Shown piece by piece: positions 1 through 64,000 of a stretch of 64,000 bases of DNA. The stretch comes from Pyrinomonadaceae bacterium (lineage in GTDB: Bacteria > Acidobacteriota > Blastocatellia > Pyrinomonadales > Pyrinomonadaceae): the NCBI GenBank assembly GCA_036389235.1, contig DASVQJ010000223.1, positions 8,333 through 72,332 on the forward strand, given 5' to 3'. The number at the start of each line of letters is the position of its first letter. Within the stretch, counting starts at the first letter, position 1. A model generated the notes under the pieces. It was given only the letters and a program-made list of their open reading frames with translations, searched no databases and had not been told where the DNA came from. Both the position numbers and the translations under genes were made by a program.

Positions 1-1
1 G

Positions 2-646
2 TTCGCCTTCGCCGGGCTCGACTTCAAGGCGATCACGGCCGTCGCCGTCGCCTCGGTCGTGCCGCAGCTCGACTACACCCTGAAGCGCATGTCGGAGGTC
101 TACTTTCACCTCACGCCGCTCTTCATCGACAACGCGGTCGACACGGGGCTGACCATCCTCTACGACCCGCCGTCGGACGTGGGCGCCGACCGCATCTGCG
201 ACGCCGCCGCCGCGATGCACAAGTACGGCACGCCCTGCATCGTCGTGGACTTCGGCACGGCGACCAACTTCGAAGTAATAGAGGACGGCGGGCGCTACCT
301 CGGCGGCGTCATCACGCCCGGCATCTCCATCTCGACCGACGCGCTCTTCGCGCGCGCGGCGCGGCTGCCGCGCGTCGGCATCGAGCGCCCGCGCAACGTC
401 ATCGGCACCTCGACCGTCTCGGCCATCCAGTCCGGGCTTTATTACGGCTACGCGGGGCTGGTGGACGGCATCCTTCGAAGAATGATCGAGGAGTTGGGAA
501 GAAGGCCGCGCGTCGTCGCCACGGGCGGCCTCGCGCCGCTCATCGCCACCGCCTCCGAGTACATCGACGAGGTCGACCAGACGCTCACGCTCGACGGCCT
601 GCGCCTGCTGTACGAGCGGAACCGGAGCCGGTTACCTCAGAGCTGA
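2..646 (+). CDS. coaX: Type III pantothenate kinase, C-terminal part (5' end lies outside the window)
   Basis: The frame is open from the window edge. Motifs ASVVPQL, VVDFGTATNF and ATGGLAPLI are typical of CoaX-type kinases. Confidence 0.85.
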   Translation, partial: FAFAGLDFKAITAVAVASVVPQLDYTLKRMSEVYFHLTPLFIDNAVDTGLTILYDPPSDVGADRICDAAAAMHKYGTPCIVVDFGTATNFEVIEDGGRYLGGVITPGISISTDALFARAARLPRVGIERPRNVIGTSTVSAIQSGLYYGYAGLVDGILRRMIEELGRRPRVVATGGLAPLIATASEYIDEVDQTLTLDGLRLLYERNRSRLPQS

Positions 647-699
647 AAGTGGAGTTACCTGAAGCTTAACGCGGAGGGCGCTGAGAAATCTTCAAGCCT

Positions 700-847
700 C
701 GCGCCGGGAGCGCGGGCATCCTGCCCGCCATGAGCGCGAAAGCGCGAAAGCCGTGAGACTTTAAATCTCCACGTCGGGAGAGAACCCTTCACGGTGAAGC
801 GTGCTTCAGCACGCTTCGGCGGGCAGGATGCCCGCGCTCCCGGCGCG
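700..847. repeat. Perfect 30-bp inverted repeat (700-729 / 818-847) with an 88-bp spacer that holds a second hairpin
   Basis: cgcgccgggagcgcgggcatcctgcccgcc is the exact reverse complement of 818-847. An inner palindrome reads gaagcgtgc-ttca-gcacgcttc. Confidence 0.9.
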
Positions 848-880
848 GCGGTCGCGTCCGTGTGAACGCCGCTATAAAAA

Positions 881-911
881 CTGAAAACCGAAAACTGAAA
901 ACCGAAAACTG
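881..911. repeat. Tandem heptamer array (CTGAAAA/CCGAAAA, about 4 units)
   Basis: ctgaaaaccgaaaactgaaaaccgaaaactg is read directly. The related array (CTGAAAA)x3 occurs at 36725-36745. Confidence 0.85.
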
Positions 912-1014
912 CCTTCACTCTTGACTATTCCCCGCCGCCTGTTCATTCTTTCCGGGCAGGCCGGGTCCTGACAGCTTCCGAAATCCTTCTGAAGAACTTT
1001 CCGCACGCGAACAG

Positions 1015-1824
1015 ATGACGAATAGAGCGGAGGCGGCGCGCGCCGAACAACCGTCGGAGCACCGACCTTTAAACTATTTCAATTACTACACCGAGATCGA
1101 GGACACTTTCGTACGCCGCCGCGGGAAGCACCTCCTGCTGGGCTCGCTCGACTGGGCACTCATGACGACCTGGAAAGAGATGGGCGTGCCTCTGCACGTC
1201 GTCCTGCGCGGCATCGAGAAGTCCTTCGACTCTTACGAGTCGAAGCCGCGCAAGCGCACCGTCAAGACGCTCTTCTACTGTCAGGAAGAGGTGGAGGCGC
1301 AGTTCGCCGAGTGGCTCGAATCGCAGACCGGCGCGCACGCGCCCGCGGGCGAACCGTCGGCGGAGGGCGGCGCCGCCGACGCGGTCGATAAAGTTGACGA
1401 GGGCGGACGCGGCCTCCCTTTCCCGCGCGAGGTCATCGCCGCGCACCTGGCCGACTGCGTCGGGCAGACGGCCCGCGCTCTGGAGAAGAGAAGCGCCGCG
1501 GGCGAAGACGCCGTGACCGAAGCGCTCGCGCGCGCGGCCGTACGCCTGCGCGAGCTGTCGGAAGACTTCGAACGCGCGGCGCGTCCGGACGCGGAGCTGC
1601 TGGAAAGCTCGCTCGCGGATTTGGAGGCGCTGCTCGACCGCGCGCTGCGCACGGCGCTGCCTGACGAAGAGGTCGAGGCGGCGCGCTCGTCGGCCGCCGA
1701 GCAGTTGCGCCCCTACAAGGCGCGGATGGAGCGCGCCACCTACGAGCAGACGCTCGACAACCTTCTGGCGAAGTCCCTGCGCGAGGCGGCCGGCGTCCCG
1801 CGCCTCAGCCTGTTCTACCTCTAA
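1015..1824 (+). CDS. Hypothetical protein (conserved-looking N-terminal domain, helical Ala/Glu/Arg-rich C-terminus)
   Basis: 269-aa ORF. The N-terminal 100 aa have balanced composition (NYFNYYTEIEDTFVRRRGKHLLL...WKEMGVPLHVVLRGIEKSF). The antisense ORF 1069..1833 is Arg/Ala junk. I recognise no family. Confidence 0.55.
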   Translation: MTNRAEAARAEQPSEHRPLNYFNYYTEIEDTFVRRRGKHLLLGSLDWALMTTWKEMGVPLHVVLRGIEKSFDSYESKPRKRTVKTLFYCQEEVEAQFAEWLESQTGAHAPAGEPSAEGGAADAVDKVDEGGRGLPFPREVIAAHLADCVGQTARALEKRSAAGEDAVTEALARAAVRLRELSEDFERAARPDAELLESSLADLEALLDRALRTALPDEEVEAARSSAAEQLRPYKARMERATYEQTLDNLLAKSLREAAGVPRLSLFYL

Positions 1825-1859
1825 ACCAAACATTCCCCCGAGGGGTGAAGGAGCAACAG

Positions 1860-2267
1860 ATGGCGAAAGTTCAAATCAGGCGCATGGGCGTCTTCTCCTG
1901 CGCGAAAATCTATTCGATCACGCTGGCCGCCATGGGCCTCATCATCGGCGTCATCTACGGCCTGATCTTCATGGTCGTCGGCGGCGCGATGATGGCCGGC
2001 GGCGGGCGCGAGTCGGGCGCGGCGGGCGCGAGCAGCCTCGTCATCGGGCTCGTGATGATGATCGCCATCCCCGTCTTCTACGCCATCATCGGCTTCATCT
2101 TCGGCATCGTCGGCGCCCTGGTCTACAACGTCGCGGCCGGGGTCGTCGGCGGCCTCGAACTCGAACTCGAAAACATGGACGGCGGCACCGGCTACGCCCC
2201 GCCCTCGCCGAACTGGGGCGACCAGCCGCCCTACACGCCGGGGCAGCAGCAGCAGTACCCGTACTGA
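1860..2267 (+). CDS. Small integral membrane protein with a Pro/Gln/Tyr-rich tail
   Basis: ATG 1860 lies 7 nt after aaggag. There are two to three long Gly/Ala/Ile-rich hydrophobic segments. The C-terminus reads PPYTPGQQQQYPY. Confidence 0.6.
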   Translation: MAKVQIRRMGVFSCAKIYSITLAAMGLIIGVIYGLIFMVVGGAMMAGGGRESGAAGASSLVIGLVMMIAIPVFYAIIGFIFGIVGALVYNVAAGVVGGLELELENMDGGTGYAPPSPNWGDQPPYTPGQQQQYPY

Positions 2268-2277
2268 ACGAGTAAAC

Positions 2278-2377
2278 GGTGAATAGTAAATGGTAAATAG
2301 TAAATGGTGAATAGTAAATGGTGAATGAATTAAGGCAGTTTCCATTTACCATTTACTATTCACCATTTACTATTCAC
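2278..2377. repeat. Long AT-rich hairpin whose arms are tandem heptamers (GTGAATA/GTAAATG)
   Basis: Left arm has 7 heptamers and right arm 5 complementary heptamers. The stem is about 35 bp with 2 mismatches. The hairpin ends 5 nt before the rlmD ATG. Confidence 0.85.
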
Positions 2378-2382
2378 TAACC

Positions 2383-3633
2383 ATGAAGAGTCGATTTCGT
2401 CGGCCGCGGCGCGAGGCGGCGGAGGGGGGCGGGCGTCTGCGCGCGGGCGCGCTGCTCGACGTGCGGGTCGAGCGCATCCTGCCGGGCGGCGTCGGGCTCG
2501 CGCACGCGGAGGGGCAGACGCTCTTCGTCTCCCTGGCCGCGCCGGGCGACCTCGCGCGCGTGCGCGTCGAGTCCGTCCGGGGCCGCGCGGCCTTCGCCTC
2601 AATCGTCGAGGTGCTCGAACCCTCGGGCGTGCGCGCCGAGCCGCCCTGCCCATACTTCGGCCGCTGCGGCGGCTGCGACTTCCAGCAGTTGACCTACGAG
2701 GCGCAGCTCGCCGCGAAGGCCGAAATCATCCGCGACTGCCTGCGCCGCGTGGCGCACGCCGAGCTGCCCGAAGAGATCGAGGTGGTGCCCTCGCCCGAAG
2801 TCTGGCGCTACCGCTCGCGCGCGCGCTGGCAGCACGACGCGGTGCGGCGCCACCTCGGCTACTACGAGCGCGGCTCGCACCACGTCTGCGACGTGGCCGA
2901 CTGCCCCGTCGCCGCGCCGCCCGTGGCCGAGCGCCTGGCGCGACTGCGCGGGATGATGTCGGAAGGGACTCTGCCGCAGGCTTCCGAGTTCGAGGCGGTC
3001 GCGGGCGACGAAGGCGTCGCGCTCGAACCCCCGGTCGAGCGCGGGGACGAGGGCGAGCAGTTGCGCCGCATCGGCGGCGAGACCTACCGCTTCGACGCCG
3101 GCTGCTTCTTCCAGATCAACCACGCGCTGCTCGGGCCGCTCGTCGCGGAGGGCCTGCGCGGCACCGCGGAAGGCGGCGACACCGCGCTCGACCTCTACAG
3201 CGGCGTCGGCCTCTTCACGCTCCCGCTCGCGCGCCGCTTTCGACGCGTCGTCGCCGTCGAGGGCAACCACGCTTCGGCCGGGTACGCCCGCCGCAACCTC
3301 GCCGACGCCTCCCTGACCAACGCGCGCGTCGAAACCTCCGCCGTCGGCGACTGGCTCTCCCGCCACGCGGACGAAACCGGCCGCGCCGACTTCGTCCTCC
3401 TCGACCCCCCGCGCGCCGGCGCCGAGCCCGAAGCCCTCCGCGGCATCATCACCCTCCGGCCCACACACATCTCCTACGTCTCCTGCGACCCCGCCACCCT
3501 CGCCCGCGACCTCCGCCTCCTCCTCGACGCCGACTACTCGATACACTCCCTCCGCGCCTTCGACATGTTCCCGCAAACCCACCACGTCGAAACCGTCGTC
3601 CACCTCTTCAGGTCTTTGGCGGCGCAGGAGTGA
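2383..3633 (+). CDS. rlmD: TRAM-domain, Fe-S-containing 23S rRNA (uracil-C5)-methyltransferase (RlmD/RumA family)
   Basis: Cys cluster CPYFGRCGGCDFQQL, SAM-binding LDLYSGVGLFTLPLA, DPPRAG, and C-terminal YVSCDPATLARD. Confidence 0.8.
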   Translation: MKSRFRRPRREAAEGGGRLRAGALLDVRVERILPGGVGLAHAEGQTLFVSLAAPGDLARVRVESVRGRAAFASIVEVLEPSGVRAEPPCPYFGRCGGCDFQQLTYEAQLAAKAEIIRDCLRRVAHAELPEEIEVVPSPEVWRYRSRARWQHDAVRRHLGYYERGSHHVCDVADCPVAAPPVAERLARLRGMMSEGTLPQASEFEAVAGDEGVALEPPVERGDEGEQLRRIGGETYRFDAGCFFQINHALLGPLVAEGLRGTAEGGDTALDLYSGVGLFTLPLARRFRRVVAVEGNHASAGYARRNLADASLTNARVETSAVGDWLSRHADETGRADFVLLDPPRAGAEPEALRGIITLRPTHISYVSCDPATLARDLRLLLDADYSIHSLRAFDMFPQTHHVETVVHLFRSLAAQE

Positions 3634-6584
3634 ATGCGAACGAACTCTCTGCGAAAGGCTTGAACATGGCTTCAAAATCAGCCCGGACTAATGCGGAACG
3701 AGGGAGGCCGAAGCCCGCAAGCTTTCCTCGGACGGACGAAGATAAGCTGGAGTGGCTGAAGCGCGGGTGGCCCCTTCACTTTCCCGCCGTCGCGGACGGG
3801 GGGCGGGCCGATGAGTTGAGGGAGGTGCGCACGATTCGGGCGTCCTGGCTCGCGCAACTCGTGAGGCGCCCCGGGCGGCTCTGCGAGTTACCGGTCGGCA
3901 TCAAGAACGCCATCATCGTAGGGCCGCTCGACCTTCAGTACGCGACTTTCCAGTACGAGTTCTCCGTCACGGATTCGACGTTCGCGGACACCGTCAACTT
4001 TTCCTTCGCCGCGTTCAAGCGCTCGGCCGTGTTCGCCGGCTGCCGGTTTCTACGCCCCGCCCGGTTCAGGGCCGCGCGTACCGAGTTCGACTTCGACATC
4101 AAGTCGGCCCGGTTCTCGGGCGCCGCGGTGTGCACCGACCTGCACGTGGGTGCGCTCCTGCTCGCCCAGGGAGCCTGGTTCGGCAGCGCGAACTTCGAGC
4201 GCCTGACGGTCGCGAAGAGCGCGTTCTTTAAGACCGACGTCGTGGGTGGGAAGGCCGTGCGCAGCCGCTTCTGGGGCGAGGCTAACTTCAGGGACGCGGA
4301 CGTTCAAGGTAACGCCCACTTCGATGCGGCGCAGTTCCGCGCCGCCGCGATCTTCAGCCGGATGCGTGTCGGCGGGAACGCCTTCTTCGGGGCGCACACT
4401 TCTGACCGCATGACGTTGCTGACCTCCTTCGCGGGCGGGGCCAGCTTCGCCGGCTCTCAATTCCGGAACCACGCGTACTTCGGCGGAGTTCAGTTCAAAG
4501 GGAGGGCCGACTTCGGCGCCGCCAAATTTAGCGGGGACGTCTCTTTCCTGCCCGTGCCGCTCGGGGGGAAACTCATCCCCGCCTACTTCGGCGCCGAAGC
4601 ATTCTTCACGGGCGCCCAGGTCGGGGGCAGCGCGAAATTCCAGGGCTGCCGGTTCAAGAAGAGGGCGGAGTTCGAGCGGCTCCAGGTCGGCGGGGTGGCC
4701 TTCTTCCGCGCGCACACCCAGAAGCGGCAGTTGGTCGCCACCAGGTTTCATAAGAGCGCGCGTTTCATGGGCGCCGCTTTCGGCGTGGCCGCCGACTTCT
4801 GCGGCGCGCAGTTTTTGAGGGACGCCAACTTCCGCTTCGTCCGCATCGGGGGCGACGGCTACTTCCGCGCGGTGTACCTGAGGCAGGAGGAGGCGCCCAC
4901 CCTCTTCCACGGCAAGGCAGATTTCTCGGGCGCGGAAATCCGGGGCTCGGTCGAGTTCGACAGTGCGTGGTTCGTCGGCGACGCCGACTTCGAAAGGCTC
5001 AGCGTCGGGGGGAAGGCCCGCTTCCGCACGGCGTCCGGCCGCAGGAACGCGAGCCCGATCACGTTCGGCGGCGCAACCCGCTTCGTACACATGAACGTCG
5101 CCGGCACGGCGGAGTTCCACGGCGCGTACTTCGGGGGGCGAGCCGACTTCGGCCGCGCGCAGATCGGCGGCTCCGCTTTCTTCGACCCGGCCGACAAACG
5201 CACGAGGGCGACCTCGGTCTGCTTCGCGGCCGAAGTCAAGTTCGTCGATGCGCACGTGAAGGGCACGGTGAGTTTTCAGGGTGCCCAATTCCTGGGCGAG
5301 GCCGTCTTCAGCCGGCTCAAAGTGGATGGCGACGCCTTCTTCAGCAGCGTCGAGGCCGGGGGGCAGGTCGCGGTGACCAACTTCTGCGGCCAGTCCCGGT
5401 TCATTCAGGCGCACGTCCAGGGCGCCGCCCACTTTTACGGCGCCCAATTCAAGCGGGCCGCCGACTTCGGCCGGATTCAGATTGACGGCTCCGCGGGTTT
5501 CTCGCCCTTAGTGTCGCGGCGGAACCTCATCCAGACCTCCTTTCAGGACGAGGTCAAGTTTCAGAGTTCGCGGATTAAAGGTCTGGCGGATTTCGGGGGA
5601 GTCAACTTCGGGCGCGGCGCGAGCTTCGAGGGCGTCCGGATCGACAGCACGGCCTTGTTCCGTGCTCACGCGGACGGCCCGCTATACGTCCCCATTGTGT
5701 TCCACGGCGAGGCGAGATTTCTGGACGCCAACGTCCAGGGCTCCGTCGAGTTCAACGGCGCGCAGTTCAACCGCGGTCTCAACTTCGCGCGGGCTAAGGT
5801 CGATGGCAACGTCTTCTTTAACCCGAGGGGAGCCCCCGTCAAATTCGGAGGCCACTCCGGATTCGTCGGCACACACTTCGCCAGCCAGGTGGAATTCGAC
5901 CGGGCTCAATTCCGAGGGTCGATGGATCTGCGGGGGTTCACGTACGCCCGCATCGAGGCGGATCACAAAGACCTTTTGGAAAACCTGGCCGCCTCCGCAC
6001 ACTACGACCGGCAGCCTTACACCCAGTTGGAAAAGGTCTACCGCTCGATAGGCTACGACCGCCGGGCCGACGAGGTCTACCTCGCGCGGCGGCGGCACGA
6101 GAGGAAACGTTTTGCGGCCAGCGTCGCCAGAAGGAAGGGGGCGGCGAGGGTGGCGAGCCGGGAGGCGCTCCAGGATTTAGGCCGCGTCTCCTGGGACTAC
6201 GTGCAGTGGGGGCTATGGAACTACGGCGTCCGCCCCTACATGCTTCTCGTCGCGAGCTTCATCGTGCTCCTGGCGGGCACGTACATCTTTACCTTCCCGG
6301 GGGCGGCCGTGCCTAAGGACCCTAAAAGCAGAACCGCCCAGGACGCGCGCTTACAGCAGCCCATGCCGTCGGCCTTTAACATCAGCCTGCATCAGTTCAT
6401 ACCGATCATCGAAATCCCGCCGGGCCGCGAGTGGGTGCCCTCAGACTACCCCGCGCCGCTGCTGGGCCGCCTGAACGTGTCGTTCGCGGGGTACGCGACC
6501 TTGCACCGCTTACTGGGAGCCTTGCTGGTTCCGCTGGGCGTGGCCGCCGTCACCGGGTTGCTCATCCGTCGGGAGAAGAACTGA
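3630..6584 (+). CDS. Giant pentapeptide-repeat protein with a C-terminal transmembrane region
   Basis: About 650 aa of A(D/N)FxG-type pentapeptide modules (e.g. FSGAEIRGSVEFDSAWFVGDADFERLSVGG). The C-terminus has hydrophobic helices (YMLLVASFIVLLAGTYIFTF, LLGALLVPLGVAAVTGLLI). The start overlaps the rlmD stop (gtgaATGcg). Confidence 0.75.
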   Translation: MNANELSAKGLNMASKSARTNAERGRPKPASFPRTDEDKLEWLKRGWPLHFPAVADGGRADELREVRTIRASWLAQLVRRPGRLCELPVGIKNAIIVGPLDLQYATFQYEFSVTDSTFADTVNFSFAAFKRSAVFAGCRFLRPARFRAARTEFDFDIKSARFSGAAVCTDLHVGALLLAQGAWFGSANFERLTVAKSAFFKTDVVGGKAVRSRFWGEANFRDADVQGNAHFDAAQFRAAAIFSRMRVGGNAFFGAHTSDRMTLLTSFAGGASFAGSQFRNHAYFGGVQFKGRADFGAAKFSGDVSFLPVPLGGKLIPAYFGAEAFFTGAQVGGSAKFQGCRFKKRAEFERLQVGGVAFFRAHTQKRQLVATRFHKSARFMGAAFGVAADFCGAQFLRDANFRFVRIGGDGYFRAVYLRQEEAPTLFHGKADFSGAEIRGSVEFDSAWFVGDADFERLSVGGKARFRTASGRRNASPITFGGATRFVHMNVAGTAEFHGAYFGGRADFGRAQIGGSAFFDPADKRTRATSVCFAAEVKFVDAHVKGTVSFQGAQFLGEAVFSRLKVDGDAFFSSVEAGGQVAVTNFCGQSRFIQAHVQGAAHFYGAQFKRAADFGRIQIDGSAGFSPLVSRRNLIQTSFQDEVKFQSSRIKGLADFGGVNFGRGASFEGVRIDSTALFRAHADGPLYVPIVFHGEARFLDANVQGSVEFNGAQFNRGLNFARAKVDGNVFFNPRGAPVKFGGHSGFVGTHFASQVEFDRAQFRGSMDLRGFTYARIEADHKDLLENLAASAHYDRQPYTQLEKVYRSIGYDRRADEVYLARRRHERKRFAASVARRKGAARVASREALQDLGRVSWDYVQWGLWNYGVRPYMLLVASFIVLLAGTYIFTFPGAAVPKDPKSRTAQDARLQQPMPSAFNISLHQFIPIIEIPPGREWVPSDYPAPLLGRLNVSFAGYATLHRLLGALLVPLGVAAVTGLLIRREKN

Positions 6585-6615
6585 CGCGCCCGGCGCGCCG
6601 CCGCGCCGGGCGGGC

Positions 6616-8460
6616 TCAGTGCGAGATGATGACGGCGCCGCCCAAGCCGAAGCCGAAGCCGCCGGGCGCGGCGGCGGCGTCGAGGCGGTCGGAGAGGACG
6701 CTGCGGGCGACGATGAGGCGGGCCATGAGGCGGGCCTCGTCGCGGTTGAAGCGGTCGGCCGTCGCGCGCGTGCGGTCGAAGTCCACGCGGGCGAGTTCGG
6801 CGAGCGCCTTGACGTGGCGCGCGTAGGCGGCGCCCAGCTCGCCCATGCCGGGGCCGAGCAGCATCTCGCCCTTGCGGAACATGCCGCCCCCGGCGCCGAA
6901 CTTCTCCAGGAGCGCCGCCGCCGACATCATGTCGTTCGCCTGGTCGATGAGCGGGTCGATCATCTCGAAGGTCTTCGAGGGCTCGACCAGCGCGTAGCCG
7001 CGCGCGACTTCCAGCAGCGCCTCCACCTCGCGCTCGTTGTCGGGCTGGCGGTCGAGGAGGTCGCGCGCCTCTTCGAGCAGCCCGCCCGCGGTCTTCTTGT
7101 CCCCCTTCGCCGCGTAGACGATTGCCAGCCCGGCCAGCGCGGAGGCGCGCCGCTCCTTCGACTTGACGCGCGAGACGACGGCGCGCGCGTCGTCCGTGTT
7201 GCCCTTCTCGACGGCGCGCGCGACCTCCGCGTTGTCGAAGTAGGCGAGCAGCTGCTCGCGCTCCTGCCCGCGCAGATGATCGTTGACGACCGCGCGGGCC
7301 TTCTCCGCCTCGCCGGATTGGAAGAGCTTCGAGGCGGCGGCCATGTAGAGCTGCCCGCGCATCTCTGCGGGCGCCTTCGCGGCCTCTTCGAGGATGCCCT
7401 CCGGCGGCCTGCCCATGACGGAGTCGTACTGCGCCCAAGCCTTCGCGCGCGGGTCGAGCAGCCTGTCCATCTCGGCGAGCTTCAGGCGCAGTTGCGCGGC
7501 GCGCGCCGGCACGCGCTTCTCCAGCTCGGGCAGGAGCGGGCGGATCGACATCATCATCCCGAAGGCGCCGTTGGCGGAAGAGTCCTTGAGCGCGGCGGCC
7601 GCGACGAGGTCGGCCAGCTCGCGCACGTCCGAGTCCTCCATGACGAGCGGCTTCGGCTTCTCGGGCGCGGCCGCGGCGGGGACGGGGATGTTGTTGTAGT
7701 AGCGTATCTGCTCGCCGGACGGCGGGAGCAGGACGCCGCGGAGCAGCGAGGCGGCGACCATCCACGCCTCGCGCCCGCCGCCCACCGTCTCGCCGCGCAG
7801 CTTCCCGACGATCTTCCCGGCGAGCTTCGTCGCCGCCTCCGGGTCCTTCTGGCTCAGCCGTTCGAGCAGCCCGAGGATGCCGTAGGTCACGCCCTTACTC
7901 AGGCTCTCCTCCGCCAGACGCAGCGCCGCCTTCGGGTCGGACCCGGCCGCCAGCGCCGTGAGCGACTGCTCCAGCCTCAGCTCCACGTCGGGGTCGCCCG
8001 CGGGCGCGTTCGAGCCGTCCTCCGAGGCGGGGCGCGACTCGCGCAGCAGTTCGAGCGCGAGCTGCGCGTCGCGCGCGGCGGCCGTGTAGAGCAGTTGCGA
8101 GCGCAGTTGCGTGGCCATCCAGTAGTCGCGGCCGCCGCGGTTCGGGTCGCCGGACTTCACGGCGGCGAGGTCGGCCGCGGCGTCGCGGAAGAGTGCGCGC
8201 GCGCGCTTCTCGTCGCGCGGCCAGAGGAGGTCTGCGGCCTGCAAGCGCACGGACGCGCGGTTCTCGGCCAGCTTGAGCACCTGCGCCCCTTCGAGCGTCT
8301 CGTCGAGCAGCACGAGCGCCTTGCGCTCAAGCTCCTTGCGCGCCTTCGCCTTCTCCTCCTCGGACTCCTGTTTGGCGGGCGGCGGCGACTGCGCCGCGGC
8401 GGCCGTCGAAAGTACGAGCAGGCAGAGCGTGAGTGCCTTGAGCGAGAGTCGGAGCGGCAT
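6616..8460 (-). CDS. Secreted helical-repeat protein, function unknown
   Basis: Signal peptide MPLRLSLKALTLCLLVLSTAAAAQ at ATG 8460. The body is Ala/Leu/Glu/Arg-rich with repeated helices. The upstream extension to 8520 lacks signal-peptide logic. Confidence 0.55.
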   Translation of the reverse strand: MPLRLSLKALTLCLLVLSTAAAAQSPPPAKQESEEEKAKARKELERKALVLLDETLEGAQVLKLAENRASVRLQAADLLWPRDEKRARALFRDAAADLAAVKSGDPNRGGRDYWMATQLRSQLLYTAAARDAQLALELLRESRPASEDGSNAPAGDPDVELRLEQSLTALAAGSDPKAALRLAEESLSKGVTYGILGLLERLSQKDPEAATKLAGKIVGKLRGETVGGGREAWMVAASLLRGVLLPPSGEQIRYYNNIPVPAAAAPEKPKPLVMEDSDVRELADLVAAAALKDSSANGAFGMMMSIRPLLPELEKRVPARAAQLRLKLAEMDRLLDPRAKAWAQYDSVMGRPPEGILEEAAKAPAEMRGQLYMAAASKLFQSGEAEKARAVVNDHLRGQEREQLLAYFDNAEVARAVEKGNTDDARAVVSRVKSKERRASALAGLAIVYAAKGDKKTAGGLLEEARDLLDRQPDNEREVEALLEVARGYALVEPSKTFEMIDPLIDQANDMMSAAALLEKFGAGGGMFRKGEMLLGPGMGELGAAYARHVKALAELARVDFDRTRATADRFNRDEARLMARLIVARSVLSDRLDAAAAPGGFGFGLGGAVIISH

Positions 8461-8765
8461 GACGTTACTCCTCTGGTTGAGCTTGCCGGGGCCGTTGAGG
8501 GCGGGAGACGAAGGAATCACTGCGGCCTCGCTTCGGCCGGATTGTACACGAGTTCGCTGCGGGGAAGAACGCGCGGGCTCCCCCGCGGCCGGGAAAAAAA
8601 AATCTGACCGGCGTGCTAGTTTTCGGCGGCGCCGTGCGCCTTAGAGGGAGGGCATGACTGACACGCGCGGCGCGGAGGCGTGCCGTGACACTCGCGACGC
8701 CGGACTCGGGCTCGACGGCGGGGCTTGATTGAACAGACGACGCTTACTCAAAAGGAGATGAGAAG

Positions 8766-10232
8766 ATGATGATGACAGAGACATTTTGCAACCGGACTTA
8801 TCCGGCCGGGCCGCGGGGCGGCGGGCGCGGGCTGGGCGTTGGGTCGAGGAGGTTCGCGCTGGCGGCGCTGGCCGCCCTCTGCCTGGCGGCCGGCGCCGCG
8901 GCGCAGGAGAAGTCGAAGGGCGTCTACCGCATCCCCTTCGAGAACGGCACCAGCGTCGGCGTCACGAACGACTTCAACAAGCACAAGCCGCTCGGCCGCA
9001 TCGACATGAGCGGGAAGGGCGGCGACGGCGAGTACAAGATCGTGGCCGCGGCCGACGGCACCGTCCGCTACGTCGTCGATAACTTCAGCAAGCAGGTGGA
9101 CAGCGACAGCGGCGAGCCCTGCACCAACAACTACGTCTGGATCGAGCACGCGAACGGCGAGTGGACGAAGTACTCGCACATGCAGCAGAACTCCTCGACG
9201 CAGAAGGCGAAGATCAAGGTCGGCCAGTTCGTCAAGGCGGGCACGTACCTCGGCGACGAGGGCAAGGTCGGCTGCGCGGGCGGCGACCACCTCCACTTCG
9301 AGGTCGGCGTGCCGCGGGCGACCGACCCCGTCACGGCGACCGGCGGCTTCCTACAGGACAACGACGGCAGCAAGCGCAACCGCGACCCGCGCGTCTGCGG
9401 CATCGCGGGCGGCGTCTTCAAGAGCGGCGAGACGTACGAGGCGCGGGACGTGCCCGGCAACCTCACGCCGGGCTCGGCCGAGGTCGCGCGCCACGGCGTG
9501 CCCGCGGAGGACTACCAGTGCCTCTTCGACCAGGCCGTGGCCGCCGACTACCGCGTCGAGTGGGTGGACGGCTTCAGCTTCAAGGGCAAGGTCTATTTCA
9601 ACGTGGTCTTCCGCCCGGAGAAGGGCGCGAAGTGGGCCGCGGTGCACAACCGCAACGCCGCGCAGTACCAGACCGCGTTCGACAACTACGCCGGGGCCGG
9701 CTACCGCCCCGTGCAGGTGGACAGCTACACTTCGGGCAACCAGGTGCTCTACGCGGCGGTCTTCATGAAGGACGGCGGGCCGGCCGTCACGGCCTACCAC
9801 GGCCTCCCCGCGGCCGAGCACCAGAAGCGTTTCGACGACCTGACGGGCGACGGCTGGCGGCCGAAGAACATCTCGGTCGTCTCGGTCGGCGGCAGCCGCT
9901 TCTACACGGCGCTCTACGAGAAGGCGGGCGTCGGCGGCTACGAGGCGAAGTCGTTCCTGACGGCCGACGAGTACCGGAAGCTCTTCGACGAGAACAGGCA
10001 GAAGGGGCGGCAGCTCGCCTACCTCAACGTCTACGAGCACCAGGGGCAGCCGCGCTTCTCGGCCATCTGGAACTCGGCCGCGCAGGGCGGCTTCAAGGCG
10101 CGACACGACCTGAGCGGCGCACAGTACCAGGACGAGTGGGAGTCGGCGCTCAAGGGCGGGATGTTGACGCGGGCCGTGACGGGCTACGCGGACGGCGGGG
10201 CCGTGCGCTACGCGGCCGTCTGGAGGAAGTAG
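8766..10232 (+). CDS. Secreted M23 metallopeptidase fused to four tandem repeats (bacterial tandem repeat domain 1 / polyglycine-hydrolase-like)
   Basis: aaggag precedes the ATG and a signal peptide follows. M23 motifs are HANGEWTKYSHM and GGDHLHFEV. The repeats read AAQYQTAFDNYAGAGYRPVQVD, AAEHQKRFDDLTGDGWRPKNI, ADEYRKLFDENRQKGRQLAYL and GAQYQDEWESALKGG. Confidence 0.75.
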   Translation: MMMTETFCNRTYPAGPRGGGRGLGVGSRRFALAALAALCLAAGAAAQEKSKGVYRIPFENGTSVGVTNDFNKHKPLGRIDMSGKGGDGEYKIVAAADGTVRYVVDNFSKQVDSDSGEPCTNNYVWIEHANGEWTKYSHMQQNSSTQKAKIKVGQFVKAGTYLGDEGKVGCAGGDHLHFEVGVPRATDPVTATGGFLQDNDGSKRNRDPRVCGIAGGVFKSGETYEARDVPGNLTPGSAEVARHGVPAEDYQCLFDQAVAADYRVEWVDGFSFKGKVYFNVVFRPEKGAKWAAVHNRNAAQYQTAFDNYAGAGYRPVQVDSYTSGNQVLYAAVFMKDGGPAVTAYHGLPAAEHQKRFDDLTGDGWRPKNISVVSVGGSRFYTALYEKAGVGGYEAKSFLTADEYRKLFDENRQKGRQLAYLNVYEHQGQPRFSAIWNSAAQGGFKARHDLSGAQYQDEWESALKGGMLTRAVTGYADGGAVRYAAVWRK

Positions 10233-10260
10233 CCGGCGGCGCCCGCCGTCGAAGGTTCCA

Positions 10261-10310
10261 CCGCACAGAAGGCGGCGCGGGTGTTGGCGCCCGCGCCGCC
10301 TTCTGTGCGG
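10261..10310 (+). terminator. GC-rich hairpin after the M23 peptidase gene
   Basis: ccgcacagaaggcggcgcgg-gtgttg-gcgcccgcgccgccttctgtgcgg forms a long stem. There is no clear U-tract. Confidence 0.5.
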
Positions 10311-10322
10311 TGAGCGTGCGTC

Positions 10323-10562
10323 GTGCTTGCCGCGCCCGCGCGCTCTCTAATAAAGTCCGGACGCCGCAGGTCATTCACCCCAACCGAAAGTCCGCCGGAG
10401 GTCTCGATGCGTCTTCGCCGTTCGCGCGCCCTCGCGGAGCCGGCACTGAAGGAGGACGCGCCCACCGCGCAGACCGCGGAGCAGCTCCCCGTCTACGACG
10501 CCTACTCGGTTGACGGCGACGTGACGGGGCGGCTCGTCCGCGTCAACTACGGCGTGCCGCCC
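10323..10562 (+). pseudogene. Decayed copy of the promoter and 5' end of the M28 peptidase gene (internal deletion of about 350 bp)
   Basis: 10323-10433 aligns to 14287-14397, covering taataaagtccggacgccgcagg, the ATG and about 9 codons. 10434-10562 aligns to 14749-14872 (LKEDA..SAQTAEQLPVY.AYSVDGDVTG..V.VNYGVP). Identity looks like roughly 85-90% by eye. Confidence 0.8.
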
Positions 10563-10643
10563 CGAGGCCGCGGAGAAAATATTGCTTTAGTGCCATGAAA
10601 AGCTTATAGTGCCCGCCACTATCTGAGGGGAGGATTCACGCCC

Positions 10644-10865
10644 GTGTCGGATCGGAAAGCGCGAGCAGACGAGGAGAACGACAGTGGGGATGATCCTCAA
10701 CAAAACGAAGTCAGCTTAGATTACTCCGGGGAGGCGGTGGTGGTTCCGAGGGAAAGCCTACCCAAGCCCGCGCCGGGCAAGCGCATACACCCACGCCGCC
10801 CCTTACCGCAAGTCCCCCAAGCGCCACCGGAGGACGAAGACAAAGAAGAAGACGGCGAGCCGTAA
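10644..10865 (+). CDS. Small acidic Pro-rich protein (73 aa), unknown function
   Basis: GTG start follows gaggggagga. Shares a VVV(P/K)...KRIHPRR(P/L)LP motif with the N-terminus of the next gene. Confidence 0.4.
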   Translation: MSDRKARADEENDSGDDPQQNEVSLDYSGEAVVVPRESLPKPAPGKRIHPRRPLPQVPQAPPEDEDKEEDGEP

Positions 10866-11041
10866 ACCCCCGTCGCTCGGCGGGTTCTCGCGGTCCTCTT
10901 CGCACAGGCCACAGAGACGGCGGCAAGTGTCTTCGCGGGCACCGAACTGCGCCGGCCGCGCCCCCGCGTGCCGGCGTCCGCGGCGTGTGAGAAACCACGG
11001 CCGCCGCAGTCACCTGACAGCCCCGTAAAGGAGAGCCCTCA

Positions 11042-13540
11042 ATGCCAACCAAAACCACTTCGAAGAAGGCAGCCTCGAAGAAGGCCGCCGGTACAAGGGT
11101 CGCCACACAGATCCGCCTGCGCGCCAGCGCCGTCGTCGTCAAACCGCTCGACCAGCCGCCCACGTTCGTCAAGCCGAAACGCATCCACCCGCGCCGCCTC
11201 CTGCCACTCGTCAGGGAGGGCGATGAGCGCGAGTTCCACAGCCTGACCCCCCAGACGCTCTTCCACACGCCCGACACATTCTTCGGCGCGCGCGCGGCCT
11301 TCGGGCCGCTGGCGGCCGCCGACGAGTTGAAGATCGTGACGAATACGGAGCTGACCGAGCCCGGCAAGCAGCAGACGGCCTCGAACGTCGGCGAGCCGAG
11401 CGTGGCGATCAACGACAACGTCGTCTTCTACACCGGCAACTGGTACGCCGCCATCTCGACCGACGCCGGGCGGACTTTCAAGTTCATCGCCCCGGGCGCG
11501 GACTTCAAAGACCCCAAGAACGGCTCGACCTTCTGCTGCGACCAGATCGTCCACTACATCGGCAAGATTGACACCTTCGTCTGGCTCCTCCAGTACGGCC
11601 CCGACACGGGCGACAACGTCCAGCGGCTCGCCTTCGCCAAGACGGCCGACGCGGCCAAGAACAAGTGGCGGGTCTTCGACATCACGACGGCCAGCCTGAA
11701 GGTGCCCGGCGCGTTCCTCGACTTCCCCGACCTGGCCGTCGGCGCCAACAGCCTCTACCTGACCACGAACATCTTCGGCCCGGGCCAGCAGTTCGGCTCG
11801 GCGGTCGTCCGCATCCCCTTCGCCGGCATCGAGAGCGGGAAGGTCACCGCGACCCCGTTCGTCTCGAAGTCCTTCCAGAGCTTCCGCGTGGCGCAGAACT
11901 GCGGGACGACCGCCTACTTCGCCGCGCACCAGGACACCAGCACGCTGGCGGTCTTCTCCTGGAAGGAGGGCCAGAACGCCCCGGTGCAGAAGTCGGTCGC
12001 CGTGGCGCGGTGGCTCGGCGGCAACAGCGGATACATCTCGCGGACGCCCGACGGCCGCCGGTGGCTCGACCGGTGCGACCCGCGCCTCAGCGGCGCGACG
12101 CTCGCCAAGGATGAGTTGTGGTTCGCGTGGACGGTCGACCGCAATTCGAACCACCGCCCGCGCCCCTTCATACAGATCGCGAAGATAAAAGCCTCCGACC
12201 TGACCCTGCTGGAGAACATCAACGTCTTTGACAACGACAACGCGACGGCCTACGGAGCCCTCTCGACGAACGAGGACGGCGAGGTAGGCATCTCCTACAT
12301 GGTCGGCGGCAAGACGCTCGCGCCCTCGCACGTCGTCGGCATCCTGACCGGCGCGCGCAAGGACGTGATCGTCAGCAAGGGCGACCGCGGGCCGTCCGAC
12401 CCGGACACCGGCCGGGGCGAGTGGGGCGACTACCTCGCCGTCCGCCGCGTCTACCCGAACCAGAGGCTCTTCGCCGCGACCGGCTACACAATGAAGGGGC
12501 CCGGCGACGGCTCCGACCGCGACTCGACGCCGCGCTTCGTCGTCTTCGGCCGCGCCGCGGCCGTGGGCCTGACCCCCGGCGGCGGCATTGGGGGCGTGGG
12601 CGGCGGCGAGGTCGTCATCGACACGGTTATCACGGACCCCGGCGGCCCGGACATTGTCGCCCCGACGCCGGCCGAAGTGGGCGCGCCCTTCAAGGACGTG
12701 AACAAGCTGCCCCAGGTGAGCGCGGCGGTGGCAGCCCAGATCAAGGCGGCGGCCGTGGCCGAGGGCAAACTCCCTTCACCCTTCGAGGAGGAGTTCGTGC
12801 CGCTCGCGTTCGTCATCGAGTCGCCCCTGCTGGCGACCAAGCCCGGCGTCGAGCGTTGGCCGGTGAAGACCGGCACGGACGAGAACGTGGCGCTGGTGGG
12901 CAAGAACATCATCGGCGGCCATTCGCTCGGGGCCGGCGTCGTGGGCGCGACCATCGAGGAGCTGACCAAGCTCGGCCGCCCGCCGGGGATGAGGCCGGCG
13001 AACAAGAACTTCGACCACCAGTTTCACGGCCGGCGGCTCGGGGTCGTGGAGCAAACGGTCTGGCGCATCGACGCCGAAATCATCGCCCTCAAGCAGGAGA
13101 AGGACGGCGACTACCACCTCGTCCTGCGCGGCGCGAGCGGCGAGATGATGGTGGCCGAGAGCACGACGCCGACCAAGAAGTTCGTCGGCGACAGCCCCTG
13201 GCTGGAGAACATGAAGGCGGTGCGCAAGGCGATAGACGACAGGCTGGTGAAGCCGCTCACGCCGGCCGCGTTCGTGCAGTTCGACGGCGTGCTCGTCCCG
13301 CGCGAGTCGCTGCCCGAGACGTTGCAGCCTCTAGCGGCGCCCGCGCCGTCCGGCCTCAACTCGTTCGTCACCCCCGAAGATGACGACGGCGCCCTCCGCC
13401 CGACCTTCCAGACCAAGGTGAAACCGACGCCCGTCCGCCTGACCGGCGTCGGGTTCTTCGACCGAGTCCACGGGTCGACGGGCGAGTCGAAGTTCAACGG
13501 GATCGAGCTGCACCCGGTCTTGAAGGTCGAGTGGCTCTGA
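11042..13540 (+). CDS. 832-aa protein with a sialidase/BNR-like beta-propeller core and a C-terminal domain of unknown function
   Basis: aaaggagag precedes the ATG. The N-terminus is Lys-rich with no signal peptide. Propeller-like signatures include GEPSVAINDNVVFYTGNWYAAISTDAGRTF and GEWGDYLAV. The C-terminal module has ERWPVKTGTD, DGDYHLVL and GVGFFDRVHG...NGIELHPVL. Confidence 0.6.
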   Translation: MPTKTTSKKAASKKAAGTRVATQIRLRASAVVVKPLDQPPTFVKPKRIHPRRLLPLVREGDEREFHSLTPQTLFHTPDTFFGARAAFGPLAAADELKIVTNTELTEPGKQQTASNVGEPSVAINDNVVFYTGNWYAAISTDAGRTFKFIAPGADFKDPKNGSTFCCDQIVHYIGKIDTFVWLLQYGPDTGDNVQRLAFAKTADAAKNKWRVFDITTASLKVPGAFLDFPDLAVGANSLYLTTNIFGPGQQFGSAVVRIPFAGIESGKVTATPFVSKSFQSFRVAQNCGTTAYFAAHQDTSTLAVFSWKEGQNAPVQKSVAVARWLGGNSGYISRTPDGRRWLDRCDPRLSGATLAKDELWFAWTVDRNSNHRPRPFIQIAKIKASDLTLLENINVFDNDNATAYGALSTNEDGEVGISYMVGGKTLAPSHVVGILTGARKDVIVSKGDRGPSDPDTGRGEWGDYLAVRRVYPNQRLFAATGYTMKGPGDGSDRDSTPRFVVFGRAAAVGLTPGGGIGGVGGGEVVIDTVITDPGGPDIVAPTPAEVGAPFKDVNKLPQVSAAVAAQIKAAAVAEGKLPSPFEEEFVPLAFVIESPLLATKPGVERWPVKTGTDENVALVGKNIIGGHSLGAGVVGATIEELTKLGRPPGMRPANKNFDHQFHGRRLGVVEQTVWRIDAEIIALKQEKDGDYHLVLRGASGEMMVAESTTPTKKFVGDSPWLENMKAVRKAIDDRLVKPLTPAAFVQFDGVLVPRESLPETLQPLAAPAPSGLNSFVTPEDDDGALRPTFQTKVKPTPVRLTGVGFFDRVHGSTGESKFNGIELHPVLKVEWL

Positions 13541-13562
13541 CGCGGGACCGCGCCGACTTAAG

Positions 13563-14165
13563 GTGCCTCCGATGACTGCCGGCACGTTCGAATACACCCT
13601 CCTCGCGTCATACTGGACCGTCCTGGTGGCGGAGTTGATAGGCGACAAGTCCATCTACACGGTCGCGTCCCTCTCACTCCGCTTCCGGGCCGGCCTGGTC
13701 TTCTGCGGCATGCTGGTGGCGTTTGGGGGGAAGATGCTTGTGGCGGTGCTGCTCGGGAGGGTGCTGGTTCAGGTCCCGGCACACTGGGCGGCCGCGCTCA
13801 GCGGGTTCGTCTTCTTCCTCGCCGCCGCCTTCACCTGGTTCCGCGGGCCCGAGGAAGCTAAGGAGCTTCCCCCGGACTCCGCCTCGTGGCTCCGCGCGAC
13901 GCTGATCCCCTTCGCCTCACTCTTCCTTACTGAGTGGGGCGACCCGGGCCAGATATCGGCCGCGGCGCTGACGGCGCAGAGCAACCAGCCCGCGGCCGCC
14001 TGGATCGGCGGCACGCTGGCCATGACAACAAAAGGGGTGTTGGCGCTGACCCTCGGCCTGCGACTGCGCGAGCGCATTAACAGGAGGGCGCTGCGAGTGG
14101 TGGCCACCGTCTCGTGCTGCGTGCTGGGTGTGCTGGCGCTGGGCGACGCATTCTTCAACCACTAA
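13563..14165 (+). CDS. UPF0016 / GDT1 (TMEM165) family cation transporter (Mn2+/Ca2+)
   Basis: Two signature E-x-G-D motifs (ELIGDKS, EWGDPGQ), each at the start of a 3-TM half. The start is GTG 13563 or ATG 13572. Confidence 0.75.
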   Translation: MPPMTAGTFEYTLLASYWTVLVAELIGDKSIYTVASLSLRFRAGLVFCGMLVAFGGKMLVAVLLGRVLVQVPAHWAAALSGFVFFLAAAFTWFRGPEEAKELPPDSASWLRATLIPFASLFLTEWGDPGQISAAALTAQSNQPAAAWIGGTLAMTTKGVLALTLGLRLRERINRRALRVVATVSCCVLGVLALGDAFFNH

Positions 14166-14370
14166 ACTCTCAGGACGGGGCGGCCGTCGTGCCGCCCCGC
14201 ATTCCACACGGGCGGTCTTCGTGTCCGTCGCCGACGCCCTTCACCGTCCCAACCCCCGCCCCGGAAAACCCCCTACGGCGCCCACCGTGCTTGCCGCGGC
14301 CGCGCGCCGTGTAATAAAGTCCGGACGCCGCAGGTAATTCATCCCAGCCGAAATTCTACCGGAGGTCTGA

Positions 14371-16650
14371 ATGCGTCTGCCTCGTCCGCGCCCCCTCGCC
14401 GCAATCCTTCTCCTCTGCGCCGTGCCGTCCGCGCAGGCCGCGCCGCCGCAGGGGGGGAAGGCCATGTCGGGCTTCGGCGCCGCCCGCGCCGAGCGGCAGC
14501 GCGCGCTCGAAGCGCGCTTCGACGCGCTGCTCAAGAAGGAGAACCTGCGCGAGTGGATGCGCCGGCTCTCCGCGCGCCCGCACCACGTCGGCTCGCCGCA
14601 CGACAAGGATAACGCGGAGTTCATGGCCGGCCTCTTCCGCTCCTGGGGCTACGACGCGCAGGTCGAGACGTTCGACGTGCTCTTCCCGACCCCGAAGACG
14701 CGCGTGCTTGAGCTGACCGCGCCCGTGCGTTACGCGGCGCGTCTGGGCGAGCCGACGTTGAAGGAGGACGCGACCTCCGCGCAGACCGCGGAGCAGCTCC
14801 CCGTCTACAACGCCTACTCGGTTGACGGCGACGTGACGGGGCAGCTCGTCTACGTCAACTACGGCGTGCCGCGCGACTACGAGGAGCTGGAGCGGCGCGG
14901 CATCGACGTGAAGGGGAAGGTCGTGCTGGCCCGCTACGGCGGCTCGTGGCGCGGCATCAAGCCGAAGGTGGCGGCCGAGCACGGCGCCGTCGGGTGTCTC
15001 ATCTACTCAGACCCGCGCGACGACGGTTACTTCCAGGGCGACGTCTACCCGAAGGGCGCGTGGCGCAACGAGTGGGGCGCGCAGCGCGGCTCGGTCGCGG
15101 ACATGCCGACCTTCCCCGGCGACCCTTTGACGCCCGGCGTCGGCTCGGTCAAGGGCGCGAAGCGGCTCGACCTGAAGAGCGCGCCGACGCTCACGAAGAT
15201 TCCCGTGATGCCCATCTCGTACGGCGACGCGCAGCCTTTGCTGCGCGCGCTCGGCGGCCCCGTCGCGCCCGCCGCGTGGCGCGGCGCGCTGCCCCTGACT
15301 TATCACCTCGGCCCCGGCCCCGCCACCGTCCGCCTCAAGCTCGAATTCAACTGGGACACGAAGCCCATCTATAACGTCATCGCGCGCCTGAAGGGCGCCG
15401 AGCGCCCGGACGAGTGGGTCGTCCGCGGCAACCACCACGACGCGTGGGTCAACGGCGCCGATGACCCCGTGAGCGGCATGGTCGCGCTGCTGGAAGAGGC
15501 GCGCGCCGTGGGCGAGCTGGCGAAGGCGGGCTGGCGGCCGAAGCGCACCATCGTCTACTGCGCCTGGGACGGCGAGGAGCCCGGGCTGCTCGGCTCGACC
15601 GAGTGGGCCGAGGCGCACGCCGAAGAGCTGCAAAGGCACGCCGTCGTCTACGTCAACTCCGACTCGAACGGGCGCGGGTTCCTCGGCGTCGGCGGCTCGC
15701 ACACGCTGGAGAAGTTCGTCAACGAGGTGGCGCGCGACGTGACCGACCCGCAGAAGAAGATTTCGGTCTGGGAGCGCGAGCGCGCGTCGAGGATTCTCGA
15801 AGGGAGCGCGGAGGAGCGGAAGGAGTTGCGCGAGCGGGAGGACTGGCGCATCTCCGCGCTCGGGTCGGGCTCGGACTACACGCCCTTCCTGCAACACCTC
15901 GGCGTGGCCTCGCTCAACGTCGGCTTCGGCGGCGAGGACGGCGGCGGCTCCTACCATTCCATCTACGACTCGTTCGAACACTACACGCGCTTCGGCGACC
16001 CGGGCTTCGAGTACGGCGTCGCGCTCGCGCAGGTGGCCGGCCGCGTCGTGCTCCGCTTCGCCGAGGCCGACACGCTGCCCCTCAACTTCGGCAACTTCGC
16101 CGACACCGTCGCGCGCTACGTGCAGGAGGTGACGAAGCTCGCCGAGACGACGCGCGCCGACATCGCCGAGCGGAACCGCATGCTCTCCGAGGGCACTTAC
16201 CGCGCCGTCTACGACCCGACCCAGACGTACGTCCTCCCCAGAGAAGAGGCGCTCCCCGCCGCCGCGCCCGACCTCGCGCCCCTGCAACGCGCGCTCGCGA
16301 AGCTTCAGGAGAGCGCGAAGAACTACCAGACGGCCTACGACGCGCCGGACGCACGCTCCCGCCTCTTATCTTCGCCGGAGGCGCAGGCGCGGCTCGACCG
16401 GATTCTGATGAGCTTCGAGCGCTCGATGACGCGCGAAGCCGGCCTGCCGCGCCGCCCCTGGTTCAGGCACCAGATGTACGCGCCCGGCTTCTACACAGGC
16501 TACGGCGTCAAGACGCTGCCCGGCGTGCGCGAGGCCGTCGAGCAGCACAACTGGGCGGAGGCCGTCGAACAGACCGCCCTCGCCGCCGCGACCTTAGAGC
16601 GCGCCGCCTCCGAGATCGACCGCGCGACCGCGTTGCTGCAAGGGAAATAA
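14371..16650 (+). CDS. Secreted M28 peptidase with PA and transferrin-receptor-like dimerisation domains (glutamate carboxypeptidase II-like)
   Basis: Signal peptide MRLPRPRPLAAILLLCAVPSAQA. PA-domain GKVVLARYGGSWRGIK. M28 motifs RGNHHDAW and WDGEEPGLLGSTEW. The C-terminus carries the dimerisation helices. Confidence 0.85.
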   Translation: MRLPRPRPLAAILLLCAVPSAQAAPPQGGKAMSGFGAARAERQRALEARFDALLKKENLREWMRRLSARPHHVGSPHDKDNAEFMAGLFRSWGYDAQVETFDVLFPTPKTRVLELTAPVRYAARLGEPTLKEDATSAQTAEQLPVYNAYSVDGDVTGQLVYVNYGVPRDYEELERRGIDVKGKVVLARYGGSWRGIKPKVAAEHGAVGCLIYSDPRDDGYFQGDVYPKGAWRNEWGAQRGSVADMPTFPGDPLTPGVGSVKGAKRLDLKSAPTLTKIPVMPISYGDAQPLLRALGGPVAPAAWRGALPLTYHLGPGPATVRLKLEFNWDTKPIYNVIARLKGAERPDEWVVRGNHHDAWVNGADDPVSGMVALLEEARAVGELAKAGWRPKRTIVYCAWDGEEPGLLGSTEWAEAHAEELQRHAVVYVNSDSNGRGFLGVGGSHTLEKFVNEVARDVTDPQKKISVWERERASRILEGSAEERKELREREDWRISALGSGSDYTPFLQHLGVASLNVGFGGEDGGGSYHSIYDSFEHYTRFGDPGFEYGVALAQVAGRVVLRFAEADTLPLNFGNFADTVARYVQEVTKLAETTRADIAERNRMLSEGTYRAVYDPTQTYVLPREEALPAAAPDLAPLQRALAKLQESAKNYQTAYDAPDARSRLLSSPEAQARLDRILMSFERSMTREAGLPRRPWFRHQMYAPGFYTGYGVKTLPGVREAVEQHNWAEAVEQTALAAATLERAASEIDRATALLQGK

Positions 16651-16670
16651 CTGAAGGCTATGCGTCCCTC

Positions 16671-16867
16671 CGCCGCGTCGGCGGCGCCTGAATTTAGCCC
16701 GGCCTTTCAAGGCCGGGAAAGATGACGGCCCGCGTGCCGCGTCGCGTCAGCGACGCCGGAGCCGACCCGCAACGTTCAGGCGTCGCCGACGCGACGCGAC
16801 GGTTTTCGTTTCGACCCCAACCCGGCCTTTCAAGGCCGGGCTAAATTCAGGCGCCGCCGACGCGGCG
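16671..16867. repeat. REP/MITE-like palindromic element, copy 1 (arms contain the cccggcctttcaaggccggg hairpin)
   Basis: Arms of about 47 bp (16671-16717 and 16821-16867) are complementary. A related copy lies at 44901-45099. Confidence 0.8.
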
Positions 16868-16925
16868 TGTACGCAGATGTGCTTGAGCTTCCGCCAAAGC
16901 TCCGGCGTGGCACACGTCGAAGCCT

Positions 16926-19730
16926 ATGTCCGGGAGTTCTTCCACATCGAACTTCGGCGAGTACCCGCTCGTCGTCCTCGCCACGGCGTTCGCGTCGGGC
17001 GTGCTGCTCGCGCGCTTCACCTCCGCCCCTCCTTCCGCCTGCGTCGCACTCGCCGCGCTGACTTCCGCGTTAGCATTCTTCGTCTTTCTTAAGAGAAGAG
17101 AGGCGGCCGCCGCGCGTCTCGTCGTGCTCGCCTTCGCCTGCGCGGGCGCCGCGCTATCGTCCATCGAAGCAAAAGGAGCGGGAGGCGAGTCGCGGCTGCG
17201 CGGCCTCTACGAGGGCGGACGAATCGCATCCGGCGAGCCGGTCGAGCTGACCTGCGTGCTGGAGCGCGCGCCCGAGATCGCGCCCGACGGCCTGCTGCTC
17301 TCGCTGCGCGTCGAGTCGGTGCGGCACAGGTCCGTCGAGACTTCGTGCGGCGGGCGCGTCGAGCTGTTCGCGCCCGTGTCCGACGCGCGCGCCGGGGCCG
17401 CATACGAGTCGCTTGAGCTGAGGCGCGGCGCGCGCGTGCGCGTGGCCGCGGCGCTCACGCGCGCGGAGAGGTATCGCAACCCGGGCGTAAGGCCCTTCGG
17501 CGACTACCTCGACGCGCGCGACGTGGACGCGCGCGGGACGCTCAAGAGCGCGCTCCTCGTCGAACGCCTCGACGACGAGGCCGTCCCGCTCCCGCTCGCG
17601 CTGCTCGACGGCTGGCGCGGGGCGCTCGTCAGACGTGCCGACGCCTCCTTCTCGACGGACGCCGCGGGCGTCTTCAAGGCCGCCGTGCTCGGCAACCGCT
17701 TCGGACTCTCGCGCGCCGCGGCCGAGCGCTTCCGCGAAGGCGGCACCATCCACGCGCTCGTCATCAGCGGCCTCCACATCGCCTTCGTCGGCGGGCTCGT
17801 GTGGGCCTTGGCCCGCAGGCTCACGCGCCGGCCCGCGGCGCGCTGGGCCGCTTCGGCCGCGTGCGTGTGGGCTTACACGCTCGGCGTCGGGGCCGAGCCT
17901 TCGGTCGTGCGCGCGGCGCTCACCTTCACTCTGGCGGCGCTCGCGCCGGCGCTCGGACGGCGCTCGGGCGCGCTCAACGCGACGGGCGGGGCCGCGCTCG
18001 CGCTGCTCGTCTGGCGACCCGCGACGCTCTACGACCCCTCGTTCCAACTGACGTTCCTCTCCGTGCTCTCCGTGCTGGCCTTCGCGCTGCCCCTCGTCTC
18101 GAACCTCAAGGCCGTAGGCCGTTGGCGGCCGGCGCGCGCGACGCCCTACCCGCCCGCGTGCCCGCGCTGGTTCCGCGCCCTGGCCGAGACGCTCTACTGG
18201 CGCGAGCGCGCCTGGCGGCGCGAGATGGAGCGCGCCTCTCACAGCTACGGGCTGTTCAAGACGCCGTGGGCTTCGCGCCTCGAACGCCTGCGCTTGCAGC
18301 CCCCGCTGCGCTTCGCCTTCGCCGCGCTGTCGATGACGACCGCCGTGCAGCTCGTCCTCCTCCCGCCGCAGGTCGTCTACTTCCACCGCCTCCCGCTCGC
18401 CTCGCCCGTGCTCAACCTCTTCGCGGGCGCGCTCCTCGTCGCGCAAGCCTTCGCCGCGCTCGCCTCGATGGCGGTCGGCGAGGTGAGCACGACGCTCGCC
18501 GCGCCGCTCGTACGACTGACCGAAGCTTCGACATACCTCCTCGTCCACGGCGTCGACCCCTTCGCGCGCGCGGGCGTCGCCAGCCTCCGCCTCCCCGCAT
18601 ACGCGGGCGCGGCTTCCGCCCTCTACGCGCTGCACTACGCGCCGCTACCCCTGCTCGCGCGCGCTCTCCTCCGCTGGCGCCCGCTGGCCGAGCCGCCGCG
18701 CGCAGGAAGGTTCGAGGAGGACACAAGCGGGATGAGGGTTGACGAAGGCCACGTCTTTAAGAGTCGCGCCGCGGCGCGGGGCGGGCGTCTGTTGAAGGCC
18801 GCGGGTTGGATGTCTGTCACGACCGCCTTCGCCATCGTCGCACACCCCTTCAGCGCGCCGCGCCCCGACGGCCGACTGCGCGTGGACTTCATCGACGTGG
18901 GGCAGGGCGACGCGGCGCTCGTCACCATGCCCGACGGCTCGACTTTGCTCGTGGACGGCGGCGGCCGTCCCGGCTTCCGCGCCGCGCGGCGTCATGAAGA
19001 CGAGGCGGAGGAGTTCGAGCCCGACTCCCGCGGCGTCGGCGAAGCGGCCGTCGCCGAGTACCTCTGGTGGAGGGGCTTGTCCCGCCTCGACTACGTGCTG
19101 GCGACGCACGCCGACGCCGACCACATCGACGGCCTGAACGACATCCTCAAGAGCTTCGGCGCGCGCGCCGCCCTCGTCGGCCGCGCCCCTTCCGAAGACG
19201 AGGAGTTCGCACGATTCTCCCTGACCGCGAACGAAGCGGGCGTGCCCGTCTACGCCGTCGCGCGCGGCGACCGCCTGCGCTTCGGCGCGGTCGAAGTGGA
19301 CGTGCTCTGGCCGCCGCCGGTCGAAACCTTCGCGGGGGAAGAGGGCACGCGCCGCGCGGCCCCCGCGAACGACGACTCGGTCGTGCTGCGCCTGCGCTAC
19401 GGGCGCCGGACGTTCCTGCTCACCGGCGACATCGAGTCGCGCGCGGAGCGCGCCCTCCTGGCCGCGGGCGACGGCCTCCGCTCCGACGCGCTCAAAGTCT
19501 CACACCACGGCAGCCGCACCTCCTCGACCGACGGCTTCGTCAACGCGACCCGTCCGTCGTTCGCCGTCGTCTCCGTCGGCCGCGACTCGCCCTACGGCCA
19601 CCCGCACGCGGAAGTCCTCGCGCGCTGGCAAGCCGCGGGCGCGCAAGTCCTGACCACGGCCGAGCGCGGCATGGTCACCGTCTCGACTGACGGGGAAGAC
19701 TTGAGGGTCGAAACATTCGTCCGGTGGTAG
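16926..19730 (+). CDS. comEC: DNA internalisation competence protein ComEC/Rec2 with a C-terminal metallo-beta-lactamase domain
   Basis: Multi-TM N-terminal and central region, ComEC core (IHALVISGLHIAFVGG), and MBL motifs VDFIDVGQGDAALV, THADADHIDG and KVSHHGS. Confidence 0.85.
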   Translation: MSGSSSTSNFGEYPLVVLATAFASGVLLARFTSAPPSACVALAALTSALAFFVFLKRREAAAARLVVLAFACAGAALSSIEAKGAGGESRLRGLYEGGRIASGEPVELTCVLERAPEIAPDGLLLSLRVESVRHRSVETSCGGRVELFAPVSDARAGAAYESLELRRGARVRVAAALTRAERYRNPGVRPFGDYLDARDVDARGTLKSALLVERLDDEAVPLPLALLDGWRGALVRRADASFSTDAAGVFKAAVLGNRFGLSRAAAERFREGGTIHALVISGLHIAFVGGLVWALARRLTRRPAARWAASAACVWAYTLGVGAEPSVVRAALTFTLAALAPALGRRSGALNATGGAALALLVWRPATLYDPSFQLTFLSVLSVLAFALPLVSNLKAVGRWRPARATPYPPACPRWFRALAETLYWRERAWRREMERASHSYGLFKTPWASRLERLRLQPPLRFAFAALSMTTAVQLVLLPPQVVYFHRLPLASPVLNLFAGALLVAQAFAALASMAVGEVSTTLAAPLVRLTEASTYLLVHGVDPFARAGVASLRLPAYAGAASALYALHYAPLPLLARALLRWRPLAEPPRAGRFEEDTSGMRVDEGHVFKSRAAARGGRLLKAAGWMSVTTAFAIVAHPFSAPRPDGRLRVDFIDVGQGDAALVTMPDGSTLLVDGGGRPGFRAARRHEDEAEEFEPDSRGVGEAAVAEYLWWRGLSRLDYVLATHADADHIDGLNDILKSFGARAALVGRAPSEDEEFARFSLTANEAGVPVYAVARGDRLRFGAVEVDVLWPPPVETFAGEEGTRRAAPANDDSVVLRLRYGRRTFLLTGDIESRAERALLAAGDGLRSDALKVSHHGSRTSSTDGFVNATRPSFAVVSVGRDSPYGHPHAEVLARWQAAGAQVLTTAERGMVTVSTDGEDLRVETFVRW
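19516..19730 (+). repeat. comEC 3'-end repeat, copy 1 (in frame with the full gene)
   Basis: 215 bp repeated at 22392-22606 and 25162-25376. The first 56 bp are identical in all three copies. Confidence 0.9.
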
Positions 19731-19807
19731 TGTCGCCAAGGCGGTCGGGTGAAAATTTCATGTTTAGACCAAGCGAAAATGGGGCAACACAATATTGCGA
19801 AATTTCG

Positions 19808-19837
19808 TTGACGGCAGATGTATGCTGAGCGTATAAC
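19808..19837 (+). promoter_or_regulatory. Candidate sigma70-like promoter at the left end of islet A
   Basis: TTGACG, 18-nt spacer, TATAAC. Confidence 0.3.
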
Positions 19838-20015
19838 CTGATTGTTTGATGAAAGCGGACTTGCCTTAAGAGCTATTGACGATCCCCTCATATCTGTCAA
19901 CTGCGTGCAGATTGATGCGATCTTCCTAAATATAATTCCCTTACTTCCTGTACTTAAATTAACTCCCCCGTCACCTCCTATGGTGAGTGTTAGCAATTCC
20001 CCTCGGTTACCGACG

Positions 20016-20576
20016 ATGAGGGAGAAGACCAACGGTCTAAAACGTCAAGCGATGACGAACATCGGTAAGAAGTTAGAGGTGCTCGCCAATCTGGCGATTA
20101 TTATCGCCGGCTCCTTGTTAGCCGGTGTCTTGGTTAAAAACCATTTATTTCAAGGGCCGAGCGAGGGGCCAGTCCGGACACAAAGCAGCCCACAACCTAT
20201 GGAGGGGACGAGACTGACTTTAACCAATGTAGATTGGACGCAGAGTAAGCAGACGCTTTTACTGGCTTTGTCCAGCAGTTGCTATTATTGCACTGAGAGC
20301 GCCCCTTTTTACAAAAGACTCGGCCAGAGCAAAAAGGGAACCCGGCTGGTGGTCGTCCTGCCTGAGTCAGTCGAAGACGGGCAGAGCTACTTGAAAAGGC
20401 TCGGGCTCTCTGTGGACGAAGTAAGGCAGTTGAGCCTGGACAAAATTGACGTACAGGTGACGCCGACTTTGTTACTAGTAGATAACTCCGGCGTGGTTAA
20501 GAAATCGTGGTTAGGAAAATTGCCACCGGAACAAGAGGAGTCAGTAGTGAGCACTTTGCTTGATGACGGAGAGTAG
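20016..20576 (+). CDS. Membrane-anchored thioredoxin-fold (TlpA/ResA-like) protein with a CYYC motif
   Basis: N-terminal TM LANLAIIIAGSLLAGVLV. Redoxin-like LLLALSSSCYYCTESAPFY...TPTLLLVDNSGVV. The start is ambiguous (20016 or 20052). Confidence 0.55.
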   Translation: MREKTNGLKRQAMTNIGKKLEVLANLAIIIAGSLLAGVLVKNHLFQGPSEGPVRTQSSPQPMEGTRLTLTNVDWTQSKQTLLLALSSSCYYCTESAPFYKRLGQSKKGTRLVVVLPESVEDGQSYLKRLGLSVDEVRQLSLDKIDVQVTPTLLLVDNSGVVKKSWLGKLPPEQEESVVSTLLDDGE

Positions 20577-20628
20577 TGAAGCCCCGATGTGTAGGACTAC
20601 GGCACGGCAAGTGCCGAGGAGGTGATCC

Positions 20629-21393
20629 ATGAGTCGCGAGGTTAAGTATAAACTTCTAGGAAAAATTTTGGTGTTGGCTGTACTTTCCTTTGGCCTGTGG
20701 GAGTTTTCCGGCGGTGCAGGACTGTCCCAACGTGGGAACGCGTTTGTTCCAGTTACCCCCCAACAGCTACACGTAGATAACGGCCCCCTGCCCGTCGAGT
20801 TACGGTGTTCGTCCGGCCAAAGTAGTGCCCCTAGTGTCTTGGACCCGTTTACTTGCGTCTTGCTGAACAACACGGATAAAGACATCATCGCCGCCAGCGT
20901 AATTTATTCAATCGTCATTGATCAGAATGGTACTGAATCGAAAGCGACATACGCTTCTACCATAGACACAATTCCTCATCCCGACTTCGCGCCCACGAGT
21001 AGACCTATCCGGCCCGGGACGGAGAGCGGAGGTGTGGGGCCGCCGGGACCCACATCTTATCAAGGCGCGATTATCAAAGGTGTCGAGATCAGCGTTGACT
21101 ACGTGGAGTTCGCGGACGGGAGCCGGCTGGGGCCTGACCAGCAGGGGTCTAGGATAATTGGGGACATGCGTAGAGGGGCCGACAGGTATAAGAACTGGCT
21201 CCGCGAGGAGTACGGTAAGAGCGGACAGCAGCCTGACGCGATAACCCAAATGTTAAATAGTCGAGCCCTTCCGAGCGAGCTTAAATTCGCGAGTGCGGAC
21301 GAGGAGCAGGGGGCTCGGGCGTACCGTAACCGCCTCAGAAGGCTGTCTGAAAGCAAGGGCGAGGCGGAAGTAAGAACTCTTCTGCGGAAGTAA
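20629..21393 (+). CDS. Membrane-anchored hypothetical protein (distant paralogue of 22837..23592)
   Basis: N-terminal TM ILVLAVLSFGLW. Shares three collinear motifs with the islet-B protein: CVLLNN/YVIHNN, PIRPGT/AIPPGT, and VDYVEFADGSRLGP/LDAVMLADDGKIYGP. Confidence 0.5.
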   Translation: MSREVKYKLLGKILVLAVLSFGLWEFSGGAGLSQRGNAFVPVTPQQLHVDNGPLPVELRCSSGQSSAPSVLDPFTCVLLNNTDKDIIAASVIYSIVIDQNGTESKATYASTIDTIPHPDFAPTSRPIRPGTESGGVGPPGPTSYQGAIIKGVEISVDYVEFADGSRLGPDQQGSRIIGDMRRGADRYKNWLREEYGKSGQQPDAITQMLNSRALPSELKFASADEEQGARAYRNRLRRLSESKGEAEVRTLLRK

Positions 21394-21404
21394 GAACCTT
21401 CTAA

Positions 21405-22202
21405 AGCTCGGTCAATATTAGAAGATCGCGTCTGATCGGCTATTCATGGGACTCAACAAGTAACAGTTGCGTCAACCCGGATTCCTGTTCAAGTGGCGGC
21501 GGGACTTGGAATTTCGCGAGTAATACATGTTCCAGTGTGCCGACTCCGACGCCTACTCCGACCCCGCCTTCCGGCCACAGTTGTACCAACAAGTGGATGG
21601 AGGCGAAGTGTCTGGCCCTCGGCGAGGGCTGGGACGACATCAGGTGCCGCTGCGCCCCCGAGTCGCCCGTCCTCGTGGACGTGGCGGGCGACGGCTTCGC
21701 GCTGACGGACGCCAACGGCGGCGTCCTCTTCGACCTCAACGCGGACGGCGCACCCGAGCGCCTGGCGTGGACGAGCGCGGATGCGGACGACGCGTGGCTC
21801 GCGCTCGACCGCGACGGTAACGGGATCATAGATAACGGCGGCGAGTTGTTCGGCAACTTCGCGCCGCAGCCGCCGTCCGAGGAGCCGAACGGCTTCCGCG
21901 CCCTCGCCGAGTTCGACCGGCCGGAGAGGGGCGGCAACGCGGACGGGGTGCTCGACGGCCGCGACGCGGTCTTCTACTCCTTACGCCTGTGGCAGGACGC
22001 GAACCACGACGGCGCCTCGGAGCCCGGCGAGCTGCACGCGCTGCCGGAGCTCGGGGTCGCATCTTTAGACCTTCAGTACAAGGAGTCGAAGCGCACCGAC
22101 CGATACGGCAACCGGTTCCGCTACCGGGCAAAGGTGAGAGACCTACACGGCGCGCAGGTAGGCCGCTGGGCGTGGGACGTGTTCCTCGTCTCGGGGCAGT
22201 AA
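21405..22202 (+). pseudogene. 5'-truncated paralogue of the Cys-rich EF-hand-like Ca-binding secreted protein
   Basis: The frame is open from 21405 and encodes plausible Cys-rich sequence ([25 protein letters not shown]), but the first canonical start is GTG 21537. No signal peptide. The C-terminal 200 aa look about 75% identical by eye to 24330-24972. Confidence 0.5.
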
Positions 22203-22220
22203 TCGAACTCGCTCAGTAGA

Positions 22221-22264
22221 GCGACGGGCCGGCAGCCTCTCACGGTTGCCGGCCCGTCGCTTTG
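22221..22264 (+). terminator. Intrinsic terminator after the islet A cargo
   Basis: gcgacgggccggca-loop-tgccggcccgtcgc followed by tttg. An equivalent structure lies at 24991-25033. Confidence 0.65.
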
Positions 22265-22294
22265 CGGCTTCATCCTCGACAGGGAGGGGCTCCT

Positions 22295-22367
22295 GTACTG
22301 AGCAAAATCAAAAATGCTCAGTACGTAAATCGACCTCTAAGTCATACATACACATATGTACTGAGCA
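22295..22367 (+). promoter_or_regulatory. Islet A right arm: three GTACTGAGCA boxes (direct, inverted, direct) plus a TACATA-N4-TATGTA palindrome
   Basis: Boxes at 22295-22304, 22315-22324 (inverted) and 22358-22367. The arrangement is conserved at 25065-25137 with a compensatory change. Confidence 0.6.
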
Positions 22368-22391
22368 AAATTTTCTCCTATAAAAAGGCGA

Positions 22392-22606
22392 GCACCTCCT
22401 CGACCGACGGCTTCGTCAACGCGACCCGTCCGTCGTTCGCCGTCGTCGGCGTCGCACGCGACTCGCCCTACGGCCACCCGCACCCGGGAGTCCTCAAGCG
22501 ATGGCAAGACGCGGGCGCGCGAGTCCTGACCACGGCCGGGCGCGGCATGGTCACCGTCTCAACCGACGGCGAAGACCTGAAGGTGGAGACGTTCGTCCGG
22601 TGGTAG
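22392..22606 (+). pseudogene. comEC 3'-end remnant, copy 2
   Basis: Encodes ...STSSTDGFVNATRPSFAVVGVARDSPYGHPHPGVLKRWQDAGARVLTTAGRGMVTVSTDGEDLKVETFVRW* with no upstream comEC body. Confidence 0.85.
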
Positions 22607-22639
22607 TGTCCCCAAGTCTCCCCGACGGCGAGAATTTCA

Positions 22640-22668
22640 TTGACAATATATTTGCACGGGAGTAGAAA
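22640..22668 (+). promoter_or_regulatory. Candidate sigma70-like promoter at the left end of islet B
   Basis: TTGACA, 17-nt spacer, TAGAAA. Confidence 0.3.
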
Positions 22669-22836
22669 TACGGCGCGCTCACGAAAACTGTTCCGGCTCC
22701 TTCAGCCGTAGCCTTCTCGTAACTGTCACTTCGCTTTCAGTTGCCATTCCAAACAACGTCGTTTGAACAGTAGGCGCACTACCGTTACCTCCATCTGAGT
22801 TCCTCAGTTGCGTCCTGCGGGTTAGGGGAAGAACAA

Positions 22837-23592
22837 ATGTTGAATCTCTCCGGCAGACGACCTCTGTATGCCTTAATCATCGCGCTATTAGCTATGGCCC
22901 TTGGAGTTGGGGGGCGGTCGGTGTACCGCCACGAGAGATCACCCATGCACAGCACATACTTTAAAGACGTCGATCTAACGGTCAGAACGGAGGGCATAGA
23001 GTCCCTGGGTTTAACCATCGAAGTGCCTTACAACCGCCCCGAAAATCTTGGTGATTATGTGATCCACAACAATGGGCCGTACACGGTTAACGGCTTTCGG
23101 GTCGTATTTGAAACCCGTAAGAAGAAAGGTGACAGCCCCGGCCAGAATGGGGAAACGTTTAACCGTATGTCTACGCAAATACCCTCTTGGGTCTATGACA
23201 CAGACCCGGATCCCTGGAAGAAGCAGAAATATCACGAGGCCACGGGAGGGGCCATACCTCCGGGGACGGCGAAGTACTGCGGGCTCGGGCGCAAATCTCA
23301 AATGGTGTCTGAGAACAATCCGCCGCCGATACAAGCAGTTAATGAGAATTTTCCTGATTATAGAGATTACGCGGAAATTATCGTCAGACTGGACGCAGTG
23401 ATGCTGGCTGACGACGGGAAAATTTACGGCCCTAACCGTAAGGTCCTTAGGGGTAAGGGTGCTCACGGAATTTACGCGACTTACGAACAAATAATTGCCG
23501 AACATGTAGCTGACAGTCACTGGTCGAAACCTATGCCAGCCGACTTAAGTGACGGGGAGGATGGAGGGGAACATGAAAAGGGTAAGCCGTAG
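22837..23592 (+). CDS. Membrane-anchored hypothetical protein (paralogue of 20629..21393)
   Basis: N-terminal TM LYALIIALLAMALGV, plus the collinear motifs listed for the islet A protein. Confidence 0.5.
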   Translation: MLNLSGRRPLYALIIALLAMALGVGGRSVYRHERSPMHSTYFKDVDLTVRTEGIESLGLTIEVPYNRPENLGDYVIHNNGPYTVNGFRVVFETRKKKGDSPGQNGETFNRMSTQIPSWVYDTDPDPWKKQKYHEATGGAIPPGTAKYCGLGRKSQMVSENNPPPIQAVNENFPDYRDYAEIIVRLDAVMLADDGKIYGPNRKVLRGKGAHGIYATYEQIIAEHVADSHWSKPMPADLSDGEDGGEHEKGKP

Positions 23593-24972
23593 CGCTAGAG
23601 CCGCAGCCATTCTCTGTTTCAGCCTGACTGCCTTCGTAAGTTTAGGTTGGGTGATGGTTCACGCCACCTCTCCCTGGGTAAGGCCCACTGACCCGGATGT
23701 CCGGCTCAAGCCTTGGAAGTGCAGCCGACGCAGTTCTGATATCCCAAGCTCATGCACAGGAGTATTTCATGGAGAATGTCAACAGCCGAACCCGTTCGGC
23801 ATAAAAAGTCATACGACTGTGGCTATACTGGACATGCAATGTCCTTTCGACCCGACGATAAATGAGATACAGATGGGCAGAGATGCCTACGATCCGGAAG
23901 TTATTAAATGGTGGATGGGGGCGGCAACGCTTCGCACGAGGACACATCCTACCCTAATATACTTTATGATAGGCGCTTCCACGTGGATTGTGACCATGTC
24001 GGTCAGCAGGAAGATTCTTTCCTTGACCCCGCCGATTCCTGTCCCGGCATGGTCGCCAGCACTCCGCCGGTAATTACGACCCAGGAGCCAAATACCTGTG
24101 GACAAGGCTTCGCATCAGTAAACGGGCAGTGCCAGCGGATCCCGCCGGAGAGCTATCCTGCCCCGAGCGAACCTGACGACGCCGATGAGCGTATCGGGCT
24201 TGGGAATACGTGCAATGACGGCATAGACAATGACGAGAATGGGCTGAGTGATGGGACGGACCCTAAGTGTCTAGGCCCAATACCGCCGTACAGTGAGCCT
24301 ACTCCCACCCCGACGCCCGCCCCTACCCCGACCCCGGCGGCCGGCGGCGGCTGCACCAACAAGTGGATGGAGGCGAAGTGCTACGCACTCGGCGAAGGCT
24401 GGGACCCGGTCAGGTGCCGCTGCGCCCCCGAATCGCCCATCCTCGTAGACGTTTCGGGCGACGGCTTCGCGCTCACGGACGCGGCCGGTGGAGTCTTCTT
24501 TGACCTCAACGCGGACGGCGTCATCGAGCGGCTGGCATGGACGGCTGTAGGGTCGGACGACGCATGGCTCGCGCTCGACCGCGACGGCAACGGCACAATA
24601 GATAACGGCCAAGAGCTTTTCGGCAACTTCACCATGCAGCCGCACTCGGCCGCCCCTAACGGCTTCCTCGCGCTGGCTGAGTTCGACCGGCCGGAGCAGG
24701 GTGGGGACGGCGACGGCGTGATAAGCAGCGGGGACGCCGTCTTCTCCCGCCTGCGCCTGTGGCAGGACGTGAATCATAACGGCGTCTCGGAGCCCGAAGA
24801 ACTGCGCACACTGCCGGAACTCGGCCTGAAGACACTAAACCTCGACTACAAGGAGTCGAAGCGCACAGACCGATACGGCAACCGGTTCCGCTACCGCGCG
24901 AAGGTCAAAGATATACACGATGCACAGGTTGGCCGCTGGGCCTGGGACGTGTTCTTCGTCGCGGGGCAGTAA
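23573..24972 (+). pseudogene. Secreted Cys-rich, EF-hand-like Ca-binding protein, apparently split by a 1-nt frameshift in a G5 run
   Basis: ATG 23573 follows ggagggg, with signal peptide MKRVSRSARAAAILCFSLTAFVSLGWVMVHA. Frame 1 turns to junk after ...EVIKWWMG, while frame 2 (from 23908) continues with a plausible protein. The G-run is at 23917-23921. DxDxDG-like loops include [16 protein letters not shown] and DVNHNGVSE. Confidence 0.5.
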
Positions 24973-24990
24973 CCAGATTCGATAAGTAGA

Positions 24991-25033
24991 GCAAAGGGCC
25001 GACAGCCACGGAGGCTGTCGGCCCTTTGCTTTG
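24991..25033 (+). terminator. Intrinsic terminator after the islet B cargo
   Basis: gcaaagggccgacagcc-acgg-aggctgtcggccctttgc followed by tttg. Confidence 0.65.
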
Positions 25034-25064
25034 TAGCCGCATCCTTGACGGGGAGAGGTTCCCT

Positions 25065-25137
25065 GTATTGAGCAGAATCGATTTTGCTCAATACGTAATT
25101 CGGCACTTAAGTCATACATACACATATGTACTGAGCA
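25065..25137 (+). promoter_or_regulatory. Islet B right arm: GTATTGAGCA / TGCTCAATAC / GTACTGAGCA boxes plus a TACATA-N4-TATGTA palindrome
   Basis: Boxes at 25065-25074, 25085-25094 (inverted) and 25128-25137. Confidence 0.6.
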
Positions 25138-25161
25138 AATTTTTGCCCCATAAAACTTCCC

Positions 25162-25376
25162 GCACCTCCTCGACCGACGGCTTCGTCAACGCGACCCGTC
25201 CGTCGTTCGCCGTCGTCGGCGTCGCACGCGACTCGCCCTACGCCCACCCGCACCGGGAAGTCCTCGCGCGCTGGCGCGGCTCCGGCGCGCGAGTCCTGAC
25301 CACGGCCGAGCGCGGGATAATCACCGTCTCCACCGACGGCGAAGACTTGAAGGTCGAGACGTTTGCCGAGCGTTAG
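25162..25376 (+). pseudogene. comEC 3'-end remnant, copy 3 (probably the ancestral chromosomal end)
   Basis: Encodes ...DLKVETFAER*. It is followed directly by GC-rich DNA with no islet left-end sequence. Confidence 0.8.
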
Positions 25377-25749
25377 GGTCGCCGGCCTGAACGCCATGGC
25401 CGCGCGGGCGGGGCGCGGACGTTATGGTCGGGCGTTCGGCCCCGGCGCCGGGCCGGGGCGACCTCACGGGTCGGAACAAATACCCTTGACGAAAAAAATC
25501 GTTGCGTATACATTTCGCGTCACCGAACACGGGAAGGAGTCGCAACCCTGATTCGGTTGGCGAACTCTTCACGAGATTCCGCCGACTTCACCTCCAACAT
25601 CCAATCGCGAAGCGCGCACGGGCGTCGCTGGAAATCATCCCCGCCGTCGCGCGCTGCCGCTAACACCCTGGCTGCCGGTGAACGGGCCGCGCTTCATCAC
25701 GGCCCTCGACCCTCTGAAGGATTCACACACAACCCCTGGAGGAACTCAC

Positions 25750-27945
25750 ATGACGGACGGAAGAGAGAAATCGACGAGAGGCTTGACGAGGCGGCAACTG
25801 CTCAGACTCGGCGCGATGGCGGGCGGGGCCGGGATTCTGTCCTCGGCGGGCTGGCTGACGCTCGCGCACGCGGGCTCGAACCGCCTCTTCAGCAAATTCC
25901 ACCTCAAGGTCACCGCCAGATTCGCCAACGGCTCGCCCGCGGCGAACGTTCACGTAACGGCGCATGAGGTGCTCACCGACAATTATTACGATCTGGGGAA
26001 CACCAATTCGAGCGGGGTCGCGGAGGGCGACCTCCGGGAGAAGCGGCAGGTGCGCGTTGTCGATTTCGGGCGGTGCGACCTCCGGGGCTGCCCCTCACGC
26101 AACGAGGACGACCCGCTCGACCGCCCGAGTTTTATAATCACCTTCTCCGACGCGCAGGCGCATTCGTTCAAAACGCCGCCGTTCCCTTACGGCGAGATAG
26201 GCAACGTGCTCGTCGTCCTGCCGCCTAACTTCACGCCCCGAGTCCCGTCGCCGACGCCCGTCGGGCACATCCTGAGAAGGAAGAACCTGAGCACCGACTT
26301 CACGGTCAACGAGCAGGTGGAGCTGAGCAACCTGATCTACGGCTACCTCAACGACCAGGTGATAGACCAGCACATGAAGCAGGTCGATCACATCGAGGCC
26401 CTCTTCACAGACCACCGCGCGTACCTCTACGAGATGGAGAAGCGGCTCATCAGGGACGGCCACCGGAAGTACGTCCCCCTCCCGATCTGGGAGCCGTTGA
26501 ATAACATCCCGGACGGGTGGGACAAGGTGAAGCCGCTGCGCGGCGTCCCGCATCCCCTGCTGCCCTATAACGCGTCGCCCCTGTCGGCGAGGCCGGAACT
26601 CCCCGACAAGCTCAAGCCCGCCAACATGTGCGGCAGCAACTTCGACACGGCGCAGGACGTGGCGAAGGCCATCGGGCGCTCCGCGTGGTCGGCCGTCGGC
26701 TCTTACCACTTTAACGCCCACGCCGCCCTCGGCGGCCCTTACTGGAAGATGAGCACGGCCGCCTCGTCGGTGCTGTTCTGGGCCTTCCACGCCCTGCTGG
26801 TCGAGGTGTACGACAAGTGGCTGACGTGCAAGTTCCCCGGCACGAGCCTGAAGACCGCGGTCGGCCTCAACGGCGACGGCCGGCTGGAGCTGTTCACGGT
26901 GGCGTCGAACAACAAGCTCTGGCACTCGTGGCAAAGGCTCGACATCGCGCACCGGAGCGAGGCCGACGAAGAACTGGGGAGACACCCGCCCGAGTTCGTG
27001 CACTGGAGCCACTGGGAACAACTGCGGCAGGACAAAGATGTCGTGGACGTAAAGGCCGTCACCGACCACTCCGGCAAACTGGTGCTGCTGGCGAAGGGGA
27101 CGGACAAAAAGCTCTACCTCACCCGGCAGGGCGCGGGGGGTTGGACGGCGTGGGTGGATTTGGGCGCGGAGGTCTCCGACTTCGCCGCGGCGCTCAACGA
27201 AAACAACACCCTGGAAGTGCTCGCCATCAGGCCGAAGGGCGCGGGCCTGACCAACGTCGTCGCCCGGTGCGGCGAGACCGCGCCGCGGAGCAACTCCTTC
27301 GGCAGTTGGTCGGAGATTTCCGCCCTCGATTACTTCCACCGGATAGAGACGGTGAGCCGCCCCGGCGCCCTCCCGCACGCGTTCGTCTCGGGCCGCGTGG
27401 GCGGGCGGTTGTTTCACTTCTGGAAGCGCGCCAACGGCACCTGGGACCCGAGGTATCAAAAACTGTCGGACGATTTTTTCGCGGCCTTCAGGGTGCACGA
27501 GAATCAGGACGGGAGGCTGGAAGTCTTCGCCCTGAAAGACTCCGACGGCCTCATCTACCACAAGTACGTCCTGCCGGGGCGTGCCGCCGTAGACTGGAGG
27601 TCGGCTTCCACCTGGAGCGCCTGGGAAAAACTGGGCTCCGTTAACACGAGGTTCGGCGATCTGGCGGTGGCGAGAAACGGGGACGGCCGGCTGGAGGTGT
27701 TTGCCATCGACTCGGACGGTAAGGTGCGGCACGTCTGGCAGAGGAGTCCAAATCAGGGCTGGGCGGGCAACTGGGAAGAGATACCCCTGTTGAACGTCAT
27801 GGGCAGTCGGACGAGGCGGGTCATGTCGGGCCTGGACTCCACCGGCAAGCTCAAAGTCTTCGTCCACGCCGAGGACAATTTCGCCTACATGGCCGAACAG
27901 GCGGAGCCGAATCAAGGCCCCTGGTTAGGCTGGACAAACATTTAA
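25750..27945 (+). CDS. Tat-signal protein: tyrosinase-like (type-3 copper) domain fused to a 7-bladed lectin-type beta-propeller
   Basis: ggagga precedes ATG 25750. Twin-arginine signal TRRQLLRLGAMAGGAGIL. CuA-like QHMKQVDHIEALFTDHRAYLYEME and CuB-like HFNAHAALGG...FWAFHALLVEVYDKW. Seven repeats of the DGRLEVFA..G.i.H.WQ...W type. Confidence 0.6.
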   Translation: MTDGREKSTRGLTRRQLLRLGAMAGGAGILSSAGWLTLAHAGSNRLFSKFHLKVTARFANGSPAANVHVTAHEVLTDNYYDLGNTNSSGVAEGDLREKRQVRVVDFGRCDLRGCPSRNEDDPLDRPSFIITFSDAQAHSFKTPPFPYGEIGNVLVVLPPNFTPRVPSPTPVGHILRRKNLSTDFTVNEQVELSNLIYGYLNDQVIDQHMKQVDHIEALFTDHRAYLYEMEKRLIRDGHRKYVPLPIWEPLNNIPDGWDKVKPLRGVPHPLLPYNASPLSARPELPDKLKPANMCGSNFDTAQDVAKAIGRSAWSAVGSYHFNAHAALGGPYWKMSTAASSVLFWAFHALLVEVYDKWLTCKFPGTSLKTAVGLNGDGRLELFTVASNNKLWHSWQRLDIAHRSEADEELGRHPPEFVHWSHWEQLRQDKDVVDVKAVTDHSGKLVLLAKGTDKKLYLTRQGAGGWTAWVDLGAEVSDFAAALNENNTLEVLAIRPKGAGLTNVVARCGETAPRSNSFGSWSEISALDYFHRIETVSRPGALPHAFVSGRVGGRLFHFWKRANGTWDPRYQKLSDDFFAAFRVHENQDGRLEVFALKDSDGLIYHKYVLPGRAAVDWRSASTWSAWEKLGSVNTRFGDLAVARNGDGRLEVFAIDSDGKVRHVWQRSPNQGWAGNWEEIPLLNVMGSRTRRVMSGLDSTGKLKVFVHAEDNFAYMAEQAEPNQGPWLGWTNI

Positions 27946-27962
27946 AGCACGGGAGGGCCGGC

Positions 27963-29327
27963 TCAGACGGCCAGGAGGATGCGCAGGTCGCGCACGTTGG
28001 TGCCCGTCGGGCCGGTGCGGACGGCGTCGCCGAGTTGTTCGAAGAGGGTGTGGGCGTCGCTCCCTTCGAGAAACTTCCGGGCGTCGAGTCCCCGTGCGTG
28101 CGCGCGGGCGGCGGTCGTCTCGTCGGCCAGGGCGCCGGCGGCCGGGCTGTTGCCGTCGATGCCGTCCGTCCCGGCGCAGAGCGCGACCGCGTGTGACGGG
28201 ATGAGCCCCGCGCGCGCCCCGCGTTCGGCCGAGACCTTCTCAAGCTCGAACGCGACGCGCAGCGCCGTCTCCGAGTTGCGCCCGCCCGTGCCGCCCCCGC
28301 GCACGGGGCACGAGAACTCGCCGCCCGAGATCAGGCACACGCCGCGCACGCCCGCCGCGCCACCGCGCGCGTAGAGGGTTAAGAGCCTTGAGACGAGTTC
28401 GGCCGCGCCCTCCGCGACGTGCTGCTCGACCAAGTCCCGCGCCAACTCGACGGCGAAGCCCCGGGCGCGCGCGGCCCGCGCGGCGGCCTCGCACGCGCTC
28501 GCGTTGTCGAGCAGAACGTGAAACGTCCTTCGTGCTTCGGGAGGTCGTCGTGCGGGACTCCGCGCGCTCGCCTCTTCGAGGGCGCGGAGGACGTGTGCGG
28601 GAAGTCTCGAAGCCAGCCCGTAGCGCGCGACCGTTTCGGCGACGCCGTGGGCGTCGGGCGGGGCCGCGAGGGTCGGGCCGGAGGCCACGTCGTAGGCGCG
28701 GCCCGTGCTTACGTCGGAGACGACGAGAGTGACCTGCGCCGCGCGCGGCGCGCGCGCGGCGAGGCCGCCGCCCTTCACGGCCGAGAGCGCGCGCCGCACC
28801 GCGTTCACCTCGTCGATGGGTGCGCCGCACGAGACGAGCACGCGGTTCGCCTCGCGCAACTCTTCGAGCGTCAGGCGTCCGTCGCGCGGGAGTTCCATCA
28901 TCGCCGACCCGCCTCCCGAGACGAGGAAGACGACGAGCGCGCCGTGGTCGTCGGCCGCGCGCAGAAGCTCGAACGCCGCGCGCGCGGCCTCCACGCTCTC
29001 CGCGTTCGGCAGAGGGTGCCCGCCCACGTAGACGCGCCAGCGTTCGGAGAGCTTGAAGTCTGAACGAGGGGCCGAGAGCACGCCGCCCGCGAGTGCTTTG
29101 CCGAGCCGCTCGTCGAGCGCCGATGCCATCGCGGCCGCGGCCTTACCCAGGGCGACCGAGTAGACCTTTAACCGGCCGCCGCGCAGTTCGAAACGAGCAT
29201 CGCCGACGCCGAGAGTCGCGCCGTCGAACTCGACCGCGTCGAGCACGGCGCGGCGCGCGTCAACCGCGGCGAGCGCGTCGTCGAAGATTTCGCGCGCGAC
29301 ACTCCGTAGCTCTCTAAGGTCTTTCAA
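27963..29327 (-). CDS. Glycerate 2-kinase / hydroxypyruvate reductase-like (DUF4147 plus MOFRL family)
   Basis: VALGKAAAAMASALDERLG, LISGGEFSCPVRGGGTGGRNSE and GTDGIDGNSPAAGA. Confidence 0.8.
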   Translation of the reverse strand: MKDLRELRSVAREIFDDALAAVDARRAVLDAVEFDGATLGVGDARFELRGGRLKVYSVALGKAAAAMASALDERLGKALAGGVLSAPRSDFKLSERWRVYVGGHPLPNAESVEAARAAFELLRAADDHGALVVFLVSGGGSAMMELPRDGRLTLEELREANRVLVSCGAPIDEVNAVRRALSAVKGGGLAARAPRAAQVTLVVSDVSTGRAYDVASGPTLAAPPDAHGVAETVARYGLASRLPAHVLRALEEASARSPARRPPEARRTFHVLLDNASACEAAARAARARGFAVELARDLVEQHVAEGAAELVSRLLTLYARGGAAGVRGVCLISGGEFSCPVRGGGTGGRNSETALRVAFELEKVSAERGARAGLIPSHAVALCAGTDGIDGNSPAAGALADETTAARAHARGLDARKFLEGSDAHTLFEQLGDAVRTGPTGTNVRDLRILLAV

Positions 29328-29348
29328 GGCGGGTCGCTCCGGCGCGAG

Positions 29349-29759
29349 TCAGGGCGTCTTAACTTCGGCGGTGACGTAGGGGCGCAGTTGCAGGAAGCGT
29401 CGCTCGCTGATGCCGCGCACGAGCAGGAGGTGCTCTGCGCGTCGGAAGCGCCCGAAGCGCTCACGGTGCTCGACGATGCGCGCGGCGAGCGCGGGGCCGA
29501 CGCCTGGAAGCCGCTCCAACTCTTCGCGCGAGGCTTCGTTGAGGGGGACGAGGGGCTGGTCTTGCCGCGCCTGTTGCGCGTGTGTTTGTTGTGAGCCGCC
29601 GCCGTCTGCCCGGCGTGGCAATTTGACGCAGGACGGTGCCGCACAGGCGGTCAGGCAGCACAGGATGATACGCCCGAGAGTCTCGGGTAAGGGGATTGGT
29701 ATCATGCGTGCGGCCCTTTTTTGCGACGGCTTCATGAAGTGTGCCGCGTTTTTGTGCAA
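29349..29759 (-). CDS. comEA: ComEA-type helix-hairpin-helix DNA receptor
   Basis: LNEASREELERLPGVGPALAARIVEHRERFGRFRRAEHLLLVRGI, with an N-terminal membrane or lipoprotein-like anchor. The start is uncertain (29759, 29735 or 29705). Confidence 0.75.
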   Translation of the reverse strand: MHKNAAHFMKPSQKRAARMIPIPLPETLGRIILCCLTACAAPSCVKLPRRADGGGSQQTHAQQARQDQPLVPLNEASREELERLPGVGPALAARIVEHRERFGRFRRAEHLLLVRGISERRFLQLRPYVTAEVKTP

Positions 29760-29820
29760 AATGCTAGAAGTCTAAAGTTCTCAGGAACTTGTACCCTGAA
29801 AACTCGACTTTTTCACAGGG

Positions 29821-29843
29821 TTTTCCACAGAAACTGTGGAAAA
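29821..29843. promoter_or_regulatory. Perfect palindrome upstream of comEA (candidate operator)
   Basis: ttttccacag-aaa-ctgtggaaaa, 62 nt upstream of the longest comEA start. Confidence 0.3.
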
Positions 29844-29913
29844 GTTGTCGAAAGCTTGTCCTCAAAAGAGAGCGCACGAGGGCGGAGAAAAAGCTTACAA
29901 AAACGCGGCCGAG

Positions 29914-29969
29914 GAAGACGTTCGTGGCGGCCGTCACTTCAAAGCGTGACGGCCGCCACGAACGTCTTC
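29914..29969 (-). terminator. 24-bp-stem hairpin immediately after the ftsK stop
   Basis: gaagacgttcgtggcggccgtcac-ttcaaagc-gtgacggccgccacgaacgtcttc. A T-run follows on the minus strand a few nt downstream. Confidence 0.7.
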
Positions 29970-29972
29970 GTC

Positions 29973-32693
<2,721 letters not shown>

Positions 32694-32992
32694 TCCGGTT
32701 TCAGTCGCGCCGACGCCTTCGGCCGCAGCACTCCTCGAAGACGATGCAATACCACCGTCGGTCTTCGCGGAACCCGAAGACGGCGTACCACGGGATGCGT
32801 CCTTTAATTACGTTGACGCGTCTGTTGATTGCCGGGGGGGCAACACGTCGCGGCGTGCCGTTGTGAGAGCCCGGCCGGCCCCCGCCCGGAACGGCACCGC
32901 CGAGCAAGAGCCTTTCGAAAGTCTTCCGTCGGGAGGAGGATAACCGAAAGTCTCATCCTCTTTCCACGAGAATCATCCGGCCCCGCAGATTT

Positions 32993-34115
<1,123 letters not shown>

Positions 34116-34157
34116 TCGACCTCCAAACGACTCCCGGCGGAAATAAAGATTCTGAAC

Positions 34158-35780
34158 CTAGAGACTCAACGCGCCACTTCTTCTCCTCAACGTCGAGGCC
34201 AGGGCGAACAGGGTGACGAAGGAGCAGGCGAGGGCGAGCGCGTCGCCGTACCGGACGTAAAAAGTCTGCCCGCCGTCGGAGCGCGCGACCGGCCAGGCGC
34301 GCACGGCCTCGACGAATCGCCCCGTCTCGTCCGACACCCGGCCGCGCTCGTCGACGCGCGCGCTGACGCCCGTGTTGGTGACGCGCAGCAGCGGCCGCCC
34401 CGTCTCGGCCGCGCGGAAGACCGCGTTCGAGAGGTGCTGCCTGAGCACCGACGTGTCGCCCTGGTACGCGTCGTTCGTCATCTCGATGAGCACGTCCGCG
34501 CCTTCCGAAGTGAGCCGGCGCGTGATGTCTGGGTACGCCGATTCGAGGCAGATGAAAGTGCCCGCCCTCGGACTCTGCCCGCCCGCGCCCAGAGGGATCA
34601 GCGTGTAGCGCTCGCCCGGCGTGAAGTCGCCGACGACGCCCCCGAGCATCCCGGCGCCGGGCAGCCAACGGGGCAGCGGCACGTACTCGCCGAACGGCAT
34701 CAGGCGAATCTTATCATACTGCGCCGCGGGCAAACCCTTTTCGTTGACGAGCACCGCCGCGTTGTAGCCGCCCCCGCCCGCCGCCGGCTCAAGGGAGTTG
34801 AAGAGCAGAGAGACGCGGCGACTCCCGACGTACCGCGCCAACTCCTCGCGGAAGCGCCGGTCGCGTTCGAGCGCGAAGTTCATCGGCGACTCGGGCCACA
34901 CCACGACCCGCGGAGTCCCTTCAGCAACCCCTTCAACCGCGCGCAAGCCCTCGTCGCTCAGCTCGAAGTGTCGGCGGCGGAGCGCCTCGTACTCCGACTC
35001 GCTCCGGCCGAAGTCGGGGATGACGTTCGGCTGCACGGCGACGACGTGCGCGGACGGCGCGCGCTCCGCCCCCGGCGCTTTCGTCAACGCCGCGCCGTAG
35101 ACGGCGAGCGCCACGCACGCGGCGGCGGCGAGCGAGGCGAGCGCGCCGCGCACGCCCCGCTTCAGCAGCGCGTGGGCGAGCGCGGCGTTGAAGGCCACGA
35201 CGAGGAAGCTCACGGCGTAGACGCCGCCGAAGCGCGCCGACTGTATGAGCGCGGGCTCGAACGCCTGCGAGTAGCCGACGGCGTTCCAGAGCTGCCCGAC
35301 GACGCCGAGCCTCGCCCACTCGCACGCGACCCACGCGAACGGCGCGAGGAGGAGGGCGGCCGCCCCCCGGCGCGCGCACAGACGCGCCAGCGCGAGCGCG
35401 GAGAGGGCGGGGAAGAACCCGCCCGCCGCGGCCGGCGGCAGCAGAAGCACGTAGGCCAGCGGCGCGGGGATACCCGCGTAATGAATCATCGGGTAGGTCA
35501 GCCAGTAACAGGTCGCGTAGAAGAAGAGCGTCCCGGCGAGCCAGCCGGATAAGAAGGACTGAGCCGCGCGCGGCCGGCGCGCGACGTTGAAGAGCAGCGG
35601 GACGAGCGCGACCCACGCGAGCGGCCACGCGCCGAAGTCCGGGAAGGCGAAGGCGAGCAGGAGCGCGGAGGCGACGGCGCAGGAGGCTTCGGCGGGCGAA
35701 GGCAGGAGTGTGCGCGCGCGCGCGAGCCGTCGGCTTCGGCGCGCGCCCGCGCCCGGGTCTGTTGAGACGGTCTCCCGCAC
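34158..35780 (-). CDS. lnt: Apolipoprotein N-acyltransferase
   Basis: N-terminal multi-TM region and a C-terminal CN-hydrolase domain (VVWPESP, FICLESAYP). Confidence 0.85.
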   Translation of the reverse strand: MRETVSTDPGAGARRSRRLARARTLLPSPAEASCAVASALLLAFAFPDFGAWPLAWVALVPLLFNVARRPRAAQSFLSGWLAGTLFFYATCYWLTYPMIHYAGIPAPLAYVLLLPPAAAGGFFPALSALALARLCARRGAAALLLAPFAWVACEWARLGVVGQLWNAVGYSQAFEPALIQSARFGGVYAVSFLVVAFNAALAHALLKRGVRGALASLAAAACVALAVYGAALTKAPGAERAPSAHVVAVQPNVIPDFGRSESEYEALRRRHFELSDEGLRAVEGVAEGTPRVVVWPESPMNFALERDRRFREELARYVGSRRVSLLFNSLEPAAGGGGYNAAVLVNEKGLPAAQYDKIRLMPFGEYVPLPRWLPGAGMLGGVVGDFTPGERYTLIPLGAGGQSPRAGTFICLESAYPDITRRLTSEGADVLIEMTNDAYQGDTSVLRQHLSNAVFRAAETGRPLLRVTNTGVSARVDERGRVSDETGRFVEAVRAWPVARSDGGQTFYVRYGDALALACSFVTLFALASTLRRRSGALSL

Positions 35781-36350
35781 GCCGCGAGTTTAACAGAGCC
35801 GCGCGGGGGCGTCACCGCGTCCGGGCTTCTTCGGGAGGGTGTAAAAGGGGTGCGAAAATTTTTCTGAAATGGGTGAAGCGCTGCGGCAAAACGTCGGGGG
35901 GCGAGGGGCGAAACGACGTAAAACGTCACCCCCCGGGTGACAATTTTTGTCGAGGTGACGCGACGGCGCAGGCCCCTGTTGCCGCCGAGGGACAGCGTTC
36001 GTGTCTACGGTTGACAGTCTGTCCCCGCAGGTTGACAGCCCGAGCCCGCGGAAAAACGCAGGGAAACTGAAGCGCGGGAAAAAAGTGGCCCAAAAGCGAG
36101 AGAACCCGGCCGGGAGGCCAGGTTCTTGATAGGTAGGAGATTTGTAGGGACGCTCGGCGGGCGGCTGGCGTAGCGGCAGGCCACGCTCAGAGAAGTGATG
36201 GCGGCGGGGTCACGGTTTAACTTCCTCCGTGCTTGCCAACATTCTCTAAAGCAGTTCGCGTGCCACAACGGAGCCCGCGCCGGACGTTTCCAGGAAAGCC
36301 GGCCTCACATTTCTGGAAAGCGTACGCTTCCTCCCCTCGCCCACGAACCC

Positions 36351-36644
36351 TCAGCCGAGCGGCTCGACCAACAGCACGCAGCCGGTCGCGCCGACCACGC
36401 GGACGCGCGGGCCGCCGCGTCCGACCCTTGCTTCGCCGCGCACGCGCGCGCGCCACAGCTCGCCCTCGATTAACACGAACCCTTCGGGCTCAAGCGCGCG
36501 CTCGACCGAAGCGACGCGTCCGACGAGCTTCAAAGGCGACCGCGAATACTTCTTCTGTCTCGAAGAGTGGACGACGTAAGCCGCGAGCGCGACGGCGGGC
36601 GCCGAGAGTACGAGTAGAGAGATTAAGAACGCCCCGGTCGTCAT
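36351..36644 (-). CDS. NfeD-family membrane protein (OB-fold C-terminal domain)
   Basis: N-terminal TM followed by GRVASVERALEPEGFVLIEGELWRARV...VRVVGATGCVLLVEP. Confidence 0.7.
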   Translation of the reverse strand: MTTGAFLISLLVLSAPAVALAAYVVHSSRQKKYSRSPLKLVGRVASVERALEPEGFVLIEGELWRARVRGEARVGRGGPRVRVVGATGCVLLVEPLG

Positions 36645-36746
36645 CTCGCGCGGAAGGGCCGAGCGCTCACCGATGAAGGAGGGCGGCGGATGACAAAGTG
36701 CCTGCCGTCATCCGCCGCCCGCGACTGAAAACTGAAAACTGAAAAC

Positions 36747-38504
36747 TCACTTGATGCCGACTTGCAGCTCGCGCTGGAGGGCGATGGCCTCCTGGTTGTT
36801 CGGGTCGATCTGGACGGCGCTCTGCATGTAGGCGGTGGCCTGCGCGCGGTCGCCGCGCTCAAGGAAGATGCGCCCGAGCAGGATGTGCGCGTCGATGAGC
36901 TTGTGCTCCGTGTCCCAGAAGATCGAAGCCTTGAGCTGGCTGATGGCGGGGGCCAGCTCGCCGCGGCGCATGTAGATGCGCCCCGTGAGCAGGTACGCCT
37001 CGGCGTTCATCGGCTCGACGCGGACGACGTTGCGCAGCTCCATCAGAGCCTCGTCGTCGTGGCCGGCCGTGTACAGCTCGCGCGCCCTGGCGAGCAGGTC
37101 TTGCGCGCTCGTGCCCGGCGCGGGCGTCGCGGGCGCCTGCTGCGAGGCCACGTAGTCGGCGCGGTTGAAGCTGCCGCTCAGGTGGACGGAGAGGAGCGAG
37201 ATGGTCTGCGACTGCTCCCACTCGGTCTGCGCCCTGCCGTACGACGCCAGGAACTTGCGCGCCTCGTTGTCGTTGGCGGCGGCGGCCTCGGCCTGCCCGG
37301 TCTTCTCAAGCATCTTGGCGAGGAGGAAGAGCGCCTCGGCGTGGCGCGGGGTCACCTTGACGACCGCGCGGAGCTGCTCGGCCGCCTCGGGGAACTTGCC
37401 CGAGAGCGCGAGCGCGTAGGCGTAGTTGTAGCGCACGGTCGGGCCTTCGGCCGACTCCTCGGGCGCGCTCTCGACGGCGCGGCTGAGGAAGTTGGCCGCC
37501 TGCTTGAGGAGCGCCTCGCGCTTCTGCGCGTTCTTCTCGCCGGCGGCGGCCTTCGTCGAGATGGCGCCGGCGTTGTTGTAGATGCTCGTGAGCGGCGCGC
37601 GCGTCGAGAGCGGGAGCAGCACGTCGAGCGCGCTCTGCAACTCGCCCGCGCGCTCGTAGGCGAGCGCGGCGTAGAAGGCCGCCTCGGCGTAGTGCGCGTC
37701 CGCGGGCTGGAGCAGGGAGAAGTGCTCGGCCGCCTTCTTCCCGTCGCCCTGCGCGTAGAAGAGCTGACCCAGCTCGAAGGCCGCCTGCTTGTAGACGGAG
37801 CCGGGGTTGGCGCGCTCGTACTCGCGCATCGCGTTCTGCAAATAGGCGGGCTTGTCCGGGTTGCCGTTCGGGAGCATCGCGCCCTTGACGTACGCCTCGA
37901 AAGCCTTGGGCGGCACCTTCGTCGCCTGCTCGACGATGAGGTTCTGCGAGAAGGGCAGCTTGTCGTCCTGCTCGTAGAGAATCTGGTAGGCGAGCTTGCC
38001 CTGCACGGACTGGAGGTTGATGAGCGCGTCGCCGAAGAAGAACTCGTGCGTGGCCCAGCGGCCGTCCTGCATCTGCTTGCCGGCGATGCGCCCCTCGTTG
38101 ACGCGGACGATGCGGGCCGAGCCGCGCACCTCGGCGACGGTCTTCTCGTCGCGGGGCGAGACCTCGTAGTTGCCGAGCACGACCATCGTCGCGCCGGCCT
38201 CCTGCGCCAGCTTGATGGCCGTGGCGCGCGAGGGGATGACGGTGAGCGGCAGCCGCAGGCGCCCGTAGGCCAGCTCGCGCGCGTCCGAGGAGACGACGCG
38301 CAGGCCGTGCGCGCCGAGCAGCTCCGAGAGCTGGTCGGCGAAGCTCTCGCCGACCCAGTTGGCCTCGCGGTTGCTCGAAGTGTTCTCGAACGGGATGATG
38401 AGCACCACGTCGCTCAGGCCCTGCGCGGAGGCGCGCGGGGGCGCGAGCCCCGCGAGGAGGGCGAGGACGGCGAGGGCGGCGAGGGCGGCGGAGCGTCTGA
38501 ACAT
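36747..38504 (-). CDS. Secreted TPR-repeat protein with a TolB-N/LpoB-like N-terminal domain
   Basis: Signal peptide MFRRSAALAALAVLALLAGLAPPRASA at ATG 38504. N-terminal IIPFENTS...NWVGESFADQL. Multiple TPR motifs follow. Confidence 0.65.
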   Translation of the reverse strand: MFRRSAALAALAVLALLAGLAPPRASAQGLSDVVLIIPFENTSSNREANWVGESFADQLSELLGAHGLRVVSSDARELAYGRLRLPLTVIPSRATAIKLAQEAGATMVVLGNYEVSPRDEKTVAEVRGSARIVRVNEGRIAGKQMQDGRWATHEFFFGDALINLQSVQGKLAYQILYEQDDKLPFSQNLIVEQATKVPPKAFEAYVKGAMLPNGNPDKPAYLQNAMREYERANPGSVYKQAAFELGQLFYAQGDGKKAAEHFSLLQPADAHYAEAAFYAALAYERAGELQSALDVLLPLSTRAPLTSIYNNAGAISTKAAAGEKNAQKREALLKQAANFLSRAVESAPEESAEGPTVRYNYAYALALSGKFPEAAEQLRAVVKVTPRHAEALFLLAKMLEKTGQAEAAAANDNEARKFLASYGRAQTEWEQSQTISLLSVHLSGSFNRADYVASQQAPATPAPGTSAQDLLARARELYTAGHDDEALMELRNVVRVEPMNAEAYLLTGRIYMRRGELAPAISQLKASIFWDTEHKLIDAHILLGRIFLERGDRAQATAYMQSAVQIDPNNQEAIALQRELQVGIK

Positions 38505-38771
38505 CAAAGTCACCTTAATCAATGCAAAAGCGAGAGGCCGTCGGCGCTCCCGGTTAAAAACCCACGGCGTCGGCGGCCTCGCTCGAATGCACACCCGAAG
38601 GAGCGTCCCGTAAAACGCCCGCGCTCAACCGTCGGGTCTCGGAAATCGGACGGCACCAATTCTACAGGCAAACGCCTCAACCGCAAAAGCGGGGCGCCCG
38701 TTAAAAACCGGAACGACCCGCCGGGGTTAGACGCGCGGGGCCGTCCGGCGGTTGACCGCCCGCCACCCATT

Positions 38772-39575
38772 TCACGCCCGCGGCAGGGCGCCGTTCCCAC
38801 TAATTTGCGGCAACTCGCACACGAACCGGAGGCCGTCGGCCAGCGTGCGGCGCACCTCGACGCCCGAGAGGTCTGCGCCCACGGCGACGAGCGTCCGCGC
38901 GACGCCCGCGCCGATGCCCGTCAGCACGCACCGGGCGCCCATCAGCCGGACGGCCGCCGCCACTTGCGTCAGGTGTTGGACTACGTCGGCGCCCATCGCG
39001 CGCGCGCCGGTCACGTCGAGGATGACGACGCGCGCGCGGCGCTCGACCACGGCGCGCAGGAGCGCGGCGGTCATCAGGTCGGCGCGCTCGCGGTCGAGGC
39101 TGCCGACGACGGGGCAGAGCAGCACGCCCCCGGCGACGTTGATGAAGGGGGTGGACAGCTCCTCGATCAACTCGTCCTTGAGGCGGTTCGCCTCCTCGGC
39201 CTCGCGCTTCGCGGCGAGCAGCTCGTCCTCGAAGCGCCGGCGCTGGCGCATGGGGACGAAGGCGCAGTCGTTGACGGGCACGTCGCCGCGTTCCCTGCGC
39301 GCCGCGTTGGCGAGCACGGGCACGTCGCCGCCGCCGCGGGCGCGCAGGGAGAGGTAGACCTCCTCGGCCCGGCCGTGCAGTTTGAGCAGGGGGAAGAAGT
39401 GTGTCTGGTAGAAGATGCGCCCGCCGGCCGGGAGCAGCGTCTCGAAGTGCCGCCCCTCCAGCTCGCCCTCCGCGTACCCGAGCCAGCCGAGCAGCGTCGC
39501 GTTGACGGCCAGCACGCGGCCGTCGTCCGCGAGCGAGAGGAAGCCGCACGGGGCTCTGTTCAGCAGCTCGTCCAT
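38772..39575 (-). CDS. PAS - coiled coil - STAS protein (RsbR-type STAS output)
   Basis: PAS: APCGFLSLADDGRVLAVNATLLGWLGY. STAS: LSTPFINVAGGVLLCPVVGSLDRERA...VVILDVTGARAMGADVVQHL. The start lies 1 nt after the upstream stop. Confidence 0.7.
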   Translation of the reverse strand: MDELLNRAPCGFLSLADDGRVLAVNATLLGWLGYAEGELEGRHFETLLPAGGRIFYQTHFFPLLKLHGRAEEVYLSLRARGGGDVPVLANAARRERGDVPVNDCAFVPMRQRRRFEDELLAAKREAEEANRLKDELIEELSTPFINVAGGVLLCPVVGSLDRERADLMTAALLRAVVERRARVVILDVTGARAMGADVVQHLTQVAAAVRLMGARCVLTGIGAGVARTLVAVGADLSGVEVRRTLADGLRFVCELPQISGNGALPRA

Positions 39576-39576
39576 G

Positions 39577-40413
39577 CTAGGCGGTTCCGTCCCGGGCTCG
39601 GTTCTCGTCGGCGGCGCCGAGGTACTCCTTGATGACGCGGATCGTCTCTTCCGGGTGGCTCATGTGCGGGCAGTGTCCCGTGGCCTCAAGCACGCGCAGC
39701 GTGCTGCGGGGCAGGCGGCGGCTCAGGTAGTCGCCCACCTCCGCGGGCGCGATGGCGTCCTCCGAGCACTGCATGATGAGCGAGGGCACGCGCACCAGCG
39801 GGAGGTCGGAGCGGTTGTCGGAGAGGAAGGTCGCCTCGGCGAAGCGGCGCGCGACGAGCGGGTCGGTCGAGCAGAAGCTCTCCTCCAGCTCGCGCGCCAG
39901 CTCGGGCCGCTCCGGGTTCTTCGCGACGACCGGCGCGAGGAAGTTGGCCCAGCCGATGTAGTTCCGCTCCATCAGTTCGAGCAGGCCCTCGATGTCGGCG
40001 CGCTCGAAGCCGCCGCGGTAGAAGGGCGGGTCGTCGATGTAGCAGGGCGAGGGGCCGACGAGCACGAGGCGCGAGAAGAGGAGCGGCTCCTCGATGGAGG
40101 CGAGCATCCCGACGACGCCGCTGACGGAGTGGCCGACGAAGATCACGTCGCTCAGCCGCAGCGCCGCGCACACGTCGAGCACGTCCCGCGCATAACCTTG
40201 CAGGGTCGAGTACCGCCCGGGGTCGTAGGCGCGCAGGTCGGACTTGCCCGAGCCGACGTAGTCGAAGAGGACGACGCGGTAGTCATCCTCGAAGGCGGGC
40301 GCGACGAAGCGCCACATGTTCTGGTCGCACCCGAACCCGTGCGCGAAGAGCACGGGGCGGTCGCCGCGCCCCGACACCTTCACGTTGTTCCGCTTCAGAA
40401 TGTCTACGGACAT
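39577..40413 (-). CDS. RsbQ / D14 / KAI2-type alpha/beta hydrolase
   Basis: [21 protein letters not shown], nucleophile elbow FVGHSVSG, acid [10 protein letters not shown], His [13 protein letters not shown]. The full Ser-Asp-His triad is present. Confidence 0.8.
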
Positions 40414-40428
40414 TTAGGACTCCGCTCG

Positions 40429-43380
40429 TCAACCGCCGCGGCGGGCGAGGCTCGCGGCGACGGCCGCCAGCTCGGCCAGCTCGACGGGCTTCGGCACGTG
40501 CATCTGGTAGCCGGCCCTCAGCGCGTGCATGCGGTCTTCGACCCGCGCGTAGGCCGTCAGGGCGATGGCGGGCACGCGGCCGCCGGCCTCGGGCGGCAGG
40601 CGCCGCACGCGCCGCATCATCTCGTAGCCGTCCTCGTCGGGCATCCCGATGTCGCTGATGAGGAGGTCGGGCACGGACTTCTCAATCGCCTCAATCGCCT
40701 CGGAGGCCGAGGCCGCGGCCCACACCTCCGCGCCGCACTGCCCGAGCCCGGCCTTCAACATCTCGCGCGTGTCCGGCTCGTCGTCCACCACCAGAATCTT
40801 CAGGCCGTCGAGCCGGTCGAACAGCTCGAACCTGGGCAGCGTGTTCCGCGCCGCGGGGTGGACGCGCCCGGACTCGCCTTCCGCCTTGTAGACGGGCGCC
40901 ACCGGGAGCAGCACGGTGAAGGTCGCGCCCTTCCCCTCGCCCCCGCTCTCGGCGCGGACGGTGCCGCCGTGCAGCTCGACGAGGTGGCGCACGATGGCGA
41001 GCCCGAGCCCCATCCCGCCGTGCTGGCGGGTCGTCTTCTGGTCGGCCTGCCGGAAGCGGTCGAAGACGTGCGGCAGGAAGTCGGCGGGGATGCCGGCGCC
41101 GGTGTCGCTGATGGCGACCTCGACGTGCGAGTTGACGCGCTCAAGTCTCACCTGCACGCGCCCGCCGCGCGGGGTGAACTTGATGGCGTTCGACAGGAGG
41201 TTCCAGACGATCTGCTGGAGCCGGACGGGGTCGCCCGAGACGGAGACCGAGCCCGTGTCCAGAACCTTCTGCAAGCGCACGCCCTTCGCCTCGGCCGCGG
41301 GGCGGACGGCCTCGACCGCGGCCTCGATGAAGGAGTTCGGGTCGACGGGCCGCACGTCGATGCGGAGCTTGCCCGTGACGATGCGCGACACGTCGAGGAG
41401 GTCGTCGATGAGCTGCGCCTGCGCGCGGGCGTTCCGCTCGACCGTCTCGAACGCGCGGCGGGCCGAGTCGTCGCTGAACTGACCCGTCCGGAGCATGTGC
41501 GCCCAGCCGAGGATGGCCGTCAGGGGCGTGCGCAGCTCGTGCGAGACGGTGGCGAGGAACTCGTCCTTGAGGCGGCTCGACTCCTGCGCCTCGCGGTAGA
41601 GGCGCTCGGCCTCCGCGCGCGCACGCTGGGCGGACTCGAAGAGCCGCGCGTTGTCCATCGCGACCGCGGCCTGCGCGGCCAGCCCCTCGACGAGGCGCGC
41701 GTGACGCTCGTTGAAGACGCCGACCTCCGGCGCGCCGAAGAAGAGGCCGCCCAGAACCTCGCCCGAGCGCGAGACGACGGGCACGGCCAGGTAGCTGACG
41801 ACGGGCAGGTGGCCGTCGGGCATGCCGTAGTAGGGCGAGTTCTTACCGAAGCGCGGGTCCCGCTTCACGTCGTCGATGAGCACGGTGCCCTCGCCGCGGA
41901 AGGTCGGGCCGAAGAGGTCTGTGGCGCGCGGCATCGGGAAGTGCGCGAACGCCTCGCGCGGCACGCCCGACAGCGTGTAGAGCGTGTAGGAGGCGCCCTC
42001 CTCGTTCAGCACGTTGTAGAAGAAGGAGCCGAAGCGCGCGCCCGTCAGCTCGGTCGCCGCGTCGGTGACCGCCTGCACCAGCTTGTGCAGGTCGAGCTCG
42101 CCCGAGAGCGTCCGCCCGAGGCGGTTGACCGTCTCGATGACCTCCGCCTGCTCGCGCGCCTCGGCCTCGGCGCGCTTGCGGGCGGTGATGTCGCGGGCGA
42201 TCTTCGACGCGCCGACGACACGCCCCTCCCCGTCCCTCAGGGGCGAGACGGTGAGCGACACGTCGACGAGCGCGCCGTCCTTCCGGCGCCGCACGGTCTC
42301 GTAGTGGTGCACGCGCTCGCCGCGCCTGATCTGCGCGAGGATGTTCGGCTCCTCGTCGGGCCGGTCATCGGGGATGAGCATCGTGACGGGCTGCCCTATG
42401 GCCTCCTCGGCCGTGTAGCCGTAGAGCCGCTCGGCCCCGGGGTTCCAACTGAGGATGACTCCGTCGAGGTCTTTGCTGATGATGGCGTCGTCCGAGTTCT
42501 CGATGATGGCCGCCGCTTGGCGCAACCTCACCTCGGAGCGCGTGCGGTCGGTCACGTCGCGCGTAATCTCCAGCACCGAAGTGGTCTCGCCCCGCGTGTT
42601 CCGTACGGTCGCCCAGCGCGTGTCGACGATTATCTGCTCGCCGTCCTTGCGCGTGTGCAGCAGCTCGCCTTCCCAGAAGCCCTCGCGCCGCAGGCTGTCG
42701 TAAATCTCTTCGAGCGGGACGGGCGGCACGGTCTTCAAGAGCTCGTGCGGCGAGCGCCCGAGCGCCTCCTCCTGCGTGTAGCCGTAGGTGCGCTCGGCCC
42801 CGCGGTTCCAGAGCGTGATCCGGTTCGAGGAGTCGCGCAGGAAGATGGCGTCGTACGCCTGCTCGATGACCTCGGCCTGCGCGAGCATCGTCTCCTGCGC
42901 CTTCCTGTGCTCGCTGATGTCGCGCGCGATCTTCGAGGCGCCGACGATGCGCCCGCCAGCGTCCGTGATGGGCGAGATCGTGAGCGAGATGTCCACGAGC
43001 GAGCCGTCCTTGCGGCGGCGCACAGTCTCGTAGTGCTCGACGCGCTCGCCCGCGCGGATGCGCGCGAGGATGGCCGGCTCCTCGTCGATGTGGTCTTCGG
43101 GGAAGAGGACGGTGATGGGCCGGCCGATGACCTCGTCGGCCGTGTAGCCGAAGATGCGCTCGGCGCCGCGGTTCCAGCTCGTGATGACGCCTTCGAGCGT
43201 CTTGCTGATGATGGCGTCGTCGGCCGACTCGATGATGGCGGCGAGCCGCGCCTGCGCCATCCCGGCGCCGCCGATGTCCGCGGGCCGTTCTCTCTCCGCG
43301 TCGGCCTGAGGCTGTTCCTCCAACGGGCTCTCAATGGGCATAGGCACACTTATCCGGTCGGAGCGAGTGAATGGGGCCAA
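40429..43380 (-). CDS. Hybrid sensor histidine kinase (about 4 PAS, GAF, HisKA, HATPase, receiver)
   Basis: Repeated PAS modules (DAIISK.L.GVI.SWN.GAERI/LYGYTA.E.IG), H-box TVSHELRTPL, G-boxes DTGAGI and GGMGLGLAIV, and receiver ILVVDDEPD...SDIGMPDEDG. Confidence 0.85.
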   Translation of the reverse strand: MAPFTRSDRISVPMPIESPLEEQPQADAERERPADIGGAGMAQARLAAIIESADDAIISKTLEGVITSWNRGAERIFGYTADEVIGRPITVLFPEDHIDEEPAILARIRAGERVEHYETVRRRKDGSLVDISLTISPITDAGGRIVGASKIARDISEHRKAQETMLAQAEVIEQAYDAIFLRDSSNRITLWNRGAERTYGYTQEEALGRSPHELLKTVPPVPLEEIYDSLRREGFWEGELLHTRKDGEQIIVDTRWATVRNTRGETTSVLEITRDVTDRTRSEVRLRQAAAIIENSDDAIISKDLDGVILSWNPGAERLYGYTAEEAIGQPVTMLIPDDRPDEEPNILAQIRRGERVHHYETVRRRKDGALVDVSLTVSPLRDGEGRVVGASKIARDITARKRAEAEAREQAEVIETVNRLGRTLSGELDLHKLVQAVTDAATELTGARFGSFFYNVLNEEGASYTLYTLSGVPREAFAHFPMPRATDLFGPTFRGEGTVLIDDVKRDPRFGKNSPYYGMPDGHLPVVSYLAVPVVSRSGEVLGGLFFGAPEVGVFNERHARLVEGLAAQAAVAMDNARLFESAQRARAEAERLYREAQESSRLKDEFLATVSHELRTPLTAILGWAHMLRTGQFSDDSARRAFETVERNARAQAQLIDDLLDVSRIVTGKLRIDVRPVDPNSFIEAAVEAVRPAAEAKGVRLQKVLDTGSVSVSGDPVRLQQIVWNLLSNAIKFTPRGGRVQVRLERVNSHVEVAISDTGAGIPADFLPHVFDRFRQADQKTTRQHGGMGLGLAIVRHLVELHGGTVRAESGGEGKGATFTVLLPVAPVYKAEGESGRVHPAARNTLPRFELFDRLDGLKILVVDDEPDTREMLKAGLGQCGAEVWAAASASEAIEAIEKSVPDLLISDIGMPDEDGYEMMRRVRRLPPEAGGRVPAIALTAYARVEDRMHALRAGYQMHVPKPVELAELAAVAASLARRGG

Positions 43381-43459
43381 AGGGGACGACTCGGGGGTGA
43401 GCCGATTATACAGAAAATGTGAACGGCCGCCATCGCGGCGGCCGAAACTTACGCCTCAC

Positions 43460-44140
43460 TCAATCCGGCACGCGCCGCTTCCGGCGGAAGAGCCCGCACC
43501 AGAGCGCGACGAGAAAGCTCAGCAGACAGCCGAGCGCGAACCAGAAGCCCCACCGCGGCGGGACGAGGAGGCCGCGCATCGCGCTGAAGAACGCGAGCCC
43601 GCAGGCGAGCCCCGCGACGTACGCGCCGCGCTCCGGCCTGCCGCCCAGCCTCGGCTCGGGCGGCAGCTCAAGCGCCCCCTCCGCGCCGAGTCCGAAGAGG
43701 CCGCGCAGGCGGTCGTAATCCCATAAGAGCAGGTAGACGGTCGCGAGCAGCATGAGGCCGGTGACGACGGGCGTGCCGCGGAAGTCGTAGGAGATGGTGA
43801 TGAAGAAGACGTTGAGCATGATCGCGAAGAAGGCGAGCGCGCCCAACGTCGCCGCGCGGCGGGAGAGCACGAGCAGCCCGGCCAACACCTGCGCCAGCCC
43901 GAGGAAGCGCCAGTAAGGCCCCGAACGGTACAGCGTCTCGAAGAAGCCGCCGATGTCCGACTCGGGGCTCATGCTCGTGAAGCGCCGCCCGAGCAGCTTC
44001 ACCATCCCCGTCGGGATGAAGCCCACGGCCAGCAGCACGCGCGTCCCCAGCGTCAGGCGGTAGAGTATCGGCCGCGACCGCGCCCGACGCTGCAAAGCGC
44101 CCGCGAGCCGGTCGAGGCGGTGCACGGAGTCTTCCATCAT
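43460..44140 (-). CDS. Integral membrane protein (weakly DoxX-like)
   Basis: Four or more hydrophobic helices. The family assignment is tentative. Confidence 0.35.
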   Translation of the reverse strand: MMEDSVHRLDRLAGALQRRARSRPILYRLTLGTRVLLAVGFIPTGMVKLLGRRFTSMSPESDIGGFFETLYRSGPYWRFLGLAQVLAGLLVLSRRAATLGALAFFAIMLNVFFITISYDFRGTPVVTGLMLLATVYLLLWDYDRLRGLFGLGAEGALELPPEPRLGGRPERGAYVAGLACGLAFFSAMRGLLVPPRWGFWFALGCLLSFLVALWCGLFRRKRRVPD

Positions 44141-44850
44141 GTGACGTGAAAGTCCGCGGCGTACTGCACGAGGCCCAGCTTCCTCGCGACCGACCGCGAG
44201 GCGGCGTTATCCCAGGAGGTGCTGTAGAGCGGCGCGGCGCCCGCCGAACGAACCAGGAGCGCCCAGCCGGCGGTCACGTCCGGCGCGTGACCCCTCCCGC
44301 GGAAGCCGTGCAGAGTCTCAACGCCGGCCTCGTGTGCGGCCGCCGTGACGCGCACGCTGCGGCAGACCGAGACCGCGCGCCCCTCTTCCAATAAGGCGAC
44401 GAACGGCTGCGCGAAGGGAAGCTCCTCGACCATCCCCTCGAAGCCGCCCCGCAACACCTCCGCGTTCGCCTCCGTGACGGGGAGCAGGGCTCTCGAAGGC
44501 TCCGCGTATTCTTCGAAGCGGTAGGCCGGGCCTGCCTCGACCCCGCCCGCCTGCGCACCGAGCAGCCGCACGTAGGCGTCGGCGTGGCGTGGCACGCCGG
44601 ACAACTCCCCGCCCGCCGGCTCGTCCGCGCAGAGCGCCCCCAACTCTTCGGCGAGCCCTGCGGGCAGGTCGGCGCGCAGCCGCCAGAGGTTCCCCGCGCG
44701 CGTCCGGCCGAAGAAGAGGCGCGGCGCGGGGGCCTCGCCGCCCCAGGGCTCGTTGACGGACAGGAGCCGCCCGCGCGCGTCGTGTGTGAACAGCGCGCGG
44801 ACGTGCATGTCTAACAACTCTCGTTCGTCGGGCACGTGTCCTCTACTCAT
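44137..44850 (-). CDS. GNAT-family N-acetyltransferase-like protein
   Basis: The C-terminal region (V.TL..FRGRGHA...W.....G..PLYSTSWDNAASRSVARKLGL) resembles a GNAT core. A 4-nt overlap (ATGA) links it to the downstream gene. Confidence 0.5.
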   Translation of the reverse strand: MSRGHVPDERELLDMHVRALFTHDARGRLLSVNEPWGGEAPAPRLFFGRTRAGNLWRLRADLPAGLAEELGALCADEPAGGELSGVPRHADAYVRLLGAQAGGVEAGPAYRFEEYAEPSRALLPVTEANAEVLRGGFEGMVEELPFAQPFVALLEEGRAVSVCRSVRVTAAAHEAGVETLHGFRGRGHAPDVTAGWALLVRSAGAAPLYSTSWDNAASRSVARKLGLVQYAADFHVT

Positions 44851-44900
44851 AACCCTTCGGCGCCGTCCGCCCCCGGAAGGTTGAAGCGCGTAAGTGGGAC

Positions 44901-45099
44901 GCCGCGTCAGCCGCGTCTGAGTTCAGCCCGGCCTTTCAAGGCCGGGACAGCCGACGATAACAATATCGCCGCGTCGCGCCGGCGGCGCCTGAGCCGACGC
45001 GGCCCGCTCAGGCGCCGCCGACGCGACGCGGCGACGTTCGTTTCAACTACAACCCGGCCGTTCAAGGCCGGGCGAAACTCAAGCGCCGCCCCGCGGCGG
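44901..45099. repeat. REP/MITE-like palindromic element, copy 2
   Basis: Shares cccggcc(t/g)ttcaaggccggg hairpins, caggcgccgccgacgcg and cgttcgtttc blocks with 16671-16867. Confidence 0.7.
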
Positions 45100-45120
45100 A
45101 GTGGTTCACCCTTCAAACAA

Positions 45121-45600
45121 CTACTTGAACCAGATGGTGTCGGCCAGCCATTGGCCGTCGGTCTCGATGAGGGTGGTGAGCGTGCGGCCGTTCTTCATCT
45201 TGACCTTGGCGGTCTTCTTGCCGTCGGCCTCGCCCATCTCGGCGGAGGCGTAGAGGTCTTCGAGGGTGTACTGCCCGGCCTGGCCCTTGGCCTTGTCCAC
45301 GGCCTCTTCGGTCACGCTGTCGCGCACGCGCGCCGTGAAGCAGTTCTTGAGCTTGTCGGCGTCGCCGGCCTTGACCAGCTCGAACTGGTAGGCGATGGAG
45401 CTCTTCGGGTCGGCGAGCGAGCCCGCCCTGGCGGCCGGCGTCGCGGCCGGCGCGGTGTTCGAGACGGTCGTGCTCGCGGTGTTGGCGGAAGTGTTGGCGG
45501 CCGTGTTGGTGTTGGTGGTGTTGTTAGCGGTCGGGGCGGAGCAGGCGGCTGACAAAATTCCCAGCGCGAGTAGGGCGGCGGACAGAGCTGTGTTTCTCAT
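45121..45600 (-). CDS. Lipoprotein, unknown function
   Basis: Start MRNTALSAALLALGILSAAC (lipobox LSAAC) at 45600, followed by an Asn/Thr/Ala-rich linker and a small globular domain. Confidence 0.55.
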   Translation of the reverse strand: MRNTALSAALLALGILSAACSAPTANNTTNTNTAANTSANTASTTVSNTAPAATPAARAGSLADPKSSIAYQFELVKAGDADKLKNCFTARVRDSVTEEAVDKAKGQAGQYTLEDLYASAEMGEADGKKTAKVKMKNGRTLTTLIETDGQWLADTIWFK

Positions 45601-45903
45601 CGTTCTCTTCTCCTGAAAGGAAGGTGGAAACCCCTGGAGTGACCCGGCCGGGAGCGGCGCCCGCCGCGAGCCGGGTGGGAAAAACCGGCCCCCTTGGTTT
45701 AAAGCGCAGGGAGTATATGTGCGTACAAGCACTTAATCAATCGGCAGCAACCCGCCGCCCCGAAGGCGGAGTCCGCGTCGGGGCATCCATACGAGGCGCG
45801 GAGTTTACCGCACTCCGGCGGCCTGTCGAGAAGGAATCGACCGCCGTCAAGCGTCTCGCGGGGAACGGCGACCACACCGGCCCCGCGGGCGCGCAGGATT
45901 CTC

Positions 45904-45932
45904 TTGACAGCCGCCCTCGCCGGCAATAAATA
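45904..45932 (+). promoter_or_regulatory. Candidate sigma70-like promoter about 215 nt upstream of the esterase gene
   Basis: TTGACA, 17-nt spacer, TAAATA. Confidence 0.3.
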
Positions 45933-46147
45933 TGTTACCCGCCCCGGCAAATTCTCTACTTCGGCGTTCCGGCTTTAACGTGAAAGACTTTCCTTCACAA
46001 CGCCATAGTTAAGCCGCCCTCCCCCTTCTGCCCCCCTCCTGTCGAGAGTCGTCGCCGGAACGGCGGCGGCAGATTCATCCGCGCCGCGAAGGCGGAAGGC
46101 TTTCTCTGTCAAATCAAACCCGGTGACATTTCAGAAGGGAGAAGCAC

Positions 46148-47497
46148 ATGAGAGTGTCTGCATCCTGGCTCAAGGCCCTGGCCGCGCTGGCGGCGCTGCT
46201 GGCCGGCGGGCTCGCGGGCGCGCGCGCGTCCGCGGCCGTGTCCGTCAACCCCATCTTCAGGTCGAACATGGTTCTTCAGAGGGGCATGACGTGCCCCGTG
46301 TTCGGAGACGGCGACGTCGGCTCGACCGTGACCGTCCAGTTCCAGAACCAGACCGTCTCGACCGTCGTCGGCTCGGGCGGCAAGTGGCAGGTGAACCTCG
46401 GCGGCATGGCCGCCAGCACCTCGCCGGGCACGTTGACCGTGTCGGCGACGGGGTCGCCGTCGGTCACGTTCGACGGCGTGCAGGTCGGCGAGGTCTGGCT
46501 CATGTCCGGCCAGTCCAACATGGGGTTGCCTCTGAGCAACGCCAACGACAGCGCGCCCTACATCGCCGACGCCGCCAACCACAACATACGTCTGTTCCGC
46601 ATGACCGCCGGCAACGGGCCTTCGACCGGCAGTTGGCAGATTTCCGCCCCGACCACCGCCGACGATTTCTCCGCCGTCGGGTACTGGGCGGGCCTTGAGC
46701 TGTCGTTGAAGCTGGGCGTCCCCGTGGGCCTCATCCAGGCGACGCACGACGGCACGAACATCTCCGAGTGGCAGACCACCAACGGCGGCACCGGCGCCGA
46801 CTACCTCGCCATGGTGAAGGCCATCCAGCCGTTCGCCGTCCGCGGCATCGGCTGGTATCAGGGCGAGAGCAACGGCGGCGACGCCGCCTACGAGACGAAG
46901 CTCCGCGACATGATCACACAATGGCGAACCGACTGGGGCCGCCCCGACGTGCCGTTCGGAATCGTCCAACTGCCCTCCACGAAGTGGACGACCGCCCGGG
47001 TCGCCCAATTCAACGTCACGCAGACCGTGGCGAACACCTTCCTGGTCGTGACCCACGACCTGCCCGACCAGAGTCAGCTTCACCCGCCGACGAAGAGGCC
47101 GGTCGGGATACGCCTGGGGCTGGGCGCGCGTGCGACCGTCTACGGCGAGGCCGTCGAGTACTCCGGCCCGGTGCGCGCCTTGCCGCCGACCTCGTACGTC
47201 GTCGGCAACAAGGTCGTGCTGAAATGGACTCACACGGGCAACGGCTTGTCCACGCTCGACGGGGGCGCCCTCCAGACCTTCCAGGTCGCCGGGTCGAACG
47301 GCCGCTACACCTCCGCGACCGCGGCGATTGTGGGCGACACGGTCGAAGTCACCAGCGGCGTCTCGGCGCCCAAGTCGGTGCGCTACGGCTACAGCGCCGG
47401 CGCCAACCTCGGCAACAGCGTCAACATCCCGGTCGAAGGCGGGGCGGCGACGGTCACCCAACTGCCCGCCTCCCTGTTCGAGCTGAAGTTCCCCTGA
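46148..47497 (+). CDS. Secreted sialate O-acetylesterase-like (SGNH/SASA family) carbohydrate esterase
   Basis: Signal peptide, GEVWLMSGQSNM, WYQGESN, and a C-terminal beta-sandwich. Confidence 0.75.
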   Translation: MRVSASWLKALAALAALLAGGLAGARASAAVSVNPIFRSNMVLQRGMTCPVFGDGDVGSTVTVQFQNQTVSTVVGSGGKWQVNLGGMAASTSPGTLTVSATGSPSVTFDGVQVGEVWLMSGQSNMGLPLSNANDSAPYIADAANHNIRLFRMTAGNGPSTGSWQISAPTTADDFSAVGYWAGLELSLKLGVPVGLIQATHDGTNISEWQTTNGGTGADYLAMVKAIQPFAVRGIGWYQGESNGGDAAYETKLRDMITQWRTDWGRPDVPFGIVQLPSTKWTTARVAQFNVTQTVANTFLVVTHDLPDQSQLHPPTKRPVGIRLGLGARATVYGEAVEYSGPVRALPPTSYVVGNKVVLKWTHTGNGLSTLDGGALQTFQVAGSNGRYTSATAAIVGDTVEVTSGVSAPKSVRYGYSAGANLGNSVNIPVEGGAATVTQLPASLFELKFP

Positions 47498-47647
47498 ACG
47501 AACGGCATGACGTATTTCCCCGCAAGGCGGACACGAGGCCGGCCGCGTCCTACCCCGCGGCCGACCCCGTCTTGCCATGTCGAGACCCGACACGACGAAC
47601 GATACACGGCGACATGAACGTGCCCTCGAAAGCGTCCGCCAATAACA

Positions 47648-47669
47648 ACAGCCGCCCGAAGGCGGCTGT
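47648..47669 (-). terminator. Hairpin plus T-run downstream of tRNA-Glu
   Basis: The minus strand reads acagccgcc-ttcg-ggcggctgt followed by tgttatt. Confidence 0.6.
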
Positions 47670-47687
47670 CAGTTATCGCTAAAAGTT

Positions 47688-47763
47688 TGGCGTCCCGTAC
47701 GGGACTCGAACCCGTGTTACCGCCGTGAAAGGGCGGTGTCCTAGGCCACTAGACGAACGGGAC
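47688..47763 (-). tRNA. tRNA-Glu (anticodon UUC), CCA encoded
   Basis: 76-nt cloverleaf folded by hand. Acceptor GTCCCGT/ACGGGAC, anticodon stem CCGCC/GGCGG with loop CTTTCAC, T-arm ACGGG-TTCGAGT-CCCGT. Confidence 0.9.
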
Positions 47764-47883
47764 TTGCAGGTTTTCACCAGTGGTTAAAGGCGACGCTTAA
47801 GTTACCGTAGAGGCTTGGGAGTGTCAAACGAGGCGGGCTGTGCGTCTGCGTGGAATACTTTCTGAAGGATGAACGGTTGGCCT

Positions 47884-48912
47884 CTAGCTGACTGTGATGA
47901 GGTGCGGGCCGCGCTCCACGACGCGGCCGATGACGGAGGCGTCGGGGTATTGCTCGCGCAGGGAGGCGAGGAGGTCCGGGGCGCGGTCGCGTGCGACGGA
48001 GACGAGCAGGCCGCCGGCCGTCTGCGGGTCGAAGAGGAGGGAAGCGAGTTCCCTGCTTACGCCTTCGCCGAGCAGCACGTCCCCGCCCACGTAAGCCCGG
48101 TTCGACTTGTCGCCGCTCGTCAGCATCCCGGCCGCGGCCAGCCCCAGCGCGCCGCGGATGAGCGGCACGCTCGCCGAATCGATCTCCAGAGTCACGCCGC
48201 TCCCGCGCGCCAACTCCCACGCGTGGCCGAGCAGCGCGAAGCCCGTCACGTCGGTGGCCGCCGAAGCCCCCGCCTCCGTCATCAGGCGCGCCGCCTCGCG
48301 CCCCGAGAGCAGCATCGTGTCGAGCGACGCGCGCGTCACCTCCTCCGACGCCTTGCCGAACTTGATGCCGGTGGAGACGACGCCCGTCCCGACGGGCTTC
48401 GTCAGGAGGAGCGCGTCGCCGGGGCGCGCTCCGCGGTTGGTGACGACGCGCGCCGGGTCGACGACGCCGGTCACGGCGTAGCCGAACATGATCTGCTGGT
48501 TGTCCACGCTGTGGCCGCCGACGAGCGCGACGCCGTTCTCCTTCAAGACCTGCAAGCCGCCGCGCATGATCTCGCCGAGGATTTGGAAGTCCACCCCCTT
48601 CTTCGGGAAGCAGGTGACGGCGAGCGCGGTGAGGGGCGTGCCGCCCATCGCCCACACGTCGTTGATGGAGTTGAGCGCGCTGATGCGCCCGTAGTCGAAC
48701 GGGTCGTCGACAATCGGCGTGAAGAAGTCCACGGTCTGGACGAGGGCGAGCGTCTCCGAGAGACGGTAAACCCCCGCGTCGTCGGCCGTCTCGATGCCGA
48801 CAATCACATTCGGGTCGCGGGGAATGTCCAGGCCGCTCAAAACTTGAGCGAGTTCGCTCGGCGCGAGCTTAGCCGCTCAACCGGCGCACGAGACCATCTC
48901 GGTGAGACGCAT
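47884..48912 (-). CDS. selD: Selenide, water dikinase SelD with an in-frame UGA (selenocysteine) at codon 12
   Basis: aaggagg, 7 nt, then ATG 48912. [31 protein letters not shown]... aligns to the GxG(C/U)GCK active-site loop. The downstream body is typical of SelD ([21 protein letters not shown]). Confidence 0.85.
48844..48880 (-). promoter_or_regulatory. Candidate SECIS hairpin that starts at the selD UGA
   Basis: UUGAGCG-GCUAA-GCUCG-CGC-CGAGC-GAACU-CGCUCAA: 7-bp outer stem containing the UGA, an internal loop, and a 5-bp inner stem. Confidence 0.5.
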
Positions 48913-48934
48913 CGTTCGACCTCCTTAAAAGAAT

Positions 48935-49027
48935 GAAGTCAGGAGTCAGAAGTCAGGAGTCAGAAGTTGAAGAGGCGGCGGGCGCTTCTTCATTCTGACT
49001 CCTGACTCCTGACTTCTGACTCCTGAA
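48935..49027. repeat. Long hairpin built from heptamers (GAAGTCA/GGAGTCA) between the A2M gene and selD
   Basis: At least 25 bp of perfect arm complementarity. On the minus strand it is followed by uucuuuu, then aaggagg and the selD ATG. Confidence 0.85.
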
Positions 49028-49029
49028 TT

Positions 49030-52000
49030 TCATCGTACCACGAACCTTGTCGGGGCGACGACGGTGCGGGCCTCGGGGTTGTAGTAGTCGTAGAGCTGCG
49101 AGGGCGCGGTCAGCGCGTTGAGGCCGTAGCGCGGGCGGAACTTGAACTGGAAGCGCGTGCCGCCGCCCTGCGGCCAGAGGTAGACGACGAGGCGGTCGGG
49201 CAGCACGTCGTAGCCGTTGAGCGCCCAGCCCGACTCCGTCATCGCGCGTTCGAGCGACGCACGGTCAACGTCCGCGCCCGGCGGGAGCCCGACCTCGGCC
49301 AGCAACATGCCGTAGCCCGCGTGGCCGACGCGCTCGGCCGAGACGCTGCACGTCACCTCCTGACTCACGCCGGCGTCGGCGTGGTCGTAACCCACCGACA
49401 GCTTGAGCGCCGACGCCGCGCCGCGCTTCGGCCCGCCGCCGCCGCCTTCGGCCGGAGACTCGGCGCGCGCGCGCCAGGGCACGTAGAAGGTCGTGACGAG
49501 GTGCGCCTGCGCCGGCGTCGCCTGAGCGCGTCGTCGCAGCTCGACGCGGTTGCCGCCCGCGCCCAGGAAGGGCGTCAGGTCGAGCAGGAGCGGGCCGGCG
49601 AGTCTGTCCGGCGGGGGCAGCGTGAGCCGGCCAGCGACGCGGCCGTTGACGAAGACCTCGGCCACGTCTTCGGCCTGCGCGCCGTCCGTCCCGCCGCGCG
49701 CCGCGACCGCGGAGAGCAGCGCGTCGAAGACGTTGACGGTCGCCTGCGTCGAGTACCAGACGCCGTAGCGATCCTTCTTCCGCAGCAGAAAGGCGAGCCC
49801 GCGGTCGATCAACTGCCGAATGGAAGGAGGATTGACGACGGCGCCATCCTCATCCGTCTTCGATCCGCATTCCGAGTCCCGCATCCCGCAGTAACGGCTG
49901 AGCGCCTGTACGGCGAGCGCGGTCGTCTCGACGCGGCCGGCGAGACCCCAGCCGTAGAAGGGCGTGTTGGTTTCGAGCGCCCAGTAGGAGCCCGTGCCCT
50001 CTTCGAGCGCCAGCGCGCGCAGGCGCGTGGCGGCGCGCGCGACGAGTGCCGGCTCGCCCGCGTCCGCCGCGGCCAGCGCGAGCGAGGCGATGAGGTAAGG
50101 CTCGTCCGCCTCGTCGGCGCGCGCCGCGGCGTAAGTGAGTGCGCGCTCCAGCGGCGAGGACTGCTCCTTCGTCGCGTCGGCCCGCGCGGGCGTGGCTTGA
50201 GTGGGTGGAGTTTGCGCCGGCGATGCCTGAGCGACGGGGCCGCGTGCGGCGGGCTCGAACTTCTGCGTGGCGGCGAGGACGCGCGCGACGAAGACGGTCG
50301 TGAGCGGCGTCCGCCTCTGGTCTTCGCGGCCGTCCCACGTATGCGCGGGCCAACTCCCGTCCGTGCGTTGCCGCCCGAGCAGCCACCGGCGCGTCTCGGC
50401 AATAACACTCTCGTCAACTTCTATCACGCGGGACGCGTCCGACAGGAAGCGCAGGGCGTAGGCCGAGAGCGCGAGGTCGGCCTCGCCGCGCCCCCAGTAG
50501 GTGAAGCCGCCGCCCGGAGCGCGGTAGCCGAGCAGACGCTCGTAGCCGAGCCGCGCGTACTTGCGCGCGCGCGCGACCGTCTCGGGCTCGGACCCGCCGC
50601 CCTTCAACCTGCGGTAGTAGTCGAGCACGAGCACGCTCGGGTAGGCCGAAGAGATGGTCTGCTCGCCGCAGCCGTACGGGCGCGACATGATCGCCTCGAC
50701 GCCTTCGAGCACGTGGGCCGTCAGGTTCGGGTAGACCTTCAGCTCGCCGCGCAAAGAACCGCGCAGGACGTCCGCGGGGACGTTGACCGCGAGCGCGCCC
50801 GAATCTCTCAGGAGCGTGCCGTCCGTGACCGAGCGCTCCTCGCCGTCCGGGTGGACGGTGACGGGCTTCTCGACGGCGTCGGAGGCGTCGGGGCCGAGCG
50901 CCGTCACGCGCTGCTTCCCGTCCGTCACCGACGCGACGGCGCGGAAGTCGAAGGTCGGGCGCGCGGCGTCGCCCGCGGGCACCAAAGCGCGACTGCGCGC
51001 CGCGCCGCCGAGCGCGAACCAGCTCTCGGGCTTCATCTCCACGTCAACGCCCTGCGGCTTCGTGAGGTAGTTGCGCAGCACGACGGGCAGGGAGATTTCG
51101 TCGCCCTCGGTGAGCACGCGCGGCGGGTCGTGCTCGACGAAGAAGGGCTGGAAGGAGAGGAACTCCTGCTCGGCCGTGCCGAGCCGCCCGTCCTCGGTCG
51201 AGGCGATGACGGACATCTTCCACGTCGTGATGTTGTCGGCGAGCTTGAAGTTGAGGCGCGCGGTGCCGTCGCCCGCGGTCTCAAGCTCCGGGCTCCAGAC
51301 GAGGGTCTCGGGGAAGAACTCGCGCAGCCGCGGCGTCGAGAGCGGCGCCTGCACGGCGGGCCGCCTCGCGGACTCCGTGGCGGAGACGGAGGTCTGCGCC
51401 ATCGCGCCCGCCGAGTCTCTGTCGCCGGTCACCGTCACGACCTCCGACGCGGCGGCCGGGGACAGGTTGGCGTCCAGCTTCGTCACGTTCGAAGAGATGA
51501 CGCGGACGGCCTCAACCGTCAGCGTCGTGAAGCCGGACGCGGCGAACGTCACGGTGTAGACGCCGGAAGGGAGGTCGCGCAGGAGGTACGTGCCGTCGTC
51601 GTTCGTCGTCGCGCCGGCCTCGAACTCGACGAAGCCGTGTTTGGCCGTGACGGTGGCGCCGGAGATGACCGCGCCGTTCGGGTCGAACACCGTCCCCGTG
51701 ATCGCGCCCGTGCCGCCCGAGAAGTTCGTCGCCGGCTTGACCGGCACGGGCGCCGCGTCCTGCGCCGTCTGCTCGGCGCCGACGCTCGTGTGGTACGCGA
51801 GCGTGAAGTCGTCGGACGTGCCCTCGCGCCCGTCCGGGCCGGCGCTGCGCAGCAAGAGCGTGTGGACGGTCTGCGTGAGCGGCCGCGCCGAACGCTTCAC
51901 GCCGCCGGCCGAGCGCGTCGCGACCTCGAAGCGGTCGGTGAACCTCGCGCCGGTCGAGAAGGTCGCGTACGCGGGGCGGCCCCAGCCGTCGCGCAGCGCT

Positions 52001-55000
52001 TCGAGGCCGAGCGAAGACTTCGACAGCGCCGAGGCCAGCTCGCCGCGCGTGCGCGGGAACGCGCGCCCCTCGCGCGTGCTCCGGTCGAGCGCCGCGCCGA
52101 GTGACTGGCGCGACTCCTCGAAGTAGTCGGTCAGCAGGTTCCAGATGTCGAAGTCGTCCGAGGAAGGGTGTCGGCCGCGCTGCGGCGCGAAGACGCGGTC
52201 GGGGCCGCCGCTCTCGACGACGATGACGTAGTGCGTGCCGCTCGTCTCGAAGTGGAAGCGGTAGGGCTGACCCCAGCGGTCGCGCAGGGCGTCGTCGCCC
52301 ACGCCGTTGCGGCGCAGCTCCGCGAGCAGCGTGGCGAGGTCGCGCACGTAGCCGCCGGTGCGCCGGTGGTAGTCGGCGGCGGCCCGATTGATGGCCTCGC
52401 CCGTCTTGCGGAAGTAGGGCCAGCGGAAGCTCGCGGCGACGAAGTCGTCGTCGGTGCCGGGGCGCTCGTCGGCGCCGCTGCTCAGGAGTTCGAGCTGGTC
52501 GTTCACGCGCTCGAAGGAGAAGCGCGTCCGGAAGGGCTGACCCCACGGGTCGCGCAGCGCCGCGAAGTCAACGCCCGCCTGCGCGAGCGTGCGGACGAGC
52601 GCCGCCTCGTCCGAAGGGTACTCGGCCGCGCCGTCGTAGCGCGCGTTCAATGCGTCGGCGAGCGGCTTGAGCTGCGCCTTGACGAGGTCGGCGAAGACGC
52701 GCGACTGCTCGCGCTCGAAGTCCGTGCCCGTCGTCACGCGGTTGTAGTCGTAGGGGCGTTCGTTGTTGTAGAGCATCTCGGCGACCGTGTCGAAGCCCGC
52801 GGGGCGACTGCCCGCGGGGTCGAGCCGCTCCACGTCGCGGCGCGTGACGCCGGCGATGTTCCAGTAGCCGTACCAGTATTCGAGGAACGAGCCCGAGAAG
52901 CCGAAGCCGCGCCCGGCCTCGCCGTCGGTGCGCGCGCGCTCCTCTACGGCCTTGTCGAAGACGACGACGCCGAGCGCGCCCGACGCGCGCCGCCCGTCGG
53001 CCGTGCGCACGGCGAACTGCGCGCCCGCCTCCTCGCCCGGGCGGAAGCTCTCCCGCGTGAGCTTCACGTCGAGCTTCAGCTCGCGGTCGCGCGGGAAGAC
53101 GACCGTGCGCGCGCCCATGCTGAAAGTCTCGCCGTCGCCGCCGGGCGCGGGCGCCGCGCTCGTCGCGTTGACGGAGACGGCGCCCGCGAAGTCCCGGCCC
53201 GTGGGGATGACGAGCGCCGCCCGCCCGCCGGAGAGACGCGCCGTGCGCGAGTAGAGCGTGCGCCCCTCCGCGACCGCTTCAACCACGACGCCCATGCGCT
53301 CGGCGTCGGACGACAGCTCGACCCTCACCGGCTCGCCCGCGGCGTAGACGGTCTTGTCGGTCTCGACGCGAATCTCGGGCACGTCGCTGCGGTAGTGGCT
53401 GAGCCAGAAGTCCTCGCCGTGACGGCCCGCGCGGCCCGAGCGGTCGCGTGCGACGAAGCGCAGCGGGAGGTTGCTGCGCGTCTCGTCGCGGCTCAAGGCC
53501 GGGCCAGAGACCTTCGCCACGCCGTAGCGGTTCGTGTGCACGTTGACGAGCACGCGGTCGGCCTCCTTCAACTCGTGGACGCGGCCGTCGTCGCCCCGCT
53601 TCGTCTCCGTCGTGCCCTCCTCGTAGACGGTCACGTCGCACTCGGCCGGCGTGCCGTCGGCGTAGAAGGTCGCGAGGTAGAAGGCGAGCGGCAGCCCCTT
53701 CGCCTGCCGGTAGCGCCCCTCGCTGACGTAGAGGTGGACGGGGTCTTTCGTCAGGCGCACGGCGAAGCGGCGCTGCTCGGTGCGGTTGGTCGTCGCGTCC
53801 GTGACGTAGGCGACGAAGTCGAGGTCGCGGAAGCGCTCGTAGCCGGACTCAGACAGCTCCCCGTACTCCTCCTTCGCGTCCAGACGCGCGAGGTAGAGCC
53901 CCTCTCTCAGCTCGCCCTCGACGGCCGGCTGCTCCTCGGTCTCGTACTTCTGCTCCTTGTAGTTCCAGCGCCGCTCGGTCTGGCGCACGACGCGCACGCG
54001 GCCGCGCCTGACCGGCTGGCCGAAGAGGTAGTCGGCGCGCACCTCGACCGAAGGGTTCTGGCCGTCGAGGTAGTACGTGCGGTCGGGCTTCGCCGTGACG
54101 GAGAAGTTCGGCAGGTCGTAGCGGCTGATGCGGAAGTCCGTGCGCGCCCCGTAGTCGACGTCGTACTTGTCCTCGTCCATCAAGAGCTTGAGCGCGTAGG
54201 TGCCGAGCTTCGTGCCCTCGGGCACGCGCCAGTCGGCCGCGGCGACGCCGAAGCGCGAGGTCTTGAGTTCCGCGCTGAAGGCCGTGGAGTCCTCCTCGTC
54301 CTCGACACGGAAGGCGACCTCCTCGCCCGAGAGCGCGCGGCCGCCCTGGTCGAAGACGAGCGCGCGCATGTGCACGGTCTGCCCCGGCTGGTAGAGCGGC
54401 TTGTCGGTGGTGAGGAGGACGCGCGGCGTCTCCCCGACGGACACGTCCGTCTCGGCCCGCTCGACGAGCACGCCGCGCCGCGCCGTGACCTCAAGCTCCG
54501 CCTCGTCGTCGTCGAGTCGGAGAGCGCGCGGCACGTCGAAGTCGAGCGTGACGAAGCCTTCGCCGTCGGTCGCGCCCGACGCCTTGAGGACGTTCTTCTT
54601 GTCGTCCGCCTCCTCGAAGGTGAGCGTGGCCTCGACGGCGACGCCCTTGAGGGGGCGCCCGTTGACGGGGTGGGCCGCGCGCGCCCGCGCGCCGTAGTGC
54701 GAGCCGGGGCGCGCGGCGGGGGCCGAGATGACGCTCAGCTCGAAGAGGTCGGGCGTGACCTCGGAGACGGAGACGACGCCTCCGAGCGCGGGCGGGGCTT
54801 CGGCCGCCGAAGTCGGCGCGACGCTGTAGCGCAGTCGATACCAGGGGAACTCCTTGCGCTCCGCGTCGAGCAGTTGCGCGTAGGGGAGTTCGAGCGCGAC
54901 GTCCAGGGCGTTGGGGCCGCGGCGCAGGCGCACGTCCGAAGCGGCCGCGGCGCGCACGCGGTCGTGCGGGTCGAGCAGTTCGACGCGCAGGCGTGCGTCG

Positions 55001-55191
55001 AAGTCGCGGCCGGTGCCGTTCTCGACCTCGACGCGGACGCGCGCCGAGCCGGAGTCGAGCGAGAGCCTGATGCGTGACTCGTCTAAGCGGAAGGCGGGCG
55101 CCGCGCTCGAAAGGTGGGCGGCCAGCAGGCACACGAAGAGGCCCAGAAGGGCGGGGGCAGACCTCCGTACCATTAACGTTTCCCTCCTCAA
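49030..55191 (-). CDS. Bacterial alpha-2-macroglobulin family protein (2053 aa) with a thioester motif
   Basis: Signal peptide, MG-domain series, CarboxypepD_reg-like segment (ITGTVFDPNGAVISGATVTA), thioester PYGCGEQ, TED/terpenoid-cyclase-like region and C-terminal receptor-like domain. Three GspG-like inserts are described in the findings. Confidence 0.85.
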   Translation of the reverse strand: MRRETLMVRRSAPALLGLFVCLLAAHLSSAAPAFRLDESRIRLSLDSGSARVRVEVENGTGRDFDARLRVELLDPHDRVRAAAASDVRLRRGPNALDVALELPYAQLLDAERKEFPWYRLRYSVAPTSAAEAPPALGGVVSVSEVTPDLFELSVISAPAARPGSHYGARARAAHPVNGRPLKGVAVEATLTFEEADDKKNVLKASGATDGEGFVTLDFDVPRALRLDDDEAELEVTARRGVLVERAETDVSVGETPRVLLTTDKPLYQPGQTVHMRALVFDQGGRALSGEEVAFRVEDEEDSTAFSAELKTSRFGVAAADWRVPEGTKLGTYALKLLMDEDKYDVDYGARTDFRISRYDLPNFSVTAKPDRTYYLDGQNPSVEVRADYLFGQPVRRGRVRVVRQTERRWNYKEQKYETEEQPAVEGELREGLYLARLDAKEEYGELSESGYERFRDLDFVAYVTDATTNRTEQRRFAVRLTKDPVHLYVSEGRYRQAKGLPLAFYLATFYADGTPAECDVTVYEEGTTETKRGDDGRVHELKEADRVLVNVHTNRYGVAKVSGPALSRDETRSNLPLRFVARDRSGRAGRHGEDFWLSHYRSDVPEIRVETDKTVYAAGEPVRVELSSDAERMGVVVEAVAEGRTLYSRTARLSGGRAALVIPTGRDFAGAVSVNATSAAPAPGGDGETFSMGARTVVFPRDRELKLDVKLTRESFRPGEEAGAQFAVRTADGRRASGALGVVVFDKAVEERARTDGEAGRGFGFSGSFLEYWYGYWNIAGVTRRDVERLDPAGSRPAGFDTVAEMLYNNERPYDYNRVTTGTDFEREQSRVFADLVKAQLKPLADALNARYDGAAEYPSDEAALVRTLAQAGVDFAALRDPWGQPFRTRFSFERVNDQLELLSSGADERPGTDDDFVAASFRWPYFRKTGEAINRAAADYHRRTGGYVRDLATLLAELRRNGVGDDALRDRWGQPYRFHFETSGTHYVIVVESGGPDRVFAPQRGRHPSSDDFDIWNLLTDYFEESRQSLGAALDRSTREGRAFPRTRGELASALSKSSLGLEALRDGWGRPAYATFSTGARFTDRFEVATRSAGGVKRSARPLTQTVHTLLLRSAGPDGREGTSDDFTLAYHTSVGAEQTAQDAAPVPVKPATNFSGGTGAITGTVFDPNGAVISGATVTAKHGFVEFEAGATTNDDGTYLLRDLPSGVYTVTFAASGFTTLTVEAVRVISSNVTKLDANLSPAAASEVVTVTGDRDSAGAMAQTSVSATESARRPAVQAPLSTPRLREFFPETLVWSPELETAGDGTARLNFKLADNITTWKMSVIASTEDGRLGTAEQEFLSFQPFFVEHDPPRVLTEGDEISLPVVLRNYLTKPQGVDVEMKPESWFALGGAARSRALVPAGDAARPTFDFRAVASVTDGKQRVTALGPDASDAVEKPVTVHPDGEERSVTDGTLLRDSGALAVNVPADVLRGSLRGELKVYPNLTAHVLEGVEAIMSRPYGCGEQTISSAYPSVLVLDYYRRLKGGGSEPETVARARKYARLGYERLLGYRAPGGGFTYWGRGEADLALSAYALRFLSDASRVIEVDESVIAETRRWLLGRQRTDGSWPAHTWDGREDQRRTPLTTVFVARVLAATQKFEPAARGPVAQASPAQTPPTQATPARADATKEQSSPLERALTYAAARADEADEPYLIASLALAAADAGEPALVARAATRLRALALEEGTGSYWALETNTPFYGWGLAGRVETTALAVQALSRYCGMRDSECGSKTDEDGAVVNPPSIRQLIDRGLAFLLRKKDRYGVWYSTQATVNVFDALLSAVAARGGTDGAQAEDVAEVFVNGRVAGRLTLPPPDRLAGPLLLDLTPFLGAGGNRVELRRRAQATPAQAHLVTTFYVPWRARAESPAEGGGGGPKRGAASALKLSVGYDHADAGVSQEVTCSVSAERVGHAGYGMLLAEVGLPPGADVDRASLERAMTESGWALNGYDVLPDRLVVYLWPQGGGTRFQFKFRPRYGLNALTAPSQLYDYYNPEARTVVAPTRFVVR

Positions 55192-55314
55192 GTTGTGCCC
55201 GTGTGATGCGGACGCGTCGCCCGACGGTTGGAGAGGCTCGGCGGAAAATTTTCGGGTGAGGGGTTAAGACTTCAACGGCCTTATCCTCTCTTACTTGAAT
55301 GCGGCGTGACATTC

Positions 55315-55402
55315 GTTAACCACAGAGGCACAGAGGACACGGAGGTTGCACGGAGGGATGTCTCTGTGCCCCCTCTGCGTACTCTGTGCCTCTGTGGTTA
55401 AC
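55315..55402. repeat. Hairpin built from octamers (CACAGAGG) with perfect 21-bp outer stems
   Basis: gttaaccacagaggcacagag (55315-55335) is the exact complement of 55382-55402. Confidence 0.85.
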
Positions 55403-55446
55403 CGCCCCCACTCTACACGCAAGCTACGAGGTCAAGGTGACGCTCG

Positions 55447-56358
55447 TCAGAATGGACGGGCGGCTTCCTGTAGTCGCTCGCGGTGTTCGAGGATGTATTC
55501 GATGAAGGCGCGCGTCGGCGAGGGCTGGAAGCGGCCGAGGGCGATGACGGCGACGGCGCGCGTGAGGCGGTGGCCCGAGACGCGCAGCCAGGAGAGCCGT
55601 TTGGCCTCGACCTCCTCGCGCACGGCCCACGAGGGCATGACCGAGACGCCGAGGCCGTGCTCGACCATGAGCTTGATGAAGTAGGTGTCGTTCGATTCGA
55701 GCGCGAGGTCGGGGCTCAAGTCCACGCGCTTGAAGAAGGCGTCGGTGGCGCGGCGGATCGAGGCGCCCTGCTCGAAGAGGATGAAGCGCTCGCGGCGCAT
55801 CTCCGTCACGCCGACCTCGCGCGCCGCGGCGAGCCTGTGGCGCGCCGCGGTGACGACGCCCAGCTCGTCCTCGAACAGCTCCGTCACCTGGAGCGCGGGC
55901 GAGTAGACGGGGAGCGAGGCGAAGCCCACGTCGGCGGCGCCGTTGAGGATGTCGGCCACGGTCTGCTCGGTGCTGACGGTCGTGCGGAAGGAGAGTTCGA
56001 CGCCTTCGTGGTCGCGCATGAACGACTCGAAGAGGCGCGCGAAGAGGTGGACGAAGGCTTGCGTGGCGGCGGCGGCCCGGACGCGCCCCCGCGGCTCGTG
56101 CTCGTCGCCGCGGATGCGCTCGCGCAGGGCGTCCGCCTCTTCGAGGATGCGCTCGGCGTAGGAGAGCGCGAGCTGGCCGGAGTCGGTGAGGCGCACGCCC
56201 CCCTTGGCGCGGATGAAGAGCGGCTCGCCCAACTCGCGCTCCAGAGCCTTGATCTGGTGGCTGACGGCCGACTGCGTCATGTTAAGTTTCTGTGCCGCGC
56301 GTGTGAACGAGAGCGCCTCGGCGACCTCGCGGAAAGTTCTTAACTGCGACAGCTCCAT
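55447..56358 (-). CDS. LysR-family transcriptional regulator
   Basis: N-terminal wHTH MELSQLRTFREVAEALSFTRAAQKLNMTQSAVSHQIKALE plus a LysR substrate-binding domain. Confidence 0.85.
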   Translation of the reverse strand: MELSQLRTFREVAEALSFTRAAQKLNMTQSAVSHQIKALERELGEPLFIRAKGGVRLTDSGQLALSYAERILEEADALRERIRGDEHEPRGRVRAAAATQAFVHLFARLFESFMRDHEGVELSFRTTVSTEQTVADILNGAADVGFASLPVYSPALQVTELFEDELGVVTAARHRLAAAREVGVTEMRRERFILFEQGASIRRATDAFFKRVDLSPDLALESNDTYFIKLMVEHGLGVSVMPSWAVREEVEAKRLSWLRVSGHRLTRAVAVIALGRFQPSPTRAFIEYILEHRERLQEAARPF

Positions 56359-56530
56359 GCCTTACGCCTTTCGGGAAATGTGGATGAATATAGTTAATCC
56401 GCCCGATGAACACAATGCGTTAGACGCGGGGCAAAGCCGCGCCTAACATCGGCGTCGAACCTACGCGAACAAACACCGGGTTCATACAAGGTCGCGGCCG
56501 CGGGGCCGCATTTGAGGAAGGAGCTTTAAG

Positions 56531-56836
56531 ATGATTCCGTTCAGACTCGACTACGTGATTGAGAAGGCCATCGGCGAGGGCGCGTGTGAGGAGCAGAAGG
56601 TTCTGAGGGAGCTGGCCGGCGTGCGTTTGAGGCCGGCCGAGGCGCGCGCCGAGTGGCCGCGCGTGCTCGAACACAAGTGGTTCGTCAGCGAGCGCGTGGG
56701 GCGGGACGTGGGCCTGCGCGTCGCCGCGCTCGACTACTTCGAGAACGTCCGCCTCCCGCGCCACACGCGCACGTCGTACAAACCCGTAGCTTCGCGCCTC
56801 CGCCGCGCCACACGGGAGCAAAGGCTGTCAGCGTAA
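56531..56836 (+). CDS. Small conserved protein (DUF4032-like, tentative), divergent from the LysR gene
   Basis: The motif EHKWFVSERVGRDVGLRVAALDYFEN resembles a conserved family I recall as DUF4032. Confidence 0.35.
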   Translation: MIPFRLDYVIEKAIGEGACEEQKVLRELAGVRLRPAEARAEWPRVLEHKWFVSERVGRDVGLRVAALDYFENVRLPRHTRTSYKPVASRLRRATREQRLSA

Positions 56837-56869
56837 TCCCCGCGCGGGCGCAGGAGAAGAAGGGAATCA

Positions 56870-57134
56870 TTAACACGGCTGGACGGGATGAGCAGGATAA
56901 GGGGTTTAAGATTTGAGATTTCAAATTTGAAATCTTCAATCTCTCAAAGCGGTTCTCATCCGGACGGGTATGAAGTGGGCTTTCAACACGGAGACACGGA
57001 GACACAGCTTCGTCTTTAGTATTCAACCAGCCGTGTCTCTGTGTCTCTGTGTCTCTGTGTTAAATCGCTCTCGCTTTCACCCAACTGCATACTGCAATAA
57101 TTCCTATCCCGTACGTCCTGTCCAGCCGTGTTAA
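56870..57134. repeat. Nested palindromic element: outer inverted repeats enclose two word-repeat hairpins
   Basis: Outer arms are ttaacacggctggacgggatgagcaggataagg (56870-) and its near-complement ending at 57134. Inner hairpins are gatttgagatttcaaatttgaaatcttcaatc and cacggagacacggagacacag...ccgtgtctctgtgtctctgtgtctctgtg. Confidence 0.8.
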
Positions 57135-57135
57135 T

Positions 57136-58785
57136 TCAGGGCTGCTTCATTACCGCGGCCCCGGTTGGGGGAATGAGCCTCGTGATGCACCGGCGGTAAT
57201 GCTCGACCTCACGCGCCGCGCGCCCGTCATCCCAGCCGAGGAACCTCTGCGCGATGTTTACGGCGCGCTCCAGAGCGTCGAGCCCGACGCCGCTGTTGAG
57301 CCCGACCATCGTGCGCCGCAGCAGGCAGTCCGCGAGCGTCTCGGCCATCTCCTCGCGGAAGGCGTAGACGACCTCCGCGCCGACCGTGCCGGTCTCTTCG
57401 CTGACGACCTCAGACAGTTCGGCGTCGCCCCGCGCGAGCCGCAGGACTTCCGTCGCGCGCACGCCGTAGACCTTCAGAAGCCGCGCGATACTCTTCGGCG
57501 GGAGCGCGCGCCGCGCTTCGAAGTCGCGGCGGAACGCGTCGAAGTCTTCGACGGCGGCGCCGGGCAGCGGCACGTCCGCGGTCTGACAGGGCGGGGGAGT
57601 CTTGCCGAGCGTGCGGAAGATTAAATCGACCGCGCCTTCGGCGAGCGCGCGGTAGGTCGTGAGCTTGCCGCCGACGATTGAGAAGAGGCCGCGCACGTCT
57701 GCGGGCCTGATGAAGTGGCGGCGGGTGATGCCACTCTCCTGCCCTTCGGCGACGCGCGGGAGCGGCCGCACGCCCGAGTAAGTGTAGAGCACGTCGCCGC
57801 GCGTGAGCCGCGCCGAGGGCAGGACGCGGTTCGTCTCGCGCAGAAGGTATTCGACCTCGCGCCCGTCCGCCTCGACGCGGTCGAGGTCTCCCGCGTAGCG
57901 CTCGTCGGTCGTCCCTATCAGGAACTTGTCGTCCCAGGGCACGACGAAGAAGGGGCGGCCGTCTTCGACCGCCTCGGCGTAGACGGCCGCGCGCGGCGCG
58001 CCCTCGAAGGCGCGGACGACGACGTGGCTGCCCTTCGTCCCGCCTATCAGTTTGCCTCCCTCGGCGGCCGAGCCTTCGAGCACCTCGTCCACCCACGGGC
58101 CTGCGGCGTTGAGGACGAACGCCGCGCGCGCCTCGTGCGTGGCCCCGCCGAGAAGGTCTTTGAAGACGACGCCGCGGGCCGCGCCGCCTTCGACGAGCAG
58201 ACGCTCGACGCGCGCGTACGTCAGGACGGTCGCACCGTGCGCCCGAGCGTCCAGGGCGTTCTCGACCGCGAGCCGCTCGGCGTACTCGACCTGCGCGTCG
58301 TAGAAGAGCGCCGCGCCGCGCAGGCCCTCGGGTTCGAGGCCGGGCGCGTGCCGGAGCGCTTCCGTCCCGTCGAGCATCCGGTGGCGCGGGAGCGACCCGG
58401 ACGAAGACAGCACGTCGTAGGCGAGCATCCCGGCGCGCACGGTGAGAGGGCCGCGGCGCCGCCCAGCGTAGACGGGGACGAGCATCGGGAGCGGGCGGAC
58501 GAGGTGCGGGGCGACCCTGCGCAGCAGCGTCTCGCGCTCGCGCAGCGACTCGCGCACGAGCCCGACCTCGCCGTGTTCGAGGTAACGCAGCCCGCCGTGA
58601 ATCAAACGCGTCGAGGCCGCCGTCGTCCCCGCCGCGATGTCGCCCTTGTCGAGCAGCAGCACGCGCAACCCCCTCATCGCCGCGTCGCGCGCCACCCCGC
58701 ACCCGTTCACCCCCGCGCCGATGACGACCACGTCGAAGGTCGTACAAGAAATGTCCCGCCCGACTTTCCTCATCTTCATCCGCAC
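57136..58785 (-). CDS. glpD: FAD-dependent glycerol-3-phosphate dehydrogenase
   Basis: FDVVVIGAGVNGCGVARDAAMRGL, TSTRLIHGGLRYLE, and a C-terminal GlpD alpha-helical domain. Confidence 0.85.
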   Translation of the reverse strand: MRMKMRKVGRDISCTTFDVVVIGAGVNGCGVARDAAMRGLRVLLLDKGDIAAGTTAASTRLIHGGLRYLEHGEVGLVRESLRERETLLRRVAPHLVRPLPMLVPVYAGRRRGPLTVRAGMLAYDVLSSSGSLPRHRMLDGTEALRHAPGLEPEGLRGAALFYDAQVEYAERLAVENALDARAHGATVLTYARVERLLVEGGAARGVVFKDLLGGATHEARAAFVLNAAGPWVDEVLEGSAAEGGKLIGGTKGSHVVVRAFEGAPRAAVYAEAVEDGRPFFVVPWDDKFLIGTTDERYAGDLDRVEADGREVEYLLRETNRVLPSARLTRGDVLYTYSGVRPLPRVAEGQESGITRRHFIRPADVRGLFSIVGGKLTTYRALAEGAVDLIFRTLGKTPPPCQTADVPLPGAAVEDFDAFRRDFEARRALPPKSIARLLKVYGVRATEVLRLARGDAELSEVVSEETGTVGAEVVYAFREEMAETLADCLLRRTMVGLNSGVGLDALERAVNIAQRFLGWDDGRAAREVEHYRRCITRLIPPTGAAVMKQP

Positions 58786-58851
58786 CGGCGAAAGAAAAAT
58801 TCACAGGGATGGTCAGGATGAACAGGGTTAAGAATTGAAGATTTGAGATTT

Positions 58852-58859
58852 CAAATTTG
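58852..58859. repeat. Left 8-bp target-site duplication (caaatttg)
   Basis: Identical octamer at 63809-63816. The paralogous uninterrupted hairpin near 56920 has a single caaatttg. Confidence 0.7.
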
Positions 58860-58920
58860 GGTGATAATATACTTGACGAATCATCACCCAAAGATAGACA
58901 ATGGGCGCGTCGGGGGGCTT

Positions 58921-60600
58921 ATGCTCCCGGCAAAGGCTGTCACTATACCATGCCGAAAGACCAGAATCGGCCACTGGGGGAATGCCGTGCCCACTAACCT
59001 CGTAAACCTTGACGCGCTGATTCCGCGTGAAGACTTTGAGATTCGGGAAGATGCCGTGCGCTTTGAGCAACGCGACAGGATTGCGATTAATGACTTGAAT
59101 CCCGGCTTCTTCTACAACGCGCTAAGGAAGCCCGACTTTCAGCGCGAAACGTCGGGCTGGAATGCCCCCAAGATAGCCGACTTGGTTACTAGCTATCTGA
59201 GCGGCGACCTAATCCCGGCCGTCATCCTATGGCAGCCGGAAAACGGCGGCAGCATTTTTGTCATAGACGGAGCCCATCGCCTGAGCGCCTTAATCGCTTG
59301 GGTGCGAGATGATTATGGCGACGGCGATGTGTCGCGCTCGTTTTTCAAAAACCAACTCCCTCCGGAGCAAGTCGCGGCGGCCGAGAGAACTCGGAAGCTG
59401 GTAAAAGGGACTGTGGGCTCATTCGCGGAGCATCTTGCGGCTACGCAGTACCCCGAACAATCCAGGCCGGAAGTCAGGGCGCGGGCCAGACGCTTGGGGA
59501 CGCTGGCCGTCATAGTTCAATGGGTGAACGGCAACGCGGACAAGGCCGAGCAGTCGTTTTTCAAAATCAACCAAGAGGCGACGCCGATTGACCCGACCGA
59601 ACTTCGCATCCTGCGCGCCCGCAAACACGCTAACGCTTTGGCCGCGCGCGCAATCATGCGAGCCGGGACGGGGCATCGGTATTGGGAGCAATTCACCGAA
59701 GAGTATCAGAAAGGGATTGAAACTATGGCGGCGGAGATTCACCGGATTCTGTTCTCGCCGCCGCTGGTGACGCCCATTAAGACGCTGGACTTGCCCGTTG
59801 CCGGGCGTTCTTATTCGGCCCTAACGCTGCCGCTCATCTATGACTTGGTAAACCTAGCTAACGGCGAAACGCCGCTCACACCGGCCGAAAAAGCCAAGAC
59901 CCCCAAGAAAGGGGAGAAGGTCAAGGAGATTCCAAAGCCTGACTTGACAGACCCCGACGGGCAAAAAACCATCCGGTATCTATCCAGGGTGCGGACTACC
60001 GTCCAAAGAATCTCGGGCACACATTCTTCGTCGCTCGGGCTTCACCCGGCCATTTACTTTTACAGCACGATGGGACGCCATCAGCCGACGGCGTTTCTAG
60101 CCGTGGTCGGTTTCATCATGGAACTTGAAAAGCGCGAGCAGCTAAAGGTCTTCACCGGACACCGGGAGAGGTTTGAGGACTTTCTACTGGCGCAGAAAGA
60201 CATGGTGAACCAGATTGTGAGGCGCTTCGGTGGCGGCTTAAAGCCGTTCTATAGGCTTAAAAACTTTTATCACTTCGTCTACGAGGCCATTAAGGCGGGG
60301 AAGGATGACGCACAGATACTCAGCGAACTCGAAAAGCATGAAGTCTTCGCGTTCGTCAAAGCCTTACCGGCATACGAAGAAGAAACCGAACAGCAAGACT
60401 TCAAGACATCGGTTAAGTCGGGGGCGTTCTTGAAGGCTGCCCTGGAAGCGCCCCGCGAGCGGTGCGGGATATGTCACGCCAGGCTCCATGTCAATTCCAT
60501 CTCTCTTGACCATATCGTGAGGAAAGCGGACGGCGGAATAGGGACGCTGGACAACTCGCAACTGGCGCACCCGTATTGCGATTCGACGGTGAAGAACTAA
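58921..60600 (+). CDS. ParB/sulfiredoxin-fold DUF262/DndB-like domain fused to a C-terminal HNH nuclease motif
   Basis: N-terminal KPDFQRETSGW and VIDGAHRLSAL (compare the FQR...W and DGQ(Q/H)R motifs). SFFKINQEATPIDPTE. C-terminal CGICHARLHVNSISLDHIVRKADGGIGTLDNSQLAHPYC. The start is uncertain (58921 ATG or 58987 GTG). Confidence 0.6.
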   Translation: MLPAKAVTIPCRKTRIGHWGNAVPTNLVNLDALIPREDFEIREDAVRFEQRDRIAINDLNPGFFYNALRKPDFQRETSGWNAPKIADLVTSYLSGDLIPAVILWQPENGGSIFVIDGAHRLSALIAWVRDDYGDGDVSRSFFKNQLPPEQVAAAERTRKLVKGTVGSFAEHLAATQYPEQSRPEVRARARRLGTLAVIVQWVNGNADKAEQSFFKINQEATPIDPTELRILRARKHANALAARAIMRAGTGHRYWEQFTEEYQKGIETMAAEIHRILFSPPLVTPIKTLDLPVAGRSYSALTLPLIYDLVNLANGETPLTPAEKAKTPKKGEKVKEIPKPDLTDPDGQKTIRYLSRVRTTVQRISGTHSSSLGLHPAIYFYSTMGRHQPTAFLAVVGFIMELEKREQLKVFTGHRERFEDFLLAQKDMVNQIVRRFGGGLKPFYRLKNFYHFVYEAIKAGKDDAQILSELEKHEVFAFVKALPAYEEETEQQDFKTSVKSGAFLKAALEAPRERCGICHARLHVNSISLDHIVRKADGGIGTLDNSQLAHPYCDSTVKN

Positions 60601-60603
60601 GCC

Positions 60604-60777
60604 ATGAGTGAACCTAAAAAGCCGGATGAGTTTGAGGAGTTCGACAAGGTAATGGGCGGACTCTTATCCGTCCCTTACTCGGAACTTCAAAAGAAGTTGG
60701 AAGAAGAAAAGAAGGCGAAGGAGAAAGAGAAGGGGAAGCGGGCGCCAAGCCCGACAACCCGCCAACGGCGGCGGTAG
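60604..60777 (+). CDS. Small Lys/Glu-rich protein (57 aa), likely co-transcribed with the nuclease-like gene
   Basis: The ATG lies 3 nt after the upstream stop. Sequence MSEPKKPDEFEEFDKVMGGLLSVPYSELQKKLEEEKKAKEKEKGKRAPSPTTRQRRR. It is below the ORF-track cutoff and I translated it by hand. Confidence 0.45.
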   Translation: MSEPKKPDEFEEFDKVMGGLLSVPYSELQKKLEEEKKAKEKEKGKRAPSPTTRQRRR

Positions 60778-60928
60778 ATTTCTCGCGCCGCAAAAACTAT
60801 TGCATTCTACGCCGCGCGGGTTTACTCTTCGGCGCGTGGGTGTCGCCTCTGCTTTCCGACCCTCACACAAGCACACTACTACCTAGCCGCCACTAGGCAG
60901 CGTTGCCCCGTGTGTAATTGCGCGTGAC

Positions 60929-61117
60929 TTAGAGCAGAACCGCGAGCAGTTCCAGCGCGATCTGTGTCAGGGCGTTCGGCGCGTCGTTCGACATCTCGCC
61001 GTCCGTCGTGGCGCTAGTCTGCGGCGGCGGCGCGGGCTTGTCGTTCGGCATATCGCCCGCGACGGCCGGGCCGGTCAGGAGTAGAACAAGCAGACAAGTT
61101 CCTAGAGTTTTACGCAT
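60929..61117 (-). CDS. Small secreted peptide precursor (62 aa)
   Basis: aaggga SD-like sequence before ATG 61117. Signal peptide MRKTLGTCLLVLLLTGPAVAG. The mature part has an internal repeat (GDMPNDKPAPP / GEMSNDAPNA) and a hydrophobic C-terminus IALELLAVLL. Confidence 0.5.
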   Translation of the reverse strand: MRKTLGTCLLVLLLTGPAVAGDMPNDKPAPPPQTSATTDGEMSNDAPNALTQIALELLAVLL

Positions 61118-61156
61118 CACTTTCCCTTTCGTGGTAATGGGAGCTAACCACCGTCG

Positions 61157-61213
61157 CCGCCGTATCTTCGTGATATACGGCGGCTTTGCTGCGTATGACA
61201 CAAAAGTGTCATA
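61157..61213. promoter_or_regulatory. Two perfect palindromes in the divergent spacer between the peptide gene and the TPR-HTH gene
   Basis: ccgccgtat-N9-atacggcgg (61157-61183) and tatgacac-aaaa-gtgtcata (61194-61213). Confidence 0.45.
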
Positions 61214-61234
61214 GCAGAGAAAGGCTGGCCTCAC

Positions 61235-62719
61235 ATGAATTTAGCAGACGACCGCCTTAAGGAACTAGATAACCCTTCACTGACTGAGAGCGAGCGCGTC
61301 ACGCTGCGCTGCCAAGTGGCGGCAGACCTCATCCACAAAGGCCAGTACGAAGCCGCACGCGAGGCGCTAGGCGAGTTGTGGCTAGGCGTCGGGCAGAGGC
61401 CGCCCGTTCGGAACCTACCGCCCGCCCTGGACGCCGAAGTCCTGCTTAGGTGTGGCACGCTGACGCGACTACTGGGCAACGTCCGTAATGTCGCGGGGGC
61501 ACAAGAGCAGGCTAAGGACATGCTCTCCGAAGCGGCGCGGACGTTCCGCGCCGAAGGGATGCCCGTTAAGGTGTCGGAGGCTCAGTATGAACTTGCCATG
61601 TGTTATTGGTGGTTAGGCGAGCATGATGAGGCGCGGGTGGTGCTTGAAGAGGCACTAATGCCTTTGACGGATGCTGACGTAGAACTGAAGGCGAAGATTC
61701 TTATCAGGCGAACGATTGTTGAAGTATGGGACAACAGGTATTACGACGCCTTGAACATTCTGAGAGACGCGGAGCCGGTTTTCGAGTCGGCAAACGACGC
61801 GCTCAAAGGCAGGTGGCACGGGCAGAAGGGGCTAGTCCTCAGAAGGCTCGCCACGGCGGAAGGGCGGAGCGACTATGCGGACAGGGCGGTCATAGAGTTC
61901 ACGGCGGCGATTTATCATTACGAGCAGGCGGGACACGAAAGGTACTGCGCGACGAACCTTAATAACCTCGCCATGCTGCTTTATAAGGTGGGGCGATTCC
62001 GCGAAGCGCACGAACATCTTGACCGCGCGCAACTGATATTCACGAAGCTTAAGGACACGGGAAGTCTGGCGCAGGTGGATGAGACGCGCGCCCGTGTTCT
62101 AGTCGCGGAGAAGAAGTACCGCGACGCCGACCGCATCATTGCCGGAGTCATTAAGACCTTTGAACAGGGCGGCGAGTCCGCTCTGCTCGCGGACGCTCTC
62201 TCCATTCAAGGCGTCGTATGGGCGAGGCTCGGGCTGCATGAAGCTTCGATCAACATGCTGCGCGAAGCTATGAAGGTCGCGCAGGACTCCGGCGCTTTAA
62301 CTCAGGCCGGGCACGCGGCCGTGACACTGATAGAGGAACACGGCGCGGCGTGGCGGCTGTCGGCGTCGGACGTTATGAAGGTATACCGCCGCGCCAGTGA
62401 CTTCTTAAAAGGCTCGCAAGACATAGAGGATAAGGACAGACTTCTGGCGGGCGCGCGGGTGGTGATAAGGCGTCTGTCGGGGATGCAGTTCCACGACAAG
62501 AACTTTAGCTTTTACGGCGCGGTGCATGAGCTAGAGGAGAGGCTGATAGAGCAGGCTTTGGAATCGGAAGGGGGCAGCATCACGCGCGCCGCCGAGAGGC
62601 TAGGGTTAAAGCGCCAAGCACTGGCGAGTATGCTTCAGGCGCGGCACAAGAAGTTGATGGGCAAGCGCACGCCGCCAGTCCCGCGCCTCAAGAGCATTAT
62701 TAAAACGCCTAAAGAATAA
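61235..62719 (+). CDS. TPR-repeat protein with a C-terminal Fis-type helix-turn-helix
   Basis: About 400 aa of TPR-like helical pairs (e.g. YCATNLNNLAMLLYKVGRFREAHEHLDRA). The C-terminus LEERLIEQALESEGGSITRAAERLGLKRQALASMLQ resembles the NtrC/Fis HTH. Confidence 0.65.
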   Translation: MNLADDRLKELDNPSLTESERVTLRCQVAADLIHKGQYEAAREALGELWLGVGQRPPVRNLPPALDAEVLLRCGTLTRLLGNVRNVAGAQEQAKDMLSEAARTFRAEGMPVKVSEAQYELAMCYWWLGEHDEARVVLEEALMPLTDADVELKAKILIRRTIVEVWDNRYYDALNILRDAEPVFESANDALKGRWHGQKGLVLRRLATAEGRSDYADRAVIEFTAAIYHYEQAGHERYCATNLNNLAMLLYKVGRFREAHEHLDRAQLIFTKLKDTGSLAQVDETRARVLVAEKKYRDADRIIAGVIKTFEQGGESALLADALSIQGVVWARLGLHEASINMLREAMKVAQDSGALTQAGHAAVTLIEEHGAAWRLSASDVMKVYRRASDFLKGSQDIEDKDRLLAGARVVIRRLSGMQFHDKNFSFYGAVHELEERLIEQALESEGGSITRAAERLGLKRQALASMLQARHKKLMGKRTPPVPRLKSIIKTPKE

Positions 62720-62746
62720 GAGGCGGGCTACTTCTTCGCCCGCCTC
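62720..62746. terminator. Hairpin between the convergent TPR-HTH and transposase genes
   Basis: gaggcgggc-tacttcttc-gcccgcctc. Confidence 0.55.
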
Positions 62747-62779
62747 CCGCGCTTCTTCAGGTTCAAAGAAGCGAACCGA

Positions 62780-63760
62780 CTAGCACGGTAATTTACCGTC
62801 GCCCGGCAGCTTGCCCGTCAGTTCGTCATAGGTGAGACGCTTGCCCGCCACCTGTCCGGTCACTTTATGAAAGCGGTCGCCGTCTTTACCGTGGCGCTCG
62901 TTGAAACGGAACGTCTGCTCGTCAAGGTAGCGGAACAGGTGATAGGGTTCGACGCTGACATACGTGCCCTTGATGCTGCGCTTCAGAAGGCTCCAAAAGT
63001 TCTCTATGCCGTTGGTGTGAATCTGGCCGTCAACGTACTTCTCCGCGTGGTCAACGAACTGGTGAACGTATGCAGGGTTAAGACCGAGGTAAGAGCGGTG
63101 CGCGTCCGTCATCACTTCGCAACCGGGTTCGACGTTGCTCTTAATCTCGTTGTGGAGCGTTTCCTGCGCCCTGTTAAGGATGACTTTAGCCCTGACCTTG
63201 CTGCCGTCGCCGTGGCGCTCAAGAAGGCCGAACACGATGGCCTTGCCGCATCCGCCCGGCCCCGTAATCTTGCGCTCGCGCACGTCCCGGTGCATGTTCT
63301 TCGACAGCCCGCCGATGAACGTCTCGTCGGCTTCAACCGGGGCGCCTTCGCCGCCCATCTTCTTCTCGAAAGAGCCGGTCTGCATCGCAAGGCGAATGCG
63401 GTGTATCATGAACCAAGCGGTCTTCTGAGTGACGCCGATAGCGCGGTGAATCTCGTAAGACGAGACGCCGTTCTTGCAGTTGGTAATCATCCAGACGGCC
63501 ATGAGCCACTTGTCGAGGCCGAGCGGCGAGTCTTCAAAGATGGTTCCGACCTTGACGCTGAACTGACGCTTGGCGTGCGCGCTCTTACACTGCCACTTGT
63601 TCTGCTTCGCCAGAAACGAAACGTCCGTGCGGCCGCACGTCGGGCAGATGACGCCGTTCGGCCAGCGGCGGGCGGCCATGTACTCGCGGCAGTTGTCGGG
63701 GTTAGCGAAGAATACGATGGCCTCTTGCAGTGTCTTCGGGGTGGCTTGCTTCGTCATCAT
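62780..63760 (-). CDS. IS1595-family transposase (N-terminal zinc ribbon plus ISXO2-like DDE domain)
   Basis: ARRWPNGVICPTCGRTDVSFLAKQNKWQCKSAHAKRQFSVKVGTIF, SSYEIHRAIGVTQKTAWFMIHRIR, VEADETFIGG. Confidence 0.85.
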   Translation of the reverse strand: MMTKQATPKTLQEAIVFFANPDNCREYMAARRWPNGVICPTCGRTDVSFLAKQNKWQCKSAHAKRQFSVKVGTIFEDSPLGLDKWLMAVWMITNCKNGVSSYEIHRAIGVTQKTAWFMIHRIRLAMQTGSFEKKMGGEGAPVEADETFIGGLSKNMHRDVRERKITGPGGCGKAIVFGLLERHGDGSKVRAKVILNRAQETLHNEIKSNVEPGCEVMTDAHRSYLGLNPAYVHQFVDHAEKYVDGQIHTNGIENFWSLLKRSIKGTYVSVEPYHLFRYLDEQTFRFNERHGKDGDRFHKVTGQVAGKRLTYDELTGKLPGDGKLPC

Positions 63761-63766
63761 GCAGTG

Positions 63767-63795
63767 ATACTAGCATGACGGGCTTGATTCGTCAA
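63767..63795 (-). promoter_or_regulatory. Candidate transposase promoter with its -35 inside the right terminal repeat
   Basis: The minus strand reads TTGACG (63795-63790), 17 nt, TAGTAT (63772-63767). The ATG lies 6 nt after the -10, which implies a leaderless or near-leaderless mRNA. Confidence 0.45.
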
Positions 63796-63808
63796 GTATA
63801 TTATCACC

Positions 63809-63816
63809 CAAATTTG
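63809..63816. repeat. Right 8-bp target-site duplication (caaatttg)
   Basis: See 58852-58859. Confidence 0.7.
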
Positions 63817-63838
63817 AAATCTTCAATCAAACATTCTC

Positions 63839-64000
63839 TTATCCCGTCCGTCCCTGTGAATTCTCGCTTACGTCATCGCGCTCCCAATCCCGCGCGCGCT
63901 CGACGGCGCGGAGCCAGCGGCGGTGGAGTCGTTCGCGCTCGTCCCCGGGCATCCGCGGCTCGTAGCGGCGCGCGACGCGCCAGCGCGCGGCGATCTCGCG
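63839..64000 (-). CDS. glpK: Glycerol kinase, C-terminal 53 codons (the gene continues beyond the window)
   Basis: The minus-strand translation ...REIAARWRVARRYEPRMPGDERERLHRRWLRAVERARDWERDDV... matches the characteristic GlpK C-terminus (W..ERRFEP.M......Y..W..AV.R...W). Confidence 0.7.
   Translation of the reverse strand, partial: REIAARWRVARRYEPRMPGDERERLHRRWLRAVERARDWERDDVSENSQGRTG

What the first reader, a model, noticed from the sequence alone, without database searches (positions are those of the whole stretch)
19516..25376. Two tandem low-GC islets without any recombinase, each carrying a replacement 3' end for comEC
Seen in sequence:
- The last 215 bp of comEC occur three times in direct orientation (19516-19730, 22392-22606, 25162-25376). 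The first 56 bp are identical in all copies, and the rest is mosaic.
- Only copy 1 is fused to the full ORF.
- Copies 1 and 2 end ...ETFVRW*. Each is followed by a related left-end sequence of about 40 bp (gaaaatttcat / gagaatttcat) and a TTGAC(G/A) box.
- Copy 3 ends ...ETFAER* and runs into GC-rich, host-like DNA.
- Copies 2 and 3, but not 1, are preceded by a conserved arm of about 130 bp.
- The 2.66-kb and 2.56-kb intervals look like roughly 47-55% GC and carry paralogous cargo.

Inference: this is the attL / hybrid att / attR pattern expected after two successive insertions of related circular elements recombining within the 56-bp block. Each insertion donated a new comEC end, and copy 3 is the ancestral end. 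Neither unit encodes a recombinase. They would therefore be mobilised in trans (CIME-like, or IMEX-like use of host recombinases) or inserted by Campbell-type homologous recombination.
Basis: partly seen in the sequence, partly recalled or inferred. Interest (0 to 1): 0.72.

Follow-up and report, generated by a model that had tools for sequence, protein, structure and literature searches.

The report
Recombinase-less gene islets stacked behind comEC
Three small foreign gene islets, none with its own recombination enzyme, sit one after another at the end of the DNA-uptake gene comEC in a soil acidobacterium; each brings its own replacement end for comEC, and the same kind of array, in other copy numbers or absent, is found in related genomes.

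Summary
The last 215 bp of comEC occur three times in direct orientation. The first 56 bp are identical in all copies, and copies 2 and 3 are preceded by a conserved arm. Two assemblies carry the same structure.

The window comes from a Pyrinomonadaceae genome (Acidobacteriota). At least 10 related genomes have the same arrangement: comEC, then 1-3 low-GC islets, then MOFRL(-) and comEA(-). Two close relatives have the empty site, so the islets are insertions. No recombinase is encoded in any of at least 16 islets.

Each islet has:
- its own comEC 3' end plus a short left-end motif;
- a gene for a FrpC-type self-processing-module (SPM) secreted protein, usually with partner genes;
- a 94-nt non-coding arm carrying three 14-mer sites. 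This arm was found only at this locus.

- Copy 3 is not the ancestral end. It heads a third inserted segment (25377-27957).
- The 56-bp block is not a universal core. Within each genome the copies are homogenised from the arm junction over a variable distance.

Best reading: these are non-autonomous integrative islets (CIME/IMEX-like). Recombination starts at the arm|GCACC junction through a factor acting in trans and is resolved by homology. Pure RecA-dependent recombination is the main rival. I rate it a new variant of a known kind.

The parts
16926..19730 (+). Full-length comEC (934 aa), the target gene.
   Evidence: Pfam DUF4131, Competence and Lactamase_B. Conserved synteny in all related loci.
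19516..19730 (+). Copy 1 of the comEC 3' end, fused to the gene. The 5' part is host-type. The 3' part with ETFVRW* is the replacement end brought by islet 1.
19731..22391 (+). Islet 1 (type A), GC 0.562. It starts with the left-end motif TGTCGCCAAG at 19731-19740, then AAAATTTCAT and a TTGACG box.
   Evidence: Absent from the empty-site relatives L021 and L022.
20016..20576 (+). Membrane-anchored thioredoxin-like protein with a CYYC motif (186 aa).
   Evidence: Weak Redoxin, DsbE and TrbB hits on the longer 19842-20576 ORF. Orthologues at 43-44% aa identity in the first islets of L007 and L008.
20629..21393 (+). 254-aa protein with an N-terminal hydrophobic segment. It belongs to a very divergent family of about 250 aa found in most islets.
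   Evidence: 19-38% aa identity to L004, L006, L007 and L008 islet proteins. No Pfam, PDB or PHROG hit.
21537..22202 (+). Gene for a FrpC-type self-processing module (SPM, PF26745). It has no obvious signal peptide, so it may be truncated.
   Evidence: PF26745. 77% aa identical to the islet-2 SPM. Fold and sequence match to FrpC SPM.
22292..22391 (+). Right arm of islet 1. Conserved 94-nt core at 22292-22385, then a variable hexamer at 22386-22391. Palindrome GTACTGAGCA-N10-TGCTCAGTAC at 22295-22324; third site at 22358-22371.
   Evidence: (I4).
22392..22606 (+). Copy 2 of the comEC 3' end (orphan). The 3' part with ETFVRW* and TGTCCCCAAG belongs to islet 2.
22607..25161 (+). Islet 2 (type C), GC 0.560.
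   Evidence: Orthologous to the second islet of L007.
22837..23592 (+). 251-aa protein with an N-terminal hydrophobic segment.
   Evidence: 74-76% aa identical to the L007 251-aa gene. No family hit.
23549..24972 (+). SPM protein gene split into two overlapping ORFs, 23549-24073 and 23908-24972. It reads as signal peptide, Cys-rich region, PT linker and SPM. Probably a pseudogene.
   Evidence: The frame break lies at a different place in the L007 orthologue. SPM match to FrpC.
25062..25161 (+). Right arm of islet 2. Core 25062-25155 plus hexamer 25156-25161. Palindrome at 25065-25094; third site at 25128-25141.
25162..25376 (+). Copy 3 of the comEC 3' end. It ends ETFAER* followed by GGTCGCC, an islet-type end and not the ancestral one.
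25377..27957 (+). Third inserted segment, GC 0.643. It has a promoter-like site at 25486-25514 and a 755-aa gene at 25678-27945 (weak TAT-signal-like N-terminus, tyrosinase-like region, PLL-type beta-propeller lectin). It has no SPM gene, arm or terminal copy at its right end.
   Evidence: Absent from L021, L022, L003, L009 and L010. Pfam and NCBIfam. Promoter scan.
27963..29327 (-). MOFRL/DUF4147 (glycerate-kinase-like) gene. This is the host flank that directly follows comEC in the empty-site alleles.

Best explanation
What it is
The region 19725-27957 is an array of three non-autonomous integrative islets inserted at the 3' end of comEC in a Pyrinomonadaceae chromosome. It belongs to a family found at this one locus in many related genomes.

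Structure of a complete islet, left to right
- Its own replacement comEC end: roughly the last 60-160 bp plus the stop codon.
- A 16-nt left-end motif, TGTCGCCAAGCnTTTC.
- A promoter-like AATTTCATTGACA.
- Cargo: sometimes a thioredoxin-like membrane protein; in most islets a fast-evolving protein of about 250 aa; and in nearly all a gene for a protein with a C-terminal FrpC-type self-processing module.
- A terminator hairpin.
- A 94-nt non-coding arm with three copies of the 14-mer GTAYTGAGCAAAAN, two of them forming a palindrome.
- The arm always abuts comEC sequence at exactly the same nucleotide (|GCACCTCC).

Proposed mechanism (inferred, not shown)
- A factor not encoded in the islets (a site-specific recombinase or nuclease) binds the arm and starts recombination at the arm|GCACC junction of an excised or incoming copy.
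- The event is completed by homology inside the 215-bp comEC end. This could be ends-in gap repair, or one strand exchange followed by branch migration.
- That would make every copy host-type from the junction over a variable distance, while the distal part stays linked to the islet on its right.
- Repeated events stack islets. Unequal crossing-over, deletion and exchange of DNA between relatives then reshuffle the array.

Shown versus inferred
- Shown: the islets are insertions, they are polymorphic, they lack recombinases, each carries its own end, and the arm is conserved and non-coding.
- Inferred: the trans-acting enzyme and the initiation site.
For: 1. Empty sites exist in close relatives. 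In L022 and L021, comEC ends ..ETFVGP* and MOFRL follows about 40 bp later.

2. The array is polymorphic. There are 1-3 islets of different types in the window, L003, L004, L006, L007, L008, L009, L010, L024 and L025, always between comEC and MOFRL/comEA.

3. There is evidence of horizontal movement.
- The 258-aa-type islet is 81% nt identical between L004 and L006, whose comEC is only 70% identical. It is first in one array and second in the other.
- The closer pair L004/L010 carry unalignable islets.
- Arrays are 53-61% GC in hosts whose comEC is 71-77% GC.

4. Among at least 16 islets, no called gene has a recombinase domain. The one exception is an IS5-type transposase in L007 (Pfam columns).

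5. The arm looks like a constrained cis element.
- The 94-nt core is 87% identical between genomes. The adjoining spacer is 54% and the hexamer 36%.
- It shows no codon periodicity: 14, 15 and 9 variable columns at codon positions 1, 2 and 3.
- The 14-mer occurs only in arms.
- The junction with comEC is at the same nucleotide in every copy.

6. Homogenisation is polar. Within-genome versus between-genome identity of the copies is 0.968 vs 0.823 for nt 0-90, 0.864 vs 0.792 for nt 90-150, and 0.798 vs 0.792 for nt 150-206. Switch points range from 12 to 146.

7. The 3' parts and post-stop motifs follow the downstream islet type across genomes. For example, L004 copy 1 matches L018 at 99% and L010 copy 1 at 92%.

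8. Where host DNA follows the last copy directly (L003, L007, L024), that copy ends in P*, like the empty-site alleles (L008 also; L009 is an exception, ending VRLPEAGRT*). 28 of 54 distinct arm-linked orphan ends in public data are of this type.
Against: - No trans-acting enzyme was identified.
- The arm was found only at comEC arrays, never beside a recombinase or on a phage, plasmid or viral contig. A CIME-type helper element therefore has no support.
- Variable switch points are what RecA-mediated recombination or gene conversion gives, not classical conservative site-specific recombination.
- The window and L007 share islet types in the same order. Part of the array may be old and vertically inherited rather than actively mobile.
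- Some cargo is decaying: the SPM gene is frameshifted in both the window and L007.
- The constant junction could reflect one ancestral capture event rather than site-specific cutting.
- The arm could instead be a regulatory protein-binding site.
- The within-genome comparison rests on only 16 copy pairs from 6 genomes.
Confidence: 0.5

Rival explanations
1. Recombination by host RecA only. An ancestral circular DNA carrying a comEC end integrated once by a Campbell-type single crossover. Since then, the repeated blocks of about 1 kb (SPM domain, arm, comEC end) have served as homology for unequal crossing-over, gene conversion, and exchange of cassettes or whole arrays between relatives after natural transformation. 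This resembles Neisseria minimal mobile elements. The arm has some other role, such as a regulator binding site.
For: - Switch points between host-type and islet-type sequence vary from 12 to 146.
- The 5' blocks are host-specific.
- There is no recombinase in any islet and no arm beside a recombinase anywhere.
- The two window islets share 1,061 bp at 82% identity, which is ample homology.
- The locus lies between comEC and comEA, so the host probably takes up DNA (inference).
- Islet order is shared by the window and L007.
Against: - RecA alone does not explain why homogenisation is anchored at the arm junction and fades towards the 3' end. Between-genome identity is nearly flat along the 215 bp, 0.82 to 0.79.
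- It does not explain why a 94-nt non-coding arm with three 14-mers is kept at 87% identity while neighbouring non-coding DNA is at 36-54%.
- Arms within a genome are not homogenised (0.851 within vs 0.871 between). General gene conversion across the 1-kb repeat would have homogenised them.
Confidence: 0.3
2. In-situ tandem duplication of a segment (comEC end plus downstream genes) followed by divergence. No insertion of foreign DNA and no mobility.
For: - The direct repeats have regular spacing, 2876 and 2770 bp.
- The right-hand 1.06 kb of the two islets is 82% identical.
Against: - Empty-site alleles exist in close relatives.
- The left parts of the islets are unrelated.
- The islets are 15-20 GC points below the host in every genome.
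- The same islet type sits at different array positions in distant hosts with higher identity than comEC.
- A simple duplication would not leave an arm-linked host-type copy at the end of arrays, as seen in L003, L007, L009 and L024.
Confidence: 0.04
3. The orphan comEC ends are silent donor cassettes for programmed variation of the ComEC C-terminus. This would resemble pilS/pilE or the orphan modules of polymorphic toxin loci.
For: - The orphan copies keep an open frame.
- They share an identical 5' block with the expressed gene, the layout used by orphan toxin modules.
Against: - The alternative ends differ by only a few conservative residues over 71 aa and in the last 2-4 residues. No polymorphic domain is exchanged.
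- Empty-site genomes lack any donor copy.
- The variable material is the cargo between the copies, not ComEC.
Confidence: 0.04
4. Assembly artefact: a collapsed or chimeric repeat.
For: - Metagenome assemblies often break at this repeat. L011 ends inside the comEC end.
- Many ComEC hits lie on 1-2-kb contigs.
Against: - Two assemblies give the same 22.8 kb with 5 mismatches.
- An NCBI MAG carries both SPM proteins unchanged.
- The copies differ at 9-13% of positions, so they are separable.
- The same architecture occurs in at least 10 other contigs, including one of 876 kb.
Confidence: 0.01

Closest known systems
CIMEs (cis-mobilisable elements) and accretion arrays of ICEs/IMEs, e.g. the ICESt1/ICESt3 family at the 3' end of fda in Streptococcus thermophilus (from my own knowledge, not checked in a paper here)
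   Same: - Elements flanked by att-like direct repeats at the 3' end of a protein gene.
- They lack recombination genes and are stacked in tandem.
- Each insertion restores the target gene's end.
   Different: - No cognate integrase-bearing element sharing the arm was found in any array or collection searched.
- The repeat is 215 bp, with a variable host/islet switch point instead of a short fixed core.
- The family is confined to one locus in Pyrinomonadaceae.
IMEXs (integrative mobile elements exploiting Xer, e.g. CTXphi, RS1, TLC or the gonococcal genetic island at dif) (own knowledge)
   Same: - No recombinase of their own.
- They use a host enzyme and form tandem arrays.
- One-strand exchange with later processing gives non-classical junctions.
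   Different: - The target here is inside the comEC coding sequence, not a 28-bp dif site.
- The arm palindrome (10-14-bp arms with a 2-10-bp centre) is not dif-shaped.
- No link to Xer was shown.
Integron cassette arrays and CALINs (own knowledge)
   Same: - An array of small cassettes, each ending in a conserved, partly palindromic non-coding site.
- The cassettes carry no recombinase.
- Cassette content differs between relatives.
   Different: - No IntI gene or attI next to the array.
- The repeat unit includes a 215-bp piece of the neighbouring gene.
- Cassettes hold 2-3 genes with their own promoter-like sites.
- The arm has no attC-type R/L box structure.
Minimal mobile elements of Neisseria: hot spots between conserved genes, exchanged by transformation and homologous recombination (own knowledge)
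   Same: - Different gene cassettes occupy one site between conserved flanking genes.
- There are no mobility genes.
- The host probably takes up DNA.
   Different: The cassettes here are bounded internally by duplicated target-gene ends and a conserved arm, which minimal mobile elements lack.
frpD-frpC of Neisseria meningitidis (PMC5233953, PMC7078468), as a comparison for the cargo
   Same: - The last gene of each islet encodes a FrpC-type Ca-binding self-processing module.
- It is preceded by a gene for a protein of about 250 aa. In Neisseria, frpC is preceded by frpD, whose product binds the FrpC N-terminal domain.
   Different: - There are no RTX repeats.
- The module is C-terminal.
- The residue before the invariant Pro is Ser or Thr, not Asp, in 58 of 59 homologues.
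- The partner proteins show no detectable similarity to FrpD.

Membership tests
CIME / non-autonomous integrative element | Bounded by direct repeats of the attachment site at the target gene. | tested here: met
   215-bp comEC-end repeats flank each islet in the window and in 9 other arrays.
CIME / non-autonomous integrative element | No integrase, excisionase or transfer genes inside. | tested here: met
   No hits with Pfam, NCBIfam, PADLOC or PHROGs on the window ORFs. No recombinase in the precomputed Pfam for any array gene, apart from one IS transposase in L007.
CIME / non-autonomous integrative element | A related autonomous element (ICE, IME or prophage) with the same att or arm and a cognate integrase. 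| tested here: not met
   The arm pattern and the arm-ORF searches found arms only in comEC arrays. Searches covered metagenome contigs, IMG/VR, PLSDB, INPHARED and the 5.8-billion-protein set. The pattern scans need exact matches, so divergent arms could be missed.
CIME / non-autonomous integrative element | Excision or integration shown, or empty and filled sites in one population. | tested here: inconclusive
   Empty-site alleles exist in related genomes whose comEC is 85-91% nt identical. They are not the same strain, and circular forms cannot be tested with these tools.
IMEX | Integration at the chromosomal dif site through XerC/XerD. | tested here: not met
   The junction lies inside the comEC coding sequence at |GCACCTCC in every genome. 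By eye, no 11-6-11 dif-like site was seen in the arm or the junction. Xer dependence itself is not testable here.
Integron / CALIN | attC sites and an adjacent intI with attI. | tested here: not met
   No integron integrase flanks the array. The Xer-like gene in L003 and L009 lies beyond comEA, is absent from the window, and scores below all NCBIfam cut-offs. The arm folds as one simple hairpin.
Polymorphic-toxin orphan cassette array | Orphan modules begin with a stub of the main toxin gene, so that its variable C-terminal toxin domain can be swapped. | tested here: not met
   The stub comes from comEC, whose alternative ends differ by only a few residues. The variable parts are separate genes.
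ComEC/Rec2 | DUF4131 (OB), Competence and metallo-beta-lactamase domains in one membrane protein. | tested here: met
   PF13567 at 1.9e-15, PF03772 at 1.5e-37 and PF00753 at 1.9e-14.
FrpC-type self-processing module (PF26745) | SPM fold and sequence. | tested here: met
   AlphaFold2 model with pLDDT 86.5. Foldseek to 6SJW at E 1.5e-16, TM 0.78. phmmer to 6SJW at E 1e-29.
FrpC-type self-processing module (PF26745) | Scissile Asp-Pro bond at the start of the module (PMC7078468). | tested here: not met
   The Pro is invariant, but the preceding residue is Ser in 50, Thr in 8 and Asp in 1 of 59 aligned sequences.

The most novel reading that the evidence does not exclude
The arm plus comEC end is the recombination site of a previously undescribed cassette platform. 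Mobile cassettes with no enzyme of their own home to the end of the DNA-uptake gene, a target that every transformable cell must carry. They would use a chromosomally encoded or competence-linked factor that acts at the arm|GCACC junction, and would then be copied in by homology. This would be an integron-like way of acquiring genes, tied to natural transformation.
Probability: 0.15. Interest if true: 0.85.

Novelty: new variant of a known kind. Interest (0 to 1): 0.62.

Why it matters
- Most genomic islands are recognised through their integrase. Here a whole family spreads and stacks at one gene end without encoding any recombinase, and no helper element is visible. At least 54 distinct arm-linked comEC ends exist in public data, and at least 10 arrays were inspected.
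- If a host or competence-linked factor drives the process, this is a new route of gene gain in Acidobacteria, a major and poorly studied soil phylum.
- If RecA alone drives it, this is a clear natural case of homology-anchored cassette arrays.
- The polar, junction-anchored homogenisation gives a concrete prediction that can be tested.
- The cargo adds a large clade of FrpC-like self-processing modules with Ser/Thr-Pro in place of Asp-Pro. That is relevant to the 'clip-and-link' chemistry used in protein engineering (PMC7846742).

Tried and rejected
- **Known RNA families.** An Rfam scan of 19000-26000 gave only sub-threshold chance hits.
- **Arm as a structured RNA or ssDNA.** RNAalifold finds one hairpin. 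Only one pair varies (C-G, U-A, U-G, and one C-A), which is too little to decide.
- **Arm as coding sequence fused to the comEC frame.** Rejected: there is no third-position excess of variation.
- **Arm elsewhere.** Exact-pattern scans of IMG/VR (0 hits) and JGI metagenome contigs (9 hits, 5 true and all next to comEC ends). BLAST against plasmids and phages gave nothing. tblastn-type search of viral contigs gave nothing. The 10-mer is absent outside arms in all 25 loci.
- **GTDB genome scan with ComEC.** Only two relatives were returned, so it did not yield a broad set of named genomes.
- **Xer-like recombinase in L003 and L009.** It lies between comEA and ftsK. It is absent from the window and most arrays, and no arm motif is nearby. 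Rejected as the driver.
- **Recombinases in window 36-64 kb.** None among the ten large ORFs scanned.
- **Defence-system and phage libraries on the cargo.** Nothing meaningful.
- **Genome-wide DNA-uptake-sequence idea for the 14-mer.** Rejected, because it is absent from the rest of the 64-kb window.
- **An error of my own.** A first comparison of the thioredoxin-like gene used a wrong start (20017) and gave false negatives. It was redone from 20016.
- **Papers.** Searches for comEC as an island target gave nothing relevant to this family, and PF26745 appears in no paper.

Full report
**1. Checking the observation**

The last 215 bp of the 934-aa comEC ORF (16926-19730) recur at 22392-22606 and 25162-25376 in the same orientation. 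The ORF matches Pfam DUF4131, Competence and Lactamase_B. Pairwise identities of the copies are 90.7%, 87.0% and 88.8%. The first 56 bp are identical in all three, and homology starts abruptly at GCACCTCC. The 56-mer has exactly three hits in the window, against none in 100 shuffles.

Copies 2 and 3 are preceded by an arm that is about 80% identical over about 140 nt. The arm contains the palindrome GTACTGAGCA-N10-TGCTCAGTAC and a third copy of the same motif. Copies 1 and 2 end ETFVRW* and are followed by TGTC(G/C)CCAAG. Copy 3 ends ETFAER*. The two intervals are 56% GC, against 73% for comEC.

The window is identical to JGI 3300034377 contig Ga0334931_000014 (246.7 kb). A second assembly, ENA ERZ27253120, has the same 22.8 kb with 5 mismatches. 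Both SPM proteins also occur in an NCBI MAG named Pyrinomonadaceae bacterium (taxonomy). The repeat is therefore real and not an assembly artefact.

**2. The same structure in relatives**

I searched the protein collection with the 114-aa ORF that runs through arm 1 and copy 2. It returned 54 distinct short 'arm plus comEC end' products from many metagenomes and Pyrinomonadaceae MAGs.

Gene neighbourhoods were retrieved for the longer contigs (L003, L004/L005, L006, L007, L008, L009, L024, L025) and for a GTDB genome (L010, an 876-kb contig). All show one synteny: PA/M28 peptidase, comEC, 1-3 low-GC islets, sometimes extra genes, then MOFRL(-), comEA(-) and ftsK(-).

| Locus | Islets |
|---|---|
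| Window | 2 plus a third segment |
| L003 | 3 |
| L004 | 1, then a TIR-domain gene |
| L006 | 2, the last with only an arm remnant |
| L007 | 2, then a third unit containing an IS, then a terminal copy |
| L008, L009, L010, L024 | 1 each |
| L025 | at least 2 |

No gene in any islet has a recombinase domain. The only exception is an IS5-type transposase in L007.

**3. Empty sites**

I searched with the ComEC C-terminal domain and read the C-termini of the hits. This pointed to comEC genes ending in ..P.

Two of these lie on contigs where MOFRL follows about 40 bp after the comEC stop. They are L022 (JGI 3300034006; 90.6% nt identical to the window in comEC and 89% in MOFRL) and L021 (85-86%). 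A more distant genome, L023, has comEC followed by comEA.

Relative to L022, the window carries about 8.2 kb of extra DNA, 19725-27957. The islets are therefore insertions, and the ancestral end is ..ETFV(G/R/K)P* TGA followed by GAC(G/T)TGAGG.

**4. Anatomy of an islet**

- **Left end.** After the stop of the preceding copy comes TGTCGCCAAGCnTTTC, present in about 10 of 13 islets. A promoter-like AATTTCATTGACA follows.
- **Cargo.**
  - Type A has a membrane thioredoxin-like protein and a protein of about 250 aa.
  - Another type has a 258-aa protein only.
  - Type C has a 251-aa protein.
  - The proteins of about 250 aa form one very divergent family, 19-38% identical.
- **Constant last gene.** In nearly all islets this encodes a protein with a variable N-terminus and a conserved C-terminal domain of about 200 aa, PF26745 'SPM'.
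  - More than 7,800 database proteins share this domain.
  - The AlphaFold2 model has pLDDT 86.5.
  - It matches the self-processing module of Neisseria FrpC: 6SJW, Foldseek E 1.5e-16, TM 0.78, and phmmer E 1e-29.
  - In FrpC this module performs Ca-dependent Asp-Pro cleavage and protein ligation (PMC7078468). FrpC is also paired with FrpD, a protein that binds its N-terminal domain (PMC5233953).
  - In the present clade the residue before the invariant Pro is Ser or Thr in 58 of 59 sequences.
- **Right end.** After a terminator hairpin comes the arm: a 94-nt core, a variable hexamer, then comEC sequence starting at the same nucleotide in every copy of every genome.

**5. The arm is a constrained non-coding element**

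- Between genomes the core is 87% identical. The spacer just upstream is 54% identical and the hexamer 36%.
- Variable columns fall 14, 15 and 9 on codon positions 1, 2 and 3 of the comEC frame, so the arm is not evolving as coding sequence.
- It holds three copies of GTAYTGAGCAAAAN. The hairpin has one variable pair (C-G, U-A, U-G, and one C-A), which is too little to tell a folded strand from a symmetric protein site.
- The 10-mer occurs nowhere outside arms in the window or in any fetched locus.
- Scans of viral contigs, metagenome contigs, plasmids and phages found arms only beside comEC ends.

**6. The copies are mosaics with a polar pattern**

The first 90 nt of the copies cluster strictly by genome. 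The last 85 nt cluster across genomes and follow the islet on their right. For example, L004 copy 1, L018 and L010 copy 1 all precede a 258-aa-type islet and are 92-99% alike.

| Segment of the copy | Identity within a genome | Identity between genomes |
|---|---|---|
| nt 0-90 | 0.968 | 0.823 |
| nt 90-150 | 0.864 | 0.792 |
| nt 150-206 | 0.798 | 0.792 |

The point where a copy stops being identical to its neighbours varies: 12, 37, 56, 92, 117, 129 or 146 nt. Arms within a genome are not homogenised (0.851 within, 0.871 between).

So each islet really does bring its own comEC end. However, the part next to the arm is always rewritten to the host's sequence, starting at the junction.

**7. 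Evidence for movement**

- The 258-aa-type islet of L004 and L006 is 81% nt identical over 1.6 kb, while their comEC and MOFRL are 70% identical. It is first in one array and second in the other.
- L004 and L010 are closer hosts (comEC 84-85%) but have unalignable islets.
- Arrays are 53-61% GC in hosts whose comEC is 71-77% GC.
- Against purely recent movement: the window and L007 share type A followed by type C. The thioredoxin-like protein is 43% identical and the 251-aa protein 74-76%.
- The type-C SPM gene is broken by different frameshifts in the two genomes. Part of the array is therefore old and decaying.

**8.

- Copy 3 is not the ancestral end. It has an islet-type terminus and is followed by GGTCGCC, a promoter-like site, and a 755-aa tyrosinase-like/PLL-lectin gene. 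This segment, 25377-27957 (GC 0.64), is missing from the empty sites and from L003, L009 and L010.
- This third unit has lost, or never had, its SPM gene, arm and the host's original end.
- The 56-bp block is specific to the window.
- Only the SPM genes of the two islets are paralogous.

**9. Mechanism**

Shown: insertion, polymorphism, absence of recombinase genes, an islet-borne end, a conserved arm and a fixed junction.

Inferred: an event that starts at the arm|GCACC junction and is finished by homology inside the comEC end. Either ends-in gap repair of a molecule cut at the junction, or a single strand exchange followed by branch migration, would explain four things. All copies are host-type next to the arm. 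The length of that tract varies. The distal part stays with the downstream islet. Arms are not converted.

This needs a factor that recognises the arm. Since no islet encodes one and no helper element was seen, it would be chromosomal, as with IMEX elements.

The main rival is RecA-only recombination between the repeats, with exchange through natural transformation. It explains the variable switch points and the missing recombinase. It does not explain the polarity or the conservation of the arm. In-situ duplication, programmed ComEC variation and assembly artefact are each contradicted by specific results (see the rival explanations).

**10. Novelty and verdict**

The closest known things are CIME/ICE accretion arrays, IMEXs, integron cassette arrays and Neisseria minimal mobile elements. 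The defining features of each are only partly met (see the membership table). I found no paper describing this family.

I classify it as a new variant of a known kind: non-autonomous integrative islets. Four features are unusual. The target is comEC. The arm is strongly conserved and has no cognate enzyme. Homogenisation is polar. The cargo is SPM proteins.

Interest is 0.62.

Noticed in passing
window 21537-22202 and 24268-24972; alignment A3: The islet SPM domains are clear homologues of the FrpC self-processing module. However, the residue before the invariant Pro is Ser in 50, Thr in 8 and Asp in 1 of 59 sequences. The canonical Asp-Pro anhydride chemistry may not apply. The family has more than 7,800 members, with N-terminal domains that include matrixin and MopE-like domains.
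   Followed up: partly
window 23549-24073 / 23908-24972; L007 8617-9959: The type-C SPM gene is split into two overlapping ORFs. Relative to L007, the window has one extra G in a G-run (about 23917-23921) and a 1-nt deletion about 30 nt downstream. L007 needs a -1 shift at its G4 run. These look like independent frame disruptions, so probably decay and not programmed frameshifting.
   Followed up: partly
window 25377-27957: A third inserted segment encodes a 755-aa protein with a weak TAT-signal-like N-terminus (sub-threshold), a tyrosinase-like region and a PLL-type beta-propeller lectin domain. Other genomes carry different genes in this same space between the last comEC end and MOFRL: a TIR-domain protein in L004, 124-aa and 665-aa genes in L008, and 388-aa, IS and 555-aa genes in L007.
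   Followed up: partly
L003 12411-16396; L009 12284-16305: A block of about 4 kb between comEA and ftsK holds a 280-aa Xer-like tyrosine recombinase (below every NCBIfam cut-off), an SNase-like nuclease and small ORFs. It is absent from the window, L004, L006, L007 and L010. No arm motif lies nearby.
   Followed up: partly
L003 9790-10142: The arm before the terminal comEC copy is interrupted by about 212 bp, inserted at the palindrome (arm halves at 9790-9862 and 10075-10142). This could be a small insertion element.
   Followed up: no
L006 12464-12568; L010 15149-15261: Some arrays have degenerate right ends. L006 has an arm remnant with no comEC end. L010 has a partial arm plus only 78 bp of the comEC end directly before MOFRL.
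   Followed up: partly
L011 (contig end) and the hits: Many metagenome contigs carrying close ComEC homologues are only 1-5 kb long or stop inside the comEC end. That suggests the repeat often breaks short-read assemblies, so arrays are probably under-counted.
   Followed up: no
window 49030-55191 (-), 58843-60600 (+): Elsewhere in the window there is a 2,053-aa bacterial alpha-2-macroglobulin and a GmrSD_N plus HNH protein (a type IV restriction-like defence gene). Two very large ORFs, 36762-39632 and 39415-43422, have no Pfam hit.
   Followed up: no
window 22386-22391 and L004 10014-10019: The variable hexamer between arm and comEC end (AGGCGA) is the same in window islet 1 and the L004 islet, and their arms are 88% identical. 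This hints that the SPM-arm modules have lineages of their own, shared across host genomes.
   Followed up: no

Follow-up and report, generated by a model that had tools for sequence, protein, structure and literature searches.

Can a TPR protein with a DNA-binding domain and a short exported peptide encoded beside it form a peptide-responsive switch outside the Firmicutes? To our knowledge, cytoplasmic TPR-receptor peptide signalling is regarded as a speciality of that phylum, including its plasmids and phages. The locus that raises this question lies in a 64,000-nt window of a Pyrinomonadaceae contig (the window is the whole stretch of DNA that was analysed, and all positions below refer to it). 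The original prediction had read positions 60929-62719 as an RRNPP-type module composed of a TPR-HTH regulator, a divergent gene for a small secreted peptide and two palindromes between them.

A conserved regulator-peptide cassette

The locus is one representative of a large and so far undescribed cassette family of Pyrinomonadaceae (Acidobacteriota), whose members are mobile, self-contained units of ~2.3 kb. Comparative sequence showed that it spans from a promoter, P_as, at the left edge to the stop codon of the regulator gene at the right edge. The exported-peptide gene, pep, lies between P_as and the regulator gene on the opposite strand, and a plus-strand hairpin with a T-run and then a locus-specific DNA palindrome lie ahead of the regulator ORF. 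Among related loci, conservation stops just upstream of P_as and there is none past the regulator stop codon. All features first described were found at their coordinates, and only the left limit of the unit had to be moved, to ~60800, left of 60929.

The regulator family comprises >2,400 proteins, which come almost without exception from Pyrinomonadaceae/Acidobacteriota, and the pep family 1,134 members, none with a name. When only related loci with enough upstream DNA were counted, a divergent signal-peptide ORF was located 113-124 nt upstream of the regulator in 99 of 100, far beyond chance. The survey of homologues for an adjacent short signal-peptide ORF thus showed that it is kept beside them, and that regulator and small exported ORF are an obligate conserved pair. 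Nor did a sampled member of the peptide family occur apart from the regulator: all five pairs from three peptide-first look-ups had a TPR/HTH_8 neighbour. Several paralogues occur per genome, each with differing operators and motifs. Neither a transporter nor a protease was linked to the cassette. No relative was found in IMG/VR viral contigs, and there is therefore no sign of phage carriage. PHROGs gave nothing informative on regulator or pep, and in the literature we found no description of a TPR-HTH_8/pep family.

Promoter, hairpin and operator candidates

P_as (60800-60828, plus strand) is a sigma-70-type candidate with a -35 element TTGCAT (60800-60805), a 17-nt spacer and a -10 element TACTCT (60823-60828), and it is directed through pep, in antisense, toward the regulator gene. 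Of 89 distinct loci, 88 carry the signature TTGCA[TA]-N17-TA[AC]TCT, at a median of 100 nt from the pep stop codon; its spacer varies in sequence with a fixed length, exactly 17 nt in 85 loci. Scanning of both strands showed that it is the only position-conserved TTGnnn-N16-18-TAnnnT of the cassette. Since a conserved P_as lies beyond pep, pep would be antisense to the leader of the regulator gene, and from its signature P_as is predicted to be the sole promoter available to that gene. Within the 117-nt spacer between the two genes, neither a canonical pep promoter nor a second regulator promoter was found. Sigma-54 promoters were sought by eye downstream of hairpin 1 and within the conserved block described below, and were rejected for misfitting spacing or GG/GC dinucleotides and for lack of conservation.

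Between P_as and the pep stop codon lies a conserved non-coding block of ~100 nt (60829-60928), which would make up the 5' part of a plus-strand transcript as well as flank pep on its 3' side. Stretches of 90-100% nucleotide identity across ~90 loci make this block more conserved than the pep coding region. The idea of a small ORF or leader peptide, within the block or spanning hairpin 1, was rejected, because indel lengths were not divisible by 3 and conservation extended to third codon positions. A structured RNA was rejected as well: RNAalifold gave nothing in the plus sense, single-sequence z-scores were not significant, and the only covariation-supported fold was a hairpin of 6 bp (GCUGCC/GGCGGC) in the sense orientation of pep. 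Rfam contained no family for the hairpins or the block when 60400-61400 was searched on both strands.

The two palindromes noted in the spacer are both present, and their positions are held in 94 distinct sequences. Among these sequences, compensatory changes were seen in 11 of the 14 predicted pairs. The earlier view of the palindromes as equivalent operators did not hold. In hairpin 1 (GCCGCCGTAT...ATACGGCGGC plus TTT; 61156-61187, plus strand, the palindrome itself being 61156-61184), mismatches on the plus strand were biased toward G.T over A.C (65 vs 19, p about 5e-7), as for an RNA hairpin, whereas those of palindrome 2 showed no strand bias (54 vs 49). In most loci, 3-6 T occur within the 8 nt after hairpin 1, the T-run of the main clade being short (TTTGCTG), and the hairpin folds with -18 kcal/mol. 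Hairpin 1 behaves as a plus-strand RNA hairpin and may act like a leaky terminator or attenuator before the regulator gene.

Palindrome 2 (TATGACAC-AAAA-GTGTCATA, 61194-61213) is centred at ~-31 from the ATG of the regulator gene and has an A/T-rich centre; its arms span 4-12 bp and vary from one paralogue to another. NtrC sites have arms of at least 7 bp around a short A/T-rich centre, and palindrome 2 shares this form. From this shape and its locus specificity, palindrome 2 is predicted to be the likely operator of an HTH_8 dimer. The form TGAC-N8-GTCA goes with Arg recognition helices (18 of 22 vs 0 of 53), a link that represents only ~3 independent changes. At no locus was a second copy or half-site of palindrome 2 found within 5-10 kb on either side, and on this ground a role of the regulator as master regulator of its island was rejected. 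Palindrome 2 is followed by the translation-initiation region (GCAGAGAAAGGCTGGCCTCAC before the ATG; 61214-61234, plus strand), in which CCTCAC-ATG is nearly invariant; the 94 sequences do not vary at columns C95 and C96 and show at least 90% conservation from T97 to G103.

The regulator and the peptide

The regulator (61235-62719, plus strand, 494 aa) consists of ~9 TPR-like helix pairs, an HTH at residues 432-463 and a basic tail, and is strongly conserved across the family (76% mean column identity). Pfam matches were TPR_12, TPR_2 and TPR_1 together with HTH_8 (PF02954, 6.8e-9, 35.8 bits vs a cut-off of 22) at residues 432-463, in agreement with the first description of a TPR protein with a C-terminal Fis/NtrC-type HTH and without AAA+ or receiver domain. 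Sigma54_activat was not matched in Pfam or NCBIfam. The C-terminal HTH_8 (7e-9) is like that of NtrC, FleQ and Fis, and FleQ and Fis were PDB sequence matches; the regulator is nevertheless not an enhancer-binding protein, because it lacks the AAA+ sigma-54 activation domain and the receiver domain.

In the AF2 model (pLDDT 89), TPR helices extend through residue 415, and the nearest structures were the TPR domains of LGN/Pins, KLC and OGT and the HTH of FleQ/Fis. A PDB profile search returned KLC, designed TPRs, IFIT, FleQ and Fis. The confident model shows a TPR fold of the type that binds extended peptides, its nearest matches being the peptide-binding LGN, KLC and OGT. Over residues ~60-420, the TPRs of eukaryotic LGN/Pins, kinesin light chain and OGT are the best structural and sequence matches, although at 13-16% identity and a TM-score of 0.4-0.5 this is general TPR similarity, which does not identify a ligand. 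These domains bind extended, often acidic short linear motifs, and the pep repeats are of that kind.

The gene pep (60929-61117, minus strand) encodes a 62-aa precursor and has all the properties first attributed to it, being divergent from the regulator ORF at a distance of 117 nt, with an SD-like AAAGGGAAAG before its ATG and a Sec signal peptide, here cut at AVA|G. Pro-peptides of the family are 61-87 aa long, and the AxA|G cut site is near-universal: of 90 peptides, 85 have Ala at position -1 and 88 have Gly at position +1. A lipobox-like Cys also occurs in the signal peptide of 48 of 90; pep as a lipoprotein only was rejected, since this Cys is limited to about half of the peptides. Mature pep is acidic (median charge -6), predicted to be disordered and ends in a hydrophobic helix, ALTQIALELLAVLL; the hydrophobic C-terminus noticed earlier (IALELLAVLL) turned out to be the most conserved part of the peptide.

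The internal repeat described for this copy (GDMPNDKPAPP/GEMSNDAPNA, with the motifs GDMPND and GEMSND) is one case of a motif seen throughout the family, G-x-[MIVL]-x-[NT]-x, which was found in 85 of 90 peptides, with at least two copies in 55, and which starts at mature residue 1 in 76. Repeats are more alike within a peptide than between peptides (2.57 vs 1.84 of 5 positions, p<0.0005), and the G-x-M-x-N-D repeats thus appear to be locus-specific and to evolve in concert.

A possible peptide-responsive switch and its alternatives

We tentatively propose, with somewhat less than even confidence, that the cassette is a peptide-responsive switch that combines an antisense leader from P_as, attenuation at hairpin 1, an operator at palindrome 2 and pep as ligand. 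P_as would produce a plus-strand RNA antisense to pep, most of which would end at hairpin 1, and read-through would yield the mRNA of the regulator. A regulator dimer, bound to palindrome 2 through its NtrC/Fis-type HTH, would then control both read-through into its own gene and a non-canonical pep promoter. Pep would be exported by Sec and cleaved at AxA|G, and the TPR superhelix would have as its ligand either the G-x-M-x-N-D motifs of pep, which are specific to each locus, or the conserved tail at its C-terminus; the ligand would reach the superhelix after processing and re-uptake or before export. Binding of pep to the TPRs would close the switch, which would have RRNPP-like logic and a prgX/prgQ-like layout of independent origin.

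The points for such a switch are the conserved pairing, P_as and the conservation limits of the cassette, the covariation and wobble bias of hairpin 1, the uniqueness of palindrome 2 in each locus, its NtrC-like shape and its co-variation with the recognition helix, the TPR model, the AxA|G site, the acidic, disordered mature part and the motif of pep, the paralogues with differing operators and motifs, and the carriage on mobile elements. For re-import of the processed peptide and its binding to the receptor, the concerted evolution of the repeats is the one piece of evidence, and an indirect one. That pep is the ligand of the TPR regulator is, taken alone, a proposal to which we also give a little less than an even chance. 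Cross-talk between the paralogues of a genome might occur if the ligand is the tail, as tail and regulator are very conserved. Counting against the switch, the host is diderm, and a re-imported peptide must therefore cross the outer membrane twice. The lack of a linked transporter or protease, the lipobox-like Cys of 48 of 90 signal peptides, the short T-run of the main clade and the small number of independent changes behind the link of palindrome 2 to the recognition helix weigh against it too. It seems unlikely to us that the cassette is the first case of cytoplasmic-receptor peptide communication in a diderm phylum, in which short, locus-specific G-x-M-x-N-D peptides, cut from a pro-peptide that mobile elements of Acidobacteria export, are re-imported and read by a non-RRNPP TPR-HTH protein through a bistable antisense/attenuator/operator switch.

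The cassette has no conserved output gene besides pep and the regulator, which fits pep as an effector and not as a signal. Pep might then be a tightly silenced, exported output that acts in exclusion, abortive infection or at the envelope, with the TPRs sensing a phage or host protein or the like in the manner of STAND/Avs TPR sensors; we regard this as a serious though rather unlikely explanation. Pep would be the sole conserved output gene, and its predicted silencing in layers, by a convergent promoter, a terminator and an operator, suggests that its expression is costly. A divergent regulator-target pair is the commonest arrangement in bacteria, and on mobile elements the cassette has defence cargo around it: the window contains a GmrSD-like nuclease, L015 carries a restriction-modification system and L031 has toxin-antitoxin genes. 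However, PADLOC found no match for pep and only a weak one for the regulator, via its HTH, to an RtcR/PspF model (E 5e-4). Mature pep, acidic and disordered, is also unlike known membrane-active effectors, and concerted, locus-specific repeats suit a co-evolving next-door partner more than a generic effector. Moreover, pep is still intact in three copies whose regulator is broken (L014, L029 and L035), which argues against an effector as well.

The pairing and the TPR evidence that favour the peptide-responsive switch serve equally for intracellular partner switching, in which the TPRs would bind unexported pep precursor and report pep export, not cell density. TPR chaperones of type III secretion, such as IpgC, SicA and LcrH, bind their substrates, the regulator has a weak NCBIfam similarity to SycD/LcrH chaperones (E 0.065), and the conserved hydrophobic C-terminal helix of pep resembles a chaperone-bound segment. 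Re-uptake across two membranes would not be needed. We nevertheless judge this explanation improbable: the chaperone similarity is far below the curated threshold, the Sec signal peptide and canonical AxA|G site argue for efficient export, and the position of the motif exactly at the N-terminus made by signal peptidase (76 of 90) suggests that the processed form matters.

A type I toxin-antitoxin-like addiction module, with pep as membrane toxin, the P_as RNA as antitoxin in the manner of TxpA/RatA and the TPR-HTH protein as accessory, is very improbable, since, for all the conserved convergent promoter with a predicted RNA complementary to the entire pep mRNA, the small, multi-copy, mobile format and the hydrophobic N-terminal segment of pep, this segment is a cleavable signal peptide and no membrane anchor, mature pep is acidic and disordered, type I modules do not include a 494-aa regulator whose conservation exceeds that of the 'toxin', and P_as is also the only promoter available to the regulator gene.

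Relation to known systems

The original assignment to RRNPP-type modules stood for the adjacent exported pro-peptide gene and failed for homology: Pfam at E<=0.1 returned generic TPR only, and no RRNPP protein appeared among the PDB profile matches or the Foldseek PDB top 50. DNA-binding members of RRNPP have an N-terminal XRE-type HTH, whereas that of the present regulator is C-terminal and of HTH_8/Fis type. The cassette shares with Rap-Phr, AimR-AimP, PlcR-PapR, NprR-NprX and Rgg-SHP a TPR-type cytoplasmic receptor, here a putative one, that adjoins a short exported pro-peptide gene. As in RRNPP systems, there are many paralogous pairs per genome and carriage by mobile elements is frequent (Rap-Phr, AimR-AimP, PrgX), and as in some RRNPP precursors, several copies of the putative mature peptide occur per precursor. 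Unlike in RRNPP systems, the host is a diderm of the Acidobacteriota, and the pro-peptide is longer and has a conserved hydrophobic tail.

The closest layout that we compared is that of pCF10 from Enterococcus faecalis, where prgX, which encodes a cytoplasmic peptide-sensing repressor, and prgQ (iCF10) are transcribed from face-to-face promoters with the peptide ORF in the overlap. There, transcription from the prgX promoter ends early to leave a short antisense RNA, or reads through to yield PrgX mRNA, and an operator lies between prgX and prgQ on a mobile element (PMC3181467). The cassette as predicted parallels this layout; its transcripts are deduced from sequence, as searches for RNA sequencing runs found none, and the transcript overlap would be ~330 nt, covering the whole peptide gene, vs 223 nt in pCF10. 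PrgX, with its N-terminal XRE-type HTH, has no sequence or fold relation to the present regulator. In addition, prgQ leads to conjugation genes, whereas pep is monocistronic and has no downstream output.

In the type I toxin-antitoxin loci TxpA/RatA and BsrG/SR4, too, the small ORF encodes a hydrophobic segment, a convergent promoter is located past the 3' end of this ORF, and the setting is a mobile one; unlike in these systems, pep has a cleavable signal peptide and an acidic mature part, and the predicted antisense transcript runs into a large regulator gene.

The family is a non-homologous module with an RRNPP-like parts list, and the mobile elements of a soil phylum that is abundant but little studied carry it in thousands of copies. 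A ligand role of pep would mean that peptides let mobile elements 'talk' in Gram-negative-type bacteria as well, and would make the cassette a compact test system; if the reading with a re-imported peptide is true, the logic of arbitrium and of pheromone plasmids would have been invented independently. If pep is not the ligand, the cassette would still be a control unit of a new kind for a small exported protein, with three layers (convergent promoter, attenuator and operator), and one that travels with defence cargo. Comparative data already define variants of promoter, terminator, operator and motif for direct experiments.

Carrier and cargo

Cassettes were found on tRNA-integrated islands and on IS1595 transposons. 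The claim that the present copy is transposon-borne proved correct: its carrier is a real IS1595-family transposon with passengers (58860-63808), with terminal inverted repeats of 24 nt (IRL 58860-58883, IRR 63785-63808), flanked by an 8-bp target duplication, CAAATTTG (58852-58859 and 63809-63816). The 326-aa transposase (62780-63760, minus strand) is convergent with the regulator gene and matched DDE_Tnp_IS1595 (3e-39), Zn_ribbon_IS1595 (an N-terminal zinc ribbon) and NF033547 (2e-53).

Further cargo lies outside the cassette at 58921-60777 on the plus strand, namely a nuclease with GmrSD_N (DUF262; 2e-10) and HNH (1e-5) domains and a 57-aa Lys/Glu-rich ORF. A functional link between nuclease and cassette was rejected, as among >100 related loci the nuclease accompanied the cassette only in L054, and comparison of these loci indicates that the nuclease is co-cargo only. 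L054 is a second copy of the carrier in a different context, with 5,034 nt aligned at 79% identity. The GC content of the carrier is ~57%, vs ~70% in its flanks.

Regulator and predicted exported peptide

As predicted, the gene at 61235-62719 (plus strand) encodes a 494-aa TPR protein with a Fis/NtrC-type HTH, according to the ORF listing, direct reading and Pfam/NCBIfam. The profiles assign the body of this regulator to TPR repeats (TPR_12 at 3e-12, TPR_2, TPR_1 and others) and its C-terminal end, residues 432-463, to HTH_8/Fis (Pfam, 6.8e-9), and they detected no AAA+ or receiver domain. The AlphaFold2 model is confident (pLDDT 89, pTM 0.77) and shows a TPR superhelix, helical throughout, that leads into a small HTH domain. 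In Foldseek and PDB profile searches the TPR part matched LGN/Pins, kinesin light chain and OGT, and the HTH matched FleQ/Fis. Because no RRNPP protein was among these matches, which in Foldseek covered the top 50 PDB entries, the regulator falls outside the RRNPP family; the resemblance to that type originally noted is not one of membership. Judged from the model, its TPR part has a fold known for binding extended peptides.

The divergent gene pep (60929-61117, minus strand; 62 aa in the ORF listing) starts 117 nt upstream, is preceded by the SD-like AAAGGGAAAG and encodes an N-terminus resembling a signal peptide; ORF, 117 bp spacing and SD were all recovered on direct reading as claimed. 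The regulator has >2,400 relatives, and its best 119 non-self matches are 73-87% identical, all named ones among them belonging to Pyrinomonadaceae or Acidobacteriota. We compared 29 loci from species-representative genomes and 80 from metagenomes, with up to five paralogues of the regulator locus in one MAG. A divergent signal-peptide ORF was found in 99 of the 100 loci whose upstream DNA reached 330 nt or more, its start lying 113-124 nt from the regulator ATG. Moreover, a pep profile search matched 1,134 proteins, none of them named, and three peptide-first look-ups on long contigs gave five pairs, in each of which the divergent neighbour was a TPR/HTH_8 gene. Thus neither regulator homologues generally lacking the small ORF nor a peptide family occurring widely without the regulator, the two genomic findings that were to count against the original prediction, was encountered in the loci sampled. 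By these comparisons, regulator and pep are an obligate and widespread module.

Extent and control elements of the cassette

Unexpectedly, DNA alignment showed that a stretch of about 165 nt past the pep stop codon is better conserved than pep itself. This stretch contains two near-invariant plus-strand hexamers, TTGCA[TA] and TA[AC]TCT, whose combined pattern occurs in 88 of 89 distinct loci; the spacer between them is variable in sequence and exactly 17 nt long in 85 of the 88. Two such hexamers at this spacing are characteristic of a sigma-70-type promoter. We name this putative promoter P_as (60800-60828, plus strand); its median distance to the pep stop codon is 100 nt, and it aims rightward through pep, in antisense, to the regulator gene. 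A pattern scan of both strands found no other position-conserved TTGnnn-N16-18-TAnnnT in the whole cassette. Conservation ends just upstream of P_as and, rightward, at the regulator stop codon; together with P_as, these limits define a unit of about 2.3 kb (60800-62719), larger than reported. Its order is P_as, a conserved 100-nt block, pep (antisense), hairpin 1, palindrome 2, an invariant CCTCAC-ATG at the regulator start and the TPR-HTH gene. The non-coding block (60829-60928), between P_as and the pep stop codon, is in parts 90-100% conserved at the equivalent site in about 90 loci, exceeding pep, and gave no Rfam match and no covariation-supported fold. The 7-mer CCTCACA, near-invariant directly 5' of the regulator ATG (61226-61234), where a Shine-Dalgarno sequence is expected, occurs a second time in this block at about 60862-60868; speculatively, its complement UGUGAGG in a pep-sense RNA could pair with the regulator start region.

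The spacer between pep and the regulator holds hairpin 1 (GCCGCCGTAT...ATACGGCGGC, then TTT; 61156-61184) and palindrome 2 (TATGACAC-AAAA-GTGTCATA; 61194-61213). The position of each is conserved across 94 distinct sequences, with compensatory changes in 11 of their 14 predicted pairs. The two palindromes originally noted are therefore present and position-conserved, but they differ in kind. Read on the plus strand, mismatches in hairpin 1 are G.T in 65 cases and A.C in 19 (binomial p ~5e-7, uncorrected for relatedness), whereas the same procedure gives 54 vs 49 for palindrome 2. Selection on the stem as RNA, in a transcript of the plus strand, would produce such a G.T excess, and a symmetric DNA site such a balance. 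Since hairpin 1 is GC-rich (-18 kcal/mol) and followed by a T-run (3-6 T within 8 nt), it resembles a leaky intrinsic terminator.

Palindrome 2 is centred at a fixed position of about -31 from the regulator ATG. Its centre is A/T-rich, and its arms (4-12 bp) vary among paralogues of one genome; no second copy or half-site lies within 5-10 kb on either side. In form it is similar to the dyads recognised by NtrC-type HTH_8 domains. The sequence TGAC-N8-GTCA accompanies a recognition helix with Arg at its second position in 18 of 22 loci, and His/Tyr helices in 0 of 53. This association represents only about three independent changes on the tree and so falls short of proof of an operator; it is consistent with palindrome 2 as a candidate operator.

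Proposed mechanism and alternatives

Comparison of loci establishes the parts of the cassette, their order, conservation and strand signatures. In the mechanism that we propose, P_as would yield RNA antisense to pep, hairpin 1 would halt most of this RNA, and read-through would give the regulator. A regulator dimer would bind palindrome 2, where it could block read-through and, from about 86 nt upstream of the pep ATG, act on a non-canonical pep promoter. The state of the switch would be set by the TPR domain. The layout so proposed closely parallels prgX/prgQ of pCF10, the RRNPP-family switch of Enterococcus faecalis (PMC3181467). Literature searches found no published description of the TPR-HTH_8/pep family, and we rate the cassette as a putative peptide/TPR-receptor logic joined to convergent-transcription control, non-homologous to known families, in a diderm phylum.

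Across 90 distinct peptides, pep has a cleavage site of the canonical form, with Ala in 67 at -3 and in 85 at -1 and Gly in 88 at +1, and about half additionally carry a lipobox-like Cys. Mature pep (median 54 aa) is acidic, its median net charge being -6, hardly ever contains Cys and is predicted to be disordered outside a helix at the C-terminus, for which the consensus is SLTQxALxLLAVLPSLL. The motif G-x-[MIVL]-x-[NT]-x starts precisely at mature residue 1 in 76 peptides and is present more than once in 55. These repeats are more alike within one peptide than between peptides (2.57 vs 1.84 of 5 positions), a value reached in none of 2,000 permutations. That the repeats evolve in concert and in a way specific to each locus suggests that the motif is a unit bearing specificity.

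Our tentative preference, covering both re-uptake and binding before export, is that a pep-derived peptide may be the TPR ligand. The strongest rival, which we consider rather unlikely, makes pep an effector kept under tight silencing and leaves the TPR domain to sense something else. In its favour, the cassette offers no conserved candidate for an output other than pep; against it stand the acidic, disordered character of pep and the concerted evolution of its repeats. A type I toxin-antitoxin-like cassette ranks lower still and is very improbable.

Carriers and neighbours

The predicted transposon-borne state of the module is borne out by its carrier, an IS1595-family element (58860-63808) with 24-nt terminal inverted repeats, an 8-bp target duplication (CAAATTTG), an IS1595 transposase (Pfam/NCBIfam) and a GC content of ~57% vs ~70% in the flanks, and by a second copy in a different context on a metagenome contig (L054, 2573-7559; 79% identity over 5,034 nt). 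The two copies form a mosaic, the nuclease arm being 90-94% and cassette plus transposase 56-83% identical, and differ in peptide, operator and recognition-helix types. Identity falls from about 60700 rightwards, which indicates a recombination breakpoint (near 60700-60775) at the left edge of the cassette and fits the P_as boundary. Among more than 100 loci, the GmrSD-like nuclease adjoins the cassette only in these two copies and is thus, by its distribution, co-cargo and no partner. Directly 3' of the regulator stop codon, in the gap to the convergent transposase gene, lies a hairpin (GAGGCGGGC-N9-GCCCGCCTC, 62720-62746) that both copies share and the remaining cassettes lack; it is therefore probably a terminator of the transposon itself. 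Between convergent genes at 56864-57135 there is a palindromic repeat element of the host, and the transposon was inserted at the centre of a second copy of this element (58794-58859/63809-63862). By sequence identity the host is a Pyrinomonadaceae-like member of Acidobacteriota, the best named relatives of the flanking glpD being of this kind (83-87%).

IS1595-type carriage was also seen at L114 and L117 and, more distantly, at L035/L036 and L050. Cassettes are carried as well by small tRNA-integrated islands with a tyrosine integrase, an AlpA-type HTH_17 protein and a Prim-Pol/D5_N primase, and among the cargo of these islands are a restriction-modification system and toxin-antitoxin genes; a tRNA gene lies directly 3' of the regulator gene in four loci. 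The cassette was not found in IMG/VR viral contigs. One complete island of ~11.4 kb (L015, 1213-12728), flanked by a tRNA-Arg gene on one side and a partial tRNA-Arg repeat on the other, contains two DNA methylases, an HTH_3 controller protein, a PLD-type endonuclease, the cassette, a Prim-Pol/PriCT primase, an HTH_17 protein and an integrase. Paired cassettes lie side by side in L035/L036 (5208-8234) and L034 (1119-8243), with an IS1595 transposase and a 213-aa fragment (TPR remnant plus HTH_8) 2-4 kb away; those of L035 are tail to tail, one regulator being truncated to 314 aa with its pep intact. In L031, 6 kb from the cassette, a 1,033-aa protein (17497-20598) combines TPR_12, TPR_MalT, a Sigma54_activat AAA+ domain and HTH_8, and is a possible evolutionary source of the AAA+-less TPR and HTH_8 combination.
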